Shown: positions 1 to 64,000 of the stretch, piece after piece
How the letters are laid out: each line of letters begins with the position of its first letter
Position numbering within the stretch: the first letter of the stretch is position 1
Sequence record: OR513085.1
Strand: one strand, 5' to 3'
DNA length: 64,000 bases
Program-made: the position numbers and the translations under genes
The notes under the pieces: model-generated
Databases searched by the model: none
The model's input: only the letters and a program-made list of their open reading frames with translations
Told to the model about the DNA's origin: nothing

Positions 1-39
1 TATGGACATTAGCATTATTACTGCAGTAGTAAAATAAAA

Positions 40-110
40 CAATTTTTTAAAAATAGTTTCCCAAATGTTTTCACGTTTGGGAATTTTTGTTTATATTTGT
101 ATTATAAAAT
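40..110 (+). promoter_or_regulatory. Bacteroidota-type promoter with upstream hairpin
   Basis: TATATTTG (TAnnTTTG) at 92-99; ttcccaaa..tttgggaa hairpin; directly upstream of topo II. Confidence 0.6.
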
Positions 111-163
111 TAATCAAATTAATTGGTCTACGACCTATAATAAAACAACAATAAAATTACATA

Positions 164-2146
164 ATGTCAAACGAACAAGAAAACTACCAAGAAGTACACC
201 AAAACGCAGATATCGAAAATAAGTACAAAAAACTTACCGATATTGAGCATGTACTTATTAGGCCTACAATTTACATTGGTTCGGTTATAGCAGAAAAGTT
301 TTTATCCGAAAAATATGTAACATTTCCAAATTCTGATGAAAAACCAAAAATCGTAACTGCCGAGCTTACTTATAGCAAAGGTATCATTACGTTATTCAAT
401 GAGTTGGTTAACAACTCTTACGATGAATACATCAGGACATTAAGAATGAAGCCTGCCGAAAGACTTACCGAATTGCGAGTTACTATCAAAAGAAAGTCAG
501 GAATTCTGGAAGTTGGTGATAACGGAGGTATTCCAGTAGTTTTACACAAAGGTGAAAATATGTTACTGCCTACAATGTTATTTGGCCACTTACGTTCAGG
601 TTCAAATTATGATGACGAAAGAGGTGATGTTTCAGGAACTAACGGAGTTGGAGCATCTTTGGTTAACGTAATGTCTAAACGTTTTGTTGTAGAAACTTGT
701 GATGGTAAAAACGTTTACGAAGGTAAATGGGCAAACAATATGCAAACGTTTGAAGGCGATAGCGTAACTAAAGCAAAACGTAACAACTCAAAAGGTACAA
801 CAATTTCTGCAGAATTAGATTTTGCTAGATTAGGAATGGAAGGCTTTACTGAGGATTTGGTTGACAAATTTAGAACCAGGACTTTAGAAGTTGCTGCTAT
901 GGCGGCATCCAAAGATAAGCCAATGAAAGTTGTATTTACTGTACTTAACGAACAATCAAACTTGGCAGATTCTAACGAGGAATTTTTGTTCCATAGCTTC
1001 CAGGATTATGCCAGACTTTACGAAGGTGTTGATGAAAACTTCAGCGGATTTACTTTGGAAAAAATGGACTTCTTAGTAGGACCATCAAACTCCGATAGTT
1101 TAGAATCCTCGGCTTTACTTAACTCAATTAGGTGTGACTATGGTACACACATTGATACTTTGGCCGACAGAATCGTAGGGCACATCAGATGGTTTATTAA
1201 CAAAAAGCATAAGATTGACTTAAAACCAAAACAAATAAAGGACAGACTAAGGTTTATTTCAAAATGGTCAGTACCTCAACCATCATTCAACAACCAAACT
1301 AAGGATGCTTTAGTTACACCGCCAAAAGACTTTGGATATGATGTTACTAAACTACCTTTAAAATTCTGCGGATGGCTGGACAAATCTGAAATTGTTGCCA
1401 GACTTTTGGACTTTCATAAAAACAAACAACAAGAAGAGGAAAATGCTGCAGTACGTAGAGCTACAAAAGGCAAAGTTAATCACCAAAAGATCGACAAATT
1501 ACTAGATGCATCATCACGTAACCAACGTAACAAATGCGAAATATTCTTGGCTGAAGGAGATTCTGCAATGAATGGTGTTCGTAGGTGTAGAAATGCAGAA
1601 TACCAAGGAGCCTTCGGACTAGGTGGTAAATTCTCAAATGTTTTCTATGCTAAACCTGCCGACATTATTAAAGTTAGAGGTAAGGAAACTGCGTCAAAAG
1701 CTAAAAACTTAATGGATGCTACAGGCTTACAATTTGGTGTTAATGCTTTGGAAACTTTACGTTGGAACAGAATAAACATTATGACCGATGCTGATTATGA
1801 TGGATATGCTATCGCTTGCCAATTGATTTTGTTTTTCAGAAAATTCTGGCCAGAGTTAATTACAGAAGGTAAGATTGCCAGAGTACTTTCACCAATCATG
1901 GTTGCTAGAAAGGACAAAGATGTTAAAGTTTACTACACTATGGAGGAATACCAAAAGGATGAAGCTTGGTTAAACAAAAACAAATATCAATCAAAGCACA
2001 TCAAAGGACTTGCCGCATTGCGACCAGAGGAATATGCAGATGTTATCAAAAATCCAGTGTTACAAAAAATAACTGAGGATTCAGAAGACTGGGCATCTTT
2101 AGAACAATGGTTCGGAGATAATGCAGATGCTAGAAAAGTATTCTAG
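164..2146 (+). CDS. gp39: DNA topoisomerase II large subunit (ATPase + TOPRIM; T4 gp39/60-like)
   Basis: GHKL motifs FNELVNNSYDE, DNGGIPV, GSNYDD..GTNGVG; TOPRIM LAEGDSA and MTDADYDG; KGLAAL. Confidence 0.95.
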   Translation: MSNEQENYQEVHQNADIENKYKKLTDIEHVLIRPTIYIGSVIAEKFLSEKYVTFPNSDEKPKIVTAELTYSKGIITLFNELVNNSYDEYIRTLRMKPAERLTELRVTIKRKSGILEVGDNGGIPVVLHKGENMLLPTMLFGHLRSGSNYDDERGDVSGTNGVGASLVNVMSKRFVVETCDGKNVYEGKWANNMQTFEGDSVTKAKRNNSKGTTISAELDFARLGMEGFTEDLVDKFRTRTLEVAAMAASKDKPMKVVFTVLNEQSNLADSNEEFLFHSFQDYARLYEGVDENFSGFTLEKMDFLVGPSNSDSLESSALLNSIRCDYGTHIDTLADRIVGHIRWFINKKHKIDLKPKQIKDRLRFISKWSVPQPSFNNQTKDALVTPPKDFGYDVTKLPLKFCGWLDKSEIVARLLDFHKNKQQEEENAAVRRATKGKVNHQKIDKLLDASSRNQRNKCEIFLAEGDSAMNGVRRCRNAEYQGAFGLGGKFSNVFYAKPADIIKVRGKETASKAKNLMDATGLQFGVNALETLRWNRINIMTDADYDGYAIACQLILFFRKFWPELITEGKIARVLSPIMVARKDKDVKVYYTMEEYQKDEAWLNKNKYQSKHIKGLAALRPEEYADVIKNPVLQKITEDSEDWASLEQWFGDNADARKVF

Positions 2147-2170
2147 TCATTTATTAACAAAAATAATCAA

Positions 2171-2200
2171 AACGAGGTACCAAAAAGTACCTCGTTTTTT
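2171..2200 (+). terminator. Rho-independent terminator
   Basis: aaacgaggtac-caaaaa-gtacctcgttt followed by T run. Confidence 0.85.
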
Positions 2201-2321
2201 CGTTTAATTATATTTCAAAATAAAAAATTTTAGGTCCTCAGAATGTCACTAAAGTATACATCTCATGCACCATTTTAAACCTTTGTAAATGTATACATAA
2301 ATTCAACACATTTTTTTAACT

Positions 2322-2666
2322 ATGGCGGATGAAACTCAAATTGTCTGGAATAACTCGTTATCCAGTCTCCCTCCCGAGCATACAAAAGTAAATGTGCGTT
2401 ACAAAGAATGGCTAAACGGCCGTGAGAAAACGTATATACGACTATGTACACTCGAAAAATTCTACAATGACCCAATGTCACATTACTTTAAATGGCTTTG
2501 GTTCTTTGTACCACCATTCCAATCCAACCAAACTTCACTTGAGCTTGTAGGTACGGAATGGTCTGTAATTGACCCTCCAGTAGGCGGCAATCGTATAGTC
2601 TTAACAAATTCCGAAGGCAAAATTTACGTCTTTGGTACAACTAACAACTTAATTTTATTGAAGTAA
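2322..2666 (+). CDS. DUF551-like module protein (paralog of 8185..8526)
   Basis: W..S..LPPE..V.V.Y, WFFxPxF and TEWS shared with 8185; ATACATAAAT late-type element at about 2293. Confidence 0.6.
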   Translation: MADETQIVWNNSLSSLPPEHTKVNVRYKEWLNGREKTYIRLCTLEKFYNDPMSHYFKWLWFFVPPFQSNQTSLELVGTEWSVIDPPVGGNRIVLTNSEGKIYVFGTTNNLILLK

Positions 2667-4231
2667 TGGCAGACATTAAACTAAATCCAAATGATCTTAG
2701 CGGCCGTCCAGTGGCAGACATTAAAAATTCTACTGATGGCGACAAGCAAAAAGTACTTGTAGTCAAAGGCACTGAATTGGAGCAATATGAAGTATCGAAA
2801 ATTATTGATAAAGCTACTGAAGGTACAGAAGCTATTGTAGACGGCAAAATTGCAGAATTTTCTCGTAACTTACCGTTTGCAGAGTCGTTCGACTACTTAG
2901 ACAATGCAAATTTACAGCATGCAAAAAGCATAAATTCATGGCTATCATCTACTGTTAGAGGTGGCGAAGATGACAATGAAAACTGGACTTGGCGTAAAAT
3001 TGAAGAGCCTCGTGAAACGTTAGGTATGTTGCTAAATGTTGCTAGAAATAACGCCGCTACTGCAGAAAAATATAATCAGACGTTATACCGAAATATAATG
3101 TTCGCTGCAAGACCTGGTATGGTTGGTAAAATTTCAATAGACTTAGTTACCGACGACAATGAATTTCAATTCATAGCATTTAAGAAAAATGATACTGGAC
3201 CTTACGAAAATATGGTTTGGCGTTCAGACACTATCAAAACTGGTGCAGGTCTATACACTGCAGATTATAGCAATGTTGGCCTAATAGTAGACAATTCTAC
3301 AATATTTGGAATAATCAACATAGGCTGGGAAAAACCTATAACAATTAAGCAAGATGATAACATTGTAGACGGTGGCGGCTGGTGCTTACGATCAGATGAC
3401 GATTCATATTCAATTAACGGGCTTGGCGTATTTTCAATGACCGTAGAAATTCATGAAATCGAAAAGGACTATGGACCAGTATTTAGGCCAGGCCAATTTG
3501 ATTTAGTGCGTTCAGTTTTTAACATTGTCAACGAACTTACAGTTAACGGAGGTATTGTTACGCATTCTACGAATTACGGTGACGTTAATGGTGACTGGGA
3601 ACCTGTGGTAGTTAGTGGAGTCGACACAGTTCTGCAAAAAATAAAAGAAAAACGTCCAGGTTTTACTGGGCAAGTTAAAATGCTACAAGTTTCAGCTAGG
3701 GCGGCGACTACTAAATCGTTCAATCTTGCAATTTATGCAAAACGATCTGACAGTGATAATTTTAACACAGTTACTATATTTAGGCATTTGCGTGCTGAAA
3801 CTGTAGGTCAATTGTTTACGTTTAAAATAGACGCTAGCTATTTGGACGATTTTGACATTTATGCAGGATTTTATAACTACTTTGACCCAAAAACTGAAAC
3901 TGTAGATATTTTGCAAGATAACTCTAAGTCAGACGTTACGTTGTACAAGTACAATATGGACACTGGCAAAATAATCGGGACATTTACTGGTAAGCCTTTG
4001 CCAATACAAATGAATACTGTAAAAGTATTAGAATCTAGCATAGTGTCTAAGCGAGACTTGGATAGAATTAACAACAGATTTTATGCGGTCGACGACAGCA
4101 TAAACGACATACGTAATTTATTACAGCAAGAAATTTGGGAAATTAACCAACGTCTGCAATCACTAGGATTCGATTATAGCAAGCGACTAATTTATAATCC
4201 TGATGGTACTATGGACTGGGTTGCTAAATAA
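2666..4231 (+). CDS. Probable virion fibre/whisker-like protein
   Basis: 521 aa; N-terminus and C-terminal coiled coil + DGTxxW end resemble 8567..9124; beta-rich middle. Confidence 0.45.
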   Translation: MADIKLNPNDLSGRPVADIKNSTDGDKQKVLVVKGTELEQYEVSKIIDKATEGTEAIVDGKIAEFSRNLPFAESFDYLDNANLQHAKSINSWLSSTVRGGEDDNENWTWRKIEEPRETLGMLLNVARNNAATAEKYNQTLYRNIMFAARPGMVGKISIDLVTDDNEFQFIAFKKNDTGPYENMVWRSDTIKTGAGLYTADYSNVGLIVDNSTIFGIINIGWEKPITIKQDDNIVDGGGWCLRSDDDSYSINGLGVFSMTVEIHEIEKDYGPVFRPGQFDLVRSVFNIVNELTVNGGIVTHSTNYGDVNGDWEPVVVSGVDTVLQKIKEKRPGFTGQVKMLQVSARAATTKSFNLAIYAKRSDSDNFNTVTIFRHLRAETVGQLFTFKIDASYLDDFDIYAGFYNYFDPKTETVDILQDNSKSDVTLYKYNMDTGKIIGTFTGKPLPIQMNTVKVLESSIVSKRDLDRINNRFYAVDDSINDIRNLLQQEIWEINQRLQSLGFDYSKRLIYNPDGTMDWVAK

Positions 4232-4238
4232 CATAAGC

Positions 4239-4270
4239 AAAGCCTGGACGTCATAACGTCCAGGCTTTTT
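4239..4270 (+). terminator. Rho-independent terminator (ACGT-core family)
   Basis: aagcctggacgt-cata-acgtccaggctt + T run. Confidence 0.9.
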
Positions 4271-4307
4271 GCGTCATTGTAGTATTTTAAACAAAACATA
4301 AAATATC

Positions 4308-4574
4308 ATGGCAGACTACAAAATCAAAAGAACTGGCGAAATGCTAAGCCTAAAAGACATTATGAAAGCGCATATAGACGGTAATGTTGCAGAAAACGCG
4401 CAGTTTGAAAGTACTGATGGCAAATTCACAATAATTCATACTTCCTCGCAAGGCTTAATATACATTAAAAATGACGGCAATTCAAATCCTCGTAACATTT
4501 ACCTTAAGCCGGCAGCCGAGTATGTTACGTTATCTAAGCTAACGTTTGAAAAAGTTTTTGTAGATTTTGATTAA
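4308..4574 (+). CDS. Hypothetical protein
   Basis: 88-aa ORF with A-rich leader. Confidence 0.6.
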   Translation: MADYKIKRTGEMLSLKDIMKAHIDGNVAENAQFESTDGKFTIIHTSSQGLIYIKNDGNSNPRNIYLKPAAEYVTLSKLTFEKVFVDFD

Positions 4575-4630
4575 AATAGTTGCAAAAATATTTTCATATG
4601 TCGTAAAATTTTAATATATTTGTATTATAA
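4573..4630 (+). promoter_or_regulatory. Promoter cassette, TATATTTG class
   Basis: aaaatagttgc..ttttcatatgtc-N12-tatatttg. Confidence 0.75.
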
Positions 4631-4651
4631 TTTAATAACAATCAATAACAC

Positions 4652-6121
4652 ATGGCAAAACGTAAAAATGTAGCTGAAGCATCTGAATTTGAACTTACTG
4701 AGTTTAACGACCAGATCAACATCACTACTTTACTTAACACTGATTATAAAGCATACGCTGGATATACTGTTTTTAACAGAGCAATTCCTTCATTAGCTGA
4801 CGGATTCAAAACTGTACAGCGAAAGATTATGTACACTGCCTTAGGCGAACTTAAAGGTAACAAACCAATTAAAGTTGCTGCTTTAGGAGGATTCGTAATG
4901 GCAAAATCACATTATGCTCACGGTGATGCTTCATTAGAATCTGCTATCGTAACAATGGGCCAAGGATTCAAACAATCATTGCCTTATTTCTTACCTGACA
5001 GTGACTTTGGTGAAATTTATACACCTCAAGCAGGTGCAGCAAGGTATATTTCAATGTACAAATCAGATGTTTTCGATTTGTTGATGAAAGATTCCAACCA
5101 ACTTATTAAGCAATACGCAGAAGGCGATGAAATCGAACCTACTCACTACTTACCAATTATCCCAACTGTACTTATCAATTCAACTGAAGGTATGGCAGTA
5201 GGATATTCATCAAACATTATCAACAAAAATCCACTAGGACTAATCGATGCTTGCATCGACTATGTCAAGACTGGTAAGCTTGATGATTCGTTAGAGTTGA
5301 TTCCTTACTTCCAAGGAGCTATAGGACGTTACGTTAACTACACAAACCATGTAGGGGACTCAAGGTTTGAACATTACGGACTTTGGGAACAAGTTAATCC
5401 TAAAATGCTTAGAGTTACAGGACTTCCTGCAGGAACTACTTTAGAAAAGTTTGAAGAGCATTTAAATTCATTGATTGATGTAGGGCAAATTTTTGACTGG
5501 GTTAACCGTTCAGAAAACAACAAAATCAATTATGAAGTTCACTTTGACAAAAACGTATTAGCAGACATCATCAAAAAAGGAACAGTACTTAACGTTCTAA
5601 AATTATTCACAAGACTTCAAGTTGATAACTTGACAATGCTGGATATCGATGGAAAAGTTAAACGTTTTGATAACGTTGCCCAAGTAATTCGTAGATTTAT
5701 TGACTGGAGAATGCCTTATGTCGAAACTCGCAGACAACTTAAAATCGACGAAATCAACAAAAAGATAAAGGCTGCTAACGATAAACTTAAATTCATTGAG
5801 TTAGTTCAGGCAGGTAAAATTGATGTTAAGTCTTTCGTTTCAAGAGCCGATGCTGCAGAGAAACTTAGCAAATTCGACCTACCTGTTGAAATGGTCGATA
5901 TCAAAATTTATTCGATATCTAAGGAGGAGGTTGACAAACTAAAGAAAAGTATTGTGGATTTACTTAAAGAGCTTAGCTATTATGAGAAATTAACTGCAAA
6001 GAAAATGTATCTGACAGATTTAACTGACTTACTTAAAGCAGTTGAAGCTAAAGGTTATCAAAGAGACGAATGCGAATACATTGTAGATAAAGTATGGCAA
6101 GCACAACTGGCTCAACAATAA
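4652..6121 (+). CDS. gp52: DNA topoisomerase II medium subunit (T4 gp52/GyrA-like)
   Basis: RAIPSLADGFKTVQRK, HYAHGDAS, catalytic AARY, IIPTVLIN..GMAVGY. Confidence 0.95.
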   Translation: MAKRKNVAEASEFELTEFNDQINITTLLNTDYKAYAGYTVFNRAIPSLADGFKTVQRKIMYTALGELKGNKPIKVAALGGFVMAKSHYAHGDASLESAIVTMGQGFKQSLPYFLPDSDFGEIYTPQAGAARYISMYKSDVFDLLMKDSNQLIKQYAEGDEIEPTHYLPIIPTVLINSTEGMAVGYSSNIINKNPLGLIDACIDYVKTGKLDDSLELIPYFQGAIGRYVNYTNHVGDSRFEHYGLWEQVNPKMLRVTGLPAGTTLEKFEEHLNSLIDVGQIFDWVNRSENNKINYEVHFDKNVLADIIKKGTVLNVLKLFTRLQVDNLTMLDIDGKVKRFDNVAQVIRRFIDWRMPYVETRRQLKIDEINKKIKAANDKLKFIELVQAGKIDVKSFVSRADAAEKLSKFDLPVEMVDIKIYSISKEEVDKLKKSIVDLLKELSYYEKLTAKKMYLTDLTDLLKAVEAKGYQRDECEYIVDKVWQAQLAQQ

Positions 6122-6162
6122 CAATAAAGTTCCAAAAAGGAGTATATGCTTTCCAGCGTGAA

Positions 6163-6348
6163 ATGACGCTGGAAATGTATCTCCACTTACTAAAGGAAAA
6201 TCCAAAGCCGCTGATCGACGACATTCAAAAGATCAGAGCCGATATTGACAGAATGCCAGAATCACACTCTGGAAACTGCAGATGTTCATGTTGCTATGCA
6301 CATCATAAATACGACTTACCACCGACAGTAGACCCTATAATTATTTAA
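6163..6348 (+). CDS. Small Cys/His-rich hypothetical protein
   Basis: Likely start 6163 inside ORF 6094..6348; CRCSCCYAHH. Confidence 0.45.
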   Translation: MTLEMYLHLLKENPKPLIDDIQKIRADIDRMPESHSGNCRCSCCYAHHKYDLPPTVDPIII

Positions 6349-6353
6349 AACTT

Positions 6354-6671
6354 ATGAAATTACCACAAAACGTAGATTCTGAATCTACGGAAGCTAAACT
6401 AGCTGAAAAGCTTGAAGCAGTAAAAACTCAAGCCAAAATTTTGCTATTACACACTGCTTTACTATTCATGCATGTTACGATAATCTGGCTAATCTATTGC
6501 TGGATAGCACCAAAAATTGTACAGTTAAGTCTGCCGGAATTTTCCTGGACTGAATTTGCATTTGCGCTTATTCTTGGTAGGTTCTTACATACAGGACTTA
6601 CATTAAAAATTGATGCAAAGAAAGCCTACGACAGATACAAAGAGCGTGAAGCTAAACGAAAGAATGAGTAA
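6354..6671 (+). CDS. Hypothetical membrane protein (2 TM)
   Basis: Two hydrophobic segments, basic C-terminus. Confidence 0.6.
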   Translation: MKLPQNVDSESTEAKLAEKLEAVKTQAKILLLHTALLFMHVTIIWLIYCWIAPKIVQLSLPEFSWTEFAFALILGRFLHTGLTLKIDAKKAYDRYKEREAKRKNE

Positions 6672-6765
6672 GTTACAACTTGGCTAGATTAAAAAGTAAG
6701 CTAAGCTTGCGCATTTACTACTAAATGCGTATAATAAAAACATAAAAATAAAACAACACACGACA

Positions 6766-7086
6766 ATGCAAAATACACAACAAGAAGATAACGTAGTTGA
6801 CGTACAAATCGACAGTAAAGAATTACTTAACGAACTTGAACAACTTACTGGACAAAGAATCGTTTCTGAGGAATACCAAAAGGACCAGGCTCAGCTTTTA
6901 GAATACATGGAGCAAAACAAATTGTATGGCAGAAGCACAATGAACAGGCAGCAAAAACGTAATCACTTCTTGAAAGCTGATCTTGGCGGAGATAAGTCTA
7001 ACCAGCAAAGAGCTCAGGCTAAAAAAGTTGCCAAAGTAAAAGCTAAATCCAAAGCTGCTAAGAAAGCTAGGAAAAAGCAAAGATAA
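6766..7086 (+). CDS. Hypothetical protein with Lys/Ala-rich basic tail
   Basis: MNRQQKR motif; KAKSKAAKKARKKQR tail. Confidence 0.6.
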   Translation: MQNTQQEDNVVDVQIDSKELLNELEQLTGQRIVSEEYQKDQAQLLEYMEQNKLYGRSTMNRQQKRNHFLKADLGGDKSNQQRAQAKKVAKVKAKSKAAKKARKKQR

Positions 7087-7117
7087 CGACCATGATTTTT
7101 GATTTTTAATATTATTG

Positions 7118-7155
7118 ATTTTATCCCAAGTGTCTTCGATGCTTGGGATTTTTGC
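7118..7155 (+). terminator. Rho-independent terminator
   Basis: atcccaagtgtc-ttc-gatgcttgggat + T run. Confidence 0.8.
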
Positions 7156-7214
7156 GTTTACTATAATATGCGAAACATTTATACATACACTAACTAATAT
7201 TTTACAGCAAAATT

Positions 7215-7535
7215 ATGGCAGATAAAACATTTGAATGGTCAGACCCGGCAACTAAATTGCCTAAAGTAGGCGAAGCTATTATTGTAGAATTGATACCTCA
7301 ACTAGGCTATCCTGCAGACTACAAAATAAGATTTGAAGCACAATATGTTAATGTATTTTCAGATCATGCTACGTTCAATCATAGCAATTACTTTTTCAAT
7401 ACTAACCAAACTGACGAGGAAAAGACTTGGCCAGTAGATCAAGTTAGACAATGGTCGCCTTGGTTTGAAGGTTGGGAGAACGCAGTAGAATCCGACTTAG
7501 CGCCAGCTAAAGCAAAACGTACTAATAAAAAATAA
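7215..7535 (+). CDS. DUF551-like standalone protein
   Basis: EWSDPATKLPKVGE..IIV; DQVRQWSPWFEGW. Confidence 0.6.
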   Translation: MADKTFEWSDPATKLPKVGEAIIVELIPQLGYPADYKIRFEAQYVNVFSDHATFNHSNYFFNTNQTDEEKTWPVDQVRQWSPWFEGWENAVESDLAPAKAKRTNKK

Positions 7536-7541
7536 CAACAT

Positions 7542-7868
7542 ATGGCAACTATAACTTGGAAGCAAGTTTCCGCAGAACAACCGGAACCTAACACAAAAAT
7601 ACTAATAAAAGCTAAATTTAGTCAATACGAATCTTGGAATGACGTTAAGATTGGCAATAACGAATGTCAGTCTGTAGTAGCTAAAGATTTTGAAGAGCCG
7701 CTAGAAGCAGTACTATCTGGAGAATACAATGACAATGCGACACTAACTAATTTTACTCCACTCTGGAAGTTATTCAAAAGTAGACATGGAGTTTCTGCAT
7801 TTGAATTGGACCAAATTACTGAATGGGCTGAGTGGTTCCCTGGATGGGATTTAGAGGACCAAGCTTAA
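7542..7868 (+). CDS. DUF551-like standalone protein
   Basis: TWKQVSAEQPEPNTKILIKA; GVSAFELDQITEWAEWF. Confidence 0.6.
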   Translation: MATITWKQVSAEQPEPNTKILIKAKFSQYESWNDVKIGNNECQSVVAKDFEEPLEAVLSGEYNDNATLTNFTPLWKLFKSRHGVSAFELDQITEWAEWFPGWDLEDQA

Positions 7869-7895
7869 ACTTAAAAATTTTTAAAATATTTTAAT

Positions 7896-8168
7896 ATGGC
7901 AGAAATAAAATGGATTAAGACTGGTGATCGTATGCCTAAAAAGGACACTTTAGTGCTAATTAAAGCTATATTTTATACTCACAACGGCATGCCTTACGAA
8001 AGAATTGTTGAAGCTAGGCTTATCGACAAACTAAACGATCATGGCTCAGTAGCTTGGAACACTACGACTTTGTGGCAAATGCCGACTGGTTTGGCAGGAG
8101 TTTCTGCATTTGAATATGACAAAATTACAGAATGGGCTGAGTGGTTCAAGGATTGGCAATCAAACTAA
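7896..8168 (+). CDS. DUF551-like standalone protein
   Basis: KWIKTGDRMPKKDTLVLIKA; GVSAFEYDKITEWAEWF. Confidence 0.65.
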   Translation: MAEIKWIKTGDRMPKKDTLVLIKAIFYTHNGMPYERIVEARLIDKLNDHGSVAWNTTTLWQMPTGLAGVSAFEYDKITEWAEWFKDWQSN

Positions 8169-8184
8169 ACAACAAATTTTAAAT

Positions 8185-8526
8185 ATGGCAACAAAATACG
8201 ACGTTAACGACAGGCTACCTCAGGAAAATCGTTTAGTAAGCTTAACTTACACTGATGAATACGGAAAGGTACGTACACGTAACGCATACATGGGTAGAAG
8301 CTATCAAAACATCGGTAAAGACTCTTATACAATTCAGTGGTTCTTCAACCCGCAATTTGACTTTGTATCAGGCGCTAACTTAGCAGACACTGAATGGTCT
8401 TTCTTACCTGGTGACGAGTACAAAGAATGGTTTGCATTATCTAGCAAAGATGGGTCTTTCTTAACATTCAAGGATGTATCAGGTGGCGAATGCTTACTAG
8501 TGCAGGCAGAAGTTCCTGCACCTTAA
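8185..8526 (+). CDS. DUF551-like module protein (paralog of 2322..2666)
   Basis: Likely start 8185 in ORF 8110..8526; DRLPQENRLVSLTY, WFFNPQF, TEWS. Confidence 0.6.
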   Translation: MATKYDVNDRLPQENRLVSLTYTDEYGKVRTRNAYMGRSYQNIGKDSYTIQWFFNPQFDFVSGANLADTEWSFLPGDEYKEWFALSSKDGSFLTFKDVSGGECLLVQAEVPAP

Positions 8527-8566
8527 TACAAAACTTTTACAACACAAAAACAAATTTATTTTTATT

Positions 8567-9124
8567 ATGGCTGATGAAACATTAAACAAATTGCCAGTTG
8601 GCCAATTGCCTGCAGCTACGAGTGCTACAGGAATTAACGTAGTAGTTCACAAAGACGGAGTACTTATGCAATCGGCAGTTAACGTTATTACGTCTGCAGT
8701 TAGTACAGAAATTACTACGTTAAAAACTGATGTAGCTACCGCAAAAGCTGATGCTGCACAGGCTAAAATCGACGGTGCTACTGCTAGAGCTGATCTTGAC
8801 GTTTTCAAGCAATCTGAATTTGCTCCAGTTAAAGCAGAATCTGCAGCTACTAAAACTCAAGCAAACACTAACAAAACTGATATTACTGCGCTTAAGACTG
8901 ACAATACTGCAAATAAAACTGATATCGGTACGCTAAAAACTGACGTTGGCACTTTGAAAACTGACAACACTGCAAATAAAGCAGACATTGGTACGCTAAA
9001 AACTGACAATACTAAAAACAAAGCAGATATTGCTAAACTTAACACTACGTTAACAAAGGATGGCAAAATTGTAGTTTTGTCTTTTGAGGCAGATGGTACT
9101 GTTAAGTGGACTGCAGGAACGTAA
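8567..9124 (+). CDS. Coiled-coil fibre/whisker-like protein with heptad repeats
   Basis: Repeats LKTDNTANKTDIGT; C-terminal DGTVKW; N-terminus like 2666. Confidence 0.55.
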   Translation: MADETLNKLPVGQLPAATSATGINVVVHKDGVLMQSAVNVITSAVSTEITTLKTDVATAKADAAQAKIDGATARADLDVFKQSEFAPVKAESAATKTQANTNKTDITALKTDNTANKTDIGTLKTDVGTLKTDNTANKADIGTLKTDNTKNKADIAKLNTTLTKDGKIVVLSFEADGTVKWTAGT

Positions 9125-9153
9125 CGAACGTAACGAACGTAACAACAAATAAC

Positions 9154-9183
9154 GCCAGGACGTTCTGAACGTCCTGGCTTTTT
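9154..9183 (+). terminator. Rho-independent terminator (ACGT-core family)
   Basis: gccaggacgtt-ctg-aacgtcctggc + T run; preceded by a (gtaacgaac) tandem at 9121-9146. Confidence 0.9.
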
Positions 9184-9212
9184 ACTTAATAACCAACACA
9201 AACTGATATTAA

Positions 9213-10790
9213 ATGAATAATAACGAAATTAGAGCTGATGTTGAATGGTTCAAATTTCCTAAGTTCCCTCCTGAAAAAGTTAACGTTTACGTAAAGTGGC
9301 AATATCCAAACGATACTGAAATTCATATTGACGTTTGCTATCTTTACCGAGCATATCCAAAAATGACCAAGGATGGCTACAAAAAACTATTTTGGTTCGT
9401 AGACAAAAAGTCAAATCATGAAGCTATTCCTATGGAACACGTTATCGAATGGGCTTATGAAAACGAGGACGACGATGACCCGGAAATTCCTGAAAATGAT
9501 ATGCTTGGTACGATTTATGAATTTGGTCGTAACAACTGGCAACCAGGATTTGATGGCGAATGGATTGGCAAATGGGGTGTCTTTTGGGATTACGATTCTA
9601 CTAACGCGCTGATAGTCAGAGAAATTGTAGAAGATGGCGGCGACTTAATGTACGACATTAACCACAGTTCTGCATTAATTACTTACGACTACACTATTAC
9701 ATTACGTAATTTTGAAAATAGCAGCATAATGCTATGGGGTAACAGATATGTCAAACAATACGATGGTCATACCGAAATACGAACGTTTTTGACATGCAAA
9801 TACATCGCTGATACAGATACATACGAAATACGATGGGCTGATGAGAAATATTCGTTAATAAGTCTAAATGCCGCAGTCGTACAAGTGCCTGCAAGTGAAT
9901 ATTTGCATACTGATGAATGGCAGTTAACTATAGAGTCTAAACGTACTGCATATTATGTTGCTGTTAAGAACTTACGTACTAACAAAACTTACGTTGTATA
10001 GGATGGTCCTAATTATTGGACAAAGCCGCATAGATGCTATTTTATTTTAAAGCAAATAAAATCGCTACCTGCAGAAGAGCGCCCTGCATTAGTAGACGTA
10101 AAATATCATTCAAAACAGGAGACTTTTGTACCATTTTTGATTTACGCAGATATGTCAGCATTCGGTGCTAACGTAGATGGTTCATATGCATTAGGCGGTT
10201 GGGGTTCTTGCTTTAAAGACGCTGTACTATATGGCGGATGCACTGCAACAAACCAAATGATATATGACTATTCTAAAGAAATTGCATTAATTAAACCAGG
10301 TGCATTAATTATAGCAGGCGGTGCATATCCTCATATGCTTATGCCTGGCTGGGAAGGTGATGAAATGATGAGAGCTATGCAATGGTTTAAGACAGATTAT
10401 CCTGATCAGCTAATAACGTTTCTTAAAGTTGCAATATACGGCAAAGTATATCCTAACGCAGCATCGCAGGTTCAATGTACACTAATGTTTCAACCTGAGC
10501 CAGGAACGCCGGAATACGATGTGCTTGAGGATTTTAAGCCGTACAATTATTGCATGGCTCCTGGTACTGAAGACGATCCTACTATACGAACAGCATTCTC
10601 TGAACATGACAATCCTGAAGCTCCGCAAATGTATCAAGGTTTACTTACAGATGTTGGCGTAACATATTTGACAGTAAAGGCAGACGAAAAATGGGGCGAG
10701 ACTAGAAAACGTTTTATACGTAAGTACGTAACTAAGTGGTTGACTGAACGTAACTTGCCATTAGACAAACTTGAAAAATACATAAAATAA
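9213..10790 (+). CDS. DUF551-like + beta-sandwich + SGNH-like protein interrupted by one in-frame TAG (readthrough gene or pseudogene)
   Basis: ORFs 9213..10001 and 10137..10790 share a frame with only TAG 9999-10001 between them; the 525-aa joined product aligns end to end with 10804..12402. Confidence 0.75.
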
Positions 10791-10803
10791 CAAACATTTT
10801 TAA

Positions 10804-12402
10804 ATGAGCAGAGAAATAATTGACATTAAGGATGCAGTTTGGTACACGCTTGAAGAAAAACTGCCGAAAGAAAATTCGACAGTTTTCATTAAGTGGAAAC
10901 ATGCAAAAGATGATGCTGAACTTCATCATTTGTGCAGATACGGCAAAACGTATCAGTCTATGACGCTTAACCGCAAGAATATGTTTTGGAAACTTAGCAC
11001 ACCAGATAATTGGGATGCTTTTGAAACTGATGACGTTTTGCAATGGGCATATGCATACTCGGATGAAGAGGACCCAATTATACCGAACTTAGAGCCTATC
11101 GGCGTACTTTATGATTTTAACAAAGACAATAAGTTTGAAGGTTCCGCCGATTCGTTTTATCATAACGCTCTAATAGTTGATGAAGATGGCTATCTTGTAA
11201 AAGACCCAAACTATAATAGCTGGTTCATTGCAGTTACTTGCAAAAAACATTCAGGCTTATTCGAGTTTAAGTACACTATAGAAGTTAACGACTTAATAAA
11301 CAACGAATTTGAATTGTACAGTACTGGGTATAATCCTAGACGTTTTGGCCACACTGACAATACTATTAGATTTGAAGCTTATCGTATGTGGTCAGGTGCA
11401 GATAAAATATTATTCAGACTAGTAGATAATAGCACTAATACTACGTACAATTCAGATGATGCATTGCAGTCTAGTGATTTTGACGAAGAACGTTTTTACA
11501 GAATTACCGTAGAATCTACTTTCGATTGGTTCAAAGTTTATATCGTTGACACTGAAACTAATGCAAAATATTCGTTGTACGATGGACCTAACAAATTTAC
11601 AGATTCGCATTATTTAAAAGTTAAGTATAACGGTAACGTTGACGTAGATGGTGTTTATAAAATTCGCCAGCTTAAATTTGAATCTAACGCAAATAAGTTT
11701 TTGCCTTTCTTAATGTTTACTGACTATTCAGGTTTTGGCGTAGACGTTAATACAAAAATAAACGTTAAAGAAAATGGTTGGAATAGTTGTTACACATTGT
11801 CAGAGCCGTATGGTGGCGGATATTTGGACATTACTAAGCTAACACATTTAATTGACGAAATTGCTTTACGTAAACCAGGAACTCTAATTTTAGGTGCAGG
11901 TGCGTACAGAGGAGTATTTAAACCAGATGATCCTGTGCTAGTAGAAATGTTTGAAAAGGAAATTGGCCAAGCTCTAGACAAATTAGAAGCTGCGATAGGC
12001 AAAGAAAACATTGCAGTTATCGACGTTGCAGTTTATGAATCAATGTACCCTGATTCAAAATGGGCCAAGGACTATACTAGAAGAGTTTTGCTAGGTGAGC
12101 GTGGTTATGACGACTTAGGTGTAAGTCCTTATGATGAACTTAAAGACCCTAATTCGCCAGTCGACATTATTCAACAAAGATTTAATGGAACTCTGCCATC
12201 TGACGATAACTTACATGTTTGGGGTAAACTTAATGACGTTGGTATTTCGTACTTAAATGCTAAAGTTGAACAAAGCAATGCACTATACAACAACATGCGT
12301 ACTAGATACGTAAATTATGTTAAGCGTTGGTTAACTGAACATGACTTAGACTCTAATGACTATCAAAAGTACTTAGCGCACTACTACAAAAACGCTAGAT
12401 AA
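10804..12402 (+). CDS. DUF551-like + beta-sandwich + degenerate SGNH-like protein (possible virion appendage)
   Basis: VWYTLEEKLPKE..QWAY N-terminus; beta-rich middle; FTDYSGFG, KPGTLILGAGAY, LNDVG resemble SGNH blocks. Confidence 0.5.
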   Translation: MSREIIDIKDAVWYTLEEKLPKENSTVFIKWKHAKDDAELHHLCRYGKTYQSMTLNRKNMFWKLSTPDNWDAFETDDVLQWAYAYSDEEDPIIPNLEPIGVLYDFNKDNKFEGSADSFYHNALIVDEDGYLVKDPNYNSWFIAVTCKKHSGLFEFKYTIEVNDLINNEFELYSTGYNPRRFGHTDNTIRFEAYRMWSGADKILFRLVDNSTNTTYNSDDALQSSDFDEERFYRITVESTFDWFKVYIVDTETNAKYSLYDGPNKFTDSHYLKVKYNGNVDVDGVYKIRQLKFESNANKFLPFLMFTDYSGFGVDVNTKINVKENGWNSCYTLSEPYGGGYLDITKLTHLIDEIALRKPGTLILGAGAYRGVFKPDDPVLVEMFEKEIGQALDKLEAAIGKENIAVIDVAVYESMYPDSKWAKDYTRRVLLGERGYDDLGVSPYDELKDPNSPVDIIQQRFNGTLPSDDNLHVWGKLNDVGISYLNAKVEQSNALYNNMRTRYVNYVKRWLTEHDLDSNDYQKYLAHYYKNAR

Positions 12403-12409
12403 AGCTTTG

Positions 12410-12441
12410 AAGCCAGAACGTTCGTAACGTTCTGGCTTTTT
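12410..12441 (+). terminator. Rho-independent terminator (ACGT-core family)
   Basis: aagccagaacgtt-cgt-aacgttctggctt + T run. Confidence 0.9.
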
Positions 12442-12460
12442 GTTGCTAATATGCTAAGCA

Positions 12461-12486
12461 TGCACAACTTCTGCAGAAGTTGTGCA
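12461..12486. repeat. Perfect 26-bp palindrome
   Basis: tgcacaacttctgcagaagttgtgca equals its own reverse complement. Confidence 0.95.
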
Positions 12487-12533
12487 AGTAAAACTTTTCC
12501 ATAGGAATACATAAACTACAAATATTTCCAAAC

Positions 12534-14078
12534 ATGGCATTTAACGTAATTACGTTGATGGACGCTAACGTTCTTGTTGAGAAAACGCGAAACATCGACA
12601 TACTTTCAGATAACAAACTTTTCAAATTAAATACAACTCATGGCGAGCAAGTTTGGTCGTCTAATAAAGCAACTAACAACTCAGAAGCTTCAACGTTCAC
12701 AAGAGAGTACATTAGACCTGTTTTAGTTGGCAAAAATTCTGATGGGTTTAGACCTGTAGCGCCTACGGAGATTGTAGCAGACGGAAACGCTCAGCTACTT
12801 TGCAACATACATAACGTTTTTATTTCGTCGTTTGACTTTAAAACGTTGTATTCTAATGCATACTCTGCTACATTGGAAATCTACCAAGTTTACGACGGTA
12901 AGGAAATTATACTAAGCTCAAATGTCTTGGCTTTGATGGACTTCAGGCTTAGTAAATTTGACCTTGAATATGCAAACAGATTCTATTCAACATATTGCCC
13001 AGTTCAGGTAGTAGACTTGACTTCAATGTTACTATCTAAAAATCCTGACCATATTGAGTTAGTTTCACAAATAATCGATGTGCCTAGCAGTCAAATTAAC
13101 GAGGCTTTGCTAAGTAATATCCACTACCGCTTTGCATACATTGACGAATCTACTATAACAGTTCCGCCTACTACAGCGTATTTTGAATTTGACATTACTG
13201 AGATTGTTTCACGTCCAGAAAGCCCTGCATCTTGGGCACTTGAAGGTGACTTAAATGTACTAGTTACTAGGTCAGGTCGTAGAATACAAATTGGCTTAGA
13301 TCAGTCAAATCCTGACTTAATGAACACTCTAACGCAAATTGTCGATAGCGTAGAATTGCTAAGCATAACGTATGACGTAACGTTTACATCGTACAAAAGT
13401 ACAGTAGACCCAAATGATTTTGAATATCAGGGAGTACATTACGAAGAAATTGGCAAATATAGCATTACTTGCGCTAATACATTCGAGCCAGTAGAGCCTG
13501 TTACGTTACTACCAGATATTGCAGATAGCGCGGACTTACTAAGCATTAACGTACTTATGCAAATAACATCATCACGTAATACAATTTCTTTAAGCAAAAC
13601 GTATAACCAATTGTTCCTTGGTACTGACTTATCTGCACTAAAGAACATAGTCTACAACATTCAAGCAGAGCAATTCAGAATCAACAATGTTATCGAAACT
13701 ACTCAGAACGTTGTAACGTTCAACAATACTAGCGGAGTTAACACGATAGCTCAACGTAATAGCTTACAATTTGTAACGCTAAAAGCTGTACATATCAATG
13801 ACTTCGACAGCGGCCAGCTTTCAACTGATGCTACAGAAACTACTCTTTACTTACGAACTACGCCAATGATGTTCGCAGTTAAGTTCATTTCAGATGTAGA
13901 CTTCGACCTACGTAAATACGAGGCTATCGAAATTACGTACAATGCAAGGTCACAAAAACCAACAAAAATTGAAAAAGACGTACTATATTTCCAACTAGGC
14001 TGGCAAGATGCTACCGAAATAGCTGTAGTTATTAACGGTGTTGTAGCAACTGTGCTAGGCGCACAAAAAGCATTCTGA
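12534..14078 (+). CDS. Hypothetical protein, probably structural
   Basis: 514 aa, beta-rich; ATACATAAAC late-type element upstream. Confidence 0.45.
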   Translation: MAFNVITLMDANVLVEKTRNIDILSDNKLFKLNTTHGEQVWSSNKATNNSEASTFTREYIRPVLVGKNSDGFRPVAPTEIVADGNAQLLCNIHNVFISSFDFKTLYSNAYSATLEIYQVYDGKEIILSSNVLALMDFRLSKFDLEYANRFYSTYCPVQVVDLTSMLLSKNPDHIELVSQIIDVPSSQINEALLSNIHYRFAYIDESTITVPPTTAYFEFDITEIVSRPESPASWALEGDLNVLVTRSGRRIQIGLDQSNPDLMNTLTQIVDSVELLSITYDVTFTSYKSTVDPNDFEYQGVHYEEIGKYSITCANTFEPVEPVTLLPDIADSADLLSINVLMQITSSRNTISLSKTYNQLFLGTDLSALKNIVYNIQAEQFRINNVIETTQNVVTFNNTSGVNTIAQRNSLQFVTLKAVHINDFDSGQLSTDATETTLYLRTTPMMFAVKFISDVDFDLRKYEAIEITYNARSQKPTKIEKDVLYFQLGWQDATEIAVVINGVVATVLGAQKAF

Positions 14079-14080
14079 TT

Positions 14081-14311
14081 ATGACAACACTTATCTTAAC
14101 AAACAATGACAAACTAATTCTTAAAGCGATAAAGCCTGAATACTGCGTTAGCTCAGCAGGCGAGGCTAAACATCGTAACGTAGCTAACGGTTACTTCATT
14201 GACGCTATACTAGCCGAACGTTTTGAAGAGGCCAGGCAATACTTACATTTGCTAACTAAAGACTTTAGAGAAGTCATAGTTACAAAATTTCCAAACTTAC
14301 TTGATATTTGA
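14081..14311 (+). CDS. Hypothetical protein
   Basis: 76-aa ORF coupled to the upstream gene. Confidence 0.55.
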   Translation: MTTLILTNNDKLILKAIKPEYCVSSAGEAKHRNVANGYFIDAILAERFEEARQYLHLLTKDFREVIVTKFPNLLDI

Positions 14312-14317
14312 AATGCA

Positions 14318-14395
14318 ATGCAGCTATGAAAATAGTTGCATTTTTTGTGCATAAAATTTTCACATGTCAAAAACTTTTCTTATATTTGTAATAAC
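14318..14395 (+). promoter_or_regulatory. Hairpin + promoter cassette, TATATTTG class
   Basis: atgcagctat-gaaa-atagttgcat, then ttttcacatgtc-N12-tatatttg (14381-14388). Confidence 0.75.
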
Positions 14396-14414
14396 AATAA
14401 TAAAATAAAACATA

Positions 14415-15035
14415 ATGAAGCAATTAACTAAAGCAATATTTGACCTAGCGCAACCGATTTATGGAAGGCTTAACAAACGTACATTTGTAAATTTTGAAGT
14501 AGGCGACCTTGTAGATGAATCCAGACAGCAAGGCATGCATGGATATGACATAGACTTTGACGTAATACTTTCAAACGGCAAACCTTTACAACGTGAATAT
14601 GTTTGGACATTAGAACAAAAACAATCTTTGATTTTGTCAATGCTTAAAGGAATTAAGTTGCCGCAATTCCACTTCGCAATATTTAAGGAATCTGACAAAG
14701 CTAAAAATCCTTATGACCGTAGACTATTCAAAGTTATCGACGGCAAACAAAGACTTTCTGCAATTAAGGAATTTGTTGAAAATAAGTATGCTATATTCAT
14801 TGGCAATGAAACGTATTATTTTTCCGATTTTGATAGCGAAATGGAATATAAAATAAGAACTTACACAATTGATTGTAGCGTGTATTATGAACATAAGTAC
14901 GTAAATGAGCCAAAGCATAACACATACTTAACTGACAGAGAATTAGTAGAATGGTTTATTCTAGTTAACTGGGCAGGTGTTCAGCAAGAGGCCGAACATA
15001 TGTTTAATTTACGTGAATCTTTAAAAACAAAATAA
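14415..15035 (+). CDS. DUF262 (ParB-superfamily, GmrS-like) protein
   Basis: LQREYVWTLEQKQSLILSMLKGIKLP and VIDGKQRL. Confidence 0.85.
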   Translation: MKQLTKAIFDLAQPIYGRLNKRTFVNFEVGDLVDESRQQGMHGYDIDFDVILSNGKPLQREYVWTLEQKQSLILSMLKGIKLPQFHFAIFKESDKAKNPYDRRLFKVIDGKQRLSAIKEFVENKYAIFIGNETYYFSDFDSEMEYKIRTYTIDCSVYYEHKYVNEPKHNTYLTDRELVEWFILVNWAGVQQEAEHMFNLRESLKTK

Positions 15036-15036
15036 C

Positions 15037-15765
15037 ATGGCACAAGAAACATACACAATCGTAACTGACGAAGCTAAACTAAAAGAATTTATTGCATCAT
15101 TGCCTGACAGTCATAACAAGGATTTAGTTTACTATGTCTGCCTATTCGCTAGGTCAAAGTACTTAAGCGAAGATAACAAAAATAGCATAACGCACATAAA
15201 GTCAGACAAGGCTCAGCTAAAACGTTTTGTAGCTACTAAAGCTACTTTGCTAACAAAAATTAAGCAACTTGAATGTCCGCTAGGTTCGTATATGCAATAC
15301 AAAACTAATGTTCCGGACAACCCAGTACCTCAGGAAAGCTTAGCACTATACATGACAATCAATCCAAGGTCGTTAAAGAAGGCTACAAAAAATTCGGCCA
15401 AAAAGTTTTTGGATATGTTACTAGATAATCCAGGCTGCCCATTCAATCCTAGTAAATTTGCAATGTCTGAAATTCAACGTAGCCGAGGACGTACTGACTA
15501 TATCGTGTTTGACCTTGATAGCAAAGTACATGCGAAAGATTGGCTACGTGGTAAACTTAAAGAAATTGTAGGCTGTGGCGATGGCCAATTCAGAATCCTT
15601 GAAACTCGTGGCGGCTACCATATACTAGTCAATCCTGACGGACTTAAAGGCAATTGGTTCAACAAAGTGCAGCAAGTGCTAGGCTTAGATTTAGACCAAT
15701 GCGGCGACATTATGATTCCTGTGCCAGGTACTCATCAAGGAGGCTGGACACCTAGATTTGTCTAA
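15037..15765 (+). CDS. Archaeo-eukaryotic primase (AEP)-fold-like protein
   Basis: IVFDLD, ETRGGYH, D..IPVPGT resemble AEP motifs I-III. Confidence 0.5.
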   Translation: MAQETYTIVTDEAKLKEFIASLPDSHNKDLVYYVCLFARSKYLSEDNKNSITHIKSDKAQLKRFVATKATLLTKIKQLECPLGSYMQYKTNVPDNPVPQESLALYMTINPRSLKKATKNSAKKFLDMLLDNPGCPFNPSKFAMSEIQRSRGRTDYIVFDLDSKVHAKDWLRGKLKEIVGCGDGQFRILETRGGYHILVNPDGLKGNWFNKVQQVLGLDLDQCGDIMIPVPGTHQGGWTPRFV

Positions 15766-15791
15766 ACAACTTAACTTAAACAAGTATATAT

Positions 15792-15818
15792 AAGACCGGC
15801 TACAATGCCGGTTTTTTA
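15792..15818 (+). terminator. Rho-independent terminator
   Basis: accggc-tacaat-gccggt + T run. Confidence 0.7.
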
Positions 15819-15847
15819 GTATCATACACATAAATAAAAATCAATAA

Positions 15848-18800
15848 ATGTCGTTAAAAGATGTAAAAATCCTATTGAATGCTGGCTTCTCGGCTAACAA
15901 ACTTATAGGAGAAACTAATGGTGACGAGTTGTTTGAGCTAATAAAAAGCTCGGCTTATGGTAGCGACTTACCAAAAGAGCGTAGACCTACAATATCACAG
16001 TCCTCTACAAATCATAGACCTTTAAACGATACTAACGAATACCTTGGATGGAACGGACTTCAGCCAATTGACATTGACATACGTAACAAAACTTGTGCTT
16101 CGTTAGTCAAAAAGATTTTTGAGAAAACATTGTACAAATATCATTGGTGTCATTCTATTGCACTTTCAACATCCGGGTCAGGTCTTCACGTTTACACGTA
16201 CACTGAACCAATCTCAACTTTTACTGCAGAAGCTTCCATGGCAGCATCAATGTTACGTGAGTATTACTTAGATGCTTACGAATATAAACTTATGGTTTTA
16301 TGGAAGGCTTTGCACTTAGCGTATGACGTTATGTTGGAGCTTGGTGTTGATGAAGAAGTTGCAAAATGCTGCCATCCTATTGACCATGGTCATGTAGACC
16401 CTGCAGGAAAACCTTTGGATGTTTTGGACGTTACGTCTTCGAGAATATCACAACCACTGATTATTACAGCAGACCCGTCAATTTCAAAAAACGAAAACAA
16501 TTTTGTTTTTATGGACTTGATGTTACCTGATGTTCTTACATTCTATGCTGGCGTTGATGAAAAGTATCGCATGAACATACTTAAAGAACAATTTGACAGG
16601 ATTCGTAACCGTTACGGAGTTTCGTTAGTCAATGGTAAAGTAGTTTATGCAGATAACCACGAATTCGACAATTCATTCAAGGACAAAATTAAGTTTGAGG
16701 AAGGCGAAATTAAAGACTTGTACAACCAAGCTAATCCAATGTACTACGACAACACTAAACGTTATCGTATGGCGTATACGTTGGCTTATCTTTTTGATGT
16801 CAAGGAATACAATTCTGATAGGTACAACCAAGTAGAAGGCATTTTCCTTAAACTTTGTTCAGGTAACCCAAAGTTCCAGCGTGAAAAGTTCCAGTATTCA
16901 AATGTTTTTAAGTCTGCAGTAGATCGTAACATTAGAGGAAATTGTCCTTGTATATGGTCGGCAGTTAAAGAACTACGAGATCAGCATGGATTTAATATTG
17001 TCATTGAAGTTAATGAAGAGGAAGTTCGTGAACAAATTGAAAATGCAAACACTACAGACTTAATTACGGAGTACATTTTGGAACCTGTTAAGTACAATGA
17101 CTTCTTTAGACTTAACTATACTCATGAATATCACTTAAAAAACAATGAGTACATTGGAACTTACAAAGATTCGTTGCTTGGAATCCTTAAACATGGCATT
17201 AATATGCTTGATGCGCCTCCAGGATTTGGTAAAACTGAATTTATCAAAGCAGCATCTGCAGAAAAGCGTATAATGCTAGTAGTTCCGTATACATCGATTC
17301 TGCAATCAAAAATTGAACCATCAGACCTTGGATTTGAATGCTTCTACGGAGATAAGCCTGTTAATTTTGCAGGAGCAAATCACGTAGCTTTGACTTTCGA
17401 TAAGTTCACAAAAATCGACATTGACGAAGTTTCAATGATGTTCGATATCGTAGCTATTGACGAATGTCACTTATTGACAATGTCGTCATATAGAGGCGTA
17501 GTTCCTGCAGATGTTATCGACAAAGCAAATGCACTTAAAACGGTAACGATTATCATGACAGGTACTCACATATCTGAGCATTTGTTTATGAACCTTCAAA
17601 CTGCAATTAAGTTTACAAGACCTGCATCAACACGTAACAAAAATATGAACTTTGTTATGTGTATGTCTAATGGCGACAAACTAACAAAGATTGCCATGCA
17701 TATTGCGAATGCTTTGAAGTCTGGCAAAAAGATTTTGTTTCCGACAAACAAAGGTACTGAATATCAAGAAAGGCTAACTGCAGCAACTAGAGCCTTTTAT
17801 GGTTCACAAATTAAGTCAAGATACTACAAACGCGAGAATCACTTAGCGGACTTTGTTGATGACATTAACTTGAAAGGCACTACAACCGATGTAGATTTAT
17901 TGTTTTGCTCCAATTATCTTTCGGTTGGCGTAGATATCAATGACACTACAGAATTCGACGTTATTTATGATGAACAATTTACTGCACAGGAAATCGAACA
18001 GTTTAATTGTAGATTACGTAAGCTAGACATTGAGTCGTTTTATTACTTCTCTAAAGTAGATGCTTCTGGAATGCCTAAAAACATAACATTGTATGAGGAC
18101 CTTTCGTTGGACTTAACACAGGATGAAGCTCTGTCATTCAATGATATTCAACAATTGCACCTACAGACTGATACATCCGCAAATCTTTGGGACTTCTTTA
18201 AATATGCATTCACTATGCCTTATTTCATAAAGGACCATGTATCTGGAGAAGTTCATGTACATAACACTTGTTTTAGATTGCATAAATTTGAAGAAAAGTG
18301 GAGAGAATGGGCTATTCAACTTAATGTTGTAGCTACGTTTTTAAGCTATTATGGTTACACTTGTGATGTAGTTCAAAACATTGCCGAAAACGAAGATGCT
18401 ATACAAACTGCAGTTGCTGCAGCCAAGGAAGCTGCCGGCGAATATCGTAAAAAACGTAATGACTTAACTGCACAATTCCTTAAATTAGCTAAAGCAGATG
18501 ACAAAACATTTGCGTTCATTATGGATGTTAAGTTTGAGGATATCGTAGACTCTGATACGTTCGACATTGTTAAACGTAAAGGTAAGCCTACGTTACTTAT
18601 TGCAGACTCTAGCATTTTTACAAACTGGCGTAGAATTATGCGATTGCTTTCGCGTTATTACATACGCGAGACTATTTTTGACATTATTGAACAATATTGT
18701 TTTGATGGTGAAACTTACAATATTTCAGCGTCAAACAGACTTATTGATGCTTTACGAGTTATTCAAAATACCGAGGATGAAAACTTAGTAGAGTCTAATA

Positions 18801-19495
18801 TTTTCATCGTTGACAAAATTATCAACAAAACTTTCCAAGGTGATGTTAACTACGAAGTTTACATGGAAAAGTCAGAAGTGGATTTTGTTTGTATGGAAAT
18901 TGCAGGAATGTACTTAAAACATCAGGCAGAATTTGCCCAGTCGTTACAATTCCGAATGAAAATTGAACAACTTGCATCAAGAATATTCAAAGCATTGGTA
19001 GTAAAATCTGAAAAGCATACATACAAGTTGGTTGAGTTACCTGCATTTGATGCACCTCATGCACTTCAACGTAACAAAACACTTTCAACAGTTATGGCTT
19101 TGTTTGGTGAATCTGCGTCATTGCTAGAAGCTGAAATTAGCAAAAATGCTTTAGGTAAGTCCTTGGCTGACTCGGTTAAAGGAATCATGGGAAGTTTGGA
19201 AGTAATGACTGGTGATGAAATTGAAGACAAAAACGTTATTATGAAGTCTAGCATGAACATTGGAACGTCCGGCTACAATAATGTTGTTGAGGAAATTGCA
19301 GAATCTTTACGAGAAATTGATGACTCTGACTATCGTTTTGCTAAAGCAATTAGGTTGCAAAACGAACGTATAGCAAATGAACAGGCTAAGCTTGATGTAG
19401 CAATGAACCAAGTACAATCGCAATCTGAATTAATTTCGCCTGACTTAACTGATGCACTTAACGCAGCTTTAGATGATTTGTTTGGTGAAGGATAG
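15848..19495 (+). CDS. Primase/polymerase - SF2 helicase fusion
   Basis: N-terminal QPIDID and STSGSGLH (AEP-like); Walker A APPGFGKT, DECH, MTGT, LSVGVDI, EQFNCRLR. Confidence 0.8.
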   Translation: MSLKDVKILLNAGFSANKLIGETNGDELFELIKSSAYGSDLPKERRPTISQSSTNHRPLNDTNEYLGWNGLQPIDIDIRNKTCASLVKKIFEKTLYKYHWCHSIALSTSGSGLHVYTYTEPISTFTAEASMAASMLREYYLDAYEYKLMVLWKALHLAYDVMLELGVDEEVAKCCHPIDHGHVDPAGKPLDVLDVTSSRISQPLIITADPSISKNENNFVFMDLMLPDVLTFYAGVDEKYRMNILKEQFDRIRNRYGVSLVNGKVVYADNHEFDNSFKDKIKFEEGEIKDLYNQANPMYYDNTKRYRMAYTLAYLFDVKEYNSDRYNQVEGIFLKLCSGNPKFQREKFQYSNVFKSAVDRNIRGNCPCIWSAVKELRDQHGFNIVIEVNEEEVREQIENANTTDLITEYILEPVKYNDFFRLNYTHEYHLKNNEYIGTYKDSLLGILKHGINMLDAPPGFGKTEFIKAASAEKRIMLVVPYTSILQSKIEPSDLGFECFYGDKPVNFAGANHVALTFDKFTKIDIDEVSMMFDIVAIDECHLLTMSSYRGVVPADVIDKANALKTVTIIMTGTHISEHLFMNLQTAIKFTRPASTRNKNMNFVMCMSNGDKLTKIAMHIANALKSGKKILFPTNKGTEYQERLTAATRAFYGSQIKSRYYKRENHLADFVDDINLKGTTTDVDLLFCSNYLSVGVDINDTTEFDVIYDEQFTAQEIEQFNCRLRKLDIESFYYFSKVDASGMPKNITLYEDLSLDLTQDEALSFNDIQQLHLQTDTSANLWDFFKYAFTMPYFIKDHVSGEVHVHNTCFRLHKFEEKWREWAIQLNVVATFLSYYGYTCDVVQNIAENEDAIQTAVAAAKEAAGEYRKKRNDLTAQFLKLAKADDKTFAFIMDVKFEDIVDSDTFDIVKRKGKPTLLIADSSIFTNWRRIMRLLSRYYIRETIFDIIEQYCFDGETYNISASNRLIDALRVIQNTEDENLVESNIFIVDKIINKTFQGDVNYEVYMEKSEVDFVCMEIAGMYLKHQAEFAQSLQFRMKIEQLASRIFKALVVKSEKHTYKLVELPAFDAPHALQRNKTLSTVMALFGESASLLEAEISKNALGKSLADSVKGIMGSLEVMTGDEIEDKNVIMKSSMNIGTSGYNNVVEEIAESLREIDDSDYRFAKAIRLQNERIANEQAKLDVAMNQVQSQSELISPDLTDALNAALDDLFGEG

Positions 19496-19567
19496 ATAAA
19501 TTATCTAGGAACTGTACATTCTGTAGATATTTTTTGCAAAACACAAATTTAAACACTAATTATTTCC

Positions 19568-20080
19568 ATGCTATTACAAGAAAACATTTTGCTTAATGAA
19601 TTCGCTACTGAGTGGATTGTTTGCAAAGTGTTGGAGTCTGCAGAACGTTACCAAATGAATTATGCGCTAACGTCAAACATCCTAACGCTACTTAGTGCAG
19701 AGGCTGTCTTAGAATCCAACAAAACAAACAATGCACTATTGCCTGCAAATTCTATTGAGCTAAAACAAGCATTCAAACGGTGCACTACAGTCAAAGTATT
19801 TAATGACTCAGTTTATCCTGCAATAATGTACACCTCACATAACAACCTGGATTATGCTAAGCTAGTTATGCATTACGTACAATACAAATGCAAACAATTA
19901 GATTGCAGAGTACTTAGCATGGACATACTAATGACTCAAATTTTATCATACAAAACCTGGCATCTTGGTATGTTAAAACAAATTTGGGAATCTCAAAAAA
20001 TTGACAACATTAATGTGCATTCAGAGAATTTAGTAGACTATATGTCTGCTGCAGGCTCATTGCAATTTGATACTCCGTAA
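19568..20080 (+). CDS. Hypothetical protein
   Basis: 170-aa ORF. Confidence 0.55.
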   Translation: MLLQENILLNEFATEWIVCKVLESAERYQMNYALTSNILTLLSAEAVLESNKTNNALLPANSIELKQAFKRCTTVKVFNDSVYPAIMYTSHNNLDYAKLVMHYVQYKCKQLDCRVLSMDILMTQILSYKTWHLGMLKQIWESQKIDNINVHSENLVDYMSAAGSLQFDTP

Positions 20081-20103
20081 AAACAAAATAAACAACATAC
20101 AAT

Positions 20104-20622
20104 ATGAAGAATTTTTTCATTAATGAAAGCGCTAAACATTTTAAACTACTTACTAACGATACTATAAGTATAAATGGTCGTACGCTATATAGAATTGAGT
20201 CTATTATTAATTTTGACCATGCTAAAGCTGGTGAATTGGGCGGTTATGTTGAGAACGTAGCCAACATAGCATCTGCAAATTCATGGGTTGCGGATAACGC
20301 TAAAGTGTATGGCAGTGTAAAAATTTCAGGCTTAGCATTAGTAAAAGGAAATGCTAAAGTGTACGGAAACGCTGAAATTTCAGGTAGGTCTGTAATATCC
20401 GGCAATGCTAATGTGTATGACAATGCTAAAGTATCACAAAATGCTAAAGTGTATGGCAATGCTAAAGTGTATGGCAATGCTAAAGTATCAGATAATGGTC
20501 AAGTATATGCTACATCTCAACTATATGGTAATGCTAAAGTATCACAAAATGCAGAACTTGCAGGAAATTCATGGGTTGCTGGCGATACTATAGTAAGCGG
20601 CAAAGAAAAACGCATAAAATAA
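20104..20622 (+). CDS. Hexapeptide-repeat (left-handed beta-helix) protein
   Basis: GRTLYRI..GELGGYVE followed by (GNAKVY)n repeats. Confidence 0.8.
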   Translation: MKNFFINESAKHFKLLTNDTISINGRTLYRIESIINFDHAKAGELGGYVENVANIASANSWVADNAKVYGSVKISGLALVKGNAKVYGNAEISGRSVISGNANVYDNAKVSQNAKVYGNAKVYGNAKVSDNGQVYATSQLYGNAKVSQNAELAGNSWVAGDTIVSGKEKRIK

Positions 20623-20631
20623 ATTTGGTTA

Positions 20632-21540
20632 ATGAAGAACTTTTTCTCGCAAAACAACATAAAAATTCTAGTAGCCGGTGACATTATGCTACATGAGTCT
20701 CAACTAAAGTACTTTGAAACGTTACGAAAGGCCTGCAATGATAATGTTGACGTTATGACTGCCGATTTGTTTAGTAAAGACTTACGTTTATTACTAGCGT
20801 CGTCTAATGCAGTTTTAGGCAATTTAGAAACTGTTACTAATGACGTACTAGCATATCAAGGCTACCCAAAGTTTAACGCTCCAACGCTAATGCTACAGAT
20901 TGTCAAACGTTTAGGCTTCACTGACTTGGTAGTTTCAAACAATCATTCAAAAGATCATGACTACGAAACTTGGCTAGAAACAGTTGAGTCGCTTAAAGCG
21001 CTAGGCGTACGTACGCACGGGGATGTCGAGGAAGCTAAGTCGCTTAAAAACTTACAGACAGTTAAAGTAATTGCAGGGTCTGACAGATTCAACAAACAAT
21101 TTGATGGTATAGATGATGGCTACTTAGCAAACAAATACTATAAGCCACTCAACAAACAACAATTTGTAACGTTAAACCAAGCATTCTCTGGCTATCCTAG
21201 GTTACTATACTTTCATGCAGGTAAGGAATACTACGAAGGAATTTCCGAAGATCAAGCAGATATTCTTAAAGCTATTGGTAATGACCCAAAAATACTAGCA
21301 ACATTTCTAACACATTCGCATGTACTTGGAGAAGCATACAAACGTAACAAATTTGATACCAAGCTTGAGAATGGTCTAGGTAACTTCACATCTATGCAAG
21401 AAAAGTTGGAACGTCAAATTGGCGGAATTGTTGAGTATTCATACAATCCAAAAACTAATGAATTTACTTTCATTAAACGACATATTGTAGAAACCGTACT
21501 TAACAACGATGGTTCCTGGCAAACTAAACTTATAACTTAA
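20632..21540 (+). CDS. CapA/PGA_cap-family metallophosphatase
   Basis: AGDIMLH, GNLET, NNHSKD, FHAGKEY, HSHV, GLGNF. Confidence 0.8.
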   Translation: MKNFFSQNNIKILVAGDIMLHESQLKYFETLRKACNDNVDVMTADLFSKDLRLLLASSNAVLGNLETVTNDVLAYQGYPKFNAPTLMLQIVKRLGFTDLVVSNNHSKDHDYETWLETVESLKALGVRTHGDVEEAKSLKNLQTVKVIAGSDRFNKQFDGIDDGYLANKYYKPLNKQQFVTLNQAFSGYPRLLYFHAGKEYYEGISEDQADILKAIGNDPKILATFLTHSHVLGEAYKRNKFDTKLENGLGNFTSMQEKLERQIGGIVEYSYNPKTNEFTFIKRHIVETVLNNDGSWQTKLIT

Positions 21541-21620
21541 CAAAAATGGCAAAACTTTTATGAAAGTTTTGCCATTTTTGTTTTCATATGTCAAATATTT
21601 TTTATATATTTGTATTATAA
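21541..21620 (+). promoter_or_regulatory. Hairpin + promoter cassette, TATATTTG class
   Basis: aaaaatggcaaaacttt..aaagttttgccattttt; ttttcatatgtc-N12-tatatttg (21605-21612). Confidence 0.75.
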
Positions 21621-21646
21621 AAATGGTAATAAACAAAATATCATAC

Positions 21647-22762
21647 ATGGAAAAATTATCAATAAACGACATTAAACGACTTAATCAGTCAGGTGCTATA
21701 ACTGACAAAACAAAATTTGTTAATATTCAAGGAACTAAAGCACATGTGATAATGCTAGTATGCGTAGACACTGTATACGGTCATGACATTCATAAACTGA
21801 AAGAATGGCAAGTTAGTTCGGATGGCACTGAATCTATGATGCGTGATCTTTTTGACCCAACTACAGCATATAGCGGCAATTCACCAGATGACGTTAAATG
21901 TTTTGAACAAGTACCAGCTAACTGGGAAATGCCAAGAACTTATACTATAGCCGACATACATTCATTGTTTATACATGGTCAACTTAATGAATCTGTATAC
22001 TTTGAAACACCTAAGCCTAGAGGAGGTAGGCTAGTAGTATTTGTAGAATCCGTAGACATAGGAATGCAAAATGCAGGTTACGAATTACGTTACGAACTTA
22101 CAGATTTTAGAGGCCAATTGATTCATGGCAGCACATCACCTGCTAACGTAAATGATCCTGCCCTAAAAGATTTAGTTTTCAAAAAACAAGGTGAACTTAA
22201 TAAAGTTAACGACCTTACTGCAGTAGCAACTGAGTATACAAAACATTTTCAACATCATCTAAAGCCAATGACACATAACGTTCGTAGAGTTGATAGCAAA
22301 ATTAATGCTTTCGTAAACATAGCTCAGCAAATTGCCAGTTTATCAACGTCATCTAGACTTAAAGTAGGATGCATTGTTTTCAAAAAGGACTTCTCAAAAA
22401 TTGCGGCTATTGGCTACAACGGGTCATATCCTAATGCACCAATTTACGAAGAAACTGGTACTGAGGAGGAATCTTTGGAACCTGGAATGTCAGGATTTGT
22501 GCATGCTGAGATTAATGCGGTAACTAAATTCAATGGGCATTCTCCTGAAAAATACATTGTTCTGGTTACACATAGTCCATGCGCACACTGTACAAAAGTA
22601 TTAGTTAATGCAGGATTCCGTGATATCTTTTGGATTGATGAATACCGTGCATGCGATCACTTGGCCGACATTTTCAGTAGAGTTGGAGTTAACCACGGTA
22701 ACGTTGAGGCTTTGAAAGCTTTATATGCTCCTGAGGACCCGCTAAAATTAGTACAATGCTAA
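21647..22762 (+). CDS. dCMP deaminase with long N-terminal extension
   Basis: C-terminal KVGCI, GYNG, HAEINA, SPCAHC; likely start 21647 downstream of the promoter. Confidence 0.85.
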   Translation: MEKLSINDIKRLNQSGAITDKTKFVNIQGTKAHVIMLVCVDTVYGHDIHKLKEWQVSSDGTESMMRDLFDPTTAYSGNSPDDVKCFEQVPANWEMPRTYTIADIHSLFIHGQLNESVYFETPKPRGGRLVVFVESVDIGMQNAGYELRYELTDFRGQLIHGSTSPANVNDPALKDLVFKKQGELNKVNDLTAVATEYTKHFQHHLKPMTHNVRRVDSKINAFVNIAQQIASLSTSSRLKVGCIVFKKDFSKIAAIGYNGSYPNAPIYEETGTEEESLEPGMSGFVHAEINAVTKFNGHSPEKYIVLVTHSPCAHCTKVLVNAGFRDIFWIDEYRACDHLADIFSRVGVNHGNVEALKALYAPEDPLKLVQC

Positions 22763-23151
22763 GTAAAAGGGAACGTACACAAAAACTAGGAGTCTGCGTT
22801 GAGGAGACTCCTTACTACCAGGCCCTTTGGGAATTTTGGCAAAGCATAGAAAAGCTGGCTGCAGGTGATCGTGAACTAGGACCTACAGAAGGTTTAGCAT
22901 TAGCGCCTACTGAAATTTTCTCAAATGACGACATTAGCATTAGCTACTACATAGCATTAAACAAACATAGCATTTATCCAGTTAAGCTTAGATTCATAAC
23001 TTACAAAGGAGGTCCTGACGTTACGTTCTGTGAGCCTATAGTTGTTAGCAAAAAGCTACAACCTACATTGTTTGTTAAGCTAATGGTAGGTACTACACAC
23101 AGACTAATTTACAAATATACAAAACTATATTCAGATGAAAAAAGTAATTGA
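22756..23151 (+). CDS. Hypothetical protein
   Basis: 131-aa coupled ORF. Confidence 0.55.
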   Translation: MLSKRERTQKLGVCVEETPYYQALWEFWQSIEKLAAGDRELGPTEGLALAPTEIFSNDDISISYYIALNKHSIYPVKLRFITYKGGPDVTFCEPIVVSKKLQPTLFVKLMVGTTHRLIYKYTKLYSDEKSN

Positions 23152-23341
23152 CATTGGCTTCGTACGTTGTGAAAACTACGTACCTAAGCAGTATACTTAC
23201 GTTAAGTTTAACGATGGTAAGCTTATGTGGTACCAAGGGTGGCATGACTTAAACAGTATTCATTTAGCAAAACTAGTAACTGCAAGTAAAGTCACTGAAT
23301 CACTAACAAAACTATACTACGAAAACGAATCAAAATTTTAG
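23135..23341 (+). CDS. Hypothetical protein
   Basis: 68-aa coupled ORF. Confidence 0.5.
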   Translation: MKKVIDIGFVRCENYVPKQYTYVKFNDGKLMWYQGWHDLNSIHLAKLVTASKVTESLTKLYYENESKF

Positions 23342-23346
23342 AAACT

Positions 23347-23739
23347 ATGCCAAACGTCAACATACACATACACAAAGGCCAAACTTGCCCAATGAAATTT
23401 GAGCCGCTAGAATACTGGGCTGCACAAGGAATTGAACTTGATAAAGTATACGAAGGCTATAGAATTGACACAGACTCTGGCAAAATTCCAACCATCAAAA
23501 AAGTTTGGACAAAGCTACACTGCGGAACTATGCACAATCCAGGATGCATAAATCATCACCTAGTCTGGGCATGGCACGGTGACTACAAACCAGACTTTTC
23601 TTGCAATCATGGTGCCTGGATTACGTTAAGCGAAGATGAAGCTAAGGAAAAGCTTATAGAAATTCTTAACCTTGCTTTGCTTGAAATTGACGTCAGAGTT
23701 AACGAAATTAACCAAATTCTGCCAACCTTGTATAAATAA
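23347..23739 (+). CDS. Hypothetical protein
   Basis: 130 aa, Cys/His-containing. Confidence 0.55.
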   Translation: MPNVNIHIHKGQTCPMKFEPLEYWAAQGIELDKVYEGYRIDTDSGKIPTIKKVWTKLHCGTMHNPGCINHHLVWAWHGDYKPDFSCNHGAWITLSEDEAKEKLIEILNLALLEIDVRVNEINQILPTLYK

Positions 23740-23806
23740 ATAACCGGCAAATTGCCAATATCTATGTATACTAACAACATAATATTTTAAATACACAACA
23801 AACAAT

Positions 23807-24751
23807 ATGACATTAGCAAAAAGCGCAATTTGGACAGAACGTTACAGACCTAATGATGTCGAGTCTATGGTATTGCCTGAACGTGTTAAAAAACTTTTCA
23901 GGAAGCCTACGATAACTCAACATTATTTGTTCACTGGTCAACAAGGTACAGGTAAGTCTACATTAGCAAAAATTCTTCAAGCTAGAGGAAATGCACTTTG
24001 GTTAAATGCATCAATGGATAATAACGTTGATACTGTCAGAGGTAGCATAGACAATTATTGTTCTTTGCAATCTTTGGATGACGATGGAATGAAAACTGTT
24101 TTCCTGGATGAGTCTGACTTACTTACAAAACCTGCACAAGGTATTCTACGTGGTACAATTGAAACTTACGTAGATCATGCTAGGTTTATTTTTACATGTA
24201 ACTATCCGGAACGTTTAATTGACCCAATTAAGTCTAGGCTAGAAGTTATTAACTTTGAGTTTACTGCACCTGACGAAATCAAGGAAATTACTACACAGGC
24301 ATTAACGTTACTTTACAATATTGCTACTGAAAATGGAATGACTTTGACTAGAGACGCATACATGGAAATTTTCAGAAGATGTTATCCGGACATCAGATCA
24401 ATGGTGAAAACTTTACAAGGTCTTCATGATTCTGGCATTATGAATGTAGGCATTGCTGATCTTAACAAAGCAGTAGCTTTGAAAAATGAAGAGTTTTTCA
24501 AATTCATTTGTTCAAAACCTCAGATTCCAGTACTTTACACAATGGTATCTACTTTCAAAGGACGTGAAAATGCAATAATCAAGGACATTTCAATGAATTT
24601 CCTGCCTTACATTAGCAATGACTCTAAATACTTACCAAAGCTTGGCGACTTGGCTATCAGGATTCATAAGTATGGCTACGAATCATCGGGCTCATTAGAT
24701 AGCTTTGTAACGCTAATGGCGTTATGTACGGAAATTGTAGCTCTAATGTAG
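23807..24751 (+). CDS. gp44: Sliding-clamp loader large subunit (RFC/T4 gp44-like AAA+)
   Basis: WTERYRP, GQQGTGKS, FLDESD, FIFTCNY, SR. Confidence 0.92.
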   Translation: MTLAKSAIWTERYRPNDVESMVLPERVKKLFRKPTITQHYLFTGQQGTGKSTLAKILQARGNALWLNASMDNNVDTVRGSIDNYCSLQSLDDDGMKTVFLDESDLLTKPAQGILRGTIETYVDHARFIFTCNYPERLIDPIKSRLEVINFEFTAPDEIKEITTQALTLLYNIATENGMTLTRDAYMEIFRRCYPDIRSMVKTLQGLHDSGIMNVGIADLNKAVALKNEEFFKFICSKPQIPVLYTMVSTFKGRENAIIKDISMNFLPYISNDSKYLPKLGDLAIRIHKYGYESSGSLDSFVTLMALCTEIVALM

Positions 24752-24792
24752 GCATATAGCCAATAATAACTTTTTAAAAAATCACAAACCTC

Positions 24793-26202
24793 ATGACAAA
24801 TACAAACGACGAATACTTAGTAAAAATGGAACTTAGCCAGATTATTCACGAACAACTTGGACAATATGATCTTAAATCGCAAGACTATGGGCCGTCTTGG
24901 AGAGCATTCAGACCTCTAAGCTTAGTTGACCAAATGTACAACAAAACTAAACGTTTACGTACACTACAACAACCAGGTTACGTAGCTAAAGTTGACGAAT
25001 CGCAACAAGATTGCTTCCAGGCACTTTACAATTATGCAATTTTTGCTATGATTAATCAAAAGCTAGAAGTTGTAGATGACGTAACTAACGAAGACAAGGG
25101 CAAATTGTTGCAAGAATATATCAATTCGCAAACAATTACTCAGCAAATTATGGAATCTAAAAATGCCGACTATGGCGCGGCTTGGCTTGATCTTTCAGTG
25201 CCTACGATAACTGACTTAATTCATGTTAAGTTGCTAAGAGCTAAGCAAATTTTGGCTAATGATGGTAACGTAGTAGCATCCGAAGGCCTAATGGGTACTT
25301 ACGTTGATATCGTAAATTATTCGACATTTGCATTGTATCACATTAACATGGCAGAATATGCTAAATTTACTTTAAGCGAAGCAAATATTAGCAATCTACC
25401 AAACAGAACAATTTTCGCAGGTCCTGAATTGTCTATGGCTAATAAATGGCAGCATGCATACAATTGGAATAGTAGCGCAGAACCATACGTTCCAACAATT
25501 CCAATTAATAACTTTGCTTTCAGACAGCATAACGACAAACTAGTAAATCGTCCAGATTTTGTAATAACTTCGGCCGACTTAAGTATGCAACTTAACGAAA
25601 CTGAACTATCACAAATTGCCGAAGAATGCCAAAATTTTGGTCTTAACATTGACAAACTTAGCAATACTGAGCAAGTAACTAAAAACTTGCAGGAATGGTA
25701 TTGTATGGCAAGAGGCAAATCAGTTTCGCCTGAGGAATTTATATTGTCAGGACCTAAATTAACTTCTGCAGACTTCCAAGTATCTGACAAAGATCAACTA
25801 GCTATGCAGGCTGGCTTACTTAAGGAAATTAAAGGACAAGTTTCAAATTCGGCCGAAGTATTTTCGGTATTGGACAACGAAGACCGTCAGCATAATAACA
25901 TGATTTATTGGTCGAACCATTTAGTTGCTAGTAGAGGATTTATTGCTCTTGCAGGTACTGATGCTAATGGTAACAAAACATTTAGTAAAGAAGTTACTAC
26001 GTACATTCCTGGCTCTGAAAAACAAATAAACATTTCTAGCAGAATTAAGTTTGTTTTCAATCCTAAGCTAATGGATGGTGGCACACTTACTATTATAGTT
26101 TCAAAACATGGCGGCCAGCATTCTACGCACAGCTTTGAAGGAATTAAGCGAGTTAAAGACTTCGACAAACATATATCTGACATTTTTGAATTTAACAAAT
26201 AA
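24793..26202 (+). CDS. Tandem DUF1599 (nucleotide-modification-associated domain 1) protein with C-terminal extension
   Basis: DYGPSWR..SLVDQM..K.KRLR and KNADYGAAW..TDLIHVKLLRAKQI..EG..DIVNY. Confidence 0.75.
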   Translation: MTNTNDEYLVKMELSQIIHEQLGQYDLKSQDYGPSWRAFRPLSLVDQMYNKTKRLRTLQQPGYVAKVDESQQDCFQALYNYAIFAMINQKLEVVDDVTNEDKGKLLQEYINSQTITQQIMESKNADYGAAWLDLSVPTITDLIHVKLLRAKQILANDGNVVASEGLMGTYVDIVNYSTFALYHINMAEYAKFTLSEANISNLPNRTIFAGPELSMANKWQHAYNWNSSAEPYVPTIPINNFAFRQHNDKLVNRPDFVITSADLSMQLNETELSQIAEECQNFGLNIDKLSNTEQVTKNLQEWYCMARGKSVSPEEFILSGPKLTSADFQVSDKDQLAMQAGLLKEIKGQVSNSAEVFSVLDNEDRQHNNMIYWSNHLVASRGFIALAGTDANGNKTFSKEVTTYIPGSEKQINISSRIKFVFNPKLMDGGTLTIIVSKHGGQHSTHSFEGIKRVKDFDKHISDIFEFNK

Positions 26203-26213
26203 TTTTTACACAA

Positions 26214-26290
26214 AAGGCAACTATTTTTAAAAATAGTTGCCTTTTTATTTTTATATGTCGTAAAATTTTCTTATATTTGTATTAATAAAA
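26214..26290 (+). promoter_or_regulatory. Hairpin + promoter cassette, TATATTTG class
   Basis: aaaggcaactatttt-taaaaatagttgccttt; atgtc-N12-tatatttg (26272-26279). Confidence 0.75.
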
Positions 26291-26301
26291 ATAGCAAAAT
26301 C

Positions 26302-26634
26302 ATGATAGACAAAACTACAAAAACCTACAAGCTTAAACGAACATTAGAAATTGCATTTTGCTTAGCTGCAGTATTTTGCGGTGTAGGTTTAATATTCTTT
26401 GCATACTTACAAATTGACAATATTGGCAAAGATCGTTATAAACGTTATAGCGCTAAGACGTTAGAACGTACATATGTTGTTACGTACAACAATCGTGATG
26501 TTGATACGCTTAAAGTAGTTAGCTATGACGTAATACTAGATAAAGGTGACTTTATTGGACGTACTGTTACTACTAACACTACCTACGCTTCTAACGTTAG
26601 AACGTACAAACTTATAACTACAAACAACAAATAG
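26302..26634 (+). CDS. Hypothetical membrane protein
   Basis: N-terminal TM helix. Confidence 0.55.
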   Translation: MIDKTTKTYKLKRTLEIAFCLAAVFCGVGLIFFAYLQIDNIGKDRYKRYSAKTLERTYVVTYNNRDVDTLKVVSYDVILDKGDFIGRTVTTNTTYASNVRTYKLITTNNK

Positions 26635-26637
26635 CCT

Positions 26638-26928
26638 ATGAAACGTTTAGCAATATTAGCAATAGCGATGGTTACGTTGGCATCTTGCGAGTACAGACTT
26701 CAGCCACCAGAACCTGAATATGACTTTACTTTGTTAGTCAAAAATTATGACAATACAAAGGACACTATAAAATGCAGAGGGCGTTACGTTATACTAGGCA
26801 ATCAGTCATTAACTGCCGTAGGTGAAAATGGTTATGTTGAAATTGGCTTCGGCATAAAGAACTTTAGCATACTGGAACGTAACGAAGTACAAACAAAACA
26901 AAAAATAAACAACAATGAGAAGCAATAA
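26638..26928 (+). CDS. Putative lipoprotein
   Basis: MKRLAILAIAMVTLASC lipobox. Confidence 0.65.
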   Translation: MKRLAILAIAMVTLASCEYRLQPPEPEYDFTLLVKNYDNTKDTIKCRGRYVILGNQSLTAVGENGYVEIGFGIKNFSILERNEVQTKQKINNNEKQ

Positions 26929-27337
26929 AACACACCCACTTAGACAAGTAAAAACGGAAAACCGAGTAGTAACTTATGCACAAGATGGCGAAACTATCAT
27001 AAAACCTAGTAAATGGAATGAAGGACTTCATGGAGTAATTGTGCAAGGTAATGTTTATGCGGTTACTGACGACGGTTCAAAGGGCGGACTTATTGGTGAT
27101 AACTTTACTACCGATGAGGCAGAAGTTGCGACAGGCCAAGTAGCTATGACTATGGACGATATGCTAAATGCAATTCAGCCTAATGCAGCTTCTTTGGCCA
27201 AAGCTTTGTATATTAGACTAACTAGAGATTTAAAAATTCAGCCAGGTTCTGGTTACGAATCCTCATTGGAGGATTCGTTTAAAATCCTAGCCAAAATGGA
27301 TAACAATATCAAAGTAAATTATTCAGCAGACTTATAG
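26915..27337 (+). CDS. Hypothetical protein
   Basis: 140-aa ORF. Confidence 0.55.
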   Translation: MRSNKTHPLRQVKTENRVVTYAQDGETIIKPSKWNEGLHGVIVQGNVYAVTDDGSKGGLIGDNFTTDEAEVATGQVAMTMDDMLNAIQPNAASLAKALYIRLTRDLKIQPGSGYESSLEDSFKILAKMDNNIKVNYSADL

Positions 27338-27343
27338 AACAAC

Positions 27344-28576
27344 ATGGACAGTATTCAAATAAACAAAGCAGCAAAATTCGTAGTAGACGGCCACTGGTTC
27401 TCCAGGTCAAGATTCTCAGTTATCGGTATTGACAACAAAGACTTTACGTTCACTGATAACTTGGCTAGGGACAGAAAGCTTTTTATGTCAAAACTAACTA
27501 TGGACCTTTTTGCTGAACTTAGGAATCTTGGTCCGTTAGTAGACCAAGTTGTTATAGTTTCCGACTACATTTCTTGGAGAAAGCGAGTTAATTTCCTTAA
27601 AGCACCTTGGGATGCTCCTGTACTTGGAGAGGACCCGTCATACAAATCGCAAAGAACTTATGATAGCGAAGTTAACTGGGGCGAGATGCATAAATGTTTT
27701 AGCGACTGGGCTACCTTAATGCAACAGCATTTTAACATTCCTTATCAAAGATCATTAGGCTGTGAAGGTGATGACTGGGCATACATTATTTCAGACATTT
27801 ACATGCAAGCCAAGCAGAATGTTATTTTATTCTCTACCGATGGCGATATGGGTCAACTTTGCAGAACTAACGAAAATGGAAACTATACTGCGCTTTACAA
27901 AAAGAAACGTAAAAAAGTTCCGGGCGGCTGGAAATCTGAAAATCACTTAATCGCAACAGACAATACTATTTCAGCAATCAATAATACACATAGCCAAGTA
28001 GATGTATTTAGCTATGACCCTTCGTTTGTAGCACCATCCGAACATTTTCCTAAACACTTCCAGGAATTCCAGGATATTCTACCTGCAGCATTCTTACTTC
28101 ACAAAATTATTGAAGGTGATGGTAAGGATAACGTTTCACCACTAATGGTACGTAAAACTGCCAAGACTACTCAACGTCCTAAGTCACCACAAATTCATGA
28201 AGCATTAAAAGAATTTGGCTTAGACTGGAATACTGTAACATTCGACCACTTCTATCGCGAAGACTTCATCAATCACATGACTACATCTATGCATAACAAA
28301 GTAATGAAGATGGTTACATTACCAGACGACTACTTAACATTCTACAAAAACAAGTGGGTCGAAAACAGAAACTTACTTCACCTTAGCAATCGTGAAATTC
28401 CTATGAATGTTTACGATACCGCAAGAAAAGAAATTCAAACTAATGCCAAGCTTTTCGGTGAAAAAACTAACCTACTATCAAGCGGACATTATAAAGATGT
28501 TTTAGCTATAATAGGTGTCGAGGAACAGACTACAACAAAAGGTGGTACTGACCCATTTGCAGGACTTGGATTCTAA
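27344..28576 (+). CDS. rnh: RNase H / 5'-3' flap exonuclease (T4 rnh-like)
   Basis: VVDG, YKSQR, EGDD, STDGDMGQL, GDGKDNV. Confidence 0.85.
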   Translation: MDSIQINKAAKFVVDGHWFSRSRFSVIGIDNKDFTFTDNLARDRKLFMSKLTMDLFAELRNLGPLVDQVVIVSDYISWRKRVNFLKAPWDAPVLGEDPSYKSQRTYDSEVNWGEMHKCFSDWATLMQQHFNIPYQRSLGCEGDDWAYIISDIYMQAKQNVILFSTDGDMGQLCRTNENGNYTALYKKKRKKVPGGWKSENHLIATDNTISAINNTHSQVDVFSYDPSFVAPSEHFPKHFQEFQDILPAAFLLHKIIEGDGKDNVSPLMVRKTAKTTQRPKSPQIHEALKEFGLDWNTVTFDHFYREDFINHMTTSMHNKVMKMVTLPDDYLTFYKNKWVENRNLLHLSNREIPMNVYDTARKEIQTNAKLFGEKTNLLSSGHYKDVLAIIGVEEQTTTKGGTDPFAGLGF

Positions 28577-28593
28577 CAACAAAACTTACAATT

Positions 28594-28953
28594 ATGAAAG
28601 ACAATACTAAACGCAAATGGCTACACTCGTTTGGCTTAGCATGCATTTATGCTAACATTCTAGCATTGCCATTTTTAGCTTACAACATTTTTAAGTATCA
28701 AAAAGCTACTGAAAAATTTAAACAGACTACTATAGAAGTCAAAGCAATGTCACAAGTATTTGCTGCAGATGGCTACTTACTTGCGGTTACGCATTTCCTT
28801 GAATGCAAAGACGACCTAAAGTCTTTGCCAAAGATTTATCAAAACACATTAACTAACTACCAGGAAACTGGCATACTCATTACAAAATACCCTAAAGAAT
28901 GGACAGCAAAACCGTATCTCCAGCCAACCAAACAATCCCAGGAACACAAGTAG
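28594..28953 (+). CDS. Hypothetical membrane protein
   Basis: N-terminal hydrophobic helix. Confidence 0.5.
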   Translation: MKDNTKRKWLHSFGLACIYANILALPFLAYNIFKYQKATEKFKQTTIEVKAMSQVFAADGYLLAVTHFLECKDDLKSLPKIYQNTLTNYQETGILITKYPKEWTAKPYLQPTKQSQEHK

Positions 28954-29186
28954 ACATCTTAAAAATTGTAGCTAGCTCTAACGTTCAAGACTCAACAAAA
29001 CATTTACTACACCAAACAAACATCGACTTCAAAGTAGTCAGACAAACAAAAGTAATTGAGGCTGTAGACGAACTTAGGATTAAGCCACCAATTTTTATAG
29101 GCTCTATCGAAGCATGCCTAGCATTTGTGCAAGCATCGCATTCTGGCATTCTAGTACGTTCTAGTGCTAATAGCATTATTGACTAG
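28899..29186 (+). CDS. Hypothetical protein, weakly glutaredoxin-like without CxxC
   Basis: KHLLHQTNIDFKVV..KPPIFIG; start uncertain. Confidence 0.3.
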   Translation: MDSKTVSPANQTIPGTQVDILKIVASSNVQDSTKHLLHQTNIDFKVVRQTKVIEAVDELRIKPPIFIGSIEACLAFVQASHSGILVRSSANSIID

Positions 29187-29256
29187 ATGCAAAATATCTA
29201 AGTTGCTGTAACTTTTGCAGCAACTTAGTAACATAACAAAATATTTTAAATCATTC

Positions 29257-29760
29257 ATGGAAAACAAAAACAACAATATCTTTGGCACTGCAGAAGTTAT
29301 AACTACCGTCGATCTTTTTGGATTCGTAAAAGCTTTGTTAACTGACAAAGATATGTATGCCAAATTTACTTCGCAAGTTAAGGCTCAGCATTTTTTCATG
29401 ACTCAGCGTATGCTGTCCAAGCAATATCCTAGGCAAATGCAAAAGGCAAATGTACAAGGAATTGACCCAGTAGCAATTTTAGATTCTTATCATTTTAGGC
29501 TATGTAACCATGGACATAGACCGCCTCAATGGCTTTATGCAAAAGGTGGTAAGGAGGAAGTTGCTACAAAGGAACAAATGCTTTACAACAAAATAACAGA
29601 AGACAAAGCAGTTTACGAATATTTGCTAAAACAGTGGCAGATTGAACCAAAATCAGTAGAACAACTTATTGAATTGCGTTATGACCAGGTTACAAAAGAC
29701 TATGAAGAAGCTATTATAGCTATAGTCGGTCAGATGAAACGTAAGCGAGGCAAAGCATAG
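29257..29760 (+). CDS. Hypothetical protein
   Basis: Likely start 29257 within ORF 29215..29760. Confidence 0.6.
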   Translation: MENKNNNIFGTAEVITTVDLFGFVKALLTDKDMYAKFTSQVKAQHFFMTQRMLSKQYPRQMQKANVQGIDPVAILDSYHFRLCNHGHRPPQWLYAKGGKEEVATKEQMLYNKITEDKAVYEYLLKQWQIEPKSVEQLIELRYDQVTKDYEEAIIAIVGQMKRKRGKA

Positions 29761-29799
29761 TAACAAAAAATCGGGACATATTTTAAAATTCAACATAAA

Positions 29800-30789
29800 A
29801 TGAGTAAACCAACTTACAAGGCTGATATTGCTAAGGAGTATATTGCAAAATTTCCAAATAGCACGACTGCTGCTATTTCAAGGAAAATGTATGAAGACTA
29901 CCCATCCTACTGGGCAACTCCTGAATCAGCAAGATCAATTGTACGTACGTACCGCGATGGCTTAGGCGGTAACCACGAAACCGTGAGAACTGAAGCCGAC
30001 AAGAAACATGCTATGGCACATTTCGCAATTCCGCAAACAGACTACAAAGAGTTAGAAGTTTTCAGAATTCCGTTAGAGCATAACAAACCTTTATTACTTT
30101 CTGATGTTCACGTTCCTTACCATTCAATAGAGGCTGTTGAAGCTGCTTTGGCTTATGGTGAGAAAAAGCAAATGAATGCAATCTACCTTAATGGTGACTT
30201 TATGGATTGCTACGGAATTTCAAGGTTTGTTAGAGACAGACGTCTTAGAGACATGGCTGGAGAATTGGATATGGTCCAAGAATTCCTACACACGCTTAAA
30301 GAAAGATACCAACTACCAATCTACTACAAGCTTGGTAACCACGAAGACAGATGGGAAATTTTCATGAGAACACAAGCTCCTGAGTTATTGAACATTCCTG
30401 AGTTCAGATTGGAAGAAGTCCTACACTTCGACGAATTCAACGTAACAGAAGTAAAATCAAAACAAATTGCTAAAGCTGGTAAGCTTAACGTTCTGCATGG
30501 CCATGAATTTGGGCATTCAGTATTTAGCCCAGTTAATCCGGCAAGAGGATTGTATATGAGAGCCAAAGAAAGCTCAATCATAGGACATCACCATCAAACT
30601 TCTGAACATTCAGAAAAGTCTTTGAACGACAAAGTTGTTACTTGTTATTCGACAGGTGCGTTATGCGGGCTTAAGCCTGATTATATGCCACACAACAAAT
30701 GGAATCATGGCTTTGCTATGGTTGAATTTGATGCCGAAGGTAACTTCTCCGTAGACAACAAACGAATCATTGATGGTTTAGTTAGATAA
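29800..30789 (+). CDS. Calcineurin-like metallophosphoesterase
   Basis: SDVHVPYH, NGDFMD, GNHE, HGHE, GHHH. Confidence 0.88.
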   Translation: MSKPTYKADIAKEYIAKFPNSTTAAISRKMYEDYPSYWATPESARSIVRTYRDGLGGNHETVRTEADKKHAMAHFAIPQTDYKELEVFRIPLEHNKPLLLSDVHVPYHSIEAVEAALAYGEKKQMNAIYLNGDFMDCYGISRFVRDRRLRDMAGELDMVQEFLHTLKERYQLPIYYKLGNHEDRWEIFMRTQAPELLNIPEFRLEEVLHFDEFNVTEVKSKQIAKAGKLNVLHGHEFGHSVFSPVNPARGLYMRAKESSIIGHHHQTSEHSEKSLNDKVVTCYSTGALCGLKPDYMPHNKWNHGFAMVEFDAEGNFSVDNKRIIDGLVR

Positions 30790-30812
30790 TAGCATTAACT
30801 ACTTTGAATTTT

Positions 30813-30915
30813 AAAATGCCACTTTGCATTACTATGACGGAAACGTTAAAGTTATGTTAAAGTGGCATTTTTGTTTTCATATGTCAAAAATTATGCTTAT
30901 ATTTACATATAATTA
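30813..30915 (+). promoter_or_regulatory. Long hairpin + promoter cassette, TATATTTA class
   Basis: 59-nt stem-loop with GAAA tetraloop; ttttcatatgtc-N12-tatattta (30898-30905). Confidence 0.7.
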
Positions 30916-30931
30916 AAAAATCAAAAACAAA

Positions 30932-31393
30932 ATGAAAATCAAAATCGCATCGGCAAATTTCAAAAAATATAACGAACTAAATGGAATGCAGAAACTTGAT
31001 AGTTTCTTAACTGACCATGAAATTTACGAAGGTGAAGAAATGACAGTTTATCATCATACAGTAGATGACTGGAGAAGGCTTCCTGTAGTAGACAATGGCA
31101 GAAATGTTGGTGAAATTAAAGTTTCTTGTGATGGTGCATATGCTGCATTCCTTGGAAATGATGGTTCCGTAAAATTAGCAAAATCTCCTTACCAACTTTA
31201 TGACAGATGGCTTAAGGCCGGTTCAAACCGAATAATGCTTGCAAACTATAAGCCTTTCGAAGGTAGAACTGACTTCTATGGAGCTCCTTGCGAAGAACCT
31301 GCTTGGATTGCAGAAGGTTATTGGGAACTTAAAGGTAGAGGAAAGCAAATTGTTATTACAAAATTCCAAGAAACTGAAGCTATTTTCGCATAA
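30932..31393 (+). CDS. Hypothetical protein
   Basis: First gene after the promoter. Confidence 0.6.
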   Translation: MKIKIASANFKKYNELNGMQKLDSFLTDHEIYEGEEMTVYHHTVDDWRRLPVVDNGRNVGEIKVSCDGAYAAFLGNDGSVKLAKSPYQLYDRWLKAGSNRIMLANYKPFEGRTDFYGAPCEEPAWIAEGYWELKGRGKQIVITKFQETEAIFA

Positions 31394-31412
31394 CCTAAAA
31401 ATTGATAAAATC

Positions 31413-31649
31413 ATGGCAAAACAAGAAACCGGACAATTCCAAAACAGACGAACTCCATTTGTAGCTACAGTATTTGGCGAAAACAGAACTTTGCTGTACT
31501 ACACTAATGTAGATAACAAAGAAGCATTAGAAAAACAATTCTGCGAACCTAACCAAGTGCATGTTTCTGAACTTAGGTTCAAGGATAACGACGATGCATT
31601 CTATGTAGCAGTAAATGAAATAGCTAACAAAAAATACTTACAAAACTAA
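31413..31649 (+). CDS. Hypothetical protein
   Basis: Likely start 31413 within ORF 31239..31649. Confidence 0.55.
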   Translation: MAKQETGQFQNRRTPFVATVFGENRTLLYYTNVDNKEALEKQFCEPNQVHVSELRFKDNDDAFYVAVNEIANKKYLQN

Positions 31650-31654
31650 AAATC

Positions 31655-31942
31655 ATGACAAACTTAGAAACTATAAAAGCAATAATTTATTTAGCACTGG
31701 GTATGCTAGCGGTTTTACAATATGTAGTAATTGTACTATGCAAATTAATGTACAATAAATCGCATTCTGGCGAACTACTAAACTATCGTACTCGCAAAGA
31801 ATTTTGGCTAGATTTGATTCCATTTTACGCAATATACACGTTTAGCAAGGAATATAAGCCATTTGCAGTAATTTTCAGGTTTTATACAGACATCAAAGCT
31901 AACGAAAACAAAACTAAAAATATCAAAACTCATGACAATTAA
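31655..31942 (+). CDS. Hypothetical membrane protein
   Basis: N-terminal TM helix. Confidence 0.5.
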   Translation: MTNLETIKAIIYLALGMLAVLQYVVIVLCKLMYNKSHSGELLNYRTRKEFWLDLIPFYAIYTFSKEYKPFAVIFRFYTDIKANENKTKNIKTHDN

Positions 31943-32300
31943 TAGCAACGCGCTAAACCTGCCAGAAACGCTAGACTTCAAAGCATTTGATTGCAAAAGA
32001 AACGCTTACGTCGATAATTTTGAAATTCTGATTAACGTAACACCTGGAGAAGGCACCACTATCAAAGTCATTCCAAATGGTGAAGAGTACTTTGGCGACG
32101 AATGCATGCAACAAGGCTGGGTTGACAAAAACCACAGATTTATCATTGACGTTTTTGAAAAACGATCTACTATGGAAATTGAACATGTTAGGCTTTACGA
32201 AAAGATGGAACGCAATTCAAATTACCATGCCACGCATAACTTAACAGGCAACCAGTATGTACGATATAACCGAAATAACACAATTAACGATAAAGACTAA
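31932..32300 (+). CDS. Hypothetical protein
   Basis: 122 aa; FKAFD start resembles YopX-like N-termini (weak). Confidence 0.5.
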   Translation: MTINSNALNLPETLDFKAFDCKRNAYVDNFEILINVTPGEGTTIKVIPNGEEYFGDECMQQGWVDKNHRFIIDVFEKRSTMEIEHVRLYEKMERNSNYHATHNLTGNQYVRYNRNNTINDKD

Positions 32301-32303
32301 ACT

Positions 32304-32636
32304 ATGTCGAAGCGTAACAACCGAATAGCTAACAACAAAGAGTGGCATAACTACCAAGAAGCTTTAGCTACAGTAAATGCGTACAAATCTAAGCGTGAAG
32401 CTAAACAAAATGAACGTAGCATACTTAGACATTTAAATAATGCTTGGCCTAAAGATAATGCAGAGCTACTTAAATTGCGAAAGCATAGACTAGCTAACGT
32501 TAAGCGTGAGTATGCTGAACTACGTTATCATATTGATCACGTAGAAACTAACGAAATAAACAAAGAATTTTACGAAGATCATATACTAACGTTAAGGTCT
32601 GAAATTACGAACTATTTAAAAGCAATTTATTACTAG
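32304..32636 (+). CDS. Hypothetical helical protein
   Basis: 110-aa ORF. Confidence 0.5.
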   Translation: MSKRNNRIANNKEWHNYQEALATVNAYKSKREAKQNERSILRHLNNAWPKDNAELLKLRKHRLANVKREYAELRYHIDHVETNEINKEFYEDHILTLRSEITNYLKAIYY

Positions 32637-32637
32637 C

Positions 32638-32856
32638 ATGAACAATCTAACAAACTTAATTAAGCCTAACGTAGAGTTAGTAGTTACGCTGCTAAAGGAC
32701 TTCCATCCTGATGCTAAAGACGTAATAACGTTGAACAGCTCGGACGTTAAGCGTTACAGAGGTACTGGCTATGGCTGTGTTATTGAATTGACTAATGGTT
32801 TTACTTGGTCAGTTTCAGAAGACTGGGATATCGTCGATGGCGCATGGTCTATTTAA
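32638..32856 (+). CDS. Hypothetical protein
   Basis: 72-aa ORF. Confidence 0.5.
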   Translation: MNNLTNLIKPNVELVVTLLKDFHPDAKDVITLNSSDVKRYRGTGYGCVIELTNGFTWSVSEDWDIVDGAWSI

Positions 32857-32860
32857 AATG

Positions 32861-32947
32861 AATATAAATTGCAACTGTTTGTTAAAATAGTTGCAATTTT
32901 GTTTTAATATGTCTAAAATTATGCTTATATTTACATATAATTTAAAA
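32861..32947 (+). repeat. 87-bp hairpin+promoter direct repeat, copy 1
   Basis: 80/87 identical to 35135..35221. Confidence 0.9.
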
Positions 32948-32963
32948 GATAAAATCAAACATT

Positions 32964-35099
32964 ATGACACTAGAAAGCATTACATTACTTGATGAAAACG
33001 AAGAATTTTTGCCAATAACTGCAGAACAAGTTGACTTCATTATAACTACACTAACAAATGATAAGCTTAAACTTAGAGAAAGCCAACCTGCTATAGTTGC
33101 ACAAATATTCAACAACTTAGTAACCAAGAAACGCCAATTACTAGTAGCACCAACAGGTTCAGGAAAGTCATTTATTGCATTTGCATTATCTTTGCTTTAC
33201 AAACATTTTGGTGATCGTAAAACTTTCATTATCACAAATACTAAGCAATTACAATCGCAATATGAAGAGGACGCCGAATATTTGAATTTGTCATTTGGTA
33301 ACATTACTGGAATTGACAATTACAAATGCTCAGTTAATGGTGATACTTATTCACTTGGACATTGCAATGTTAATTTAGGAATGAAAACTATAGCACAAAA
33401 GAAAACTTTAGATTGCTATGCTAATTGCGACTACCTTCAAAAACGTACAAAATCTGCAAAGTCTCACATTTCTGTAATGAACTACAGCTATTGGTTAATT
33501 CAGCAAAATTACGTTAAGGATAGAATGCATAATCATACTTTTGCTACAAGACCTCTAACAATTTTTGATGAGTGTCATAACATTCCTGACATTGTACAAA
33601 ATCATTTTGCTGTTAACTTAAACTCAAAATACATTCTAGGAATCCTGGCAGATGCTGGACATCATGTAAATGTAGGTAATGTAGCATTCGATAATGCTAA
33701 AATGGCTTGTGATATTGTTAATAAGTCAGTAGATTTGGCTAAAATATCTACAGGACTACAAATTTTACAAGGAACTTTATCAAAATACATGAATGAGTTT
33801 AAGAAAATCCTGGCGGATTATCAATCAAGCTATGATTCTAAAAACTTTGCAGTTAATCGAATAATGCATAACAGAATGTCAGCATTTGACAAAATAAAAG
33901 ATGTACATTGTAAAATTGAAGACTACAACGAACTTATAGCAGAACATGGCATTCAGTACATTGTTAAGGATGGTGATGGTGAAACTTGGTCAAAGCTTAG
34001 ATTTGCAAATGACATTGCACTTATAGCATTAAATGTTAACAAACATACTAAACATTCTTTGTATATGACTGCTACTGCAGGAAATGCCGAACTTTTGGCA
34101 AAATCATTAGCTTTTGGTGACCCTGACAATTATGACATTATTGAAATGGAAACTGACTGGGATTTTGACAAATCACCAATTTATTTTGTACCAGGCTCAG
34201 GCAAACTAACATTTCACCAATTTGATGAAAACATTGATTCTGTAATTTCAAGCATAAAGGATATTGCAAAAACACACAAAAACGAAAATGGCTTAATACA
34301 TTCAAGGTCATACAAACTAACTGAAATGCTTTCAGAATCTTTCAGAGGTTTAAAACTTCATGCAATACAAACTCATTTTGATTCTGCCGGAAAACTAGAA
34401 GCTTTGAATGCTCAGAAAAATGTTAATAAGCCATCAATTGTAATTTCGCCATCAATGCATGAAGGTACTAACTTCAACGATGATATGGCAAGATTCCAAA
34501 TTATGGCCAAAATGCCTTATGCAAATCCTCATGACAAACTTATAAGAAGGCGAAAAAAGTTCATGCCAGAATACATGGAATTATCTGAAGCCATTCATAT
34601 TGTTCAAGCATTAGGAAGACCTGTTAGACATAAAGATGATTTTTGTACAACTTACCTAGTTGACGCATCGTTTTCAAAAGAACTTGGCAAACTAGTAAAA
34701 CACTTCCCTAACCTAAAATCTAGGCTTAAAGTTCAAAATGAAAAATTAAACGAAATTGCCAAAGCTTCAGGACTTTCAGAATTTACTGCACTTATGGCTC
34801 TTTGCAACCACAAAGATAATGAAACTGCATATTTTTCAAAAGAAATGCTAGAGGATGGCAATGTTAAATGGACAAAATTCAGAATTAGAACCAGAAAAAT
34901 AAACCTTGAATTAGCAATTGATGAAAGTTTTGCAATCTATGATTCCGAAAACAACATTGTAGAAAAAGAAGTTTACACAAAAACTTACAAGGTTGCACTA
35001 AATGATTTTGTAGAAAAATTCATTCCAGAAAACAATATAAGCCAAATGCATTCACCATTTTTTAAAACAACCGAAAAACTTGAATTTGCTTATTTATAG
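32964..35099 (+). CDS. dinG: DinG/XPD-family SF2 helicase, probable Fe-S cluster
   Basis: APTGSGKS, four Cys after GIDNYKC, MNYSY, IFDECHN, MTAT, EGTNF, QALGRPVR. Confidence 0.85.
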   Translation: MTLESITLLDENEEFLPITAEQVDFIITTLTNDKLKLRESQPAIVAQIFNNLVTKKRQLLVAPTGSGKSFIAFALSLLYKHFGDRKTFIITNTKQLQSQYEEDAEYLNLSFGNITGIDNYKCSVNGDTYSLGHCNVNLGMKTIAQKKTLDCYANCDYLQKRTKSAKSHISVMNYSYWLIQQNYVKDRMHNHTFATRPLTIFDECHNIPDIVQNHFAVNLNSKYILGILADAGHHVNVGNVAFDNAKMACDIVNKSVDLAKISTGLQILQGTLSKYMNEFKKILADYQSSYDSKNFAVNRIMHNRMSAFDKIKDVHCKIEDYNELIAEHGIQYIVKDGDGETWSKLRFANDIALIALNVNKHTKHSLYMTATAGNAELLAKSLAFGDPDNYDIIEMETDWDFDKSPIYFVPGSGKLTFHQFDENIDSVISSIKDIAKTHKNENGLIHSRSYKLTEMLSESFRGLKLHAIQTHFDSAGKLEALNAQKNVNKPSIVISPSMHEGTNFNDDMARFQIMAKMPYANPHDKLIRRRKKFMPEYMELSEAIHIVQALGRPVRHKDDFCTTYLVDASFSKELGKLVKHFPNLKSRLKVQNEKLNEIAKASGLSEFTALMALCNHKDNETAYFSKEMLEDGNVKWTKFRIRTRKINLELAIDESFAIYDSENNIVEKEVYTKTYKVALNDFVEKFIPENNISQMHSPFFKTTEKLEFAYL

Positions 35100-35134
35100 T
35101 ACATAGTACAATTGATAGCTTGCTATCTATAATC

Positions 35135-35221
35135 AATATAAATTGCAACTGTTTATTAAAATAGTTGCAATTTTGTTTTCAGATGTCAAATAAAATGCTT
35201 ATATTTACATATAATTTAAAA
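35135..35221 (+). repeat. 87-bp hairpin+promoter direct repeat, copy 2
   Basis: 80/87 identical to 32861..32947. Confidence 0.9.
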
Positions 35222-35232
35222 TCAAAAACATC

Positions 35233-35466
35233 ATGAATAAATTAGCACAATTATTAGGACGACTATTTGCAGGACCTGAACCAATCAATCCTTATTCAGA
35301 GGTTAAAACTGTAAATGTAGATGCTACAGTACATCCGGAAAATAACGTAACTGTCGGAGAACATCTAGGCATAAACCATGCAGGAGTTCAGCATGACATT
35401 CACTGGAACAACCTTAAAGGAGACTTCCGTACAACTTCACCAAACGAAATGCTATTTAAATACTAA
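35233..35466 (+). CDS. Hypothetical protein
   Basis: First gene after the promoter. Confidence 0.5.
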   Translation: MNKLAQLLGRLFAGPEPINPYSEVKTVNVDATVHPENNVTVGEHLGINHAGVQHDIHWNNLKGDFRTTSPNEMLFKY

Positions 35467-35479
35467 CACATACAAAACA

Positions 35480-35779
35480 ATGAGTAATATTTTATATCAC
35501 GTAACAACGCAGCCGGTAGAGGCTAGGAAAATTACTACTGACAGATTGGTCATAACTCATATTGCCGATGTAGCTAAAATGCTTAAAGATTCCGATAATC
35601 CTGGCAAAGACATTAAAGTACGATTTGCTAGAGAGGGTGAGCTATTCAAAACTCTAAAGAACATGGATGTTGAGGATTTTGACGACGAAGGATTTGCTTG
35701 GCTTTATGACTTACCGGAGTGGATTGTAAAACGCCACTTTTCTAAAACAGTTTACGCTTTTTATTGTAGAACTAACTAA
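35480..35779 (+). CDS. Hypothetical protein
   Basis: Likely start 35480 within ORF 35378..35779. Confidence 0.55.
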   Translation: MSNILYHVTTQPVEARKITTDRLVITHIADVAKMLKDSDNPGKDIKVRFAREGELFKTLKNMDVEDFDDEGFAWLYDLPEWIVKRHFSKTVYAFYCRTN

Positions 35780-35795
35780 AACAAAACATCAATAC

Positions 35796-36317
35796 ATGAA
35801 ACTTTTAATAATAGGTCACGCACAACACGGTAAAGACACAGTAGCCGATATTATGGCTGCTAAACTAGGACTTTCTGCAACATCATCTTCGATAACTGCA
35901 ATCAACCACTGGATTTACAAAAACCATGGAGAACGTTTAGGCTTTACTTCGCCTGAGGATATGTACAAACGTAGAGGTGAAATTCGCAAATTCCTTTTTG
36001 ACGAAATTGTAGCTTTTTGTTCACCTAACTTAGCTGCACTAGCCGAAGTTCTTTTTGAAAAACATGACATTTATGTTGGTTGTAGAAATGCTGATGAAGT
36101 CAAAGAAATTCAAAACAAAGGCTTAGTAGACTTAATAATTTACGTAGATGCTTCAGAACGTAAGCCTATGGAAAGCAAAGAGTCTTGCAACATTACAAAA
36201 GACTTGGCTGATATTATAATTGACAACAATGGTAGCTTGGCAGAGCTTAGGTTTCGCTTAGCTAGCCTTTGCCACATATTAAACCACAACAACAAACGTA
36301 ACGTTACAACTCAATAA
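35796..36317 (+). CDS. Deoxynucleoside monophosphate kinase (T4 gp1-like)
   Basis: N-terminal P-loop IIGHAQHGKDTVA; GCRNADE; IDNNGS. Confidence 0.7.
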   Translation: MKLLIIGHAQHGKDTVADIMAAKLGLSATSSSITAINHWIYKNHGERLGFTSPEDMYKRRGEIRKFLFDEIVAFCSPNLAALAEVLFEKHDIYVGCRNADEVKEIQNKGLVDLIIYVDASERKPMESKESCNITKDLADIIIDNNGSLAELRFRLASLCHILNHNNKRNVTTQ

Positions 36318-36324
36318 CAACATC

Positions 36325-36573
36325 ATGAACTTTAATAAAGACAAACAACCTAACGAATTTTACGTAAAGCTTAAACAGGCTTTAGTAGTCATAACGTTAT
36401 TAGTAGTTACGTTCTTGCTAATAGGAGCTTTTAGCGAAGGAACGTTTAGCATATCAGAATGGAACAAAACAACTAAATTCTACATTAATGCAGGCACGTT
36501 AATTTCGATTATTTGGGTTGTTTTGTTCTTTACTAAGGACGATAACAACAATAGCGGTCCGCAAGGAACATAA
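36325..36573 (+). CDS. Hypothetical membrane protein (2 TM)
   Basis: Two hydrophobic helices. Confidence 0.55.
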   Translation: MNFNKDKQPNEFYVKLKQALVVITLLVVTFLLIGAFSEGTFSISEWNKTTKFYINAGTLISIIWVVLFFTKDDNNNSGPQGT

Positions 36574-36588
36574 AAATATACAAACATT

Positions 36589-37305
36589 ATGGGATGTCAT
36601 ACATGGGTCTATGCTAACAGAAGGCCTTACGATAAACAAAAAGTACAGGAAATTGCAGAAGCTAATGCAAAACGACTAAACGCTGAATACGTTATGCTAA
36701 CTACGTTCATCGACAAATGTACGTATGACAATGCATATTTGTCAAGTGTTAAAAGCCAACTAGAATTTGTTTTAGACTTACATAATGCAGCTTTTACATG
36801 TAAAACTTCCGAGCATAAAATAGCTATAGCTAAAGTTGCCGACTACTTTGAAAGCTTTGAAGACAAAGAGCTAGGTAAATGTTTGGAATACATTTTCTAC
36901 AATTCTGGCATTTATAAACGTATAGACATTTTGTCAGGTAAGTTTATTGAAAAATTTAAAGCATTTTTAAGTCAATGTGAGCCGCATAATACTGCAGAGG
37001 ATTTGTTTGATGGTTCAGTTGCTGAGTCGTTAGGCTTTTCTGCAATGGTACAATACGCAATAGACCATGAAAATTGTACGTTTGCTTTAGAGGTCGAATA
37101 TCATGACCCATTCAGATTCCATGACTACGATGCACCAATTTTCTTTTCACGTGATGTATTAATTGCGTACATTAAGCAAAAGCCTGACATGCTTTACTAC
37201 TACGACGCTCCAAACGCTACGGAAGCTGAACGTTTTAAACGACTTAATGCTAAGCTTGATGAAATGTATGCAAAATATCCTGACTTAATAATTGAATTTG
37301 GGTAA
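36589..37305 (+). CDS. Hypothetical protein
   Basis: 238 aa; MGCHTW start, EFG end. Confidence 0.6.
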   Translation: MGCHTWVYANRRPYDKQKVQEIAEANAKRLNAEYVMLTTFIDKCTYDNAYLSSVKSQLEFVLDLHNAAFTCKTSEHKIAIAKVADYFESFEDKELGKCLEYIFYNSGIYKRIDILSGKFIEKFKAFLSQCEPHNTAEDLFDGSVAESLGFSAMVQYAIDHENCTFALEVEYHDPFRFHDYDAPIFFSRDVLIAYIKQKPDMLYYYDAPNATEAERFKRLNAKLDEMYAKYPDLIIEFG

Positions 37306-37358
37306 CATACAGGACCTTTATTTTAACCTAAATTAAGGTATAATATTAAAAATTGAAC

Positions 37359-38261
37359 ATGACAAAAACAGATAAACTAAGGGCCTTAGTATCAACGCAG
37401 AACCTTGATAAGGAACGTTTAGAATTGCTAGAAAAATTATACGATTTGGTAGATTCTGCAATAATTTACGAAATGTCGGAATACTTTACTATGCCAGTAG
37501 ACGTACTTTACACAGTAGTTCAGGATGCTATTGACTATGATCACAAAGCAATAATGGCAGGGGAATTGGATTCCAAGTCTTTCATTGTTGAGTATGACAA
37601 CTTAATTGACCAGGACATTACAAACAATAATAGTGTAATTAGTTTGATCGAATCTAAAATTGCAGGCTTAGGAATGTTTGCGCCTACACACTTAGCAGAA
37701 GCTTTGGCTAGTTGTAAAGTAGATGTGATTTACAGAGCCATTTGGATTAATGTAACTGGCAAAGTTAAACTTATTGTTTGGTTTAACGATGATGCTACGT
37801 TAAAAGACATTAAATTTTATGGTGTTTCGGATGTAAACAGATCAGACGAATCATTTGAATTAGCGTCATACATTTACATTAACAGGCATTCTATATTTGA
37901 TGAAGGTACTATGAATGGCATAAAAGCCTGGCATACTATGATGTGGGAGAACGACAAACAGGCTCATCAATTTATGCCAATGGTTGTAGACAATCTACAA
38001 TTCTTTGCAGATAACGGAGTTTCTCAAAGAGTGTTTAGCAAAATTACACATTCTGGTGAGCTTGACTATTCTATGTACATGAACATACTAACACCAGATT
38101 CAATTGGTGAAGCTATGAATGGGGTACATTTTAGAAGGCATCCACTTAGCAAACTTAATATCAAAGGAACGTACATATCATATTTGCATGAATTGGCGTT
38201 TCATGTTATAGTTCATAGATACAAACTAACAGCAAAAAAGAAAGAAGACGATGCTAATTAA
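37359..38261 (+). CDS. Hypothetical protein
   Basis: About 300 aa; ATG at 37359. Confidence 0.6.
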   Translation: MTKTDKLRALVSTQNLDKERLELLEKLYDLVDSAIIYEMSEYFTMPVDVLYTVVQDAIDYDHKAIMAGELDSKSFIVEYDNLIDQDITNNNSVISLIESKIAGLGMFAPTHLAEALASCKVDVIYRAIWINVTGKVKLIVWFNDDATLKDIKFYGVSDVNRSDESFELASYIYINRHSIFDEGTMNGIKAWHTMMWENDKQAHQFMPMVVDNLQFFADNGVSQRVFSKITHSGELDYSMYMNILTPDSIGEAMNGVHFRRHPLSKLNIKGTYISYLHELAFHVIVHRYKLTAKKKEDDAN

Positions 38262-38637
38262 GCCTAACGACTTAGTAAAACAAGCTTTTCATAAACGAAC
38301 AAATATAGCTTCGGACTACTTAACTAACTTACGTGATACTAACGTTTACGTAAGTTTAGTAGCCTTAGCAAATGACAAATGCCGAGAACATGAAAATGTA
38401 TCTTGGCATTGTGCTTTCTGCATTGGCAAAATGACTATAAATTGTTCAGACTTTTCGTCACTAAAATTTGAAGACTTTCTATGCGACAAATGCGTCGAGA
38501 TTCCAAAATCTGACGCATTGTGCATGAATGTTATAAAGTCGTCGAATAACCTGTTCCTTAACTTACAGAACAGGATTCGACATAATTTCAAAGGAACTGA
38601 GTTGCCTACTATCAGTGTTAAAAGAACGTACCGTTAA
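38251..38637 (+). CDS. Putative zinc-finger protein
   Basis: CAFC and CDKC pairs. Confidence 0.5.
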   Translation: MLIKPNDLVKQAFHKRTNIASDYLTNLRDTNVYVSLVALANDKCREHENVSWHCAFCIGKMTINCSDFSSLKFEDFLCDKCVEIPKSDALCMNVIKSSNNLFLNLQNRIRHNFKGTELPTISVKRTYR

Positions 38638-38671
38638 AAGAACGTACACAAAGTGATTGCTATGCATACCG

Positions 38672-40615
38672 CTAACCGACCCAGTCATCAAAACCATCGC
38701 CATAGAAGTCATCGACTTCCTTGCCTCCTAGCTCAAATAAAGTTTCCATAGCATCCTCTATAAATGATACATAATTGTCGTTAGCTTTGTCAATATAAGC
38801 ACAAAGGTTAACTAATGTCATTACAGTATCATCCTTAAAGCCATCTGCGGCACCGTATGAATTTTTGATCTTACCAAAATATTTAAGCTGGTCTATCGTA
38901 ATTAATTCGTTAACTACGATACGGCCAGACTCAAGGTCAGACTTAGCATTCGGTACGTACATGGCTTTTGTTGCTGAGCTAAGGTGAACTCCGGCTTTAG
39001 ATTTGTCGCCAACTTGCGTACGTGCGAAGTTCTCAACTTCAATCGGAACTATACGACCAACTGACTCAGTACGTAAGTAATTCAAGAACGCTTCGCCATA
39101 TTTGTTGTATTCTACTGAAATTCTGTAACGATCTTCCGACATCATTTTTGTACAGAATGAACGTAGCCAGTATGCAGTAGCTTTTGGTGTTGCGTTGTTA
39201 CCAATCATTATTGCTACCTGCTCCCAATAAATGTCATAGTCTTCAAAAAGGTCATCGCCCATTTGAAAGTCATCATCGCCATCTACCATGTAGTCTAGTG
39301 AATTTCCTGGATTTAGCAGGTTATTATAGTAGTCATCAGAACTTTGTTTTTTTGGAGCAACTTCAATCTTTTCGACTTTTGGTCTAGCCATAAGCTTAAA
39401 GAAATTGAAAACCGTGTCATCGGCGCCAATACCTTCCGCAATATCACAAGTTACTATAAAATAGTCTTTCTTCCAGTCAATAGTTATGTCCTTCCTAACT
39501 TTAAAGTTTTTGATAGGCTCAACTTGGTCTAGCATTTTACGTCCTGTAGCATTAAGAATGTCGAATGCGAATGGTAGTACGTGGAATTGCTCAGCATCGT
39601 CGAATAGTCTTTCGTATGGTACGTAAACCGACTGGTCACGTTCAAGCTGAGAAATAAAGTCCTCGTTAAAAATAGTCTGTGTAGATGAAAGGAATTTACA
39701 ATTGAACTGTGTGTTAAATGCATCCTTACCATACGTCCCAAGCATTTCTTGCTTCCATGCCAAGTCTCTTCCTGGAACCTCCCACCAATTTACTTTTATC
39801 GGAAAGAATTTGTTTCTACCTTCCATCGCACCATAAAAAAGCGTTTTGAAAATTCCGCCTACTGAAGGTGTTGATGAAAATATAGCCTGCCCAGTTTTTA
39901 CTGCGGCAATAGTAGGTAATGCATATTCCACAAGCTCCTGAGATTGGTTAGCTAGCGGAATGTCAAGTTCGTCAATATACAAACAAGTCAAAGTCTTACC
40001 TACAAGTGCAGATTTTTTACAAGGTCCGGTGAATACTTTTGAACCATTGTCCAGAAGTACTGAGCCGCCATTCCATACAACGATACCAGGCTTCAAAAAG
40101 AACGGTAAGTTGATAAGGATTGACTTCATTTTGTTCAAGTTTTCCCCAGCAGTAGCTGCCTTGTCACCAAGTAATGCTATAGATTCCTGGCGGTGGAAAA
40201 TTAACTTCCAAAGTAGGAAAATTGCAGTTGTTGTAGTTTTACCAATCTGACGACCTGAAAGAATAATAACATATTTCTTTGTTTGCATAGCACGTAGCAA
40301 ACGTTTCTGGTACTTACGTAACGTAATGTTATTAGTCATACCAGTATCATCTACAAGCTTACAATATTTGTTAGCAAAATAAATTATGTCTTCTTTACAA
40401 CGTAGGAACTCTTCAAGTTCATTGCCCATCCAGCCCCAATTTAGGTCTGGTTTACGTAATTCTATGTTGTTGTTAAAAAATGGAGATGCACCTTTTTTCA
40501 AAGGAAGACCATTTGCTATGGCATCCAACGCCCATTGTACGTTGGTACTATTCCAGGAGACCTTCGCCGATTCTTGCTCCTCGGCGGAGGCAAATTGGAC
40601 TCGTGGGTCAAACAT
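38672..40615 (-). CDS. terL: Terminase large subunit (T4 gp17-like)
   Basis: LRKYQ, GRQIGKTT, YIDE, STP, DIAEG, DDTVM. Confidence 0.93.
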   Translation of the reverse strand: MFDPRVQFASAEEQESAKVSWNSTNVQWALDAIANGLPLKKGASPFFNNNIELRKPDLNWGWMGNELEEFLRCKEDIIYFANKYCKLVDDTGMTNNITLRKYQKRLLRAMQTKKYVIILSGRQIGKTTTTAIFLLWKLIFHRQESIALLGDKAATAGENLNKMKSILINLPFFLKPGIVVWNGGSVLLDNGSKVFTGPCKKSALVGKTLTCLYIDELDIPLANQSQELVEYALPTIAAVKTGQAIFSSTPSVGGIFKTLFYGAMEGRNKFFPIKVNWWEVPGRDLAWKQEMLGTYGKDAFNTQFNCKFLSSTQTIFNEDFISQLERDQSVYVPYERLFDDAEQFHVLPFAFDILNATGRKMLDQVEPIKNFKVRKDITIDWKKDYFIVTCDIAEGIGADDTVFNFFKLMARPKVEKIEVAPKKQSSDDYYNNLLNPGNSLDYMVDGDDDFQMGDDLFEDYDIYWEQVAIMIGNNATPKATAYWLRSFCTKMMSEDRYRISVEYNKYGEAFLNYLRTESVGRIVPIEVENFARTQVGDKSKAGVHLSSATKAMYVPNAKSDLESGRIVVNELITIDQLKYFGKIKNSYGAADGFKDDTVMTLVNLCAYIDKANDNYVSFIEDAMETLFELGGKEVDDFYGDGFDDWVG

Positions 40616-41072
40616 TGCTTTCGTTTATGTTATGGCTTACCGTATGTTTCATTCGGTTTAGCGCAGTTATTAATTTTCTAGTTTCGATATCGACTTTATA
40701 AACTTTAACTTCGGTATCAGGTTCTACTAACAATCCTGCAACATGACTATGATGGCCATCTGCAATATGTAAGTCATCTGAGCAAATGAATTTTAAAGAG
40801 CTACAGTCAATATCAGACATTTTAGCTTTTATTTTGTCAACGTTAACTTCGCATTGCGTAGGCAAAAGCTTAGCTAGCGGTAACATTACAACTTCTAGGC
40901 CATACAGACGTTCTAAGTCGGCAATAGTATCATCAAAATGTTCATCAAATATCTGTGGCATTTGTGAACGTTTCAAGCCAATTGACTTTCTGAAATACTT
41001 ATCGTAGTCAAAGTTATTGGCTGCCTTTGAAATGTCTATGCTTTCATTGATTATCTGTGTAAATGTGCGCAT
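40608..41072 (-). CDS. ParB/Srx-like domain protein
   Basis: LLPTQCEV...IADGHH; MRTFTQIINE start. Confidence 0.65.
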   Translation of the reverse strand: MRTFTQIINESIDISKAANNFDYDKYFRKSIGLKRSQMPQIFDEHFDDTIADLERLYGLEVVMLPLAKLLPTQCEVNVDKIKAKMSDIDCSSLKFICSDDLHIADGHHSHVAGLLVEPDTEVKVYKVDIETRKLITALNRMKHTVSHNINESNV

Positions 41073-41151
41073 TATCGTTGTGTATGTTTATTTAAATTAT
41101 TTATTCAGCCAAACGTATATATAATTTAACATTTAAAATAACATTTACAAT

Positions 41152-43338
41152 ATGTCACAGCCACTTTACACCCTGTTTAAGCGTACAGGGGCTTATACTC
41201 TGTTCAAGGACGAGTCTGAAATGGAGAGAACTAACGTAGGTGATACTGCACTTCATGTTATTGTCGGACAATCCCGATTCGGAAATGCACCAATCAACAC
41301 TTTAGTTAGACTTCAGGACACATCGGAATTATTCAATACTTTCGGTACGAGAGATCGTTACATGGAACGTAGAGGTAATTACTTAATTCCATACGCTAAC
41401 ATTTTACTTTCTCAAGGGCCAGTATTCGTACTTAACCTTAGAAAATTTGACGACACTAAGCATAAAGTAGACAACATCTCTGTTAAGCCTGCTAAAGATT
41501 CTAAGTTCGTTTTTGATTCCAACAAACAAGTTCCAATTCAGTCTATCTACGACAGAACGGGATTTTGGAAAGTTGACAAGGAATTAATTCAGGAAAACAT
41601 CAAGGACGAAGCATTGCTAATGTTCTCAACATTCAATTCAAAGTCTGGTTCAATCATTATCACTAAGGCAGATATGTCCTTAACTGAATTTGGTGGCGGA
41701 AAAACTGTGGCTGACTATAATGCTCAGCATCCAAGAAATCCAATCGAAAACTTACCTGGCGAATTCTTACTTGCAGATTTATTCTACAAAGTTGATGTTT
41801 TTGCATCTAGGTTAGCTAACGACTTAGCAACTAACTTTAACCCGGCATTAGCTGCATTCTTAGCAGTACCAACTTCTCCAACTGGAGGTAATGGACTTTT
41901 AGGAACTGGTACAGATGGTGTCCTTGGCACCGGTACAGATGGTGCATTAGCCGCTAACGACCCAGGAACTTTAGCTGCTTCTGAACCATTCACTAACGTT
42001 TTAGGAACTACTGCCGCTGAACAAGCTGCTAAGCTTGCAGGACTTATTGCTTTACGTTCTTCTAACTACTTACAATCTTACACTGGATGTATCATTCCTG
42101 ACGTAGTTTCTACTATGGGTGACAAAGTTTCTATTGCTGACCAGTTCAACAATGATTCTAAAATTCACGGTATGGTTGCTTCGTTTAACGAAGAATTGCT
42201 AGAAGAATGGGCGTTGGATATCGACAATGGCGATCCTACAGCAATCAAAGCATATTTTGATGGACTTGCACCTACTACGGGTGGAGGTAACCCAGTAGCT
42301 CCTCAAGTTATTGACCTTAAAGGTGCAGATACTACAGATGACCAGTTTATCGACGGTACTGCTGCTAAGCAAAATGAAATGCTTGACTTATTGACTACTA
42401 GAGGTCTTAAATCAGGTCTTACTGCATACAAGAAAAACGACTACGCATATATCCTGGATTCATTCAAGTCTTACTTACAGGCTAATGACAAATGGCAGAT
42501 TGCTAAGTTAGCTTTAGATACTAAGCGTATTAGCTACTTATATTCTACGCCATTCATGAAGGACTTTACTAGAGAAAAAACTTATCAGGATGACAATGGA
42601 GTATTTGATGCTAAGTTTATTCCACAAGGAGGTAACCCTTCCGTACAGGATAAAGTTTTGTATTCAATGCCAGGTGATGGATTTGGTGATATTGCAACAT
42701 TCCCATTCGCAGGTGGATTTATCTACGATGATGGAGGAAAACAAATTGCAATTCCAGGTTCAATTGCAGGAGCTATAGCATACGGTGCTAAGCATATTTC
42801 TGCAATCCGTAAGCCTTACTCAATTGTAAATGGACCAATCAATGGATTAGTAAATATGCCTTACGTTACTGACGTAGACTACGAATTTACTGACTATGAC
42901 TTGGATTGGCTAGAACCATTTGGATGGAACTGTAACTTGAAGTCTGGAACTGTTTTTGAAATCAGAAATGATGCTACGGCTAAAAACATCGTTAAGTCTT
43001 CACTTTCTTACGCTTCAAACTATGAGCTAATTACTTATATTGCTAGAGAAGGTAGAAAAGTACTTGAACCACTTATTGGTGAACGTAACAACCCAGTAAC
43101 TAGACTTAGAGCTAAGCAAGGAGTTGATGCCATCTGTAACAGACTTAGAGCTGAAGGAGTTATTGAAACTTACACTAACGTTTGTGACTTAACTAACAAC
43201 ACTGTACAGTTGAGAAAGCAAGGATTCCTAGTACTTGACACGGTTATTGTAACTGCTGATGGTATTAGAATTGCAGTTCATCAAATTGATGTTAAGCTTA
43301 CTAACGACGTAGCTAACATTGTTTTAGAGGACGCATAA
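41152..43338 (+). CDS. gp18: Tail sheath protein
   Basis: VGQSRFG..NTLV, NTFG; C-terminal VCDLTNNT..LVLD; followed by a tube gene. Confidence 0.85.
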   Translation: MSQPLYTLFKRTGAYTLFKDESEMERTNVGDTALHVIVGQSRFGNAPINTLVRLQDTSELFNTFGTRDRYMERRGNYLIPYANILLSQGPVFVLNLRKFDDTKHKVDNISVKPAKDSKFVFDSNKQVPIQSIYDRTGFWKVDKELIQENIKDEALLMFSTFNSKSGSIIITKADMSLTEFGGGKTVADYNAQHPRNPIENLPGEFLLADLFYKVDVFASRLANDLATNFNPALAAFLAVPTSPTGGNGLLGTGTDGVLGTGTDGALAANDPGTLAASEPFTNVLGTTAAEQAAKLAGLIALRSSNYLQSYTGCIIPDVVSTMGDKVSIADQFNNDSKIHGMVASFNEELLEEWALDIDNGDPTAIKAYFDGLAPTTGGGNPVAPQVIDLKGADTTDDQFIDGTAAKQNEMLDLLTTRGLKSGLTAYKKNDYAYILDSFKSYLQANDKWQIAKLALDTKRISYLYSTPFMKDFTREKTYQDDNGVFDAKFIPQGGNPSVQDKVLYSMPGDGFGDIATFPFAGGFIYDDGGKQIAIPGSIAGAIAYGAKHISAIRKPYSIVNGPINGLVNMPYVTDVDYEFTDYDLDWLEPFGWNCNLKSGTVFEIRNDATAKNIVKSSLSYASNYELITYIAREGRKVLEPLIGERNNPVTRLRAKQGVDAICNRLRAEGVIETYTNVCDLTNNTVQLRKQGFLVLDTVIVTADGIRIAVHQIDVKLTNDVANIVLEDA

Positions 43339-43404
43339 CAAACAATTTTATAACATTTAACGGCGGTCTTTTTAGGCCGCCTAATAAATATACAAAATAC
43401 TACA

Positions 43405-43971
43405 ATGAAATTACCACACGTAAGAAATAGTGCCGTAGCTCAACAATCGGCAGAAGCAATCTTCGGAGCGCTTTACGAAATGCAACTATTTCCGCCACAA
43501 GGAATTCCGTTTGTCGAGTACCTGAAAGACGAAATTACTTCAATTTCTGGGCTTGGTAAAATTGATGAACTTCCGGAAATTGTAACTCAGTTGGCTAGAG
43601 GTCATACTAGAGTTTTTATGAAGCCTTATTTGGATTCTACGCACCTTGAACTTGAACTTAAAGTTAACATTAATGCATCTGGTGTTAATGCTGACCAAAT
43701 AGTTATTTACGAAATGTTCAAACAATGGGCTAGACGTCAACGTGATGAAAGAACTGGTGCAATGGGTATCAAAGCCAATTGTGTAGGTTCAGGGGAATTA
43801 TCACAGGCTAACAAACCAGGATTTGCTTGGAGACGTATAGACCTTAAAAGAATTTTGATTCAATCCATTGAAGGTTTTGATGAAGCTGCACTAGAAAACG
43901 GTGACCCAATTCAGTTAACTGTAAAAATCGTAGTTGAAGAATGGGACTTACTAGATGCAGGTACTGTATAA
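43405..43971 (+). CDS. gp19: Tail tube protein
   Basis: 188 aa directly after the sheath; YEM, FKQW, tube-like beta pattern. Confidence 0.75.
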   Translation: MKLPHVRNSAVAQQSAEAIFGALYEMQLFPPQGIPFVEYLKDEITSISGLGKIDELPEIVTQLARGHTRVFMKPYLDSTHLELELKVNINASGVNADQIVIYEMFKQWARRQRDERTGAMGIKANCVGSGELSQANKPGFAWRRIDLKRILIQSIEGFDEAALENGDPIQLTVKIVVEEWDLLDAGTV

Positions 43972-44011
43972 TGCGACTGTGACACTACACTATATTTTTT
44001 AACCTACGCTT

Positions 44012-44046
44012 TAAAGCCTGGCACTCAAAAAGTGCCAGGCTTTTTC
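44012..44046 (+). terminator. Rho-independent terminator
   Basis: aaagcctggcac-tcaaaaa-gtgccaggcttt + T run. Confidence 0.9.
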
Positions 44047-44074
44047 GTGTGAAATTTTTTGAAAATAAGTACCA

Positions 44075-44120
44075 AAATATTTTCACATGTCGAAAATTAT
44101 GCTTATATTTACATATAATT
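44075..44120 (+). promoter_or_regulatory. Promoter cassette, TATATTTA class
   Basis: ttttcacatgtc-N12-tatattta (44104-44111). Confidence 0.75.
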
Positions 44121-44144
44121 AATAAACAAATACATATTAGCATT

Positions 44145-44480
44145 ATGATAACACTAGAATTAACGACAGAAAATCTTAACGGTGAATTAGTAACAATTAA
44201 AGATATGTTTAACGTTGCAGAAGGAAACATAATTAACGTAGGTTACGGATTTAAACCAAGATACCAGGATGCAACTGCAATAGAGCCAGGAATGCCTAAT
44301 GAAAAATATAGACTACATCATTCATTCAAGCCTTATGAAGGTGATACTATCAGAAACGAAAAATCTGGTAGAATATTTGTAGTTGGTGAAATTACTGGGT
44401 TTTTACATTTTGAAGCGCCTTTACTAGAAAATGGTGTTAAGGTTGCTACTTTAAAATTTGAGGAATACTACAAAGACTAA
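44145..44480 (+). CDS. Hypothetical protein
   Basis: Likely start 44145 downstream of the promoter. Confidence 0.55.
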   Translation: MITLELTTENLNGELVTIKDMFNVAEGNIINVGYGFKPRYQDATAIEPGMPNEKYRLHHSFKPYEGDTIRNEKSGRIFVVGEITGFLHFEAPLLENGVKVATLKFEEYYKD

Positions 44481-44485
44481 AAGCT

Positions 44486-45067
44486 ATGAGAATACGTGGA
44501 GGGGTTAAGTTCTACCCTGAACAGAACAAAGATAAAGAAAAGGCTATAACCCATGTAATGAAAGATACTGGGTTATATCAAGCCTGGGAAAACAAAGAAA
44601 TTTCAGCTAAAAACTACAAACGTATACGCCATGCTTTGCGTACGTTCGGTAATGTTTGTGCTACGCATGAGTTAAGCAAAGCAGAAGCTAAGCTACTTAC
44701 AGATGCTAAAGTTCCGGTAAATTTAGTATGGTCTGACATTTTTACGGATGCATTGGCTGATGAATTTACTAAATGGGCATCTAAACGTGACGATATCATT
44801 GGCAAGCCAACGTCACCGGATAGATTGTTAGTTGCAGTAATGCCAATGTTTTTGAAAACTCAGAATCTGGAAATTTTAGCTACTTTGACAAGGTCATTTG
44901 AATCAGAAGGCTACAAAAACTTCAAATACAGACCAACTGTAGTTTATCACGGAACTCCAGTAAAAACAAAATTCTTGGATGCTGAGCCTGAATATTCTAA
45001 TATAGACTTTGCATTATATCGTGCAGCTATAGCAGCCAACAAAATTTACAATTCATTTTATGCGTAG
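44486..45067 (+). CDS. Hypothetical protein
   Basis: 193-aa ORF. Confidence 0.55.
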   Translation: MRIRGGVKFYPEQNKDKEKAITHVMKDTGLYQAWENKEISAKNYKRIRHALRTFGNVCATHELSKAEAKLLTDAKVPVNLVWSDIFTDALADEFTKWASKRDDIIGKPTSPDRLLVAVMPMFLKTQNLEILATLTRSFESEGYKNFKYRPTVVYHGTPVKTKFLDAEPEYSNIDFALYRAAIAANKIYNSFYA

Positions 45068-45127
45068 TACTTAACTTTTACAGTCTGTTGTGTATTATAA
45101 ATATACAAATACGTATTTAAAAATATT

Positions 45128-46045
45128 ATGACAAACGAAGACAACAAAGAGTTAAGCCATTTTGAAGCACTTAAGGCTAAAGATGGAATTAACCAACCTG
45201 CGTCTGAGCCTGAGCTTACTATAGCGTCAGCACCTCAAATAGGACATGGTAGGGTCGATAAAAGCTTAATGCCTTTCGGTGGCAAGCAATATCCTGAAAA
45301 TATGGAGTTCGATGTTAGGTTGGCAGGAGTTAATGAAATTAGACATTGGTCTACAGTTTCGGATAACATGCACCCAACAAAACTTTACACTTATTTTAAC
45401 GATATTGTTCAAAAATGTGTTAAAGTTCATGGCGGAACTTGGCAAGACATTAAAGAGGCTGACAGACTTTGGTTTGTAATGTACATTCACGAACTAACGT
45501 TTATTGAGGCTGAACGTCCTGCAGTACTTAACGCTAGATGTAAGAATACTTCATGTGGCGAGGAATTTAAGGCTAAGCTTTACAAGGAAATTATTCAGTT
45601 CGATACACCTGATGAAGCTGTACACAAATACATTAACAAAGCTACCGGGTCATTCCACTTGCAAACAAAATCATATGGCGAAGTTATCCTAACTATTCCG
45701 ACGCTTAAAACCGGAGTAGCTTTGATGGCTTACTACAACAAGCAAAAAGAGGATTGGATTGAAAAGAACACAACGTTCCTGGATATAGCAACTTACATGA
45801 TTCAGCCGCATCAAACACCTACAGAAGGATTGTTTAATGCACTTTATGCTGACTATATGTCATGGGATTCTAAAAAATTATCGACAATGATTGGCCTAGT
45901 TGCCAAAGTTAAGTTGGTACCACGTCAAACATTTAAAGTTAAGTGCCCTAAATGTGGTAGCGAGACAGACCAGGCGCTTGACCTGGAAGGTGGGATTAGG
46001 TCTATTTTTCTACCAGTTTCAGATATCGCTGACGAACTTATTTAA
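45128..46045 (+). CDS. Baseplate hub assembly chaperone (T4 gp26-like)
   Basis: CKN..CG and CPKCG zinc knuckles; upstream of the tape measure; TATAAATA at about 45095. Confidence 0.7.
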   Translation: MTNEDNKELSHFEALKAKDGINQPASEPELTIASAPQIGHGRVDKSLMPFGGKQYPENMEFDVRLAGVNEIRHWSTVSDNMHPTKLYTYFNDIVQKCVKVHGGTWQDIKEADRLWFVMYIHELTFIEAERPAVLNARCKNTSCGEEFKAKLYKEIIQFDTPDEAVHKYINKATGSFHLQTKSYGEVILTIPTLKTGVALMAYYNKQKEDWIEKNTTFLDIATYMIQPHQTPTEGLFNALYADYMSWDSKKLSTMIGLVAKVKLVPRQTFKVKCPKCGSETDQALDLEGGIRSIFLPVSDIADELI

Positions 46046-46277
46046 TAATGTCGTTGACATTTGTGAACATGTAGGATTCCAACCATCAGAAATTTATGCA
46101 ATGCCTTATTCTGAATACCAGCACCACGTATACTACATCTTGGAAAAGGGTGAAAAACGAGCAGGACAGCAGGATGGTCAAGGTACCCAGCAAAACGCTA
46201 TGATGCGTAACCAACAAAGACAACTGTCAAAAGCTCAATCTAACTTTAAGATGCCAAAATCTCCAAAGTTTAAGTAA
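46011..46277 (+). CDS. gp51-like chaperone C-terminal segment, probably reached by +1 frameshift
   Basis: FQISLTNLF..GFQPSEIYAMPYSEY; no in-frame ATG before MPYSEY; overlaps the end of the upstream gene. Confidence 0.55.
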   Translation, partial: YQFQISLTNLFNNVVDICEHVGFQPSEIYAMPYSEYQHHVYYILEKGEKRAGQQDGQGTQQNAMMRNQQRQLSKAQSNFKMPKSPKFK

Positions 46278-46311
46278 AGCACACACTTTATACTCTTGAA
46301 TCATACCATTT

Positions 46312-46345
46312 GACCGTAGCATTAATTTGTTACGGTCTTTTTGCG
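46312..46345 (+). terminator. Rho-independent terminator
   Basis: gaccgtagca..tgttacggtc + T run. Confidence 0.75.
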
Positions 46346-46399
46346 TTTAAAAATTACAAACTACTAGCATTTTGTGTACATAACTAAAATTATAACAAT

Positions 46400-49300
46400 A
46401 TGGCAGGTGGTTTTAATACCGATAACTCAGCAGTAAATACTGCGATACTGTCGTCAATTTTTGATCTTTCAAAGGCACAAAAAGTCTTAGCTGCTGCAGT
46501 TTTTGGATTTACGAAAACATTTAACCTCGTAGATACTGACGAATACAAAGGCATAGACAATGACACTAAGGAGACTATGAAGCAACTCAACGAGACTACA
46601 ACATCGTTGAATGCTAAGTTAGCCGAATTAGAAAAGTCTAACAACAAAAAAGATCGGGATGAAAACGACACTATGCGCAACATGGCTACAGTTGCTACAG
46701 TTTTCGGCTCAAACAAAGAACAATCCAAACGTTTCAACGATACAATTAAGGAGTTCGACAAATTCGTCAAAAACACTGCACAAAATAAACAAGCTGCTGC
46801 GGTCTTTGAAGGCTTGGCGTCGTTCACTGAAAAATTCAGTAACGTCGACTTTATGGCTGCAGGTAAAGGCCTTGGCGCAATTGCAGTAGGCTTAACTGCC
46901 ATAGGGCTTTCACTTTATGCATTGTCATACATGGTTACGCCTAGCGGATTCTTGTATGCTGCAGCAATTATGGGCGGTACTATTGCTTTTGCTAAGCAAA
47001 TGAAAAATGTTGATACTAACCAGCTTGATATGGCTGCAGCATCAATGTCAAAAATTGCAACATCATTACTACTAACATCTACAGCATTAGCAGTTATGTC
47101 ATTGCTACCAAAAGGCTCAGTAGCTTCAGCGTTAGTAACGTACGTAGCGTTAGCAACTACAATTGCATTTACTACCATGATTCTAAACAAATCAGGTAAC
47201 CGAATTCGTGGTAGAAATAATGGTGCAGCTGAAGGCCCTGCAATTATTGCAGCGTCTTTAGGAATTTTAGCACTTTCAATATGGGCTTGGAACAAATTGA
47301 TACCTGACCCTTCAGTAGCGTTAGTACCTATTTTAGTCATTACAGGATTTGCGCTAGCAATGGCCGTAGTTAATGCTATACCTGGAAGAGGTGGTTTAGA
47401 AGGTGCGGCTAAAGGTTTACTTTTTGCATCAATGTCAATTGTAGTTTTGGCATTAGCTGTAGTAGTTTGGGAGGAACTTAAACCTGCTCAAATTGCCAAG
47501 CCTATCCTAGCTATTGTAGGCTTAGCTTTAGGTTTAGCTTTAATGGACAGAGTTTCTAAAGGCGGCGATATTAAACGTTCAGCAATTGGTTTGGTTATAG
47601 CTTCGGCAGCAGTAGGTGCTTTAGCTATAGCAATTAAAATGTGGGATATACTTGGCATTGATGAGGACATGATAGCTTTACCGGGCTTAGCAATTCTAGG
47701 ACTAATGGGTAGTTTAATGCTAATGTCAAGATTTGGCGGTACTCAAATGATTGCTGCTGCAGGCGCTATTATAATGACTTCTGTAGCAATAGGACTTATG
47801 GCATTTGCTATAATGATGTGGAAGCCTATTGACACTGACTTAATGACTCAAGTAGGCATATTCATGGTTGGCATTGGCGCAGGTATAGCATTACTTGGAC
47901 AAGTAGGACCTCAGGCGTTAATGGCTGCAGGTGCTTTACTTATAACAGGATTCGCAATGAAACAGATGGGTGAAGGCTTAGCATTAATGGGTAAAGCTTC
48001 TGTAGATCAACTTGTTCAATCAGGATTGTTTATTGCAGGCTTAGGCGCAGTGTTAGCTTTGTTAGGCTTAGCTCCTTGGGCTATTCTAGGCGCAGTTTCG
48101 TTAGGCTTAGGAGGTTTAGCATTAGTTAAAGTTGGCGAAGGTATGCAGGCTATGCAAAAAGCAGGCTTATCAAATCGTCAAGTAGATGGAATGATTTATG
48201 CAGTAGAATCGTTAGCACAGTTATTCAAAGATGTCGGCGGACCTATAGACACTCCTAGAATTTTACTAGGAGCTGCTACAGTAGGTTCAATTGGTATGGC
48301 TACTTTGGCTGTAGCTAACACGCTTAAAGTACTTTCACAAACTAGGCTTACTGAGGAACAAATGAAATCTACAGCCAATGGAATTGGATTTTTCATTCAA
48401 TCCATGGTCGATGTTTTCAAAGATTATCAAGGTGATTTTGACGATGTTGAGGATGGCATTGAAAGCTTGGCTGACCTAGGCTCACTTATCACAGGTATTG
48501 CCGATGGTATGGTTAAAATGGGACAGCTTACATTCACCGAATATGCTGTACGTGATGGTAAAATTGTTCCAGTTTCTACAAGATCATTCAAACCATCAGA
48601 CTTTAAACGAGTAGGTGAAGGGATGGGCGTACTAATTTCTGCACTAACTGAACCTTTAGCTAATGTAGGTAAGACTGCAAACTGGTTCTCTTCAGGTGAC
48701 GTTGGCCGAGGAATCAAGGCTGTTAAAGACCTTGGTAACTTAGTCAAAGGTATTGCTGATGGCGTAGCAGGTATGGCAGAACTACAATTCACTGAATATG
48801 ATGTAGTTGATGGTAAGTTGGTCCCTGTTAAAACTAGAAAGTTTGGTCCTAATGACTTCAAGAAAGTAGGCAACAATATTTCAGCTTTACTTGGTGCTAT
48901 AACATCACCATTGGCTGCAATTGGTAAAGGTTCTTCTTGGCTTATCGACTCTGATGTTGAAAAAGGAATTAAAGCTTTAAAAGACTTAGCAACTAACGTT
49001 ATTAACCCACTATCCAGAATGACTGACTTTATTACAAAGTCTAATATGACGGTAGATCGTTCTAAGGAGTTCTCATTAGCATTCCAGATTTTAGTAGGCG
49101 GAATTGGTTCGGCTTTGGATAGAATTGGTGGCCAGGATTACGAAGATGCTAACAAAAACATAGGCGAATTTGTTGGCCATGTTGAAGCTTTAGTTTCCAA
49201 AGTTGACCCATTGGAACGTATGCATCAAAATTTCAAAGGAATTGCAGGCTCACTTTCTCAAATTAACAACGAGCTATCCGGTGACAAACTTAAAAAAGTA

Positions 49301-49648
49301 TTGGAAGTTCAAGCTGCAGTGAATGACTTAGCTTCTCAAAAGTTACAGGATAATTTCAAGGCAGTACTACTGTTGATTGAACGTGATTTGAATCCGATGT
49401 TAATGCAGATGAACACGCATCTTGGTAACATGGCAATGAATTCAGCTCAAGCTATGGGAGGCTATGGCCAACAACCTAATGCATTTGCGCAAGGAGGCGG
49501 CTATGATTATAACGCTAGCAATCCATTACTTAACCAACTTAACCAACAAACAACTCCTAATGCAGCAACTGCTGACGATATCAATGCACTTGGTACTCGT
49601 ATTATTGATGCATTCCAGGATATTTCGCTACAACTTAAAAAGAAGTAA
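46400..49648 (+). CDS. Tape measure protein
   Basis: 1082 aa; helical Ala/Gly-rich hydrophobic repeats; follows the chaperone in a tail module. Confidence 0.75.
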   Translation: MAGGFNTDNSAVNTAILSSIFDLSKAQKVLAAAVFGFTKTFNLVDTDEYKGIDNDTKETMKQLNETTTSLNAKLAELEKSNNKKDRDENDTMRNMATVATVFGSNKEQSKRFNDTIKEFDKFVKNTAQNKQAAAVFEGLASFTEKFSNVDFMAAGKGLGAIAVGLTAIGLSLYALSYMVTPSGFLYAAAIMGGTIAFAKQMKNVDTNQLDMAAASMSKIATSLLLTSTALAVMSLLPKGSVASALVTYVALATTIAFTTMILNKSGNRIRGRNNGAAEGPAIIAASLGILALSIWAWNKLIPDPSVALVPILVITGFALAMAVVNAIPGRGGLEGAAKGLLFASMSIVVLALAVVVWEELKPAQIAKPILAIVGLALGLALMDRVSKGGDIKRSAIGLVIASAAVGALAIAIKMWDILGIDEDMIALPGLAILGLMGSLMLMSRFGGTQMIAAAGAIIMTSVAIGLMAFAIMMWKPIDTDLMTQVGIFMVGIGAGIALLGQVGPQALMAAGALLITGFAMKQMGEGLALMGKASVDQLVQSGLFIAGLGAVLALLGLAPWAILGAVSLGLGGLALVKVGEGMQAMQKAGLSNRQVDGMIYAVESLAQLFKDVGGPIDTPRILLGAATVGSIGMATLAVANTLKVLSQTRLTEEQMKSTANGIGFFIQSMVDVFKDYQGDFDDVEDGIESLADLGSLITGIADGMVKMGQLTFTEYAVRDGKIVPVSTRSFKPSDFKRVGEGMGVLISALTEPLANVGKTANWFSSGDVGRGIKAVKDLGNLVKGIADGVAGMAELQFTEYDVVDGKLVPVKTRKFGPNDFKKVGNNISALLGAITSPLAAIGKGSSWLIDSDVEKGIKALKDLATNVINPLSRMTDFITKSNMTVDRSKEFSLAFQILVGGIGSALDRIGGQDYEDANKNIGEFVGHVEALVSKVDPLERMHQNFKGIAGSLSQINNELSGDKLKKVLEVQAAVNDLASQKLQDNFKAVLLLIERDLNPMLMQMNTHLGNMAMNSAQAMGGYGQQPNAFAQGGGYDYNASNPLLNQLNQQTTPNAATADDINALGTRIIDAFQDISLQLKKK

Positions 49649-49677
49649 GCAAACACATTTTCAACATATATTCTCGC

Positions 49678-49712
49678 AAGGCCCAGCACTTTTTAAGTGC
49701 TGGGCTTTTTTG
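49678..49712 (+). terminator. Rho-independent terminator
   Basis: aaggcccagcactt..aagtgctgggctt + T run. Confidence 0.85.
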
Positions 49713-49719
49713 TGTTAAA

Positions 49720-49790
49720 ATTTTTAAAAAATAGTTGCCTAAAAATTTTCATATGTCAAATAAAATGATTAAATTTATACTATAATTTAA
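49720..49790 (+). promoter_or_regulatory. Promoter cassette, TAnnTTTA variant
   Basis: aaaatagttgc..ttttcatatgtc-N12-taaattta. Confidence 0.65.
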
Positions 49791-49812
49791 AACAATAAAA
49801 AATAAAAACATT

Positions 49813-50139
49813 ATGGCAAATTTACTAAGACAAATCATTAGCATTGAAACGTTCCTTAACAATAATGACGTTAAAGTTGAACGTATAGTAACTAAAGGTA
49901 ACAATAAGCCTACATGGCGTAACGTTAAGCTTAACGAAACATATGGCGAAGCTAATGCAAAAGTCTATGAAGCTGAATATGCTGACAATGTAGAAATTTT
50001 GAATTTTAAAGGCTATATTAACCAAGCAAACGAATGGTTAGGCAACTTAACCGGTAAAGAAAAACGGGAAATATTTTGGTATTTAAAATTAACCGAAATG
50101 CCTACATTAAACCAACTAGTATTTGAATTTTTAAAATAA
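49813..50139 (+). CDS. Hypothetical protein
   Basis: 108-aa ORF. Confidence 0.55.
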   Translation: MANLLRQIISIETFLNNNDVKVERIVTKGNNKPTWRNVKLNETYGEANAKVYEAEYADNVEILNFKGYINQANEWLGNLTGKEKREIFWYLKLTEMPTLNQLVFEFLK

Positions 50140-50144
50140 ACATC

Positions 50145-50564
50145 ATGAACATTAAAAATCTAAAAGCTGCACAAGAATTAGTTAGCAAACTAATACCAGA
50201 GCAATTTGATATGATCGACTTTAGGGAACGTACTATGGAAAGTTTCACTAAAAATTTCGATACTGCAGAATGCAAAACCGTAGGCTGTATAGTAGGGCAC
50301 TGTACTATACTTGACAAGCAAAATGTAATGCACAATTTTATTACTTCTACAGGAGTTATAAATTTTATTGAATGGTCTAAAGACTTCTTTGGCATAGGCT
50401 TCAACAGCAAAACTTGGCATTACTTATTCAGTGCAGTATGGGCCGAAAACGTAAACACTAACACTCCTGAACATGCAGTGAAAAGAATGCAAAAAGTCAT
50501 TGATGGCTATGTACCAGGCGACATAAACATTGAATTTGCTAATGCAATTAATGAACTACTATAG
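50145..50564 (+). CDS. C-x3-GC-x2-GH family protein, paralog 1
   Basis: CKTVGCIVGH; WHYLF; TPEHAVKRMQKVIDGYVP. Confidence 0.7.
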   Translation: MNIKNLKAAQELVSKLIPEQFDMIDFRERTMESFTKNFDTAECKTVGCIVGHCTILDKQNVMHNFITSTGVINFIEWSKDFFGIGFNSKTWHYLFSAVWAENVNTNTPEHAVKRMQKVIDGYVPGDINIEFANAINELL

Positions 50565-50630
50565 CTAAAAATAAACAACACATATTTTGAATTTCCGCAA
50601 TTATACTTAGAGATATACACAACGAAAGAT

Positions 50631-51098
50631 ATGAAGACACTTAAAACAACAAACATAAACATTGACAACTTAAAACGAGCACATAAATTCATGAACAATG
50701 TAGACCGTAATTTGTTCAGTATGGTACAATACAGGAATGTAGGTTCCAGGACATCGCATAAATGCGGTACAGTCGGTTGCATTATTGGCCATTGCGTTTA
50801 CTTAACGCCTATGGAAGTTATTGACGAATCATACAGATTCCCTAAAAAGTCGCATAATGGCGGTGACATTATGTTCACTAAATGGTCATACGACTTCTTT
50901 GGATTGTCAGAATTCGATGATCTTGGCGAAAACATTTGGGACTATTTGTTTAATCACCAATGGTCATTTGTAGGCGAATTTAACACTATTCGCCATGCAC
51001 AATACAGGTTACAAAGAGTCATTGATGGCTATGTACCTGAAGCATTTGGTAAAGAAATGGAAAAAGAACTTAAAGACTTAGAAGCATATAACTCATGA
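50631..51098 (+). CDS. C-x3-GC-x2-GH family protein, paralog 2
   Basis: CGTVGCIIGH; WDYLF; HAQYRLQRVIDGYVP. Confidence 0.7.
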   Translation: MKTLKTTNINIDNLKRAHKFMNNVDRNLFSMVQYRNVGSRTSHKCGTVGCIIGHCVYLTPMEVIDESYRFPKKSHNGGDIMFTKWSYDFFGLSEFDDLGENIWDYLFNHQWSFVGEFNTIRHAQYRLQRVIDGYVPEAFGKEMEKELKDLEAYNS

Positions 51099-51532
51099 AA
51101 ACAAACATAAACAAAGAAAATTTAAAGCGAGCAGCAGAATATATTGCTACAATAGACCATAAAGTGTTTAGTATGGCAGTTTACCGAAGTGACTCTGTCG
51201 CTACAACCGAATGTAAATCTGTTGGTTGTGTAGTAGGACACTGTACAATTCTGGATGCCGAAAATGTACGTGATAACCATACGTACAACGCAACATTTGC
51301 AGGAAAATCTATAAATTGGACTGCATGGACCAAGGAATTTTTTGGAGTTGAAACTTACACTGTAATGTGGCGATATTTATTTGGCGCATTATGGGCCGAC
51401 TGCAAATGGACTAACACTCCTGAGCATGCAGTTTACAGAATTAATAAAGTGCTTAATGGATTCATTCCTAAAGATGCATCAGTATATGTAGAGATTAAAC
51501 GAATGAAGAAACTAAACAACGGAAAGTCATGA
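51095..51532 (+). CDS. C-x3-GC-x2-GH family protein, paralog 3
   Basis: CKSVGCVVGH; WRYLF; TPEHAVYRINKVLNGFIP. Confidence 0.7.
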   Translation: MKTNINKENLKRAAEYIATIDHKVFSMAVYRSDSVATTECKSVGCVVGHCTILDAENVRDNHTYNATFAGKSINWTAWTKEFFGVETYTVMWRYLFGALWADCKWTNTPEHAVYRINKVLNGFIPKDASVYVEIKRMKKLNNGKS

Positions 51533-51993
51533 TAAAAATTACACAAGCAGAGGCTAGAAAGAACAAGGCTGAACTGGAAAATGCTCTAGTTGTACTAAAA
51601 CAATTGGCTAACCTAGCACCAAACCGAATATACTACGATACTGACATTCGTGACATTATAGCAAACAATTCAGTGTTTACTACAGAACAGTTAGCAGCGG
51701 CCAAAGAATCATCGCTTATTGAAGTGTTAAGCACTAAAATTATAGATACTGTAAATGAGCATAATGTAACTAACCCATTAAGACATGACGATTACATTTT
51801 TGTACAAGCAAATGGCCAAAAAGTAGCCAAGCTTAAGGTAGCAGATGGTAACCTTTGGGAACTATGCGACTCTAAAATGTTTGGCAAAAACTACGTTAGC
51901 AAATTAGTTAAGCTTAACTGGGAATATGAAAGAGTATTGTCAGTACTTAAGCTAATTGTAGGGCGTAACTACATTATAAAACAAGAGCGTTAG
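51529..51993 (+). CDS. Hypothetical protein
   Basis: 154-aa coupled ORF. Confidence 0.55.
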   Translation: MIKITQAEARKNKAELENALVVLKQLANLAPNRIYYDTDIRDIIANNSVFTTEQLAAAKESSLIEVLSTKIIDTVNEHNVTNPLRHDDYIFVQANGQKVAKLKVADGNLWELCDSKMFGKNYVSKLVKLNWEYERVLSVLKLIVGRNYIIKQER

Positions 51994-52017
51994 TAACGTT
52001 CTACAACATTTAGCTAC

Positions 52018-52051
52018 AAAAGCCGGAACGTACAGAACGTTCCGGCTTTTT
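52018..52051 (+). terminator. Rho-independent terminator (ACGT-core family)
   Basis: aaagccggaacgt-acaga-acgttccggcttt + T run. Confidence 0.9.
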
Positions 52052-52091
52052 ATGTTTGTGTGTACATAAACAAATATAAATAACAACAATT

Positions 52092-55000
52092 ATGCAGGCA
52101 TTTAAGGGAATTGATGAAACTTGCGCAGTATTCAAAACTAATCCTAGACTAACTGGGAATGTTAAGCTGGTAGTCAAGTCAAACTCAAACATTGTACTAA
52201 CTCAACTTAATGACGCTAACAAAGAGTCTGCACAACTACCATATTCGTCAACATTAAATTATGCTACTAACATAGCTACGTTTTTACAATCTTACGTTAA
52301 AGGTAACAAATTCCAAGCTGATGGCTTTGACTTAAACTCAGCTAACGTACTACATAGCAAAACGTACGAACAATTTGACCAACAATATCAATATGGAGCC
52401 AAGTATTCGTTACATCATGGTAAGCATAGATTCTTTGCACCTCTTTGGATAACTGACAAAAAGATGCCAAAGTTCTTTGTTATTGTAGCTAGGCCTAAAT
52501 TAGCTACTAACTATGGAAAGCGTGCATCACTTTACGATTCTATGCAATGGCAGGTGGTCAAAACTTATGACTTAGCTAATGGAGTAGTTGGCAAAATTTA
52601 CAACAACATTACATCTTTTGAAATGTTCCGTAACGAGCCAATGACGTTTAACGTTCAGAACGCTACAGTTTATGGCATTAGCATTAGCAAAAAGCTACAA
52701 ACAGTAGCTACAATTTCTACAAAACAACTACAAGAAACTGAGTATACGTTACTTGAGGCTGACAACTACTTAACAAACGTTTTCAGAGATTCTGGCATGG
52801 TCATTCAAAACTTGATTAATTTTGAGTATGAGTTTGAACTACCAAATAACTCAATGTATGAGGTTGCTGGGTATTATGTAGACGACATAAACAACATTAA
52901 CATTGATGATGATTTTGTACAGTCAGTTTATGCTAACAACAACATTAGCGTACTACGTAACTCTATGACGTTAACTAAACGTTACAATGAAGTTAGCAAA
53001 GCTTATGAATTGGAACAATTTGACCAAGGCAAAACTTATCCTACTAGCTATGAAACGTTGATGCGTAAGTTTGTAACGCCTACTGTACGTTTAACGCCGC
53101 GTATACTTAACAGGTTTACCCAATTTGAAGTTAGACGTTCTGTAGCTATTGGTGATTACTTAGCAATTGTAGAGTGCGACAGAGTTACTACAATTTATTG
53201 CGATTTAGTTCGTAATGATTCTGCATTCTTTAAATTTTCCGATGACATTACTAAACAAATGGAAAACTTAAATGATGCGTTACAAAGGGCAGATACTAAG
53301 TACTTATATGTTGCCGAATACAATGCTAAACAACAGCAAATTACATTAGAATGTAGAAATTGGGAGGCTGCCGATGCTATACAACTTTACGTTGATGCGC
53401 CTGATGCGTTTTGGCCTCTCATAAAAGCATCGACATTAGTAGCCAACCATGCACAAAAGTACAGATATGAATTTTCTGCATTCTCTACTTTCAAAAATAC
53501 GTTAGTCATAAGCAACGTTAGCACATCATTAGCTGGTATAGACATTGGCAAAGTAGATTTTGTTACGTTAAGCATAGATGGTGGCGAACCTAAACGTACG
53601 CACATCAAAAACGTACTTTATGACTATGACAACAACCAAGTATTTTTGATTTTTACAGACGATTTTGATTTTGACCAAAAAACACTAGCTACCAAAATTA
53701 TATTGGCTCTTTATGATGTACGTAACATTGAAATTGCACAAATGCAATTCTATGACATTGTTTACTTTGACTACATGATGTCTGCGTATGACGTAAAATC
53801 TAAGCATAACATACAGTTCAACTTAATTCAGTTACAAACACAATATCCTGAAATTGTAGATGCTGTATATGCCCAGTTTCCGGAAGGTTCAGACTTACCG
53901 TTTATAAAAAATGTAACACCTGGAGCTATTGAATATTCTGGCAATCCGTATGACTTGTTTAAAGAGTATGATCAGCAAACTTTAGCATTGTTCAACAAAG
54001 TTAACATAGCAACAAACCGTTGGGTATCTAGCAAAGGTTTAAATTGCTACAACTTACCGATGGTAGCTAACACTTCGCTAGCATACAACCAAGCCAACAT
54101 TTCGCCAGTATTAGATTCAGACAAATTTCACGATATTCACTCCTTACAGTATGAATATTTTGTTATTGGCAAGAAACCTAGCGATCCTGAAATGCTTGAT
54201 TTTGCTACCGATGATTTGACGTTGGCAATGCTTCATGAAAATAATGCTATACGTAAATACTTTGAACATCAAACTACTAAAGTAATTGCAGAAATTAAGT
54301 TTGCAAATTCACTGCCAAACTACACGGAAACTTTCACTAAGCCAAAAGTCAAAGACAAATGCTTTGCTATATTTAAAGGTGTGGAGTATGAGCTACCTTA
54401 CATTTACAGAGGCTACAAATTCACAGTAGTTCATATTGCAAATTCAAACTATTTAACTCCTAAAATTACTGAAGTTATCAACAAACAGGATAAGTCATAC
54501 ATCATAGCTATTGAATTTCCGATTGTAGACTCTATACTAACTGGAGTTGAATGGTCACCGGTTATTTTTGCTGACCCAGACCTTAAGATGCATAGATACA
54601 TTTACTACACAAATATAAATGAAGTAAATACTGCGGCTAACCTTGAAGGTTCAGGAATTACTGCAGATGTTAAAATTGATTCAGTAGTTATTGGTCGTAA
54701 AGCTCAACGTAACTTTTCAGGCGGCATAACCGTCAATGATTTTAAAGTCATAAGCAACGGCACTCCTTATTTCGCAATTGATTTTTCGTCAATTCAAAAC
54801 ACTAAGGACATTTTCAAGGAGTTTACGTCATGCCAATTTACTGATGACTCAGGATATGTAGTGACTTTTAGCAATATCATAAATGTTCAGGATTCCTACA
54901 TTTGGGTAGAAAACATTAATGACACGGAAGGCTTTAACTTGGCTACAGAATATGCTCAATCAGGCGATAACCTTGGAAACAATCAAAAAGTAAATGTAGT

Positions 55001-55922
55001 AATGAACAAAATGGCTGGCATTATTTTGAAGTCTACAAACTTCAACACTACGTCATCACGATACTATCCTATAGCATTTACTAATTTTGTAAGACAGATT
55101 AATGCTAGTAACTACGAAGCTAAAGTAACTAAGCCAAAAAACATAATTGTTATGGACTACTTAGAACCTATAGCATCAGGACTTAGCCACGCAATTCAGG
55201 CTAAAGACATTATGTCAAGCTATGTACTGCAACGTTACGTAATTAACGCTACACCTTCAGCATACTCTGCATTATCGCCAATGACTATAATTCGTGATAG
55301 CACTATTGACAGAGCTAACACCGATTTTGTAGTAGAATCTACTGAACGTTTGACATTGCCTCAGGCAGCACAAAAGCTTCCTAACTTTGGAATTTACAAA
55401 CTTGGTGACGCTGAAACATTAACTACAGATGACATTGGCTCAACAGATATACCTAGACATACGCAAATTGGCGAGACTGTTTATTCGCTAATTTCAGACT
55501 ATGGCTTGGACTATTCGCCGCTAGCAGATGGTTTACGTTTTTACGTTCACCGCAATCAGTCAAGAAAGCTACCAGCTACAGAATGCTTAGTTAACCATGC
55601 TTCTGGAGTTTCTACGTTACTAAACTTTAATGTTGATTTTGTAGAACAAAGGCTGTTTAATGTTGATTTTGTAGAGCTTAATGTTCGTGAAATTGTAGCA
55701 TTCAACTTACAAAAGAAGTTTGGCTACTTTACTACCGAAGCTTACTTAACGTTTGCTGAGTACATGCTATCAAGGTACACTTACAAAGTAGAATTTTATG
55801 ATTTTGAAGATCGTAAAGTTGACCCAGTGCTTTCAGCAGATTACGTACAATCTGATATTTACGTTCAACGCTACAACTTTGCTAACGTTGGCAACTACAT
55901 AGCTAAAATTGCTTTTGGCTAA
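52092..55922 (+). CDS. Large structural protein, probably baseplate
   Basis: 1276 aa, beta-rich; ACATAAA/TATAAATA late-type elements upstream. Confidence 0.4.
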   Translation: MQAFKGIDETCAVFKTNPRLTGNVKLVVKSNSNIVLTQLNDANKESAQLPYSSTLNYATNIATFLQSYVKGNKFQADGFDLNSANVLHSKTYEQFDQQYQYGAKYSLHHGKHRFFAPLWITDKKMPKFFVIVARPKLATNYGKRASLYDSMQWQVVKTYDLANGVVGKIYNNITSFEMFRNEPMTFNVQNATVYGISISKKLQTVATISTKQLQETEYTLLEADNYLTNVFRDSGMVIQNLINFEYEFELPNNSMYEVAGYYVDDINNINIDDDFVQSVYANNNISVLRNSMTLTKRYNEVSKAYELEQFDQGKTYPTSYETLMRKFVTPTVRLTPRILNRFTQFEVRRSVAIGDYLAIVECDRVTTIYCDLVRNDSAFFKFSDDITKQMENLNDALQRADTKYLYVAEYNAKQQQITLECRNWEAADAIQLYVDAPDAFWPLIKASTLVANHAQKYRYEFSAFSTFKNTLVISNVSTSLAGIDIGKVDFVTLSIDGGEPKRTHIKNVLYDYDNNQVFLIFTDDFDFDQKTLATKIILALYDVRNIEIAQMQFYDIVYFDYMMSAYDVKSKHNIQFNLIQLQTQYPEIVDAVYAQFPEGSDLPFIKNVTPGAIEYSGNPYDLFKEYDQQTLALFNKVNIATNRWVSSKGLNCYNLPMVANTSLAYNQANISPVLDSDKFHDIHSLQYEYFVIGKKPSDPEMLDFATDDLTLAMLHENNAIRKYFEHQTTKVIAEIKFANSLPNYTETFTKPKVKDKCFAIFKGVEYELPYIYRGYKFTVVHIANSNYLTPKITEVINKQDKSYIIAIEFPIVDSILTGVEWSPVIFADPDLKMHRYIYYTNINEVNTAANLEGSGITADVKIDSVVIGRKAQRNFSGGITVNDFKVISNGTPYFAIDFSSIQNTKDIFKEFTSCQFTDDSGYVVTFSNIINVQDSYIWVENINDTEGFNLATEYAQSGDNLGNNQKVNVVMNKMAGIILKSTNFNTTSSRYYPIAFTNFVRQINASNYEAKVTKPKNIIVMDYLEPIASGLSHAIQAKDIMSSYVLQRYVINATPSAYSALSPMTIIRDSTIDRANTDFVVESTERLTLPQAAQKLPNFGIYKLGDAETLTTDDIGSTDIPRHTQIGETVYSLISDYGLDYSPLADGLRFYVHRNQSRKLPATECLVNHASGVSTLLNFNVDFVEQRLFNVDFVELNVREIVAFNLQKKFGYFTTEAYLTFAEYMLSRYTYKVEFYDFEDRKVDPVLSADYVQSDIYVQRYNFANVGNYIAKIAFG

Positions 55923-55945
55923 AGGTACTTTTAGCAAACAACTAC

Positions 55946-55976
55946 AAAAGGCTGAGCAAATGCTCAGCCTTTTATT
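55946..55976 (+). terminator. Rho-independent terminator
   Basis: aaaggctgagca-aa-tgctcagccttt + T. Confidence 0.85.
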
Positions 55977-56017
55977 TTGCATTAATAAATAACATAATCT
56001 AAAATAAATTCAATAAT

Positions 56018-57757
56018 ATGTCAGGATTTGGACAACCATATAACGTAGTCAAGACTATACGCGGAGCTACATTCTCCGAAGTTCTTGAAGACTTGAACTT
56101 TAACTTTGAGCAGATAATGAACGTCTTTGCAGTCAAAGGATTGCCTGGTAAAGACGGAGGTCCTGGAGGTATAGGAGGTCAAGGTTCACGAGGAGCTTCA
56201 TTCATAATTTTAAACATTGAAGAATTCCAGGCAAATTTTCCTAGTCCGGCAGACCCTAATGCTATAACTATAGACCACATTAACGATGCTATTCATGCAA
56301 ATGCTATACTTTTCTTTGAAAAATGTACAAACTTTGATGACATCGTACACAATGATATGCTAATTTTGCCAAACGGCATTGTCATTCAATATGACACAGT
56401 TACAGGCATATTCTTGCCAACTAGGCTTAGATTATTCAACAACACGGATGTCTGGACCAAGGAAATGATTATTCAACTTATTGAAGAGTACTCTCAGCAA
56501 TCAGAAGGTCTTTATAAATCATATTCAGCAAGAAACAAAATCCTGGCTGATGACGCGCCTAATGCAGAGACTATCAACTCCGTGTTTAACCAAAATGCTG
56601 TGGCTGATATTGCAACATCTAATTCAGGTCCTGGTTTCGAGGCTCAGAACATAGTGTTTATTGCATTACAGGAAGCTGCAGGAATAATTGGTGATCAGCG
56701 AGCACAGTTACTTAACCTTGACGGCCATGCAATAGACTACCACAACTTAGTACAAAATTCAATTGCACAAAACAAAATGTCTTCTGTACCAAAAGCCGAT
56801 AACTTACCGGTTAGAACGCTGATTCAAAATCAGCCAAGTTCAGGATTTATATTTGGCGCAGCTAATTTCAACACGCTAGATAAGTTTGGTCATATCAGAA
56901 AGTCGTTGAATGCTGTTGAAATTATGCCGTACTACACTAATGACGGCACATTCATTACTAACAACACAGTAGCTTCTATTGGCGAAAACATTATTTCGTT
57001 ACGATCTAAAACTGTAGTAGCTAATGGTATTGGCGCTACTGGTGCATTTGATGTACAAACTAATGGAGTATCAAGGCTAAACATAAATTCGGATAGGTCA
57101 TTCTTTGCAAACAAAGTATTTGTTGACACTATCAAAGATGCTACGCAACAAAAAATAGTTTCTGTATTAGCTTCAGGTGAGTTAGTTAGCGTTAACTACA
57201 AAACTACAGGAACGTTAAGCTCTACAGGCAATGCATTACCAATAGAATCAGTTATAGTAAAATGGACAACTGACTATGTTAATGCAAGGTTAGGTTGGAC
57301 AACTTCAGAAACAGTCAAGCAACTTATTGATGCATTACGCCAAGACATTACAGTACTACAGCAATCTAATGCAGTATTAAACCTAATAGCTAATGCATTC
57401 AAAGGGCCTGATGGCGCAGTACTAGCATACCGAGGTGCTACAATTCCGCAAGGCTGGGCTGAAGTGGTGGACATTAGAGGCCGTACTATTGTTGGAGTAG
57501 ACCCTAATGATTTTTCATTGAACGCACCAAAATTACCAGTAGGTGCCAACAAAAAGAAAATTCTGCAAGCACATATTCCTAACTACAATATGTCTTATTT
57601 GCTAGGACTAGAAAAAGTAGGTACGGGTAACCGTAATGGCCTTTCGAGACAAGGAGGTAATGAATATACTCAGAACATAAACAGTGGTGGTGGCGGTCAA
57701 GATTTTGATGTTATGCAAGCATCTTATACTTGTCGATATATTGAATTTATTGGATAA
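56018..57757 (+). CDS. Tail fibre/baseplate protein with short collagen-like stretch and C-terminal tail-collar-like domain
   Basis: GLPGKDGGPGGIGGQGSRG; GAVLAY.G..IPQGW..DIRGRTIVG..QASYTCRYI. Confidence 0.55.
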   Translation: MSGFGQPYNVVKTIRGATFSEVLEDLNFNFEQIMNVFAVKGLPGKDGGPGGIGGQGSRGASFIILNIEEFQANFPSPADPNAITIDHINDAIHANAILFFEKCTNFDDIVHNDMLILPNGIVIQYDTVTGIFLPTRLRLFNNTDVWTKEMIIQLIEEYSQQSEGLYKSYSARNKILADDAPNAETINSVFNQNAVADIATSNSGPGFEAQNIVFIALQEAAGIIGDQRAQLLNLDGHAIDYHNLVQNSIAQNKMSSVPKADNLPVRTLIQNQPSSGFIFGAANFNTLDKFGHIRKSLNAVEIMPYYTNDGTFITNNTVASIGENIISLRSKTVVANGIGATGAFDVQTNGVSRLNINSDRSFFANKVFVDTIKDATQQKIVSVLASGELVSVNYKTTGTLSSTGNALPIESVIVKWTTDYVNARLGWTTSETVKQLIDALRQDITVLQQSNAVLNLIANAFKGPDGAVLAYRGATIPQGWAEVVDIRGRTIVGVDPNDFSLNAPKLPVGANKKKILQAHIPNYNMSYLLGLEKVGTGNRNGLSRQGGNEYTQNINSGGGGQDFDVMQASYTCRYIEFIG

Positions 57758-57764
57758 ACTTTTA

Positions 57765-57790
57765 AAAGCCTGGCAATGCCAGGCTTTTGC
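57765..57790 (+). terminator. Rho-independent terminator
   Basis: aaaagcctggca-a-tgccaggctttt. Confidence 0.8.
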
Positions 57791-57833
57791 CATATACGTA
57801 GTATTTTATACCAAATTATAATTTTTAATACAC

Positions 57834-58547
57834 ATGAACAATAATCAATTTGAAGACGACGACCAAAAGTACACTGGTACGCCGTTTATGAAAGGAGCTA
57901 CTTGGGCAGCTAAATCCGACCCTACTATGCACAATTCAATTTATCAAGTTTTGCCAAATGGCCAATTTGAAATGACTGATGGCGAGGTTTATGATGGTTC
58001 CGGATTAGTTTCTACACACTCATACATTCCTGTAGAACACATGGGATTTGCTAACGAAATTTCAGAAGGCGTAGACCCGGCTGCTATAGCTGAACTTGAA
58101 CGTAAAAATTCAATGTTTGGTATGGATTTAGTTGAACATGCTTCGGAAGTTGAAGACAAATCTGTTATAAAAGGAAGCGGTCCTGATTTATCTAAAATGA
58201 CAATGATGGAGAGAGCTCAATATGAAGCTGAGCAAAAATTAGGTGGCACTATTGGCTGGGCTGATGCAAAAAATGTAGGCGCACCTGCAACTATACTAGC
58301 AGAAACCTACACACAGCCCGCTTACCAAATGCCAGAAGACCCACAATTCCAGGCTTTCGTGACTATGGCAAATGGCCAAGTTCCTGAGGCTGAGCAAGTT
58401 AAATTGTTTGCACAAATGTTCAAAGTATCTACTGATGATATGATTGACATTGTTGCAAGAATGTTTGAAGTTCCTGAACTTAACCGAGCACTAGTTGAGA
58501 AGGCTGCAACTGACTTGATTAATCAAGCTTTTGGCGAAGAAAACTAA
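57834..58547 (+). CDS. Hypothetical acidic protein
   Basis: 237-aa ORF. Confidence 0.55.
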   Translation: MNNNQFEDDDQKYTGTPFMKGATWAAKSDPTMHNSIYQVLPNGQFEMTDGEVYDGSGLVSTHSYIPVEHMGFANEISEGVDPAAIAELERKNSMFGMDLVEHASEVEDKSVIKGSGPDLSKMTMMERAQYEAEQKLGGTIGWADAKNVGAPATILAETYTQPAYQMPEDPQFQAFVTMANGQVPEAEQVKLFAQMFKVSTDDMIDIVARMFEVPELNRALVEKAATDLINQAFGEEN

Positions 58548-58550
58548 AAT

Positions 58551-59021
58551 ATGCAAGATGCTTTTTATAAACCTCGTCAGCTTAAAGACGAGGTTTTTTG
58601 TGTTATATACGCAAGGGAACAAATGTTCAAGCCAGTACTTATAAGAGGTTCAGTTGTCAATTTTGTCAGGTTTTCTGATATTTCAACATACTACCACATA
58701 CAGCCACTAGAAATGTTAGGAAGCTTTGAGCCTACACTAACATTACGTTACATTAATGCTACAACTAAACGTTGCAAAGACATAACGTTTAGCTTTGACG
58801 TTAGTAACGTTAGGCTTAACTGGGCTCAACAATTTGCTGCAGAAAATCCGGACTACTTACTAGATTGTCAGCATTGGTCAGTTTTTGGTGACTTAAAGTC
58901 GGCCATTGAAAGTATACATAATCTAAATAATTCTGCCATTTTAAAAATAGCCTCAGAAATGCAGGCTTTGACTGGGCAGAATGATGAACTTTATAAACTT
59001 ATAGCAAACAATGGCATTTGA
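58551..59021 (+). CDS. Hypothetical protein
   Basis: 156-aa ORF. Confidence 0.55.
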   Translation: MQDAFYKPRQLKDEVFCVIYAREQMFKPVLIRGSVVNFVRFSDISTYYHIQPLEMLGSFEPTLTLRYINATTKRCKDITFSFDVSNVRLNWAQQFAAENPDYLLDCQHWSVFGDLKSAIESIHNLNNSAILKIASEMQALTGQNDELYKLIANNGI

Positions 59022-60588
59022 CGATTTACAATTTTTAGGCAATGATGCTCACGTTAATTACGATGGAGTTGGCGACAACATAGCATCTAACTATTCAGAA
59101 GGTGACAACCAAATGCAGGCAGAATTGCCTAGGTCTGCAGTAGCTGGCTTTAAAACTGCCAAGAAGTCAATATTCAACAATTTTTATGCGTATTCAGGCG
59201 ACCCTTTGAATATTTTCATGGACCAGGACACTACTGAGTCTAATCTTTACAAAAACCCTACCTTAGACAACTTACTTTTCAAAACTAGAGGCGCAAACAG
59301 ATTTGACGAAACAGATTTTGCGTATTGTACTAAGTATGGCCAGATTCCAAACAACCGTTTAGTTACTTTACGTAGGTTCAAATTCCCTGTTTATGATGAC
59401 ATTTTTGGTGTTAAGTATGAACCGGATATTGCTAGGATGGTTACGTGGTCTACGCAAGATGAAAACCAATTCACTGACTTATTTAAGTGGTCATATGGGA
59501 TGAACTGGAAAGAGCTTACTGCGGAAATGGAAGCTATGCAACAATCATCGCCTGGTATTGGATATGACGGTGTTATTGGAAAAATACTAGACAACTATGT
59601 TTCGCCTAACACTAATCCGCAAGATTACTACGACCCTAAACATGACCAAAATAAAGCATATGGTCCGGTAGATTCCATTAACAAAACGCATATTCGTGAT
59701 GTTGGTTTGAACTTTGACAAAGAAGTTGAACTTGTTTTTCATTACGAAACTAAGTCATATGGCGGTGTTAATGCAAAGGCTGCTATGCTGGATTTAATTT
59801 CACATATACTAGTTTGTACATCTAATGAAGGTAAATTCTGGGGAGGTTCAAGATATTGGGCAGGGCGCCCGCCATCTGAGTACGCTAACAGAATTAGACA
59901 TTGGTCTAACGAAACATTCTCTGAGTTTGTTCAGTCGTCTAATGTTAATGTCAAGTCATTATTAGGCAGTTTAGCTTCCTCAATTTCACAAAACTTAACT
60001 GCAGAGAACGTAATTGACATGGCAACTAAGGTACTTAAAAACATGGCAATTTCAAAAGCTTTAGACTTTGCTGGCCGAGCATCAGTACCGCTAATGAATT
60101 CGCTACTTACATCTGACCCTGTAGGTGAATGGCATATTACAATAGGCAATCCTTTTAGGCCTCAGTTAGTTATGGGCAACATGATTTTGACTGAAACTAC
60201 TATTGAAGCCGCATCAAATGCTTTACAATATGACGACTTCCCTACAGGAATTAAAGTTACTTGTAAGCTTAAACCAGCTATGCCAAGAGGTAGAGCCGAA
60301 ATGGAACAAATGTTAGCATTCGGTAATGCTAGAACGTATTGGAAGCCTTCACCTGACGATTTTGACAAAATTACTAGAACTGGTAAGTATGTCAAAGAAT
60401 CAATGAGAGGTCATACTGCTGCAGATATAGCAATAACCGGTAGAGAGCTTTATTCATTTGCACAAACTGAATTGTTTAGCTACGATAATTCACTGAAGCC
60501 TAAACCTGCAGCTAATGCAGATGCAGGAACTGGCCAAACTACTACGCCAAACACTACTAACGGAGGTACAATTTCCGGAGGTCAGTAA
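59011..60588 (+). CDS. Probable baseplate/tail-tube initiator protein (gp48/gp54-like)
   Basis: LVFHYE..LDLISHIL; WHITIGNPF..GNMILTETTI..DDFPT.IKVT pattern. Confidence 0.4.
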   Translation: MAFDDLQFLGNDAHVNYDGVGDNIASNYSEGDNQMQAELPRSAVAGFKTAKKSIFNNFYAYSGDPLNIFMDQDTTESNLYKNPTLDNLLFKTRGANRFDETDFAYCTKYGQIPNNRLVTLRRFKFPVYDDIFGVKYEPDIARMVTWSTQDENQFTDLFKWSYGMNWKELTAEMEAMQQSSPGIGYDGVIGKILDNYVSPNTNPQDYYDPKHDQNKAYGPVDSINKTHIRDVGLNFDKEVELVFHYETKSYGGVNAKAAMLDLISHILVCTSNEGKFWGGSRYWAGRPPSEYANRIRHWSNETFSEFVQSSNVNVKSLLGSLASSISQNLTAENVIDMATKVLKNMAISKALDFAGRASVPLMNSLLTSDPVGEWHITIGNPFRPQLVMGNMILTETTIEAASNALQYDDFPTGIKVTCKLKPAMPRGRAEMEQMLAFGNARTYWKPSPDDFDKITRTGKYVKESMRGHTAADIAITGRELYSFAQTELFSYDNSLKPKPAANADAGTGQTTTPNTTNGGTISGGQ

Positions 60589-60596
60589 AAAATAAA

Positions 60597-60680
60597 AATG
60601 CAACTTTTCGCAAGAATAGTTGCATTTTTTGTGCTTAAAATTTCCACATGTCAAATAATTTTATTATATTTGTATTAAAT
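60597..60680 (+). promoter_or_regulatory. Hairpin + promoter cassette, TATATTTG class
   Basis: aaaatgcaact..agttgcatttt; cacatgtc-N12-tatatttg (60665-60672). Confidence 0.75.
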
Positions 60681-60695
60681 AAAAATTCAAACAAC

Positions 60696-60905
60696 ATGAA
60701 AAAGCAATTCATAATTACATTCACTTCTACAAGATATGTTAGTCTTTGGGGCGCAGTAGAATCCGCCAGACGTTCACTATTATTAATTCCGCTTAATGAC
60801 ACATTATACGACAATCGTGAAGACACAGAGGCTGAAATAGCATTGGACATGGAAAATTTCCCAGATCGCCAATACAGTATTGTTGAAATTTTAACAAAAC
60901 TTTAA
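60696..60905 (+). CDS. Hypothetical protein
   Basis: Likely start 60696. Confidence 0.5.
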   Translation: MKKQFIITFTSTRYVSLWGAVESARRSLLLIPLNDTLYDNREDTEAEIALDMENFPDRQYSIVEILTKL

Positions 60906-60911
60906 CACTTT

Positions 60912-60955
60912 AAATTTTCATATGTCATTAAAAATGCCTATATTTACATAACAAA
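60912..60955 (+). promoter_or_regulatory. Promoter, TATATTTA class
   Basis: ttttcatatgtc-N12-tatattta (60939-60946). Confidence 0.7.
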
Positions 60956-60964
60956 TTAAACAAC

Positions 60965-61207
60965 ATGAAAAAAGCATTTAAGATTTATGTAGAAACTGAA
61001 ATAAAATATTCTCAACGATACGACCAAGGCTATGGACAAGTAGGTACTACTGAAGAATCGGTTAAAATTTTCGTGGAGACTTATGCATCTAAAAATTTTA
61101 GCACATTAAAGGATGCTGAAGATCATCTTGAAAAGATGTTCGCATCTAATTGGTTCGGCAAAGACGCCAAAGTAACTATATTGCCAATTTATACACAAAC
61201 AAAATAA
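60965..61207 (+). CDS. Hypothetical protein
   Basis: 80 aa; ends TILPIYT, loosely like SIVEILT in the preceding gene. Confidence 0.5.
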   Translation: MKKAFKIYVETEIKYSQRYDQGYGQVGTTEESVKIFVETYASKNFSTLKDAEDHLEKMFASNWFGKDAKVTILPIYTQTK

Positions 61208-61215
61208 AAATAATC

Positions 61216-61689
61216 ATGGACAGCATAACATTACAAAGCCTAACTTTTGACGAATTAGCAACATTAATTCAGTCAAAAAATGTAAATGACGAATTCGTAG
61301 AAAAATATCCGGAGTACCGCAAGGAATGGATTATCGAACATACTAAAAGCAAATGGGCTTGGCAGAAAAGGGCAATGAAACAAAAACTTAGCAAAGAACA
61401 GTTGCTAATACTTTGGGGTAGAATTAAAGCTACTGAGCCTATAGTAGAACTAGAATTCAACAAAACATCACCAGAACTAGCAGGACTTTTGGCAGGCGTA
61501 GGCACAAAAGGCATTAACTATATTGCCGAGAACTTCAAGCTTCTAGGAATTGAGCCTTCTGAGGATTCAATTTACTACAACTTTGAACATGGCTTAACGT
61601 TAAGAACTACAGGAGGTTCGTTATCTGGCGAATCTGTAGTTACTACACAACTACTTAATGGAATCGGTGATATTATAGCAACTTGGTAG
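61216..61689 (+). CDS. Hypothetical protein
   Basis: Likely start 61216. Confidence 0.55.
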   Translation: MDSITLQSLTFDELATLIQSKNVNDEFVEKYPEYRKEWIIEHTKSKWAWQKRAMKQKLSKEQLLILWGRIKATEPIVELEFNKTSPELAGLLAGVGTKGINYIAENFKLLGIEPSEDSIYYNFEHGLTLRTTGGSLSGESVVTTQLLNGIGDIIATW

Positions 61690-61724
61690 GCTTTCAGCCA
61701 ATTTTAACAAAATAAAACAAAGAC

Positions 61725-62249
61725 ATGAACATACAAAATTTAAAACGTACAATAGAACTTGTTAACACTCTTGACGCAGAAGACTTGCATATGGAGTATT
61801 ACAGAAATGACACAGATTTAACTCAAAAATGCGGTTCGGCAGGATGTATTTTAGGTCATGCAACAATACTTGATTCCGAGGAAAATTGGAAAAAATTCTT
61901 GGATAATGACGGCTCTGACGACTTTGATTTTTTCAACTGGTCTTTAAGTTTTTATGACATTCCGGAATCTAAAAGTCCGCTAAGTCCTGACTTCACTTGG
62001 GCATATATGTTCAATTCTGCTTGGGGTTATAGTAATGCATACGTATATAATGAACTTGCGGAGGCTGTTACTGATGAGCAACTTACTGCTATTTGTAAAA
62101 TTTTGTCTTCACCTAAACATGCTGTTTACAGAATGCAGAAAATAGTTGATGGCTACCAGCCTAAATCATTTACTGAGGAGTATGCTGACGAACTTTCTAT
62201 AGTTACTGCATATGTTCTGGCTCATGATAGCCTAGAAAACATTTATTAG
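61725..62249 (+). CDS. C-x3-GC-x2-GH family protein, paralog 4
   Basis: CGSAGCILGH; WAYMF; SPKHAVYRMQKIVDGYQP. Confidence 0.7.
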   Translation: MNIQNLKRTIELVNTLDAEDLHMEYYRNDTDLTQKCGSAGCILGHATILDSEENWKKFLDNDGSDDFDFFNWSLSFYDIPESKSPLSPDFTWAYMFNSAWGYSNAYVYNELAEAVTDEQLTAICKILSSPKHAVYRMQKIVDGYQPKSFTEEYADELSIVTAYVLAHDSLENIY

Positions 62250-62269
62250 CAAAATTGTTAATAACTTTT

Positions 62270-62320
62270 GGCATTTTTATTTTAAAAAGTCAATAAAAAT
62301 GCCTATATTTGTAATATCAA
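62270..62320 (+). promoter_or_regulatory. Promoter of the sigma gene, TATATTTG class
   Basis: agtc-N12-tatatttg (62304-62311). Confidence 0.65.
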
Positions 62321-62343
62321 AATAACATAAAAATAAAAATCAT

Positions 62344-63507
62344 ATGTCAACAGAAAACTTCTTATCGTACGTTTATTCAAAATCTATCAACGAGCACCAG
62401 GACAAAATTAGGACAGGTATGTCCGACCACGAGATAAGAGTTAATTCATGCCTTAAATTGGCGTTATCAGTAGCCAAACAATACCATGCACAATCAGGCA
62501 CTAAAATGTCTTTAGAAGACGTAACACAATATGCATTTGAAGGAGTTTGTATAGCGTCTCAACGTTACAATGACCCTAACGTTAAGTTCTCAGCTTATGC
62601 TTACCACTGGATTAAAAAATGTGTCTTAGATGCAATTAACATAACTGCAAGACCTCTAGCGGTTTCAAATGTTGAGGGCTTTGGCCGAGTTACTGACGAA
62701 ATCAAATTCCTTTCAAAAGATGCTAAATTTTCCAATGGCTCTGACGACATGGAAGGTGACAAAAATCCAATTTACAATTCGTTAACTGCGGATAGTTTGA
62801 CAGAAGACTTGGCTGACTATGATGTTGCAGTTAACTCAACTAGGTCTGCTATCAAAGATATGCTTTCATCACTTAATGCACATGAACTTAAAGTTACTTG
62901 CTGCTATTTTGGATTGGCACCATTTGAAGCACCAAGTTCAATTCAGCAAGTTGCAGCACAATTCAGATATTCAAAACCTATTGTAGAGCTTATCATCAAC
63001 AACTCCATCATTAACATGAAAAATTATGCAGAAGCTCATGGTATGGACTTACAGGAATTGCTAACTGAAGCTAAAACGTTAAGCAATGTAAAGACTAAGG
63101 AGTCTATTGCAGATGACTACATGGACAGAGACTTCTATAAAAAGTCAGAAATTGATGACAACTTAAAAGCTATACAAGATGCTTCAGGACTAACTGACGA
63201 GCAGATGCAAATGGCAATTAACTTTGATCTTGCTGATGGTTATCACTTCATAGCTAAACGCGAAATTGCAGGATTGACTTTGTATCAACGACATACTATT
63301 ATCAAAAGGTTTGGTAATGGCCGAGTAACTTTGGCTTGCGTACACTCAATATTTGATAAGAACGGCAATATGAGAAAAGAGGAAACTTTTACGCATATCA
63401 ACAAAAGCGTACCAATTTGGGAGTTCTCGAAATATTGCAAAGAACACAGAATTAACCAAATGCATTCACCAATATTCCCTGCACCAAATGGGCAACTTAT
63501 CTACTAG
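62344..63507 (+). CDS. Sigma-70-family RNA polymerase sigma factor with C-terminal extension
   Basis: Region 2: LKLALSVAKQY..LEDVTQYAFEG..KFSAYAYHWIK; region 4: LNAHELKV..YFGL..SIQQVA. Confidence 0.8.
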   Translation: MSTENFLSYVYSKSINEHQDKIRTGMSDHEIRVNSCLKLALSVAKQYHAQSGTKMSLEDVTQYAFEGVCIASQRYNDPNVKFSAYAYHWIKKCVLDAINITARPLAVSNVEGFGRVTDEIKFLSKDAKFSNGSDDMEGDKNPIYNSLTADSLTEDLADYDVAVNSTRSAIKDMLSSLNAHELKVTCCYFGLAPFEAPSSIQQVAAQFRYSKPIVELIINNSIINMKNYAEAHGMDLQELLTEAKTLSNVKTKESIADDYMDRDFYKKSEIDDNLKAIQDASGLTDEQMQMAINFDLADGYHFIAKREIAGLTLYQRHTIIKRFGNGRVTLACVHSIFDKNGNMRKEETFTHINKSVPIWEFSKYCKEHRINQMHSPIFPAPNGQLIY

Positions 63508-63718
63508 CAAACTGCCAGAATGGTGGGAGAGCCTTGTAAACGAAGGTCCTGAACCAACTCCAGAAGAAATAGCCAAGGAATTTGGTGACTATACAAACGA
63601 CAAAGACAATTGCCCACACAATCAAACAAATCCGATACTAGGCTTCGGTAATGAAATAATTGGAGAGTATTGCACTCAATGCGGCCAGGCATTTAATAAT
63701 TATGGCAGATTAATGTAA
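63488..63718 (+). CDS. Small hypothetical protein with Cys pairs
   Basis: CPH..CTQCG. Confidence 0.45.
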   Translation: MGNLSTSKLPEWWESLVNEGPEPTPEEIAKEFGDYTNDKDNCPHNQTNPILGFGNEIIGEYCTQCGQAFNNYGRLM

Positions 63719-63723
63719 CGAAT

Positions 63724-63945
63724 ATGACAAAACTAAAAATATACTTAAAAATGCTTTTCTATTCAGGCATGTTAACATTTTTCATGGTAACTGCGGTTGC
63801 TATATTCCTAGAAGTTACAATGCCGGCTCGTTACGGCTTTAAGCATTATGCATACAACTGGCTATTATTTACAATATGCTTTTCTATAGCAGCATATCAT
63901 GACGAATTAAAAGAACTTAAACAACAAAATAATAAAAACAAATGA
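63724..63945 (+). CDS. Hypothetical membrane protein (2 TM)
   Basis: Two hydrophobic helices. Confidence 0.55.
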   Translation: MTKLKIYLKMLFYSGMLTFFMVTAVAIFLEVTMPARYGFKHYAYNWLLFTICFSIAAYHDELKELKQQNNKNK

Positions 63946-64000
63946 AAAAATTCTCAGTAGCATTAGCTTCAGATAGTACACTAACACACTTCATTACAGA

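Follow-up and report, generated by a model that had tools for sequence, protein, structure and literature searches.

A lineage-specific family of seven DUF551-like domains beside fibre-like genes in Chryseobacterium phage MA9V-2

Introduction

What does a small, tryptophan-rich domain do in seven proteins of a single phage, when in some it stands alone and in others it heads a larger protein? The question is raised by Chryseobacterium phage MA9V-2 (OR513085.1), a published lytic jumbo myovirus with a 218.5-kb genome, in which replication genes (topoisomerase, clamp loader) surround the locus that encodes these proteins. An earlier note on this DNA had likened the domain to DUF551 (PF04448) and proposed that it acts as a docking adaptor within an undescribed system. 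The last term is too strong, because the literature already describes DUF551 as a portable domain (PMC10834534), and fusions of it to nucleotide enzymes and regulators are known. The bona fide DUF551 proteins have been described in early (exo-xis) and cryptic-prophage gene clusters rather than in structural modules. Many phages and prophages encode DUF551, which so far has neither an assigned function nor a solved structure, and the neighbours of the MA9V-2 copies are informative: they include a fibre-like protein co-inherited with its module, fusions to a predicted lectin fold and, at the start of the units, a motif that morphogenesis genes also have. For the related phage MA9V-1, the published description offers an SDS-PAGE gel for the proteins and micrographs without head fibres.

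Here, we ask whether the seven proteins share one domain, how this domain relates to DUF551, how its genes are organized and which role best fits these observations. The window that we analysed comprises nt 1-64000 of OR513085.1, and whole-genome scans took in all 218,539 nt of MA9V-2. All coordinates refer to the window, and all features lie on the + strand unless stated otherwise.

Results

Seven copies of one domain

The seven open reading frames, at the starts noted earlier, match the GenBank CDSs MA9V2_002, 009, 010, 011, 012, 014 and 016, and their N-termini have in common a unit of 85-104 aa. On alignment, a Trp lies near the start of the unit in six of the seven (it is missing only in MA9V2_012), an invariant Pro occupies an (L/M/F/Q)P step that is followed by a hydrophobic strand, and a central LW/FW step and an (E/Q)W step with an invariant Trp complete the pattern. 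Written as a regular expression, the pattern first proposed for the unit matches 6/7 members and two of 384 other ORFs. The modules contain 3.5-6.8% Trp, compared with 1.06% genome-wide, and all of them are acidic (pI 4.4-6.1); pairwise identity between subgroups is just 12-24%, and the alignment proved too divergent to yield a degenerate pattern for locus scans.

Leave-group-out HMMs were scored against about 700 six-frame ORFs, and in nearly every test the held-out members were recovered above these ORFs at E values of 1e-5 to 4e-3. The exception was the HMM built without the MA9V2_014/016 subgroup, which recovers MA9V2_016 (2.7e-5) and misses MA9V2_014 and the fusion protein of MA9V-1. Conversely, with a profile made from the two fused members and their MA9V-1 relative, all nine other members outrank any unrelated ORF. 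Over the 218,539-nt genome the family HMM finds exactly seven copies, the next ORF lying at E = 2.5. The shared N-terminal unit of the earlier note is thus confirmed by the alignment, the leave-group-out tests and the genome-wide search. Its use both alone (MA9V2_009, 010 and 011) and as the N-terminal part of larger proteins (MA9V2_016) is also supported. The same note had divided the family into three standalone copies, two with a short beta tail and two with about 440 aa of cargo; the first two classes stand (the beta-tailed copies being MA9V2_002 and 012), but only MA9V2_016 has a cargo of ~440 aa in one ORF.

Beyond these proteins the family is narrow. A full-library profile search gathered 14 proteins and not the large DUF551 family, a tblastn search against 50,697 phage records matched MA9V-1 and MA9V-2 alone, and word-indexed protein searches with MA9V2_011, the MA9V2_016 cargo and the relative P0014 returned nothing beyond the queries themselves. 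The seven genes represent the expansion, within this lineage, of a single small all-beta domain that is acidic and rich in Trp. The four copies that are conserved in MA9V-1 are all under purifying selection, with dN/dS values of 0.06-0.32 between orthologues of the two phages.

A remote relationship to DUF551

Against Pfam, MA9V2_011 alone matches DUF551, at 21.1 bits (E = 5.7e-4) and thus below the gathering cutoff of 22 bits; the other six members have no DUF551 match at E <= 1. The relative P0014 scores 16 bits and a positive control, ORF44 of Pseudomonas phage YA3, scores 30.9 bits. An hhalign comparison of the 13-member family with four DUF551 proteins, a small set from two lineages, gave P = 6.4e-4 and a probability of 28%, and in both the relaxed local and the global alignment the match is collinear over the full length, from N-motif to C-motif. 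Reciprocal HMM scores against four bona fide DUF551 proteins range from 1e-5 to 7e-4 per sequence. None of the PHROGs matched by the bona fide DUF551 proteins, all of which are labelled 'unknown function', is matched by the seven.

The AF2 model of MA9V2_011 (pLDDT 86.7) is all-beta with six strands. When it was searched against BFVD with Foldseek, the top three matches and 22 of the top 50 were named DUF551, with probabilities of up to 1.0, TM scores of 0.5-0.6 and a best E value of 1.8e-3. The MA9V2_011 module is therefore predicted to have the DUF551 fold, in a comparison of predicted with predicted structures because the PDB search returned no solved DUF551 structure. A fold search with the module model against the PDB, which includes many solved phage particles, matched no solved structure, and a PDB sequence search with the module profile gave nothing significant. 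The proposed likeness to DUF551 accordingly stands for the fold, and in sequence it is weak (one sub-cutoff Pfam match and hhalign at P = 6e-4); the module is a distant, enlarged relative to which the DUF551 label applies remotely.

Compared with YfdS of E. coli CPS-53, the C-terminal region of Ea22 V2 and YA3 ORF44, the unit is likewise a small phage domain that begins with a Trp, an (L/M)P step and a hydrophobic strand, ends with a (V)T-x-W step and occurs both alone and fused to other parts. Nevertheless, there are distinguishable differences. The first is size: the Pfam model has 68 positions, whereas the copies here span 85-104 aa, with long insertions in the middle hairpins. The second is that the fusions place the module at the N-terminus, with a partner part of predicted lectin fold. 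The third is that seven copies occur in one lytic jumbo phage, after a motif shared with morphogenesis genes.

Organization of the three units

The copies fall in three units bounded by terminator-like hairpins, which hold one module with MA9V2_003, four modules with MA9V2_013, and two paralogues composed of module, lectin-like sandwich and alpha/beta domain.

Upstream of the first unit, a hairpin after the topoisomerase B-subunit gene (2169..2198) closes the preceding unit. An ATACATA-type promoter-like motif (2292..2302) lies 28 nt before the start of MA9V2_002 (2322..2666), a protein of 114 aa in which the DUF551-like module (aa 1-~87) is followed by a beta tail of ~25 aa. Its stop overlaps the start of MA9V2_003 (2666..4231; 521 aa), the partner without a family match, which we call fibre-like on its terminal motifs and context only; PDB sequence searches with MA9V2_003 and with its family profile gave nothing significant. 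The unit ends with a hairpin at 4239..4268, which the scan placed on the - strand, its stem being palindromic. Within the genome, a C-terminal hairpin motif, ..DG(T/S)..W, is found in the ORFs MA9V2_003 and 013 only. A PDB profile search with this tail returned just propeller-blade hairpins of repeat proteins; likeness to the trimerising end of T4 fibritin is unsupported, because fibritin was absent from the results.

The second unit begins after a hairpin at 7123..7149, with an ATACATA-type promoter-like motif (7180..7190) 33 nt before MA9V2_009. Three standalone modules follow: MA9V2_009 (7215..7535; 106 aa), the fastest-evolving copy, with 63% amino-acid identity to its MA9V-1 orthologue and a dN/dS of 0.32; MA9V2_010 (7542..7868; 108 aa), which has a longer middle insertion and a dN/dS of 0.07; and MA9V2_011 (7896..8168; 90 aa), the sole member with a Pfam DUF551 match. 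MA9V2_012 (8185..8526; 113 aa) adds a beta tail of ~30 aa to the module and lies directly 5' of MA9V2_013 (8567..9124; 185 aa), a coiled-coil, fibre-like protein that matches PHROG 19577 ('minor head protein') at E = 1.6e-15 and tail-fibre PHROGs weakly. A further hairpin (9154..9178) ends the unit. Both beta-tailed modules are thus found directly 5' of a fibre-like protein.

In the third unit, a paralogue of MA9V2_016 occupies one frame (9213..10790) with a single in-frame stop and no frameshift; the annotation splits it into two CDSs, MA9V2_014 and 015. We analysed the two pieces apart, not reading through the stop; the N-terminal piece comprises the module and a lectin-like part and the C-terminal piece an alpha/beta domain. 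An ATACATA-type motif (10778..10787) lies 25 nt before MA9V2_016, which begins with the DUF551-like module (aa 1-92; 10804..11079). The full-length model of this protein is poor (pLDDT 49.9), and therefore only the middle sandwich was used (aa ~130-300; 11191..11703; pLDDT 60-83), which is predicted to be a concanavalin-like beta-sandwich of the lectin/glucanase type. In Foldseek it matched 212 PDB chains at E <= 1e-3, with galectin-8, soybean agglutinin (a legume lectin), GH16 and a GH43 C-domain at the top (E ~3e-6, target TM ~0.5). This part of the cargo is thus modelled with a concanavalin-like lectin/glucanase fold, and its sugar binding is putative. The remainder (aa ~300-532; 11704..12402) is an alpha/beta domain without a family match and with a low-confidence model, common to MA9V2_015 and MA9V1_225 of MA9V-1; PDB sequence searches with MA9V2_016 and with the profile of this C-domain gave nothing significant. 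As a candidate SGNH-type hydrolase the C-domain was rejected, showing no likeness to the annotated SGNH protein of the phage and no family match. P0016 and P0017 (56 aa), which cluster with MA9V1_225, proved to be unrelated sequences. The two fused proteins and that of MA9V-1 are paralogues (24-29% identical) with one shared cargo architecture, so that the 'interchangeable cargo' of the earlier note was overstated.

A hairpin follows MA9V2_016 (12409..12439), and an ATACATA-type motif (12507..12516) lies 26 nt before MA9V2_017 (12534..14078; 514 aa), a conserved downstream neighbour with no module and no family match. It is 98% identical in MA9V-1 and 55-58% identical in the contigs L005 and L006, and forms the constant boundary of the variable region. 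Scans of IMG/VR and JGI metagenomes for relatives of MA9V2_017 found none.

Upstream motif and comparison among relatives

The modules had been described as lying with fibre-like genes behind late-type elements. The adjacency holds, and the motif is common to morphogenesis genes; by themselves, the two motifs first quoted, found at 2293 and 7181, are not significant (three found in the window against 1.5 expected). In the form TACATA[AC][ACT], the motif occurs 85 times genome-wide on both strands; 19 annotated starts, including those of several morphogenesis genes, have it 20-35 nt upstream. The ATACATA type also precedes the neck protein, the prohead protease, the DNA end protector, a tape-measure-like gene and several giant ORFs. 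It is unlike the host-type early promoter class of MA9V-2, for which the module units have no clear example. The class may nonetheless be middle rather than late, since another motif lies upstream of the genes for the major capsid protein and the tail sheath.

The module family is known so far from four genomes or contigs (MA9V-2, MA9V-1, L005 and L006). Gene order in the region is conserved in all four, while its copy number and content vary and the flanks are 55-98% identical. In MA9V-2, MA9V-1 and L005, the coiled-coil protein follows a module of the MA9V2_012 type. MA9V2_002 and 003 are jointly absent from MA9V-1; in the metagenomic relative L006 a module of the first type is again followed by a protein of the second, at another position, and three MA9V2_003 paralogues occur in that contig. 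One frameshift splits the MA9V2_002-type gene in a relative.

Discussion

The best reading of this locus, on circumstantial grounds, is that the domain serves as a docking or adaptor unit for late, fibre-associated accessory proteins, which we hold tentatively and rate somewhat below an even chance. In such a scheme the module would be a protein-protein docking unit of late-expressed accessory proteins, and at the N-terminus of the lectin-bearing proteins it would tether them to a shared partner; the likeliest candidates are the fibre-like proteins from this locus or a site on the virion. Tethering would place the putative sugar-binding part on an appendage; in jumbo phages, concanavalin-fold lectins have been reported on fibres and virion parts (PMC7824862). 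The beta-tailed free copies, MA9V2_002 and 012, could then be dedicated partners of the fibre-like protein encoded next, as adaptors or assembly helpers. In favour of the docking role are the joint recurrence and loss of MA9V2_002 and 003, the place of the MA9V2_012-type module ahead of the coiled-coil protein, the tail motif confined to MA9V2_003 and 013, the PHROG matches of MA9V2_013, the lectin-fold cargo and the upstream motif. Against it are the MA9V-1 micrographs without head fibres, a module fold that matched nothing in the PDB, the early and cryptic-prophage settings of bona fide DUF551 proteins, the surrounding replication genes and the different motif before the capsid and sheath genes. 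The stronger version, in which DUF551-type domains in general dock phage appendages and a plug-in set fixes the lectin-bearing proteins to MA9V2_003 and 013 as scaffolds, seems unlikely. No support was found for standalone copies acting as 'caps or decoys'.

A docking role would follow the logic of the N-terminal anchor domains of receptor-binding proteins (particle-binding and branching domains of tailspikes and fibres), where a conserved N-terminal unit precedes a carbohydrate-binding part in a region that differs between close relatives. Here a module stands before a part of predicted lectin fold, but the cargo architecture is the same in the three known fused proteins. Neither in Pfam, PHROGs and the PDB sequence search nor in Foldseek was a sequence or fold relation to such domains found, and here, in contrast, most copies are free-standing small proteins.

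A different division of labour would make the free modules non-structural chaperones for the folding or oligomerisation of the adjacent fibre-like proteins, with the fused module as an intramolecular helper. The small genes are co-transcribed and translationally coupled with fibre-like genes and a module/partner pair is conserved, much as for tail-fibre assembly chaperones, and helpers that stay outside the particle would account for the absence of the fold from solved virion structures. However, no match to known fibre-chaperone families was obtained in Pfam or PHROGs, the domain further occurs in fusion with large proteins, and the presence of four distinct modules ahead of a single short coiled-coil protein is left unexplained. 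Fibre chaperones are usually encoded downstream of their client, and the module genes lie upstream of theirs. We judge a purely helping role to be improbable.

It also appears doubtful that the domain binds a cytoplasmic host or phage target, the array supplying diversifying takeover or counter-defence factors. DUF551 proteins have been described in regions of early or accessory genes, and fused to nucleotide enzymes and regulators; in MA9V-2, replication genes surround the locus, the modules are all acidic, and the tandem paralogues vary in copy number among close relatives, all of which would suit an intracellular task. On the other hand, PADLOC models gave no match, the units have no clear early promoter class and carry a motif common to neck and prohead genes, and most copies are under purifying selection rather than rapid diversification. 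As part of such a host-directed set, the lectin and alpha/beta cargo might act on a cell-envelope precursor inside the cell, which is similarly unlikely; coiled-coil or fibre-like neighbours and lectin-fold cargo fit an extracellular role better.

That the copies share only ancestry and have drifted to unrelated roles or are decaying, in a coincidental neighbourhood, would agree with the in-frame stop in one paralogue, the frameshift in a relative's MA9V2_002-type gene and the 12-24% identity between subgroups, but is very unlikely given the dN/dS of 0.06-0.32 for the four copies with MA9V-1 orthologues, the gene order kept in four genomes and the joint inheritance of a module with its partner.

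If the docking role is true, it would give a first function to a widespread phage domain and a pointer to the wider DUF551 family, and would reveal the way in which jumbo phages of Bacteroidota equip their appendages with sugar-binding parts. If it is false, the locus is still a clear case of a paralogue array specific to one lineage.

Phage genome and module family

The window is 100% identical to nt 1–64000 of OR513085.1, the linear 218,539 nt genome of Chryseobacterium phage MA9V-2, a lytic myovirus infecting C. indologenes MA9 (PMC13414440). Seven ORFs had been claimed in an earlier note to begin with a common Trp-rich unit, and all were found at the positions claimed: MA9V2_002, 009, 010, 011, 012, 014 and 016, starting at 2322, 7215, 7542, 7896, 8185, 9213 and 10804. 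GenBank labels each of the seven 'hypothetical protein'. The clade was sampled through the four genomes or contigs known, namely MA9V-2, its sister phage MA9V-1 (OR050627.1; ~86% DNA identity across part of the region) and the metagenomic contigs L005 and L006.

In the alignment, the common unit spans the first 85–104 residues of the seven ORFs. It has a Trp close to its start (six of seven; lacking in _012), an (L/M/F/Q)P step with an invariant Pro followed by an alternating hydrophobic strand, an LW/FW step in the centre and a closing (E/Q)W step in which the Trp is invariant. The modules are acidic (pI 4.4–6.1) and contain 3.5–6.8% Trp, compared with 1.06% in the ORFs of the genome. Pairwise BLAST connects them in a chain, strongly for _014/_016 (3e-22), _010/_011 (4e-18) and _009/_011 (8e-7) and more weakly for _002/_014 (5e-5) and _002/_012 (4e-4). 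When subgroups were left out of the HMM in turn, with ~700 six-frame ORFs of the window and the MA9V-1 locus as background, the left-out subgroups ranked first (E 1e-5 to 4e-3; unrelated ORFs at least 0.5). The exception was the HMM lacking the _014/_016 subgroup, which found _016 (2.7e-5) and left _014 and the MA9V-1 fusion protein at noise level. A profile of the fused members only ranked nine of nine other members above every unrelated ORF, and the family HMM recovered exactly the seven from the whole genome (1,555 ORF segments), with a next-best E of 2.5. In view of the leave-out and genome-wide HMMs and the Trp content, the module observation is therefore real; the seven-member unit, also borne out by the alignment, is a family and not a chance pattern.

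Relation to DUF551

The earlier label 'DUF551-like' holds for the predicted fold and, more tentatively, for a remote sequence likeness, but not for formal membership. Only _011 matched PF04448 (21.1 bits, E 5.7e-4), slightly below the 22-bit Pfam cutoff, and the Pfam search gave no match for the other six, so that by Pfam's own rule the module is not a DUF551 member. No match was obtained for the modules in PHROGs either, whereas bona fide DUF551 proteins match PHROGs 924, 60, 7704 and 31114, none of which has an assigned function. In a search of 1.84 billion representative proteins, the seven-member profile did not recover the large DUF551 family at E <= 1e-3; its 14 matches comprised family members or their MA9V-1 orthologues (seven), the new small proteins P0008, P0009, P0010 and P0014, and three large repetitive proteins that are apparently spurious.

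As DUF551 controls, Pseudomonas phage YA3 ORF44 (Pfam 5e-7) and three Salmonella phage proteins were obtained via accessions in papers and tblastn. Profile–profile comparison of the module family with these four gave P = 6.4e-4, the N-terminal and C-terminal motifs aligning collinearly, and reciprocal HMM scoring gave 1e-5 to 7e-4 per sequence for four of four. At the level of profiles this hints at the proposed kinship, which stays below the Pfam cutoff. For _011, AF2 was given the seven-sequence alignment as input; its model was confident (pLDDT 86.7, pTM 0.74) and predicts a six-stranded all-beta domain. Among predicted viral structures, the top three and 22 of the 50 best matches to the model carry the name 'DUF551 domain-containing protein' (probability up to 1.0, TM 0.5–0.6, best E 1.8e-3), which agrees with the structural relation proposed; nothing matched in the PDB (best E 0.4). 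Taken as predicted, the module is a remote, enlarged DUF551 relative of the same fold, at the limit of sequence detection.

DUF551 has already been called a portable domain that occurs both alone and fused (PMC10834534), as does the module here, and for this reason the idea of its use 'alone and as tag' is not a new one. What is new is a branch divergent enough for family models to miss, its seven-fold expansion restricted to 10 kb of a single lytic jumbo phage genome, its N-terminal fusion to a lectin-fold part, and the way it is consistently paired with fibre-like genes, under a motif that morphogenesis genes also carry.

Fused proteins

Two proteins had been credited with ~440 aa of cargo, yet only _016 (10804–12402) carries it within one ORF. 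The second, at 9213–10790, is an _016 paralogue that keeps to a single frame, broken once by an in-frame stop and without any frameshift; its annotation gives two CDS (_014 and _015). The window contains no tRNA genes and therefore no suppressor tRNA. Both share one architecture with MA9V1_225, the 474-aa fused protein of MA9V-1, at 24–30% identity; the idea of 'different cargo domains' is therefore not borne out, and the cargo is a single type in paralogous copies. Searches of phage records, protein sets and PDB sequences detected no relatives of the cargo beyond these three.

The full-length AF2 model of _016 is poor (pLDDT 49.9). Residues ~150–295 are modelled as a beta-sandwich (pLDDT 60–83) that matches galectins, legume lectins, GH16, the GH43 C-domain and PL7 at E ~3e-6, which is a predicted concanavalin-like lectin/glucanase fold. 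The C-terminal alpha/beta domain matched no family and has several positions invariant across the three copies.

Gene units and relatives

Terminator-like hairpins delimit three units in a locus surrounded by replication genes: _002 with _003, the five genes from _009 to _013, and _016 together with its interrupted paralogue. The beta-tailed modules _002 and _012 are exactly those directly upstream of the fibre-like genes _003 (2666–4231), whose start is overlapped by the _002 stop, and _013 (8567–9124). The coiled-coil protein _013 matches the 'minor head protein' family PHROG 19577 at 1.6e-15 and has weak matches among the tail-fibre PHROGs; _003 (521 aa) matched no family in family searches or the PDB sequence search. 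Otherwise unrelated, the _003 family and _013 both end in a C-terminal hairpin motif, a hydrophobic strand leading into ..DG(T/S)..W (window 4139–4228 and 9032–9121), an ending found in none of the remaining ORFs of the genome. It is kept in three _003 paralogues of L006 (6697–6786, 8260–8349 and 9884–9973), with one substitution in one copy. A PDB profile search with the hairpin returned propeller-blade hairpins only.

In MA9V-1, _009 to _012 have orthologues as four free modules, alongside the coiled-coil protein and one fused protein; the _002/_003 pair is absent. L005 carries, in this order, two modules (one _012-type with tail), a 200-aa coiled-coil protein and a homologue of _017 (12534–14078), and L006 a _002-type module, three _003-type paralogues directly after it, the free module P0009 and a _017 homologue. 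The _002-type/_003-type pair lies between two topoisomerase genes in MA9V-2 and behind both in L006; since its site differs and both genes are missing together from MA9V-1, they travel together. The _002-type gene of L006 (4851–5208), which precedes the first _003-type gene, is divided between two frames by one frameshift, a break that is either genuine or an error of assembly.

Among the relatives, the flanks (_017, _021 and topoisomerase) are 55–98% identical, and the content between them varies. The dN/dS values between MA9V-1 and MA9V-2 are 0.32 (_009), 0.07 (_010), 0.15 (_011) and 0.06 (_012), and these four genes are therefore maintained by selection. MA9V2_021 (15848–19495; 1,215 aa) is 64–65% identical in both metagenomic relatives; its sole match is a weak helicase PHROG (1e-6), and a ACACATAAAT variant of the ATACATA-type motif lies upstream.

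Promoter-like motifs

A very clear early class combines a host-type Bacteroidota -7 box with a conserved upstream element before topoisomerase, helicase, sigma-factor and other genes. It is sharply conserved (TATATTTG/A at -7 and, ~20 nt upstream, TTTTCA(C/T)ATGTC(A/G)AAA), and mostly follows a terminator hairpin (window 84–163, 4575–4651, 14343–14414, 26203–26301, 30790–30931, 32857–32963, 35100–35232, 43972–44144, 49649–49812, 60589–60695, 60906–60964 and 62250–62343). This early class is absent from the module units.

An ATACATA-type motif lies 25–33 nt upstream of the _002, _009, _016 and _017 starts. The late-type elements claimed for the module genes are not significant within the window (three found, 1.5 expected; reached by 19 of 100 shuffles), but genome-wide a motif common to morphogenesis genes emerges: 19 of the 85 occurrences of TACATA[AC][ACT] on both strands sit 20–35 nt before an annotated start, against about one expected by a rough estimate. 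Genes behind these 19 include those for the neck protein and prohead protease, a tape-measure-like gene (PHROG 4372), a 2,367-aa ORF and further giant ORFs; the DNA end protector gene is preceded by a variant that differs in one base. Co-regulation of the module units with morphogenesis genes, as a middle or late class, is therefore plausible. The tail sheath and major capsid genes differ, having in common a second non-early motif upstream, TATA(A/T)ATAATTTAAC (window 41073–41151 for the tail sheath; genome 170603–170817, L014 603–817, for the major capsid). As this motif does not belong to the ATACATA class, there may be two classes of post-early promoter in the phage. The annotation lists two sigma-factor-like genes (window 62344–63507 and genome 157215–157622).

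Possible function

Our best, though tentative, reading of the module is a protein–protein docking unit, a possible rather than a probable role. As the N-terminal part of the lectin-bearing proteins, whose sandwich might bind sugars, it would attach these to a partner they share, for which the fibre-like proteins encoded in the locus or a site on the virion are the likeliest candidates; each of the tailed free copies _002 and _012 would serve specifically the fibre-like protein encoded next. Homology, fold class, gene order, joint inheritance, selection and the common motif are shown by the analysis, while binding, location in the virion and sugar binding are inferred. Against this stand the MA9V-1 micrographs, in which head fibres were not seen, unlike in the distant relatives PTm1 and PTm5, and the module fold, which has no PDB match, solved particles included; the MA9V-1 virion protein record is an SDS-PAGE gel only. 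That the modules are assembly helpers only, with no place in the particle, is unlikely. Just as unlikely is a role as intracellular host-directed factors; in its favour, the usual home of DUF551 is in early or accessory phage regions and this locus sits amid replication genes, both of which also count against docking, and against it, the module units share their motif with morphogenesis genes. That the seven copies have no common function is quite improbable beside the selection on _009 to _012 and the pairing with fibre-like genes.

Other loci

MA9V2_019 (window 14415–15035), with an early-type promoter upstream, encodes a GmrSD_N (ParB/DUF262-like) domain (Pfam 5e-13, PHROG 1583 9e-28) and lacks the nuclease half. 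Elsewhere (L013 29314–35537; genome 149314–155537), the annotation divides the family-B DNA polymerase into two separate CDS with three genes in between, one of which encodes a TnpB-family RNA-guided endonuclease (genome 153006–154172).

Follow-up and report, generated by a model that had tools for sequence, protein, structure and literature searches.

In Qbeta, programmed readthrough of the coat gene yields two isoforms, coat and A1, and the stop codon that is read through, a UGA, is conserved and marks the end of a complete domain. Bypassing of the type known from T4 gene 60 occurs in the topoisomerase II family. Among the phages of Bacteroidota, crAss-like and Lak phages are known that use code 15, in which TAG is reassigned to Gln (10.1101/2021.08.26.457843; PMC9523058); such phages have suppressor tRNAs and many in-frame TAGs, which are concentrated in late genes. 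In T4-type phages, hyperplastic regions that are bounded by PeSLs have been described (PMC2839356, PMC4122927).

Here we analyse an interrupted gene of Chryseobacterium phage MA9V-2, a phage of C. indologenes MA9 from medical sewage in China. The window, that is, the whole stretch of DNA that was analysed, comprises bases 1-64000 of record OR513085.1 (218,539 bp in full). According to the isolation paper (PMC13414440), sequencing was done on Illumina NovaSeq PE150, and the genome has 269 ORFs and zero tRNA genes; the paper does not mention the locus at 9213-10790 and reports no separate verification of it. A first-pass annotation of the same DNA had proposed three readings of the in-frame stop, of which a very recent nonsense mutation fits best, with a sense codon at this place in the relatives and both pieces of the gene undecayed. 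The gene is an ORFan present in two tandem copies, and we consider it likely (probability about 0.65) that it is dispensable and that one copy is switched off by a nonsense allele which is both real and recent.

One reading frame with a single amber codon

Translated as a whole, the interrupted gene (Table 1) comprises 526 codons, with a single internal stop, which is an amber codon (TAG), and a terminal TAA. This is the one in-frame amber that the first-pass annotation had described, and the sizes that it gave, 525 amino acids for the joined product and 532 for the paralogue, are correct. Its impression that both halves look intact also holds, as each is collinear with the paralogue MA9V2_016 and has codon statistics like those of intact genes. 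BLASTP places the upstream piece on the first half of MA9V2_016 (26% identity, E 1e-18) and the downstream piece on its second half (29% identity, E 2e-26), and the two alignments neither overlap nor leave a gap between them. There is not a single frameshift, insertion or deletion relative to MA9V2_016. In the homologue alignment that had been proposed as a check, both intact relatives, MA9V2_016 and MA9V1_225 of the sister phage MA9V-1, are collinear with the two pieces and uninterrupted, and the column that aligns with the stop holds a sense codon in each. The chance that the downstream piece would stay open, calculated from base composition, is only ~3e-9, which marks the continuation as real coding sequence. 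MA9V2_014 and MA9V2_015 are therefore better read as one interrupted gene than as two proteins.

Table 1 Positions of the interrupted gene, its surroundings and other features named in the text (window coordinates unless a genome segment, L, is given)
Feature	Position	Strand	Description
Interrupted gene (MA9V2_014 + MA9V2_015)	9213..10790	+	One frame with one internal stop, ~525 codons if read as one; two hypothetical CDSs in GenBank, with MA9V2_016 and MA9V2_017 next
MA9V2_016	10804..12402	+	Intact tandem paralogue, 532 aa, 14 bases after the terminal stop of the interrupted gene
Upstream slot border	9154..9178	+	GC-rich hairpin, 11 pairs, then T-run, terminator-like; conserved in MA9V-1
Downstream slot border	12409..12439	+	GC-rich hairpin, 14 pairs, then T-run; conserved in MA9V-1
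Hairpin motif, copies in the window	9154-9178, 12409-12439, ~4240-4265, ~52020-52046		
Hairpin motif, other copies in MA9V-2	L003 ~24960; L004 ~4142; L005 ~3730, 27703; L006 ~9445		Listed by genome segment
MA9V-2-specific insertion	2247-4282		2 kb
MA9V2_013	8567-9124		Just upstream of the slot
MA9V2_017	12534-14078		Next gene downstream
MA9V2_019 stretch	14417-15023		
MA9V1_228	L002 10906-11467		In MA9V-1
Family B DNA polymerase of MA9V-2	L004 39314-45537 (record 149314-155537)		Split over two genes
RNA genes of MA9V-3	L008 22766-23124 and 38122-38219		

TAG is used as an ordinary stop codon in this genome. The three ORF ends that the first-pass annotation had cited as true TAG stops (2146, 19495 and 24751) are all TAG, and genome-wide the codon closes 35 of 144 long plus-strand ORFs (24%), in line with its view that the code is not globally reassigned. 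A TAG flanked by at least 150 open codons on both sides occurs only twice in the genome, once in the interrupted gene. The second case, at the end of the gene for the DNA polymerase N-terminal part, was rejected as a chance same-frame neighbour: the TAG is followed by a 23-codon intergenic stretch and then by a gene with its own ATG, and the two genes are separate. The family B DNA polymerase itself is split, MA9V2_192 encoding the exonuclease domain together with the beginning of the polymerase domain, and MA9V2_196 the remainder; the 3.4 kb between them hold two unknown ORFs and a TnpB gene (IS605 OrfB/Cas12f-like).

Regulated amber readthrough by a phage suppressor tRNA, the second of the earlier readings, is contradicted by the common use of TAG as a terminator, by the tRNA complement and by the RNA around the stop. 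ARAGORN finds no tRNA gene in the complete 218.5-kb genome, and hence none with the CUA anticodon for which a scan had been suggested, in agreement with the published count (PMC13414440); no Rfam family reaches its gathering threshold in the complete genome. Over 121 nt around and behind the stop, the RNA folds no better than shuffled sequences (z -1.23; 25 of 200 shuffles equal or better). MA9V-3 (PV245944, 103 kb), an unrelated phage isolated on the same host, encodes a tRNA of unusual length (98 nt) and a tmRNA that specifies a tag peptide of its own. The tRNA was considered as a possible suppressor and rejected, as it is a tRNA-Gln(UUG).

An ORFan family in a hairpin-bounded slot

The family to which the interrupted gene belongs has three members, the gene itself, MA9V2_016 and MA9V1_225 (474 amino acids), which share 23-29% pairwise identity. 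Two other genes that were considered as additional paralogues, MA9V2_017 and MA9V2_003, proved unrelated. When either piece of the interrupted gene was compared by tblastn with 50,697 phage records, the only matches were to MA9V-2 itself and to the distant MA9V1_225. A HMMER profile built from the family members in the window returned only the window's own three proteins from 1.84 billion representative proteins, and an exact-sequence look-up places these proteins, as singletons, on record OR513085 only. Pattern scans of IMG/VR and JGI metagenomes gave zero close relatives of the interrupted gene, and no sister phage was found in IMG/VR and metagenomes through the conserved flank gene MA9V2_017. 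Searches of Pfam (also at E up to 10), PHROGs, NCBIfam and PDB sequences assign the proteins to no family. By these searches the family is an ORFan with members in just two phages; as they gave only three distant members, there is no orthologue by which to judge the break, and the usual comparative confirmation is impossible.

The predicted fold provides a lead only. An AlphaFold2 model of MA9V2_016, run on a three-row alignment, is poor (mean pLDDT 42), with values of 69-82 only over residues ~190-260. In this model of mean pLDDT 42, the protein is beta-rich to approximately residue 305, with alternating alpha and beta elements thereafter. A Foldseek search with the beta-sandwich of the same pLDDT-42 model gives galectins, legume lectins and PL7 alginate lyases (E ~2.5e-5, TM ~0.5 on target), a lead towards a concanavalin-A-like sandwich; that the C-terminal part of the family may be SGNH-hydrolase-like is a hunch. 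In the model (mean pLDDT 42), the position aligned to the stop is not in a linker but within the best-predicted segment, in a predicted strand of the sandwich that is followed by further strands. Modelled alone, the downstream piece reaches a pLDDT of 36, unusable for structure search.

The first-pass annotation had called the gene a receptor-binding variant. This label is unsupported, because the neighbouring genes, which encode topoisomerase II subunits, a helicase-like protein of 1215 amino acids and dCMP deaminase, serve DNA metabolism and not the tail; the searches of Pfam, PHROGs, NCBIfam and PDB gave no match that would favour it. The tail genes are ~180 kb away from the two copies, and the capsid and lysozyme genes and very large ORFs are located at 160-205 kb. 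Among the DNA-metabolism genes lies MA9V2_013, which has a PHROG match to a minor head protein (E 1.6e-15) and a weak match, below the family cut-off, to a Pfam phage scaffold family.

The interrupted gene and MA9V2_016 share one unit that is bounded by two hairpins, and the 3.2 kb between these hold exactly the two genes. In MA9V-1, the same two hairpins bracket one very different gene, MA9V1_225. Outside the hairpins the DNA of the two phages is 85-89% identical, whereas between them there is zero similarity. A core sequence is shared by all four border hairpins of the two phages, the downstream core resembling the upstream one. As the same hairpins bracket different content in the two genomes, the interrupted gene is, judged by this comparison, located in a variable accessory slot that also holds an intact member of its family.

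Near-identical GC-rich terminator hairpins, with arms of 12 nt, a loop of 2-3 nt and mostly a T-run behind them, occur at approximately nine places in MA9V-2 (Table 1), as found by a pattern script with an arm-pairing test. One copy forms the 3' edge of an MA9V-2-specific insertion between the genes for the topoisomerase II B and A subunits, which is absent from MA9V-1 and contains MA9V2_002 and MA9V2_003 (521 amino acids, no family match). Elsewhere, the stretch at MA9V2_019 has no DNA similarity to MA9V1_228, in surroundings that are 89% identical. A scan for sigma-70-type promoters found no more sites than in shuffled sequences, and the sigma-70 consensus is unsuited to Bacteroidota.

Age and alternative readings of the break

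Both pieces of the interrupted gene are undecayed. Their codon usage fits as well as that of the intact neighbours (log-likelihoods per codon of -3.85 and -3.84, against -3.80 and -3.86) and far better than do shifted frames. Of the possible substitutions in the downstream piece, ~5.6% would add a stop, and under neutral decay, ignoring indels, a second stop would have arisen with 95% probability by ~0.07 substitutions per site; the flanks of MA9V-1 and MA9V-2 have diverged by 0.11-0.15. The break should therefore be young: it is probably younger than the split between the two phages, and may even date only from the plaque purification of the stock. A downstream piece that is still in use would equally be left undecayed.

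The main rival to a nonsense allele, although an unlikely one, is that the gene is intact in the population and that the stop reflects either an error in consensus calling or an allele, minority or mixed, that became fixed in the assembly. A single base call separates the two states, the remainder of the gene is flawless, and the record is a single Illumina NovaSeq PE150 assembly, with no second assembly found. Substitution errors are, however, rare in deep Illumina consensus sequences, only ~6% of the possible substitutions in the gene create a stop, and nonsense alleles are common in dispensable phage genes and easily fixed by single-plaque purification, all of which argues that the mutation is real rather than an error of the record. 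The two CDSs in GenBank, and two pieces that both look coding, would also suit a functional split gene, with the pieces made separately, the second by internal initiation, and working together or alone. By its sequence, however, the downstream piece has no translation start signal of its own. Its first canonical in-frame starts lie several dozen codons in, within family-conserved sequence, and a product that began there would miss family-conserved segments. The leaders of these starts (20 nt) are 25% A, below those of all 53 real starts in the window, which are A-rich (55 ± 10%), and below the mean at internal ATGs (33%). The annotated second CDS, MA9V2_015, simply begins at the first ATG of the piece, and the break is predicted to fall inside the beta-sandwich, not between domains. 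We regard a functional split as very improbable.

Leaky or regulated readthrough, by near-cognate host tRNAs or a host suppressor, would give a short and a long isoform as in Qbeta. Some readthrough occurs at any stop codon, at a low basal rate, and the downstream piece is fully open, with the codon usage of an intact gene. Like the Qbeta coat gene, the interrupted gene has a long open in-frame extension behind its stop; unlike the Qbeta stop, this one interrupts a predicted domain and is absent from both intact relatives, so that it is not a shared feature of the family, although the test of conservation is weak with paralogues this distant (23-29% identity). The phage encodes no suppressor tRNA, MA9V-3 on the same host offers only tRNA-Gln(UUG) and tmRNA, and no stimulatory RNA structure was found 3' of the stop. 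Because the stop falls inside the predicted domain, the short form would be an incomplete fold. Readthrough of this kind seems quite improbable to us, and so does an amber codon kept as a gate, at which only low near-cognate decoding, or only hosts and co-infections that supply a suppressor, would give the full-length protein; if so, the phage would produce a carbohydrate-binding-like accessory protein in two lengths, short and long, and would need no tRNA of its own for this. Positive evidence was found neither for readthrough nor for a functional split. Bypassing of the T4 gene 60 type and reassignment of TAG, across the phage or in its late genes, are both contradicted and have next to no probability. 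The interrupted gene does adjoin genes for topoisomerase II, in whose family the T4 bypassing is found, but homology to the paralogues continues directly past the stop in the same frame, and nothing is skipped. As with the code 15 phages, an in-frame TAG lies within a gene and the host belongs to Bacteroidota, the phylum in which recoded phages are known (10.1101/2021.08.26.457843; PMC9523058); unlike them, MA9V-2 has one such TAG in one gene and zero tRNAs, and uses TAG as a frequent terminator. MA9V-2 is not a phage to cite for amber recoding.

Consequences and comparison with known systems

On the reading that we favour, the ORFan accessory gene is present in two tandem copies that have diverged strongly, and one of these acquired a stop codon by a single recent point mutation. 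Translation would end at this stop and give at most a truncated product that, by the model, would lack the last predicted strands of the beta-sandwich and the whole alpha/beta C-terminal part, and that we infer to be non-functional; the downstream piece would be transcribed but not translated to a useful extent. The phage would tolerate the loss because the gene is dispensable on the laboratory host or because MA9V2_016 covers its function, in which case the copies would be redundant. The practical value of this finding is small. As MA9V-2 is in development as a biocontrol phage, it is useful to know that the sequenced stock probably has at least one knocked-out accessory gene.

In its features, the break resembles amber alleles or young pseudogenes of non-essential phage accessory genes, in which one in-frame stop is the only defect of the gene. 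As in those, the gene lies in a variable, dispensable region, with an intact paralogue alongside and no recoding machinery. Nothing essential differs, and the sole peculiarity is that the family is an ORFan from two phages; the gene is unusual, the kind of event is not.

The hairpin-bounded variable slot is more interesting than the break itself, and its unrelated-looking ORFan cassettes in sister phages are the part of more general interest. In several respects it is like the PeSL-bounded regions of T4-type phages. Repeated stem-loop terminators, themselves conserved, enclose a slot of ORFan genes whose content is wholly different between two phages that are otherwise 85-89% identical, and the hairpin motif recurs approximately nine times in MA9V-2, once at the edge of another phage-specific insertion. 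On this comparison, which is drawn from sequence, the MA9V-2 hairpins look like the stem-loop half of T4-type PeSL cassettes. The different cassettes that the slot holds in the two sister phages suggest that the cassette shuffling of T4-type coliphages may also operate in large phages of Bacteroidota.

Follow-up and report, generated by a model that had tools for sequence, protein, structure and literature searches.

The question raised by this locus is whether MA9V2_059 and MA9V2_060, two neighbouring reading frames of Chryseobacterium phage MA9V-2 (a myovirus with a genome of 218.5 kb), are separate genes or a single gene that is decoded in two frames. In the records of MA9V-1, MA9V-2, PTm1, PTm5, pT24 and PAU the locus is given as two unrelated "hypothetical proteins", and in the Lak phages and other huge-phage metagenome-assembled genomes (MAGs) it is unannotated. 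For the +1 frame, GenBank holds only a 58-aa ORF starting at ATG 46101, which is the 3′ two-thirds of a longer open frame. Neither frameshifting nor a chaperone is mentioned in the MA9V-2 genome paper, and no paper tying gp26 or gp51 to frameshifting was found in the literature searched. The reading preferred here, with a probability of roughly 0.78, is that the two frames form one recoding cassette, in which a short and a long chaperone would be made from one gene by a +1 slip at UUU_C. The analysis covered 64,000 nucleotides of sequence record OR513085.1, referred to below as the window, and started from a sequence-only reading that had proposed such a shift.

The frame-0 ORF ends in GGIRSIFLPVSDIADELI before its stop codon, and the codons ATT (46004), TTT (46007, Phe294) and CTA (46010) make up the proposed site (Table 1). 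The +1 frame stays open over 45900-46277; its reading from 46011 is YQFQISLTNLFNNVVDICEHVGFQPSEIYAMPYSEY, and the predicted fusion has 382 aa (294 + 88), while the short product has 305 aa and an acidic tail ending in SDIADELI. Between 45993 and ATG 46101 the +1 frame holds no ATG, GTG or TTG, and the possible starts 5′ of the slip site are GTG 45990, TTG 45978, GTG 45954 and TTG 45900. The sequence-only reading was right about ATT TTT CTA at 46004-46012, which lies in frame 0 of the 305-codon ORF, about the open +1 frame, about the length of the fusion and about the lack of an ATG ahead of MPYSEY, to which the lack of GTG and TTG from 45993 onwards can now be added.

Table 1. The proposed recoding cassette of phage MA9V-2 and its neighbours, with positions counted along the window
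Feature	Position	Strand	Evidence
Tail sheath gene	41152-43338	+	phrog_34521, E 1e-72
Putative tail tube gene, 188 aa	43405-43971	+	Identity inferred from position only
MA9V2_059, gp26-like frame-0 gene, 305 aa (305 codons)	45128..46045	+	ORF list and GenBank annotation
Proposed shift site, AUU UUU CUA	46004..46012	+	Sequence; same in MA9V-1
Dual-coding overlap: frame 0 LPVSDIADELI then stop, +1 YQFQISLTNLF	46011..46045	+	
+1-frame extension, 88 codons and stop	46011..46277	+	ORF list, annotation, alignment
Annotated MA9V2_060, 58 aa, from ATG 46101	46101-46277	+	GenBank
Terminator-like hairpin and T run, in the gap between chaperone cassette and tape-measure gene	46312..46345	+	Hairpin prediction
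MA9V2_061, tape-measure-like protein, 1082 aa	46400..49648	+	phrog_4372 "tail length tape measure protein", E 9.6e-7

The genes in MA9V-2 run in the order sheath, tube-like gene, two small ORFs, MA9V2_059/MA9V2_060 and tape-measure-like gene. The order in relatives matches this, with the cassette flanked by tube and tape-measure genes; in loci L014, L018 and L020 the 188-aa gene adjoins the sheath gene on one side and the gp26-like gene on the other, and an ORF of 1074-1081 aa follows the cassette in relatives. In the hairpin beyond the cassette, alignment of MA9V-1 with MA9V-2 shows one stem pair altered on both sides, from A-T to G-C. A search for sequencing runs of the phage gave none of its own, only a freshwater metagenome that shares 12% of the MA9V-2 sequence words.

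The overlap of the two frames is far beyond chance. Defined as a +1 frame that stays open over 50 nt or more ahead of the frame-0 stop and over 157 nt or more beyond it, it is present in 66 of 67 distinct loci of the family, and under the same definition in two of 84 control frame tests in the window and in four of 179 other ORFs of the related loci (about 2%). It is kept in MA9V-1, five metagenomic relatives, PTm1, PAU, pT24 and four huge-phage MAGs, and also in the Lak phages when these are read with TAG as Q. Within IMG/VR the overlap is kept at 78 of 79 loci, and at least 303 contigs there carry the same cassette; a single-protein search of viral contigs and an alignment-based search of metagenome contigs for related loci each gave no match. 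The conservation of both frames in homologs, which the sequence-only reading had put forward as a check on itself, is thus observed. Since the ATT TTT CTA site is identical in the independent MA9V-1 record and the arrangement is conserved across the family, an assembly indel as the cause of the two frames is excluded on the sequence evidence.

Selection on the two frames changes at a defined point. It is precisely at the conserved Phe codon that codon periodicity passes from frame 0 to +1, as seen both in the entropy by codon position across 46 loci and in the variable-site counts of the MA9V clade. In this clade, the variable sites 5′ of the slip site number 9/7/17 at the three frame-0 codon positions, and those in the overlap number 2/4/8 at the three +1 positions; in the 46 distant loci, frame-0 third positions are invariant from the slip codon onward. 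Upstream of the slip, Ser is kept in frame 0 by exchange of TCT and AGC, and residues differ in +1; beyond it, the fourfold sites of frame 0 do not change and variation falls at +1 third positions. Both MA9V-1 substitutions between the stop codon and ATG 46101 are synonymous changes at +1 third positions. In around 20 distinct loci, the stretch from the upstream +1 stop to the conserved FSLFQIS segment contains no ATG, GTG or TTG. A conserved independent start for the second ORF, which would have spoken against the sequence-only reading, was looked for, and starts were found not to be conserved across the family.

These data bear on the possibility that the second ORF is a separate gene, read from GTG 45990 or another upstream +1 start into an unfused protein of some 95 aa that acts in trans with the gp26-like protein, with no frameshift involved. 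GTG 45990 is indeed present in all six MA9V-clade loci, and in PhiW-14 and KVP40 an ATG that belongs to the homologous small ORF overlaps the gp26 stop, which means that the domain can be a polypeptide by itself; PAU has an ATG right after the stop with a good Shine-Dalgarno sequence (AAGGAG). However, GTG 45990 is a by-product of conserved Gly-Gly codons (GGT GGG) that is not found outside the clade, and the five +1 codons from it to the slip site are unconserved (L/A/H/Q, F/C) in a stretch where frame 0 is clearly selected. With many relatives lacking any start 5′ of the conserved +1 segment, and with selection switching at the Phe codon and not at any start, a separate gene is considered unlikely.

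In the +1 extension a helical domain is conserved (motif QPSEIYAMPYSEY); it is accompanied by a linker of low complexity and, at the C-terminus, by the motif FKMPK..PKFK. In the AF2 model residues 10-50 of the extension have pLDDT values above 90, and helix 1 begins inside the overlap. A profile comparison with hhalign shows homology (E 1.7e-6) to the small ORF that follows gene 26 in KVP40, the two being colinear from extension residue 4; counted from the slip site, the extension is colinear with the post-gp26 ORFs of both KVP40 (1.7e-6) and PhiW-14 (5e-4) counted from their Met. Homology of the extension to the gp51 C-terminus is probable through a transitive link whose second step is weak, as the match between the KVP40 ORF and the gp51 family, at residues 211-240 of gp51, has an E of 0.012. 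Direct profile comparison of the extension with T4 gp51, whose C-terminal domain is PF28602 (Gp51_C), was not significant (E 0.14), and nor was that of PhiW-14 gp29 with gp51 (E 0.28), while an ESM Atlas lead connects the extension to the gp51 C-terminal domain with a score of 0.86. No significant match to the extension was found in the viral fold library (best E 0.12). A 321-aa protein of PaBG was considered as an in-frame fusion and set aside, its match to the extension being not significant (E 0.17).

The properties of the extension make it very improbable that the deposited annotation is correct, with translation confined to the 58-aa protein that begins at ATG 46101 and the open frame 5′ of it left untranslated. 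The annotated start is conserved inside the MA9V clade, but the residues ahead of it are conserved family-wide, with QPSE maintained through switches between the Ser codons TCA, TCT, AGC and AGT, and the Met itself is Leu in PTm1 and PAU. Moreover, ATG 46101 has no ribosome-binding context ahead of it, the confident AF2 fold of the extension requires residues 7-30, and the homology of the KVP40 ORF begins upstream of where a 58-aa protein would start.

The slip site was compared across the family with regard to the direction of the proposed shift. Within the MA9V clade, at 43-58% identity, the sites are TTT_TTT_C, ATT_TTT_C, CTG_TTT_C (L014) and ATG_TTT_T (L018 and L020), and the only slip possible at all six is a +1 movement of tRNA-Phe from UUU to UUY; UUU_Y is present in six of six loci and each would allow a perfect +1 slip. 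In 53 of the 67 distinct family loci, however, a perfect -2 slip is possible and a perfect +1 slip is not (HUU_UUC). The TTTC that the sequence-only reading proposed to follow in homologs thus holds as UUU_Y throughout the MA9V clade and gives way to HUU_UUC in these 53 other loci. Both slips result in the same frame. Judged from these sites, the mechanism is not uniform across the family, most distant relatives (HUU_UUC) favouring a perfect -2 over a +1 slip, and the family would be a +1/-2 variant of gp26 chaperone recoding. In bacteria, UUU_Y is on record as prone to +1 shifting (Atkins et al., 2016, PMC5009743), which supports the earlier description of UUU_C as a recognised +1 context, and the comparative evidence, strong for recoding as such, likewise favours the programmed +1 shift by re-pairing of tRNA-Phe from TTT to TTC, at or next to TTT_C.

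A real shift in the -2 direction would move tRNA-Phe from UUU 46007-9 to UUU 46005-7 and give a product of 383 aa with one extra Phe (SIFFYQ). The five-T run makes this re-pairing perfect in MA9V-2, as do the HUU_UUC sites in the main clade, but it is impossible in L014, L018 and L020. In addition, the fusions align without a gap if the MA9V clade shifts +1 and the main clade -2, whereas -2 in both would leave a one-residue difference, and a -2 slip in MA9V-2 therefore appears quite unlikely. The same five-T run, at 46005-46009, could be taken as a place for slippage of RNA polymerase, with a minority of mRNAs carrying an indel that joins the frames. Productive transcriptional slippage normally requires runs of about 7-9 or more, though, and relatives with the same overlap have T runs of only three or four (CTG_TTT_C in L014; HTT_TTC in the main clade), which leaves polymerase slippage barely credible.

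For the proposed +1 slip of tRNA-Phe, no RNA stimulator was found at 45995-46110 (fold z -0.22), and RNAalifold predicted no pairs among 40 main-clade sequences. A rare A-site codon as stimulator was rejected, CUA (CTA) being used 14.9 times per 1000 codons, and there are no tRNA genes within the window. In-frame TTT_C is twofold depleted in the long ORFs of MA9V-2 (4.8% vs 9.6% for other NNT codons, p 1.4e-4), which lends weak support to the site, since certain other NNT_C pairs show an equal depletion.

The frame-0 product, MA9V2_059, matches phrog_36717 over its full length. PF12322 matches the MA9V-2 protein at 13.6 bits, below the cut-off of 24.5, over profile positions 21-208 of 219, and is matched in four of seven close relatives (43-58% identity) with a best E of 8.5e-8; in the top ESM Atlas clusters, 30 of 30 neighbours carry PF12322. 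With the frame-0 product and the extension modelled by AF2 as two separate parts, the model of the former (pLDDT 85.6) has matches in BFVD at E 1e-9 to 1e-5 to models that carry the name "baseplate hub assembly protein, T4-like"; for hub assembly protein/chaperone and "T4 gp51-like" models the range is 1e-9 to 6e-6, with probability 1.0. The ordered part of the predicted fold ends at Phe294, the shift point. The protein has invariant Cys pairs of a zinc ribbon (C138, C143, C273 and C276), and the family shares with T4 gp26, which ends in KCPECG...RGLKEFFELL, the C-terminal signature G-[IL]-[KR]-x-[IL]-F ... E-L-L. Taken together, sequence comparison and modelling place MA9V2_059 as a distant member of the T4 gp26/gp51 family (PF12322) of hub-assembly chaperones, and the earlier label "gp26-like" is upheld by the relatives, the fold and the C-terminus.

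Searches against solved structures gave nothing meaningful, and no Pfam, PHROG or NCBIfam match was found to the known tail-assembly-chaperone (TAC) families (gpG, P2 gpE, Phage_TAC_*); the ESM Atlas leads to Phage_tail_T and GpE were sub-threshold only. The protein as a homologue of lambda gpG was rejected, with no TAC-family homology detected. Because there is no TAC-family profile match, the cassette is filed, by analogy, as a functional analogue and not a member of the G/GT type of tail-assembly chaperone, so that the earlier term "tail-assembly chaperone" holds by position and analogy and fails as a statement of homology to gpG/gpE families. The "programmed frameshift tail chaperone" of phage G (PMC12484599) was also considered as a relative; it is not detectably related and was absent from the tblastn results.

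Sequence comparison establishes that the frames overlap, that this overlap is conserved, that the selected frame switches, to which family the protein belongs and that the extension has homologues. From the same comparison we infer the slip itself, its direction, its efficiency and its function. The majority of ribosomes would translate 45128-46045 into the 305-aa gp26-like hub/tape-measure assembly chaperone. In a minority, the tRNA-Phe in the P site on UUU (46007-46009) would re-pair with the overlapping UUC (46008-10), C46010 would in effect be skipped, UAC (46011-13) would become the next codon, and reading in +1 to 46277 would give the 382-aa protein. This long form would have the same chaperone domain, with the 11-residue acidic tail swapped for the 88-residue extension, in which a helical gp51-C-like domain is followed by a linker and a basic FKxPK motif. 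If lambda gpG/gpGT and T4 gp26/gp51 are a guide, the two forms may act together in a fixed proportion in the assembly of hub, tape measure and tube, and both would be absent from the virion.

A close parallel in logic is lambda gpG/gpGT, with the frameshift that is conserved in the tail-assembly chaperones of long-tailed phages (Levin, 1993; Xu, Hendrix and Duda, 2004; reviewed in PMC5009743). As in MA9V, two overlapping ORFs lie after the tube gene and immediately ahead of the tape-measure gene, the second ORF lacks a start, and the N-terminal chaperone domain is common to the short and the (in MA9V predicted) long product. In the G/GT scheme the two products come at a set ratio, and the tape measure is bound by the short domain, the tube by the extension. 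The proposed MA9V slip differs in being +1 (or -2) and not -1, with no X_XXY_YYZ heptamer; the first ORF encodes 305 aa, not about 100-150, with a zinc ribbon and PF12322, and a terminator-like hairpin parts the cassette from the tape-measure gene. Sites of the UUU_Y type are used for +1 shifting in Yersinia YopN-TyeA and in influenza PA-X (UCC_UUU_CGU) (PMC5009743). These resemble the MA9V site in having an in-frame UUU followed by a pyrimidine, where a +1 move would bring the P-site tRNA-Phe an additional G:C pair, with no obligatory stop codon or RNA structure, but in MA9V the A-site CUA is a common codon and the context is phage tail morphogenesis. Tail genes with +1 frameshifts are known from Listeria phage PSA and the archaeal myovirus HSTV-2, the latter likely a +1 G-T case (PMC5009743). 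Gene class and the proposed direction are shared with MA9V, whereas in PSA the shift takes place on CCC, ahead of a stop or pseudoknot, and concerns the major tail and capsid genes instead of a chaperone, and the protein families of both phages differ from that of the MA9V chaperone.

T4 gp26 and gp51 are baseplate hub assembly chaperones (Leiman et al., 2010, PMC3004832 Table 2), and share with the MA9V2_059 family the domain family, fold, zinc ribbon, G-[IL]-K-x-F motif and the ELL end before the stop. Both contain PF12322 in full, and in gp51 a C-terminal domain follows it; the MA9V short form would thus resemble gp26 in architecture and the long form gp51 (PF12322 and a C-terminal helical domain). 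In T4, however, 26 and 51 are separate, divergently transcribed paralogous genes, with gp26′ made in addition from an internal start, whereas MA9V would use one gene and recoding. The suggestion of G/GT-like recoding in a T4-type gp26/gp51 locus largely survives, with PF12322 in both T4 proteins and the extension linked at E 1.7e-6 and 0.012, with the caveat that T4 26 and 51 are divergently transcribed paralogues and not the halves of a cassette. The end of gene 26 in KVP40 and PhiW-14 has a homologous slip position, at Phe codon(s) after G-I-x-D/S, and a homologous downstream domain. There the second frame is -1, with a canonical U_UUU_UUC heptamer and a downstream ATG overlapping the stop, whilst in MA9V, PAU, PTm1 and Lak it is +1, with a frame-0 tail of 8-12 codons over the extension and mostly no start.

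These comparisons allow a broader and tentative reading, which we hold at somewhat below even odds, that a homologous recoding point (the Phe closing the gp26-type fold) has been kept across a wide span of myoviruses and that the route to a gp51-like extension has changed repeatedly. The routes would be -1 at U_UUU_UUC (KVP40/PhiW-14 type), +1 at UUU_Y (MA9V clade), -2 at HUU_UUC (PAU, PTm1 and most huge-phage MAGs), possibly a stop-adjacent +1 at UUU_UAA (Lak), coupling of stop and start, and, in T4, duplication of the whole gene (26 and 51). If this is true, T4-type and jumbo phages would be no exceptions to the tail-chaperone frameshift rule, and the P-site tRNA-Phe would be a common slipping agent in three directions. 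Homologous sites at one Phe codon with +1, -2 and -1 slips and no obvious RNA stimulator would form a natural series, and in Bacteroidota hosts, where translation proceeds largely without a Shine-Dalgarno lead, such a series may be a good system for studying what sets the direction and efficiency of a slip. Through the cassette, the still enigmatic hub chaperones of T4, gp26 and gp51, would also be linked to the G/GT logic of lambda, in which a short and a long form have one chaperone domain, and that logic would extend to jumbo phages and megaphages.

The window matches the record of Chryseobacterium phage MA9V-2 (OR513085.1) exactly and shares its coordinates. MA9V-2 is a lytic myovirus that infects C. 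indologenes MA9 and has a genome of 218,539 bp. On its 5' side the chaperone cassette has genes for the sheath and a tube-like protein of 188 aa, and on its 3' side one whose 1082-aa product matches a tape-measure PHROG. The paper describing MA9V-2 makes no mention of a frameshift or chaperone. The sequence-only reading had reported ATT TTT CTA at 46004–46012 and an open +1 frame without an early ATG, and these observations were confirmed: the site lies in frame 0, where TTT forms codon 294 and a stop follows at 46043; the +1 frame remains open over 45900–46277, its earliest ATG 3' of the slip site being at 46101; and the predicted fusion does come to 294 + 88 = 382 aa. That reading had not listed GTG 45990 and three more GTG/TTG codons in the +1 frame 5' of the slip site.

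Coordinates of features in and around the chaperone cassette and its relatives
Feature	Location	Remark
MA9V2_059	45128-46045	deposited annotation 'hypothetical protein'
MA9V2_060	46101-46277	deposited annotation 'hypothetical protein'
terminator-like hairpin + T run	window 46312-46345	between chaperone cassette and tape-measure gene
-1 heptamer GAT TTT TTC, PhiW-14	L110 4230-4260	two codons before gp26 stop
-1 heptamer GAT TTT TTC, KVP40	L113, near record position 186780	two codons before gp26 stop

The hairpin is unusual for a G/GT-tape measure operon, and in MA9V-1 one of its stem pairs is altered on both sides (A-T to G-C). Also in MA9V-1 (L002, OR050627.1; 5765–7846), the cassette and the tape-measure gene are separated by an inserted glycoside hydrolase family 16 gene (2.1 kb), the insertion beginning directly 3' of the hairpin; it is absent from MA9V-2 (window 46278–46400).

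The overlap is conserved to a striking degree. MA9V-1 has an identical slip site, and from the frame-0 stop to ATG 46101 it differs at just two bases, both of them synonymous +1 third positions. The +1 frame is kept open in five metagenomic relatives (43–58% protein identity), in PTm1, PAU, pT24 and four huge-phage MAGs, in the Lak phages with TAG decoded as Gln, and in 78 of the 79 IMG/VR loci that were usable among 303 relatives found. All conserved loci have a +1 frame open 50–146 nt before the frame-0 stop and ∼157–400 nt after it. With a cut-off of ≥50 nt upstream and ≥157 nt downstream of the stop, equally open +1 frames turned up in 2/84 control frame tests within the window and in 4/179 other ORFs of the fetched loci. 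The two window ORFs concerned, the only such ORFs there (30931–31390 and 62343–63504, + strand), may simply overlap ordinary downstream genes. A single family locus, L021 (IMGVR_UViG_3300035698_010989), has an early frame-0 stop, with the conserved ...ESKVFSLFQIS segment farther downstream in a different frame, which may be a true disruption or an assembly error.

Selection changes frame at the slip site. With the slip motif as anchor, 46 distinct distant loci show their highest positional entropy at frame-0 third positions through the codon preceding the Phe codon; from the Phe codon onward these positions are essentially invariant, and past it variation falls on frame-0 first (+1 third) positions, also beyond the stop. 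Counts of variable sites in the seven sequences of the MA9V clade are 9/7/17 by frame-0 position in the 20 codons before the site, 2/4/8 by +1 position in the overlap and 14/9/18 after the frame-0 stop. Just 5' of the site frame-0 Arg (AGG/CGG) and Ser (TCT/TCA/AGC) are kept while +1 residues vary freely; just 3' of it frame-0 fourfold-degenerate sites (CCA, TCA) do not change, and G/A substitutions occupy +1 third positions. The frame-0 tail is conserved too (...S-D-I-x-D/G-E-L-L/V/I*), its ELL end being common to T4 gp26. Since +1 selection past the site coincides with a conserved frame-0 tail, the 35-nt overlap is, by these substitution patterns, truly dual-coding, and both termini would matter.

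Independent initiation of the second ORF was weighed against its start codons. PTm1 and PAU have Leu in place of Met 46101, and the conserved extension domain starts 30 residues 5' of that position. At ∼20 distinct loci ATG, GTG and TTG are absent from the upstream +1 stop to the conserved FSLFQIS segment, and at several the first candidate start lies 49–82 nt 3' of the frame-0 stop. GTG 45990 is conserved in the MA9V clade only, as a product of frame-0 Gly-Gly codons, and the +1 codons from there to the slip site are unconstrained in that clade. Judged from these alignments, the second ORF is without a conserved start.

With regard to direction, the six MA9V-clade sites (ATT_TTT_C twice, TTT_TTT_C and CTG_TTT_C once each, ATG_TTT_T twice) all let tRNA-Phe move +1 from UUU to UUY with perfect pairing, while −2 re-pairing is impossible at three of them. 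UUU_Ynn has been called especially +1-prone in bacteria and the site type of YopN-TyeA and influenza PA-X (PMC5009743). Most distant relatives carry HTT_TTC (53/67 loci), where −2 re-pairing of tRNA-Phe (UUC to UUU) is perfect and +1 would require near-cognate slippage by tRNA-Ile or tRNA-Leu. The fused proteins align gap-free if the MA9V clade shifts by +1 and the other loci by −2, because the MA9V clade carries one extra frame-0 codon. Five loci have UUU_R. In the Lak phages (L010/L011, ∼5760–5800) the TTTTC motif is absent, with ATA TTC AAC instead, and frame 0 ends GAT TTT TAA T, a stop-adjacent UUU_U context at which an RF2-like +1 shift may occur; their extension has an insert of ∼40 residues and stays open only with TAG as Gln. 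Given such differing sites (UUU_Y, HTT_TTC, UUU_R, TTT_TAA), the device appears conserved across the family, while its slip chemistry probably is not.

No significant or conserved RNA structure was found at the slip site, and the A-site codon CUA is not rare. Transcriptional slippage was rejected, the T run being too short, with just three T in one metagenomic relative (L014). In window ORFs of at least 150 aa, in-frame TTT_C is twofold depleted (4.8%; other NNT codons, 9.6%; p 1.4e-4), and TTT_T is low as well. This would fit avoidance of +1-prone UUU_Y sites, but CTT_C, GAT_C and TCT_C are depleted to a similar degree. The same ORFs contain hardly any CTC, CCC or CGG (4, 1 and 2 in 16,613 codons).

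The programmed frameshift originally proposed at TTT CTA is thus supported, as a comparative inference, by overlap conservation, the switch in selection and the lack of a conserved start. We put the probability that a +1-frame fusion is made at roughly 0.8, and consider it likely, if somewhat less so, that a +1 slip on UUU_C, rather than a −2 slip, is responsible.

The 305-aa protein shows no gpG/gpE-type signature. PF12322 (T4_baseplate) is matched in four of seven close relatives (best E 8.5e-8), the MA9V-2 protein itself gives a sub-threshold alignment spanning nearly the full profile, and all 30 ESM Atlas neighbours carry this domain, some named 'baseplate hub assembly chaperone'; by these profile matches it is a distant PF12322 member. 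Its AF2 model (pLDDT 85.6, pTM 0.79) matches predicted T4-like baseplate hub assembly structures (E 1e-9 to 1e-5), one 'gp51-like'. Order in the model ends at Phe294, residues 295–305 being disordered, so that the predicted fold ends at the very point where the two alternative C-termini part. PMC3004832 lists T4 gp26 among the hub assembly chaperones. Both T4 gp26 and gp51 match the PF12322 domain from end to end, and all gp51 homologues combine it with PF28602 (Gp51_C), thus giving a short and a long paralogue in T4.

The extension is conserved among these loci. Its N-terminal helical part carries the motif QPSE-x3-(M/L)P-x-YE, fixed 12 codons past the frame-0 stop, followed by a low-complexity linker and 1–4 copies of a C-terminal hydrophobic-K-x-P-K motif; the MA9V extension is modelled confidently for residues 10–50, with helix 1 beginning within the overlap. 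By hhalign it matches the small ORFs after gene 26 in KVP40 (probability 90%, E 1.7e-6, colinear, 4–53 against 5–54) and PhiW-14 (E 5e-4), to which it is, on this profile evidence, homologous. The KVP40 ORF in turn gives a weak alignment to gp51 residues 211–240 (E 0.012), and the extension compared directly with gp51 gave no significant match; homology to Gp51_C is likely. KVP40 and PhiW-14 differ in having a canonical −1 heptamer at the homologous Phe-Phe, with the extension in the −1 frame, and an ATG overlapping the gp26 stop (TGATG, TAATG), and their gp51-like small ORF may be expressed by a −1 shift, stop-start coupling, or both, as a separate and/or fused product. In phiRSL1, TTT_CTG is accompanied by a +1 ORF having its own ATG. 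The PF12322 protein of PaBG (L107, 877–1839, minus strand; 321 aa), encoded directly before a Gly/Arg-rich tape-measure-like ORF, ends ...EFGMPFDMNMPAKLF...GFKPLA, and this end may be the extension fused in frame, the hhalign comparison not being significant (E 0.17).

No published description of frameshifted gp26/gp51-type cassettes was found in the literature searched. Frameshifting in tail chaperones is known; here its carrier would be a gp26/gp51-family protein, its direction +1 and its range an extensive clade made up of jumbo phages and megaphages.
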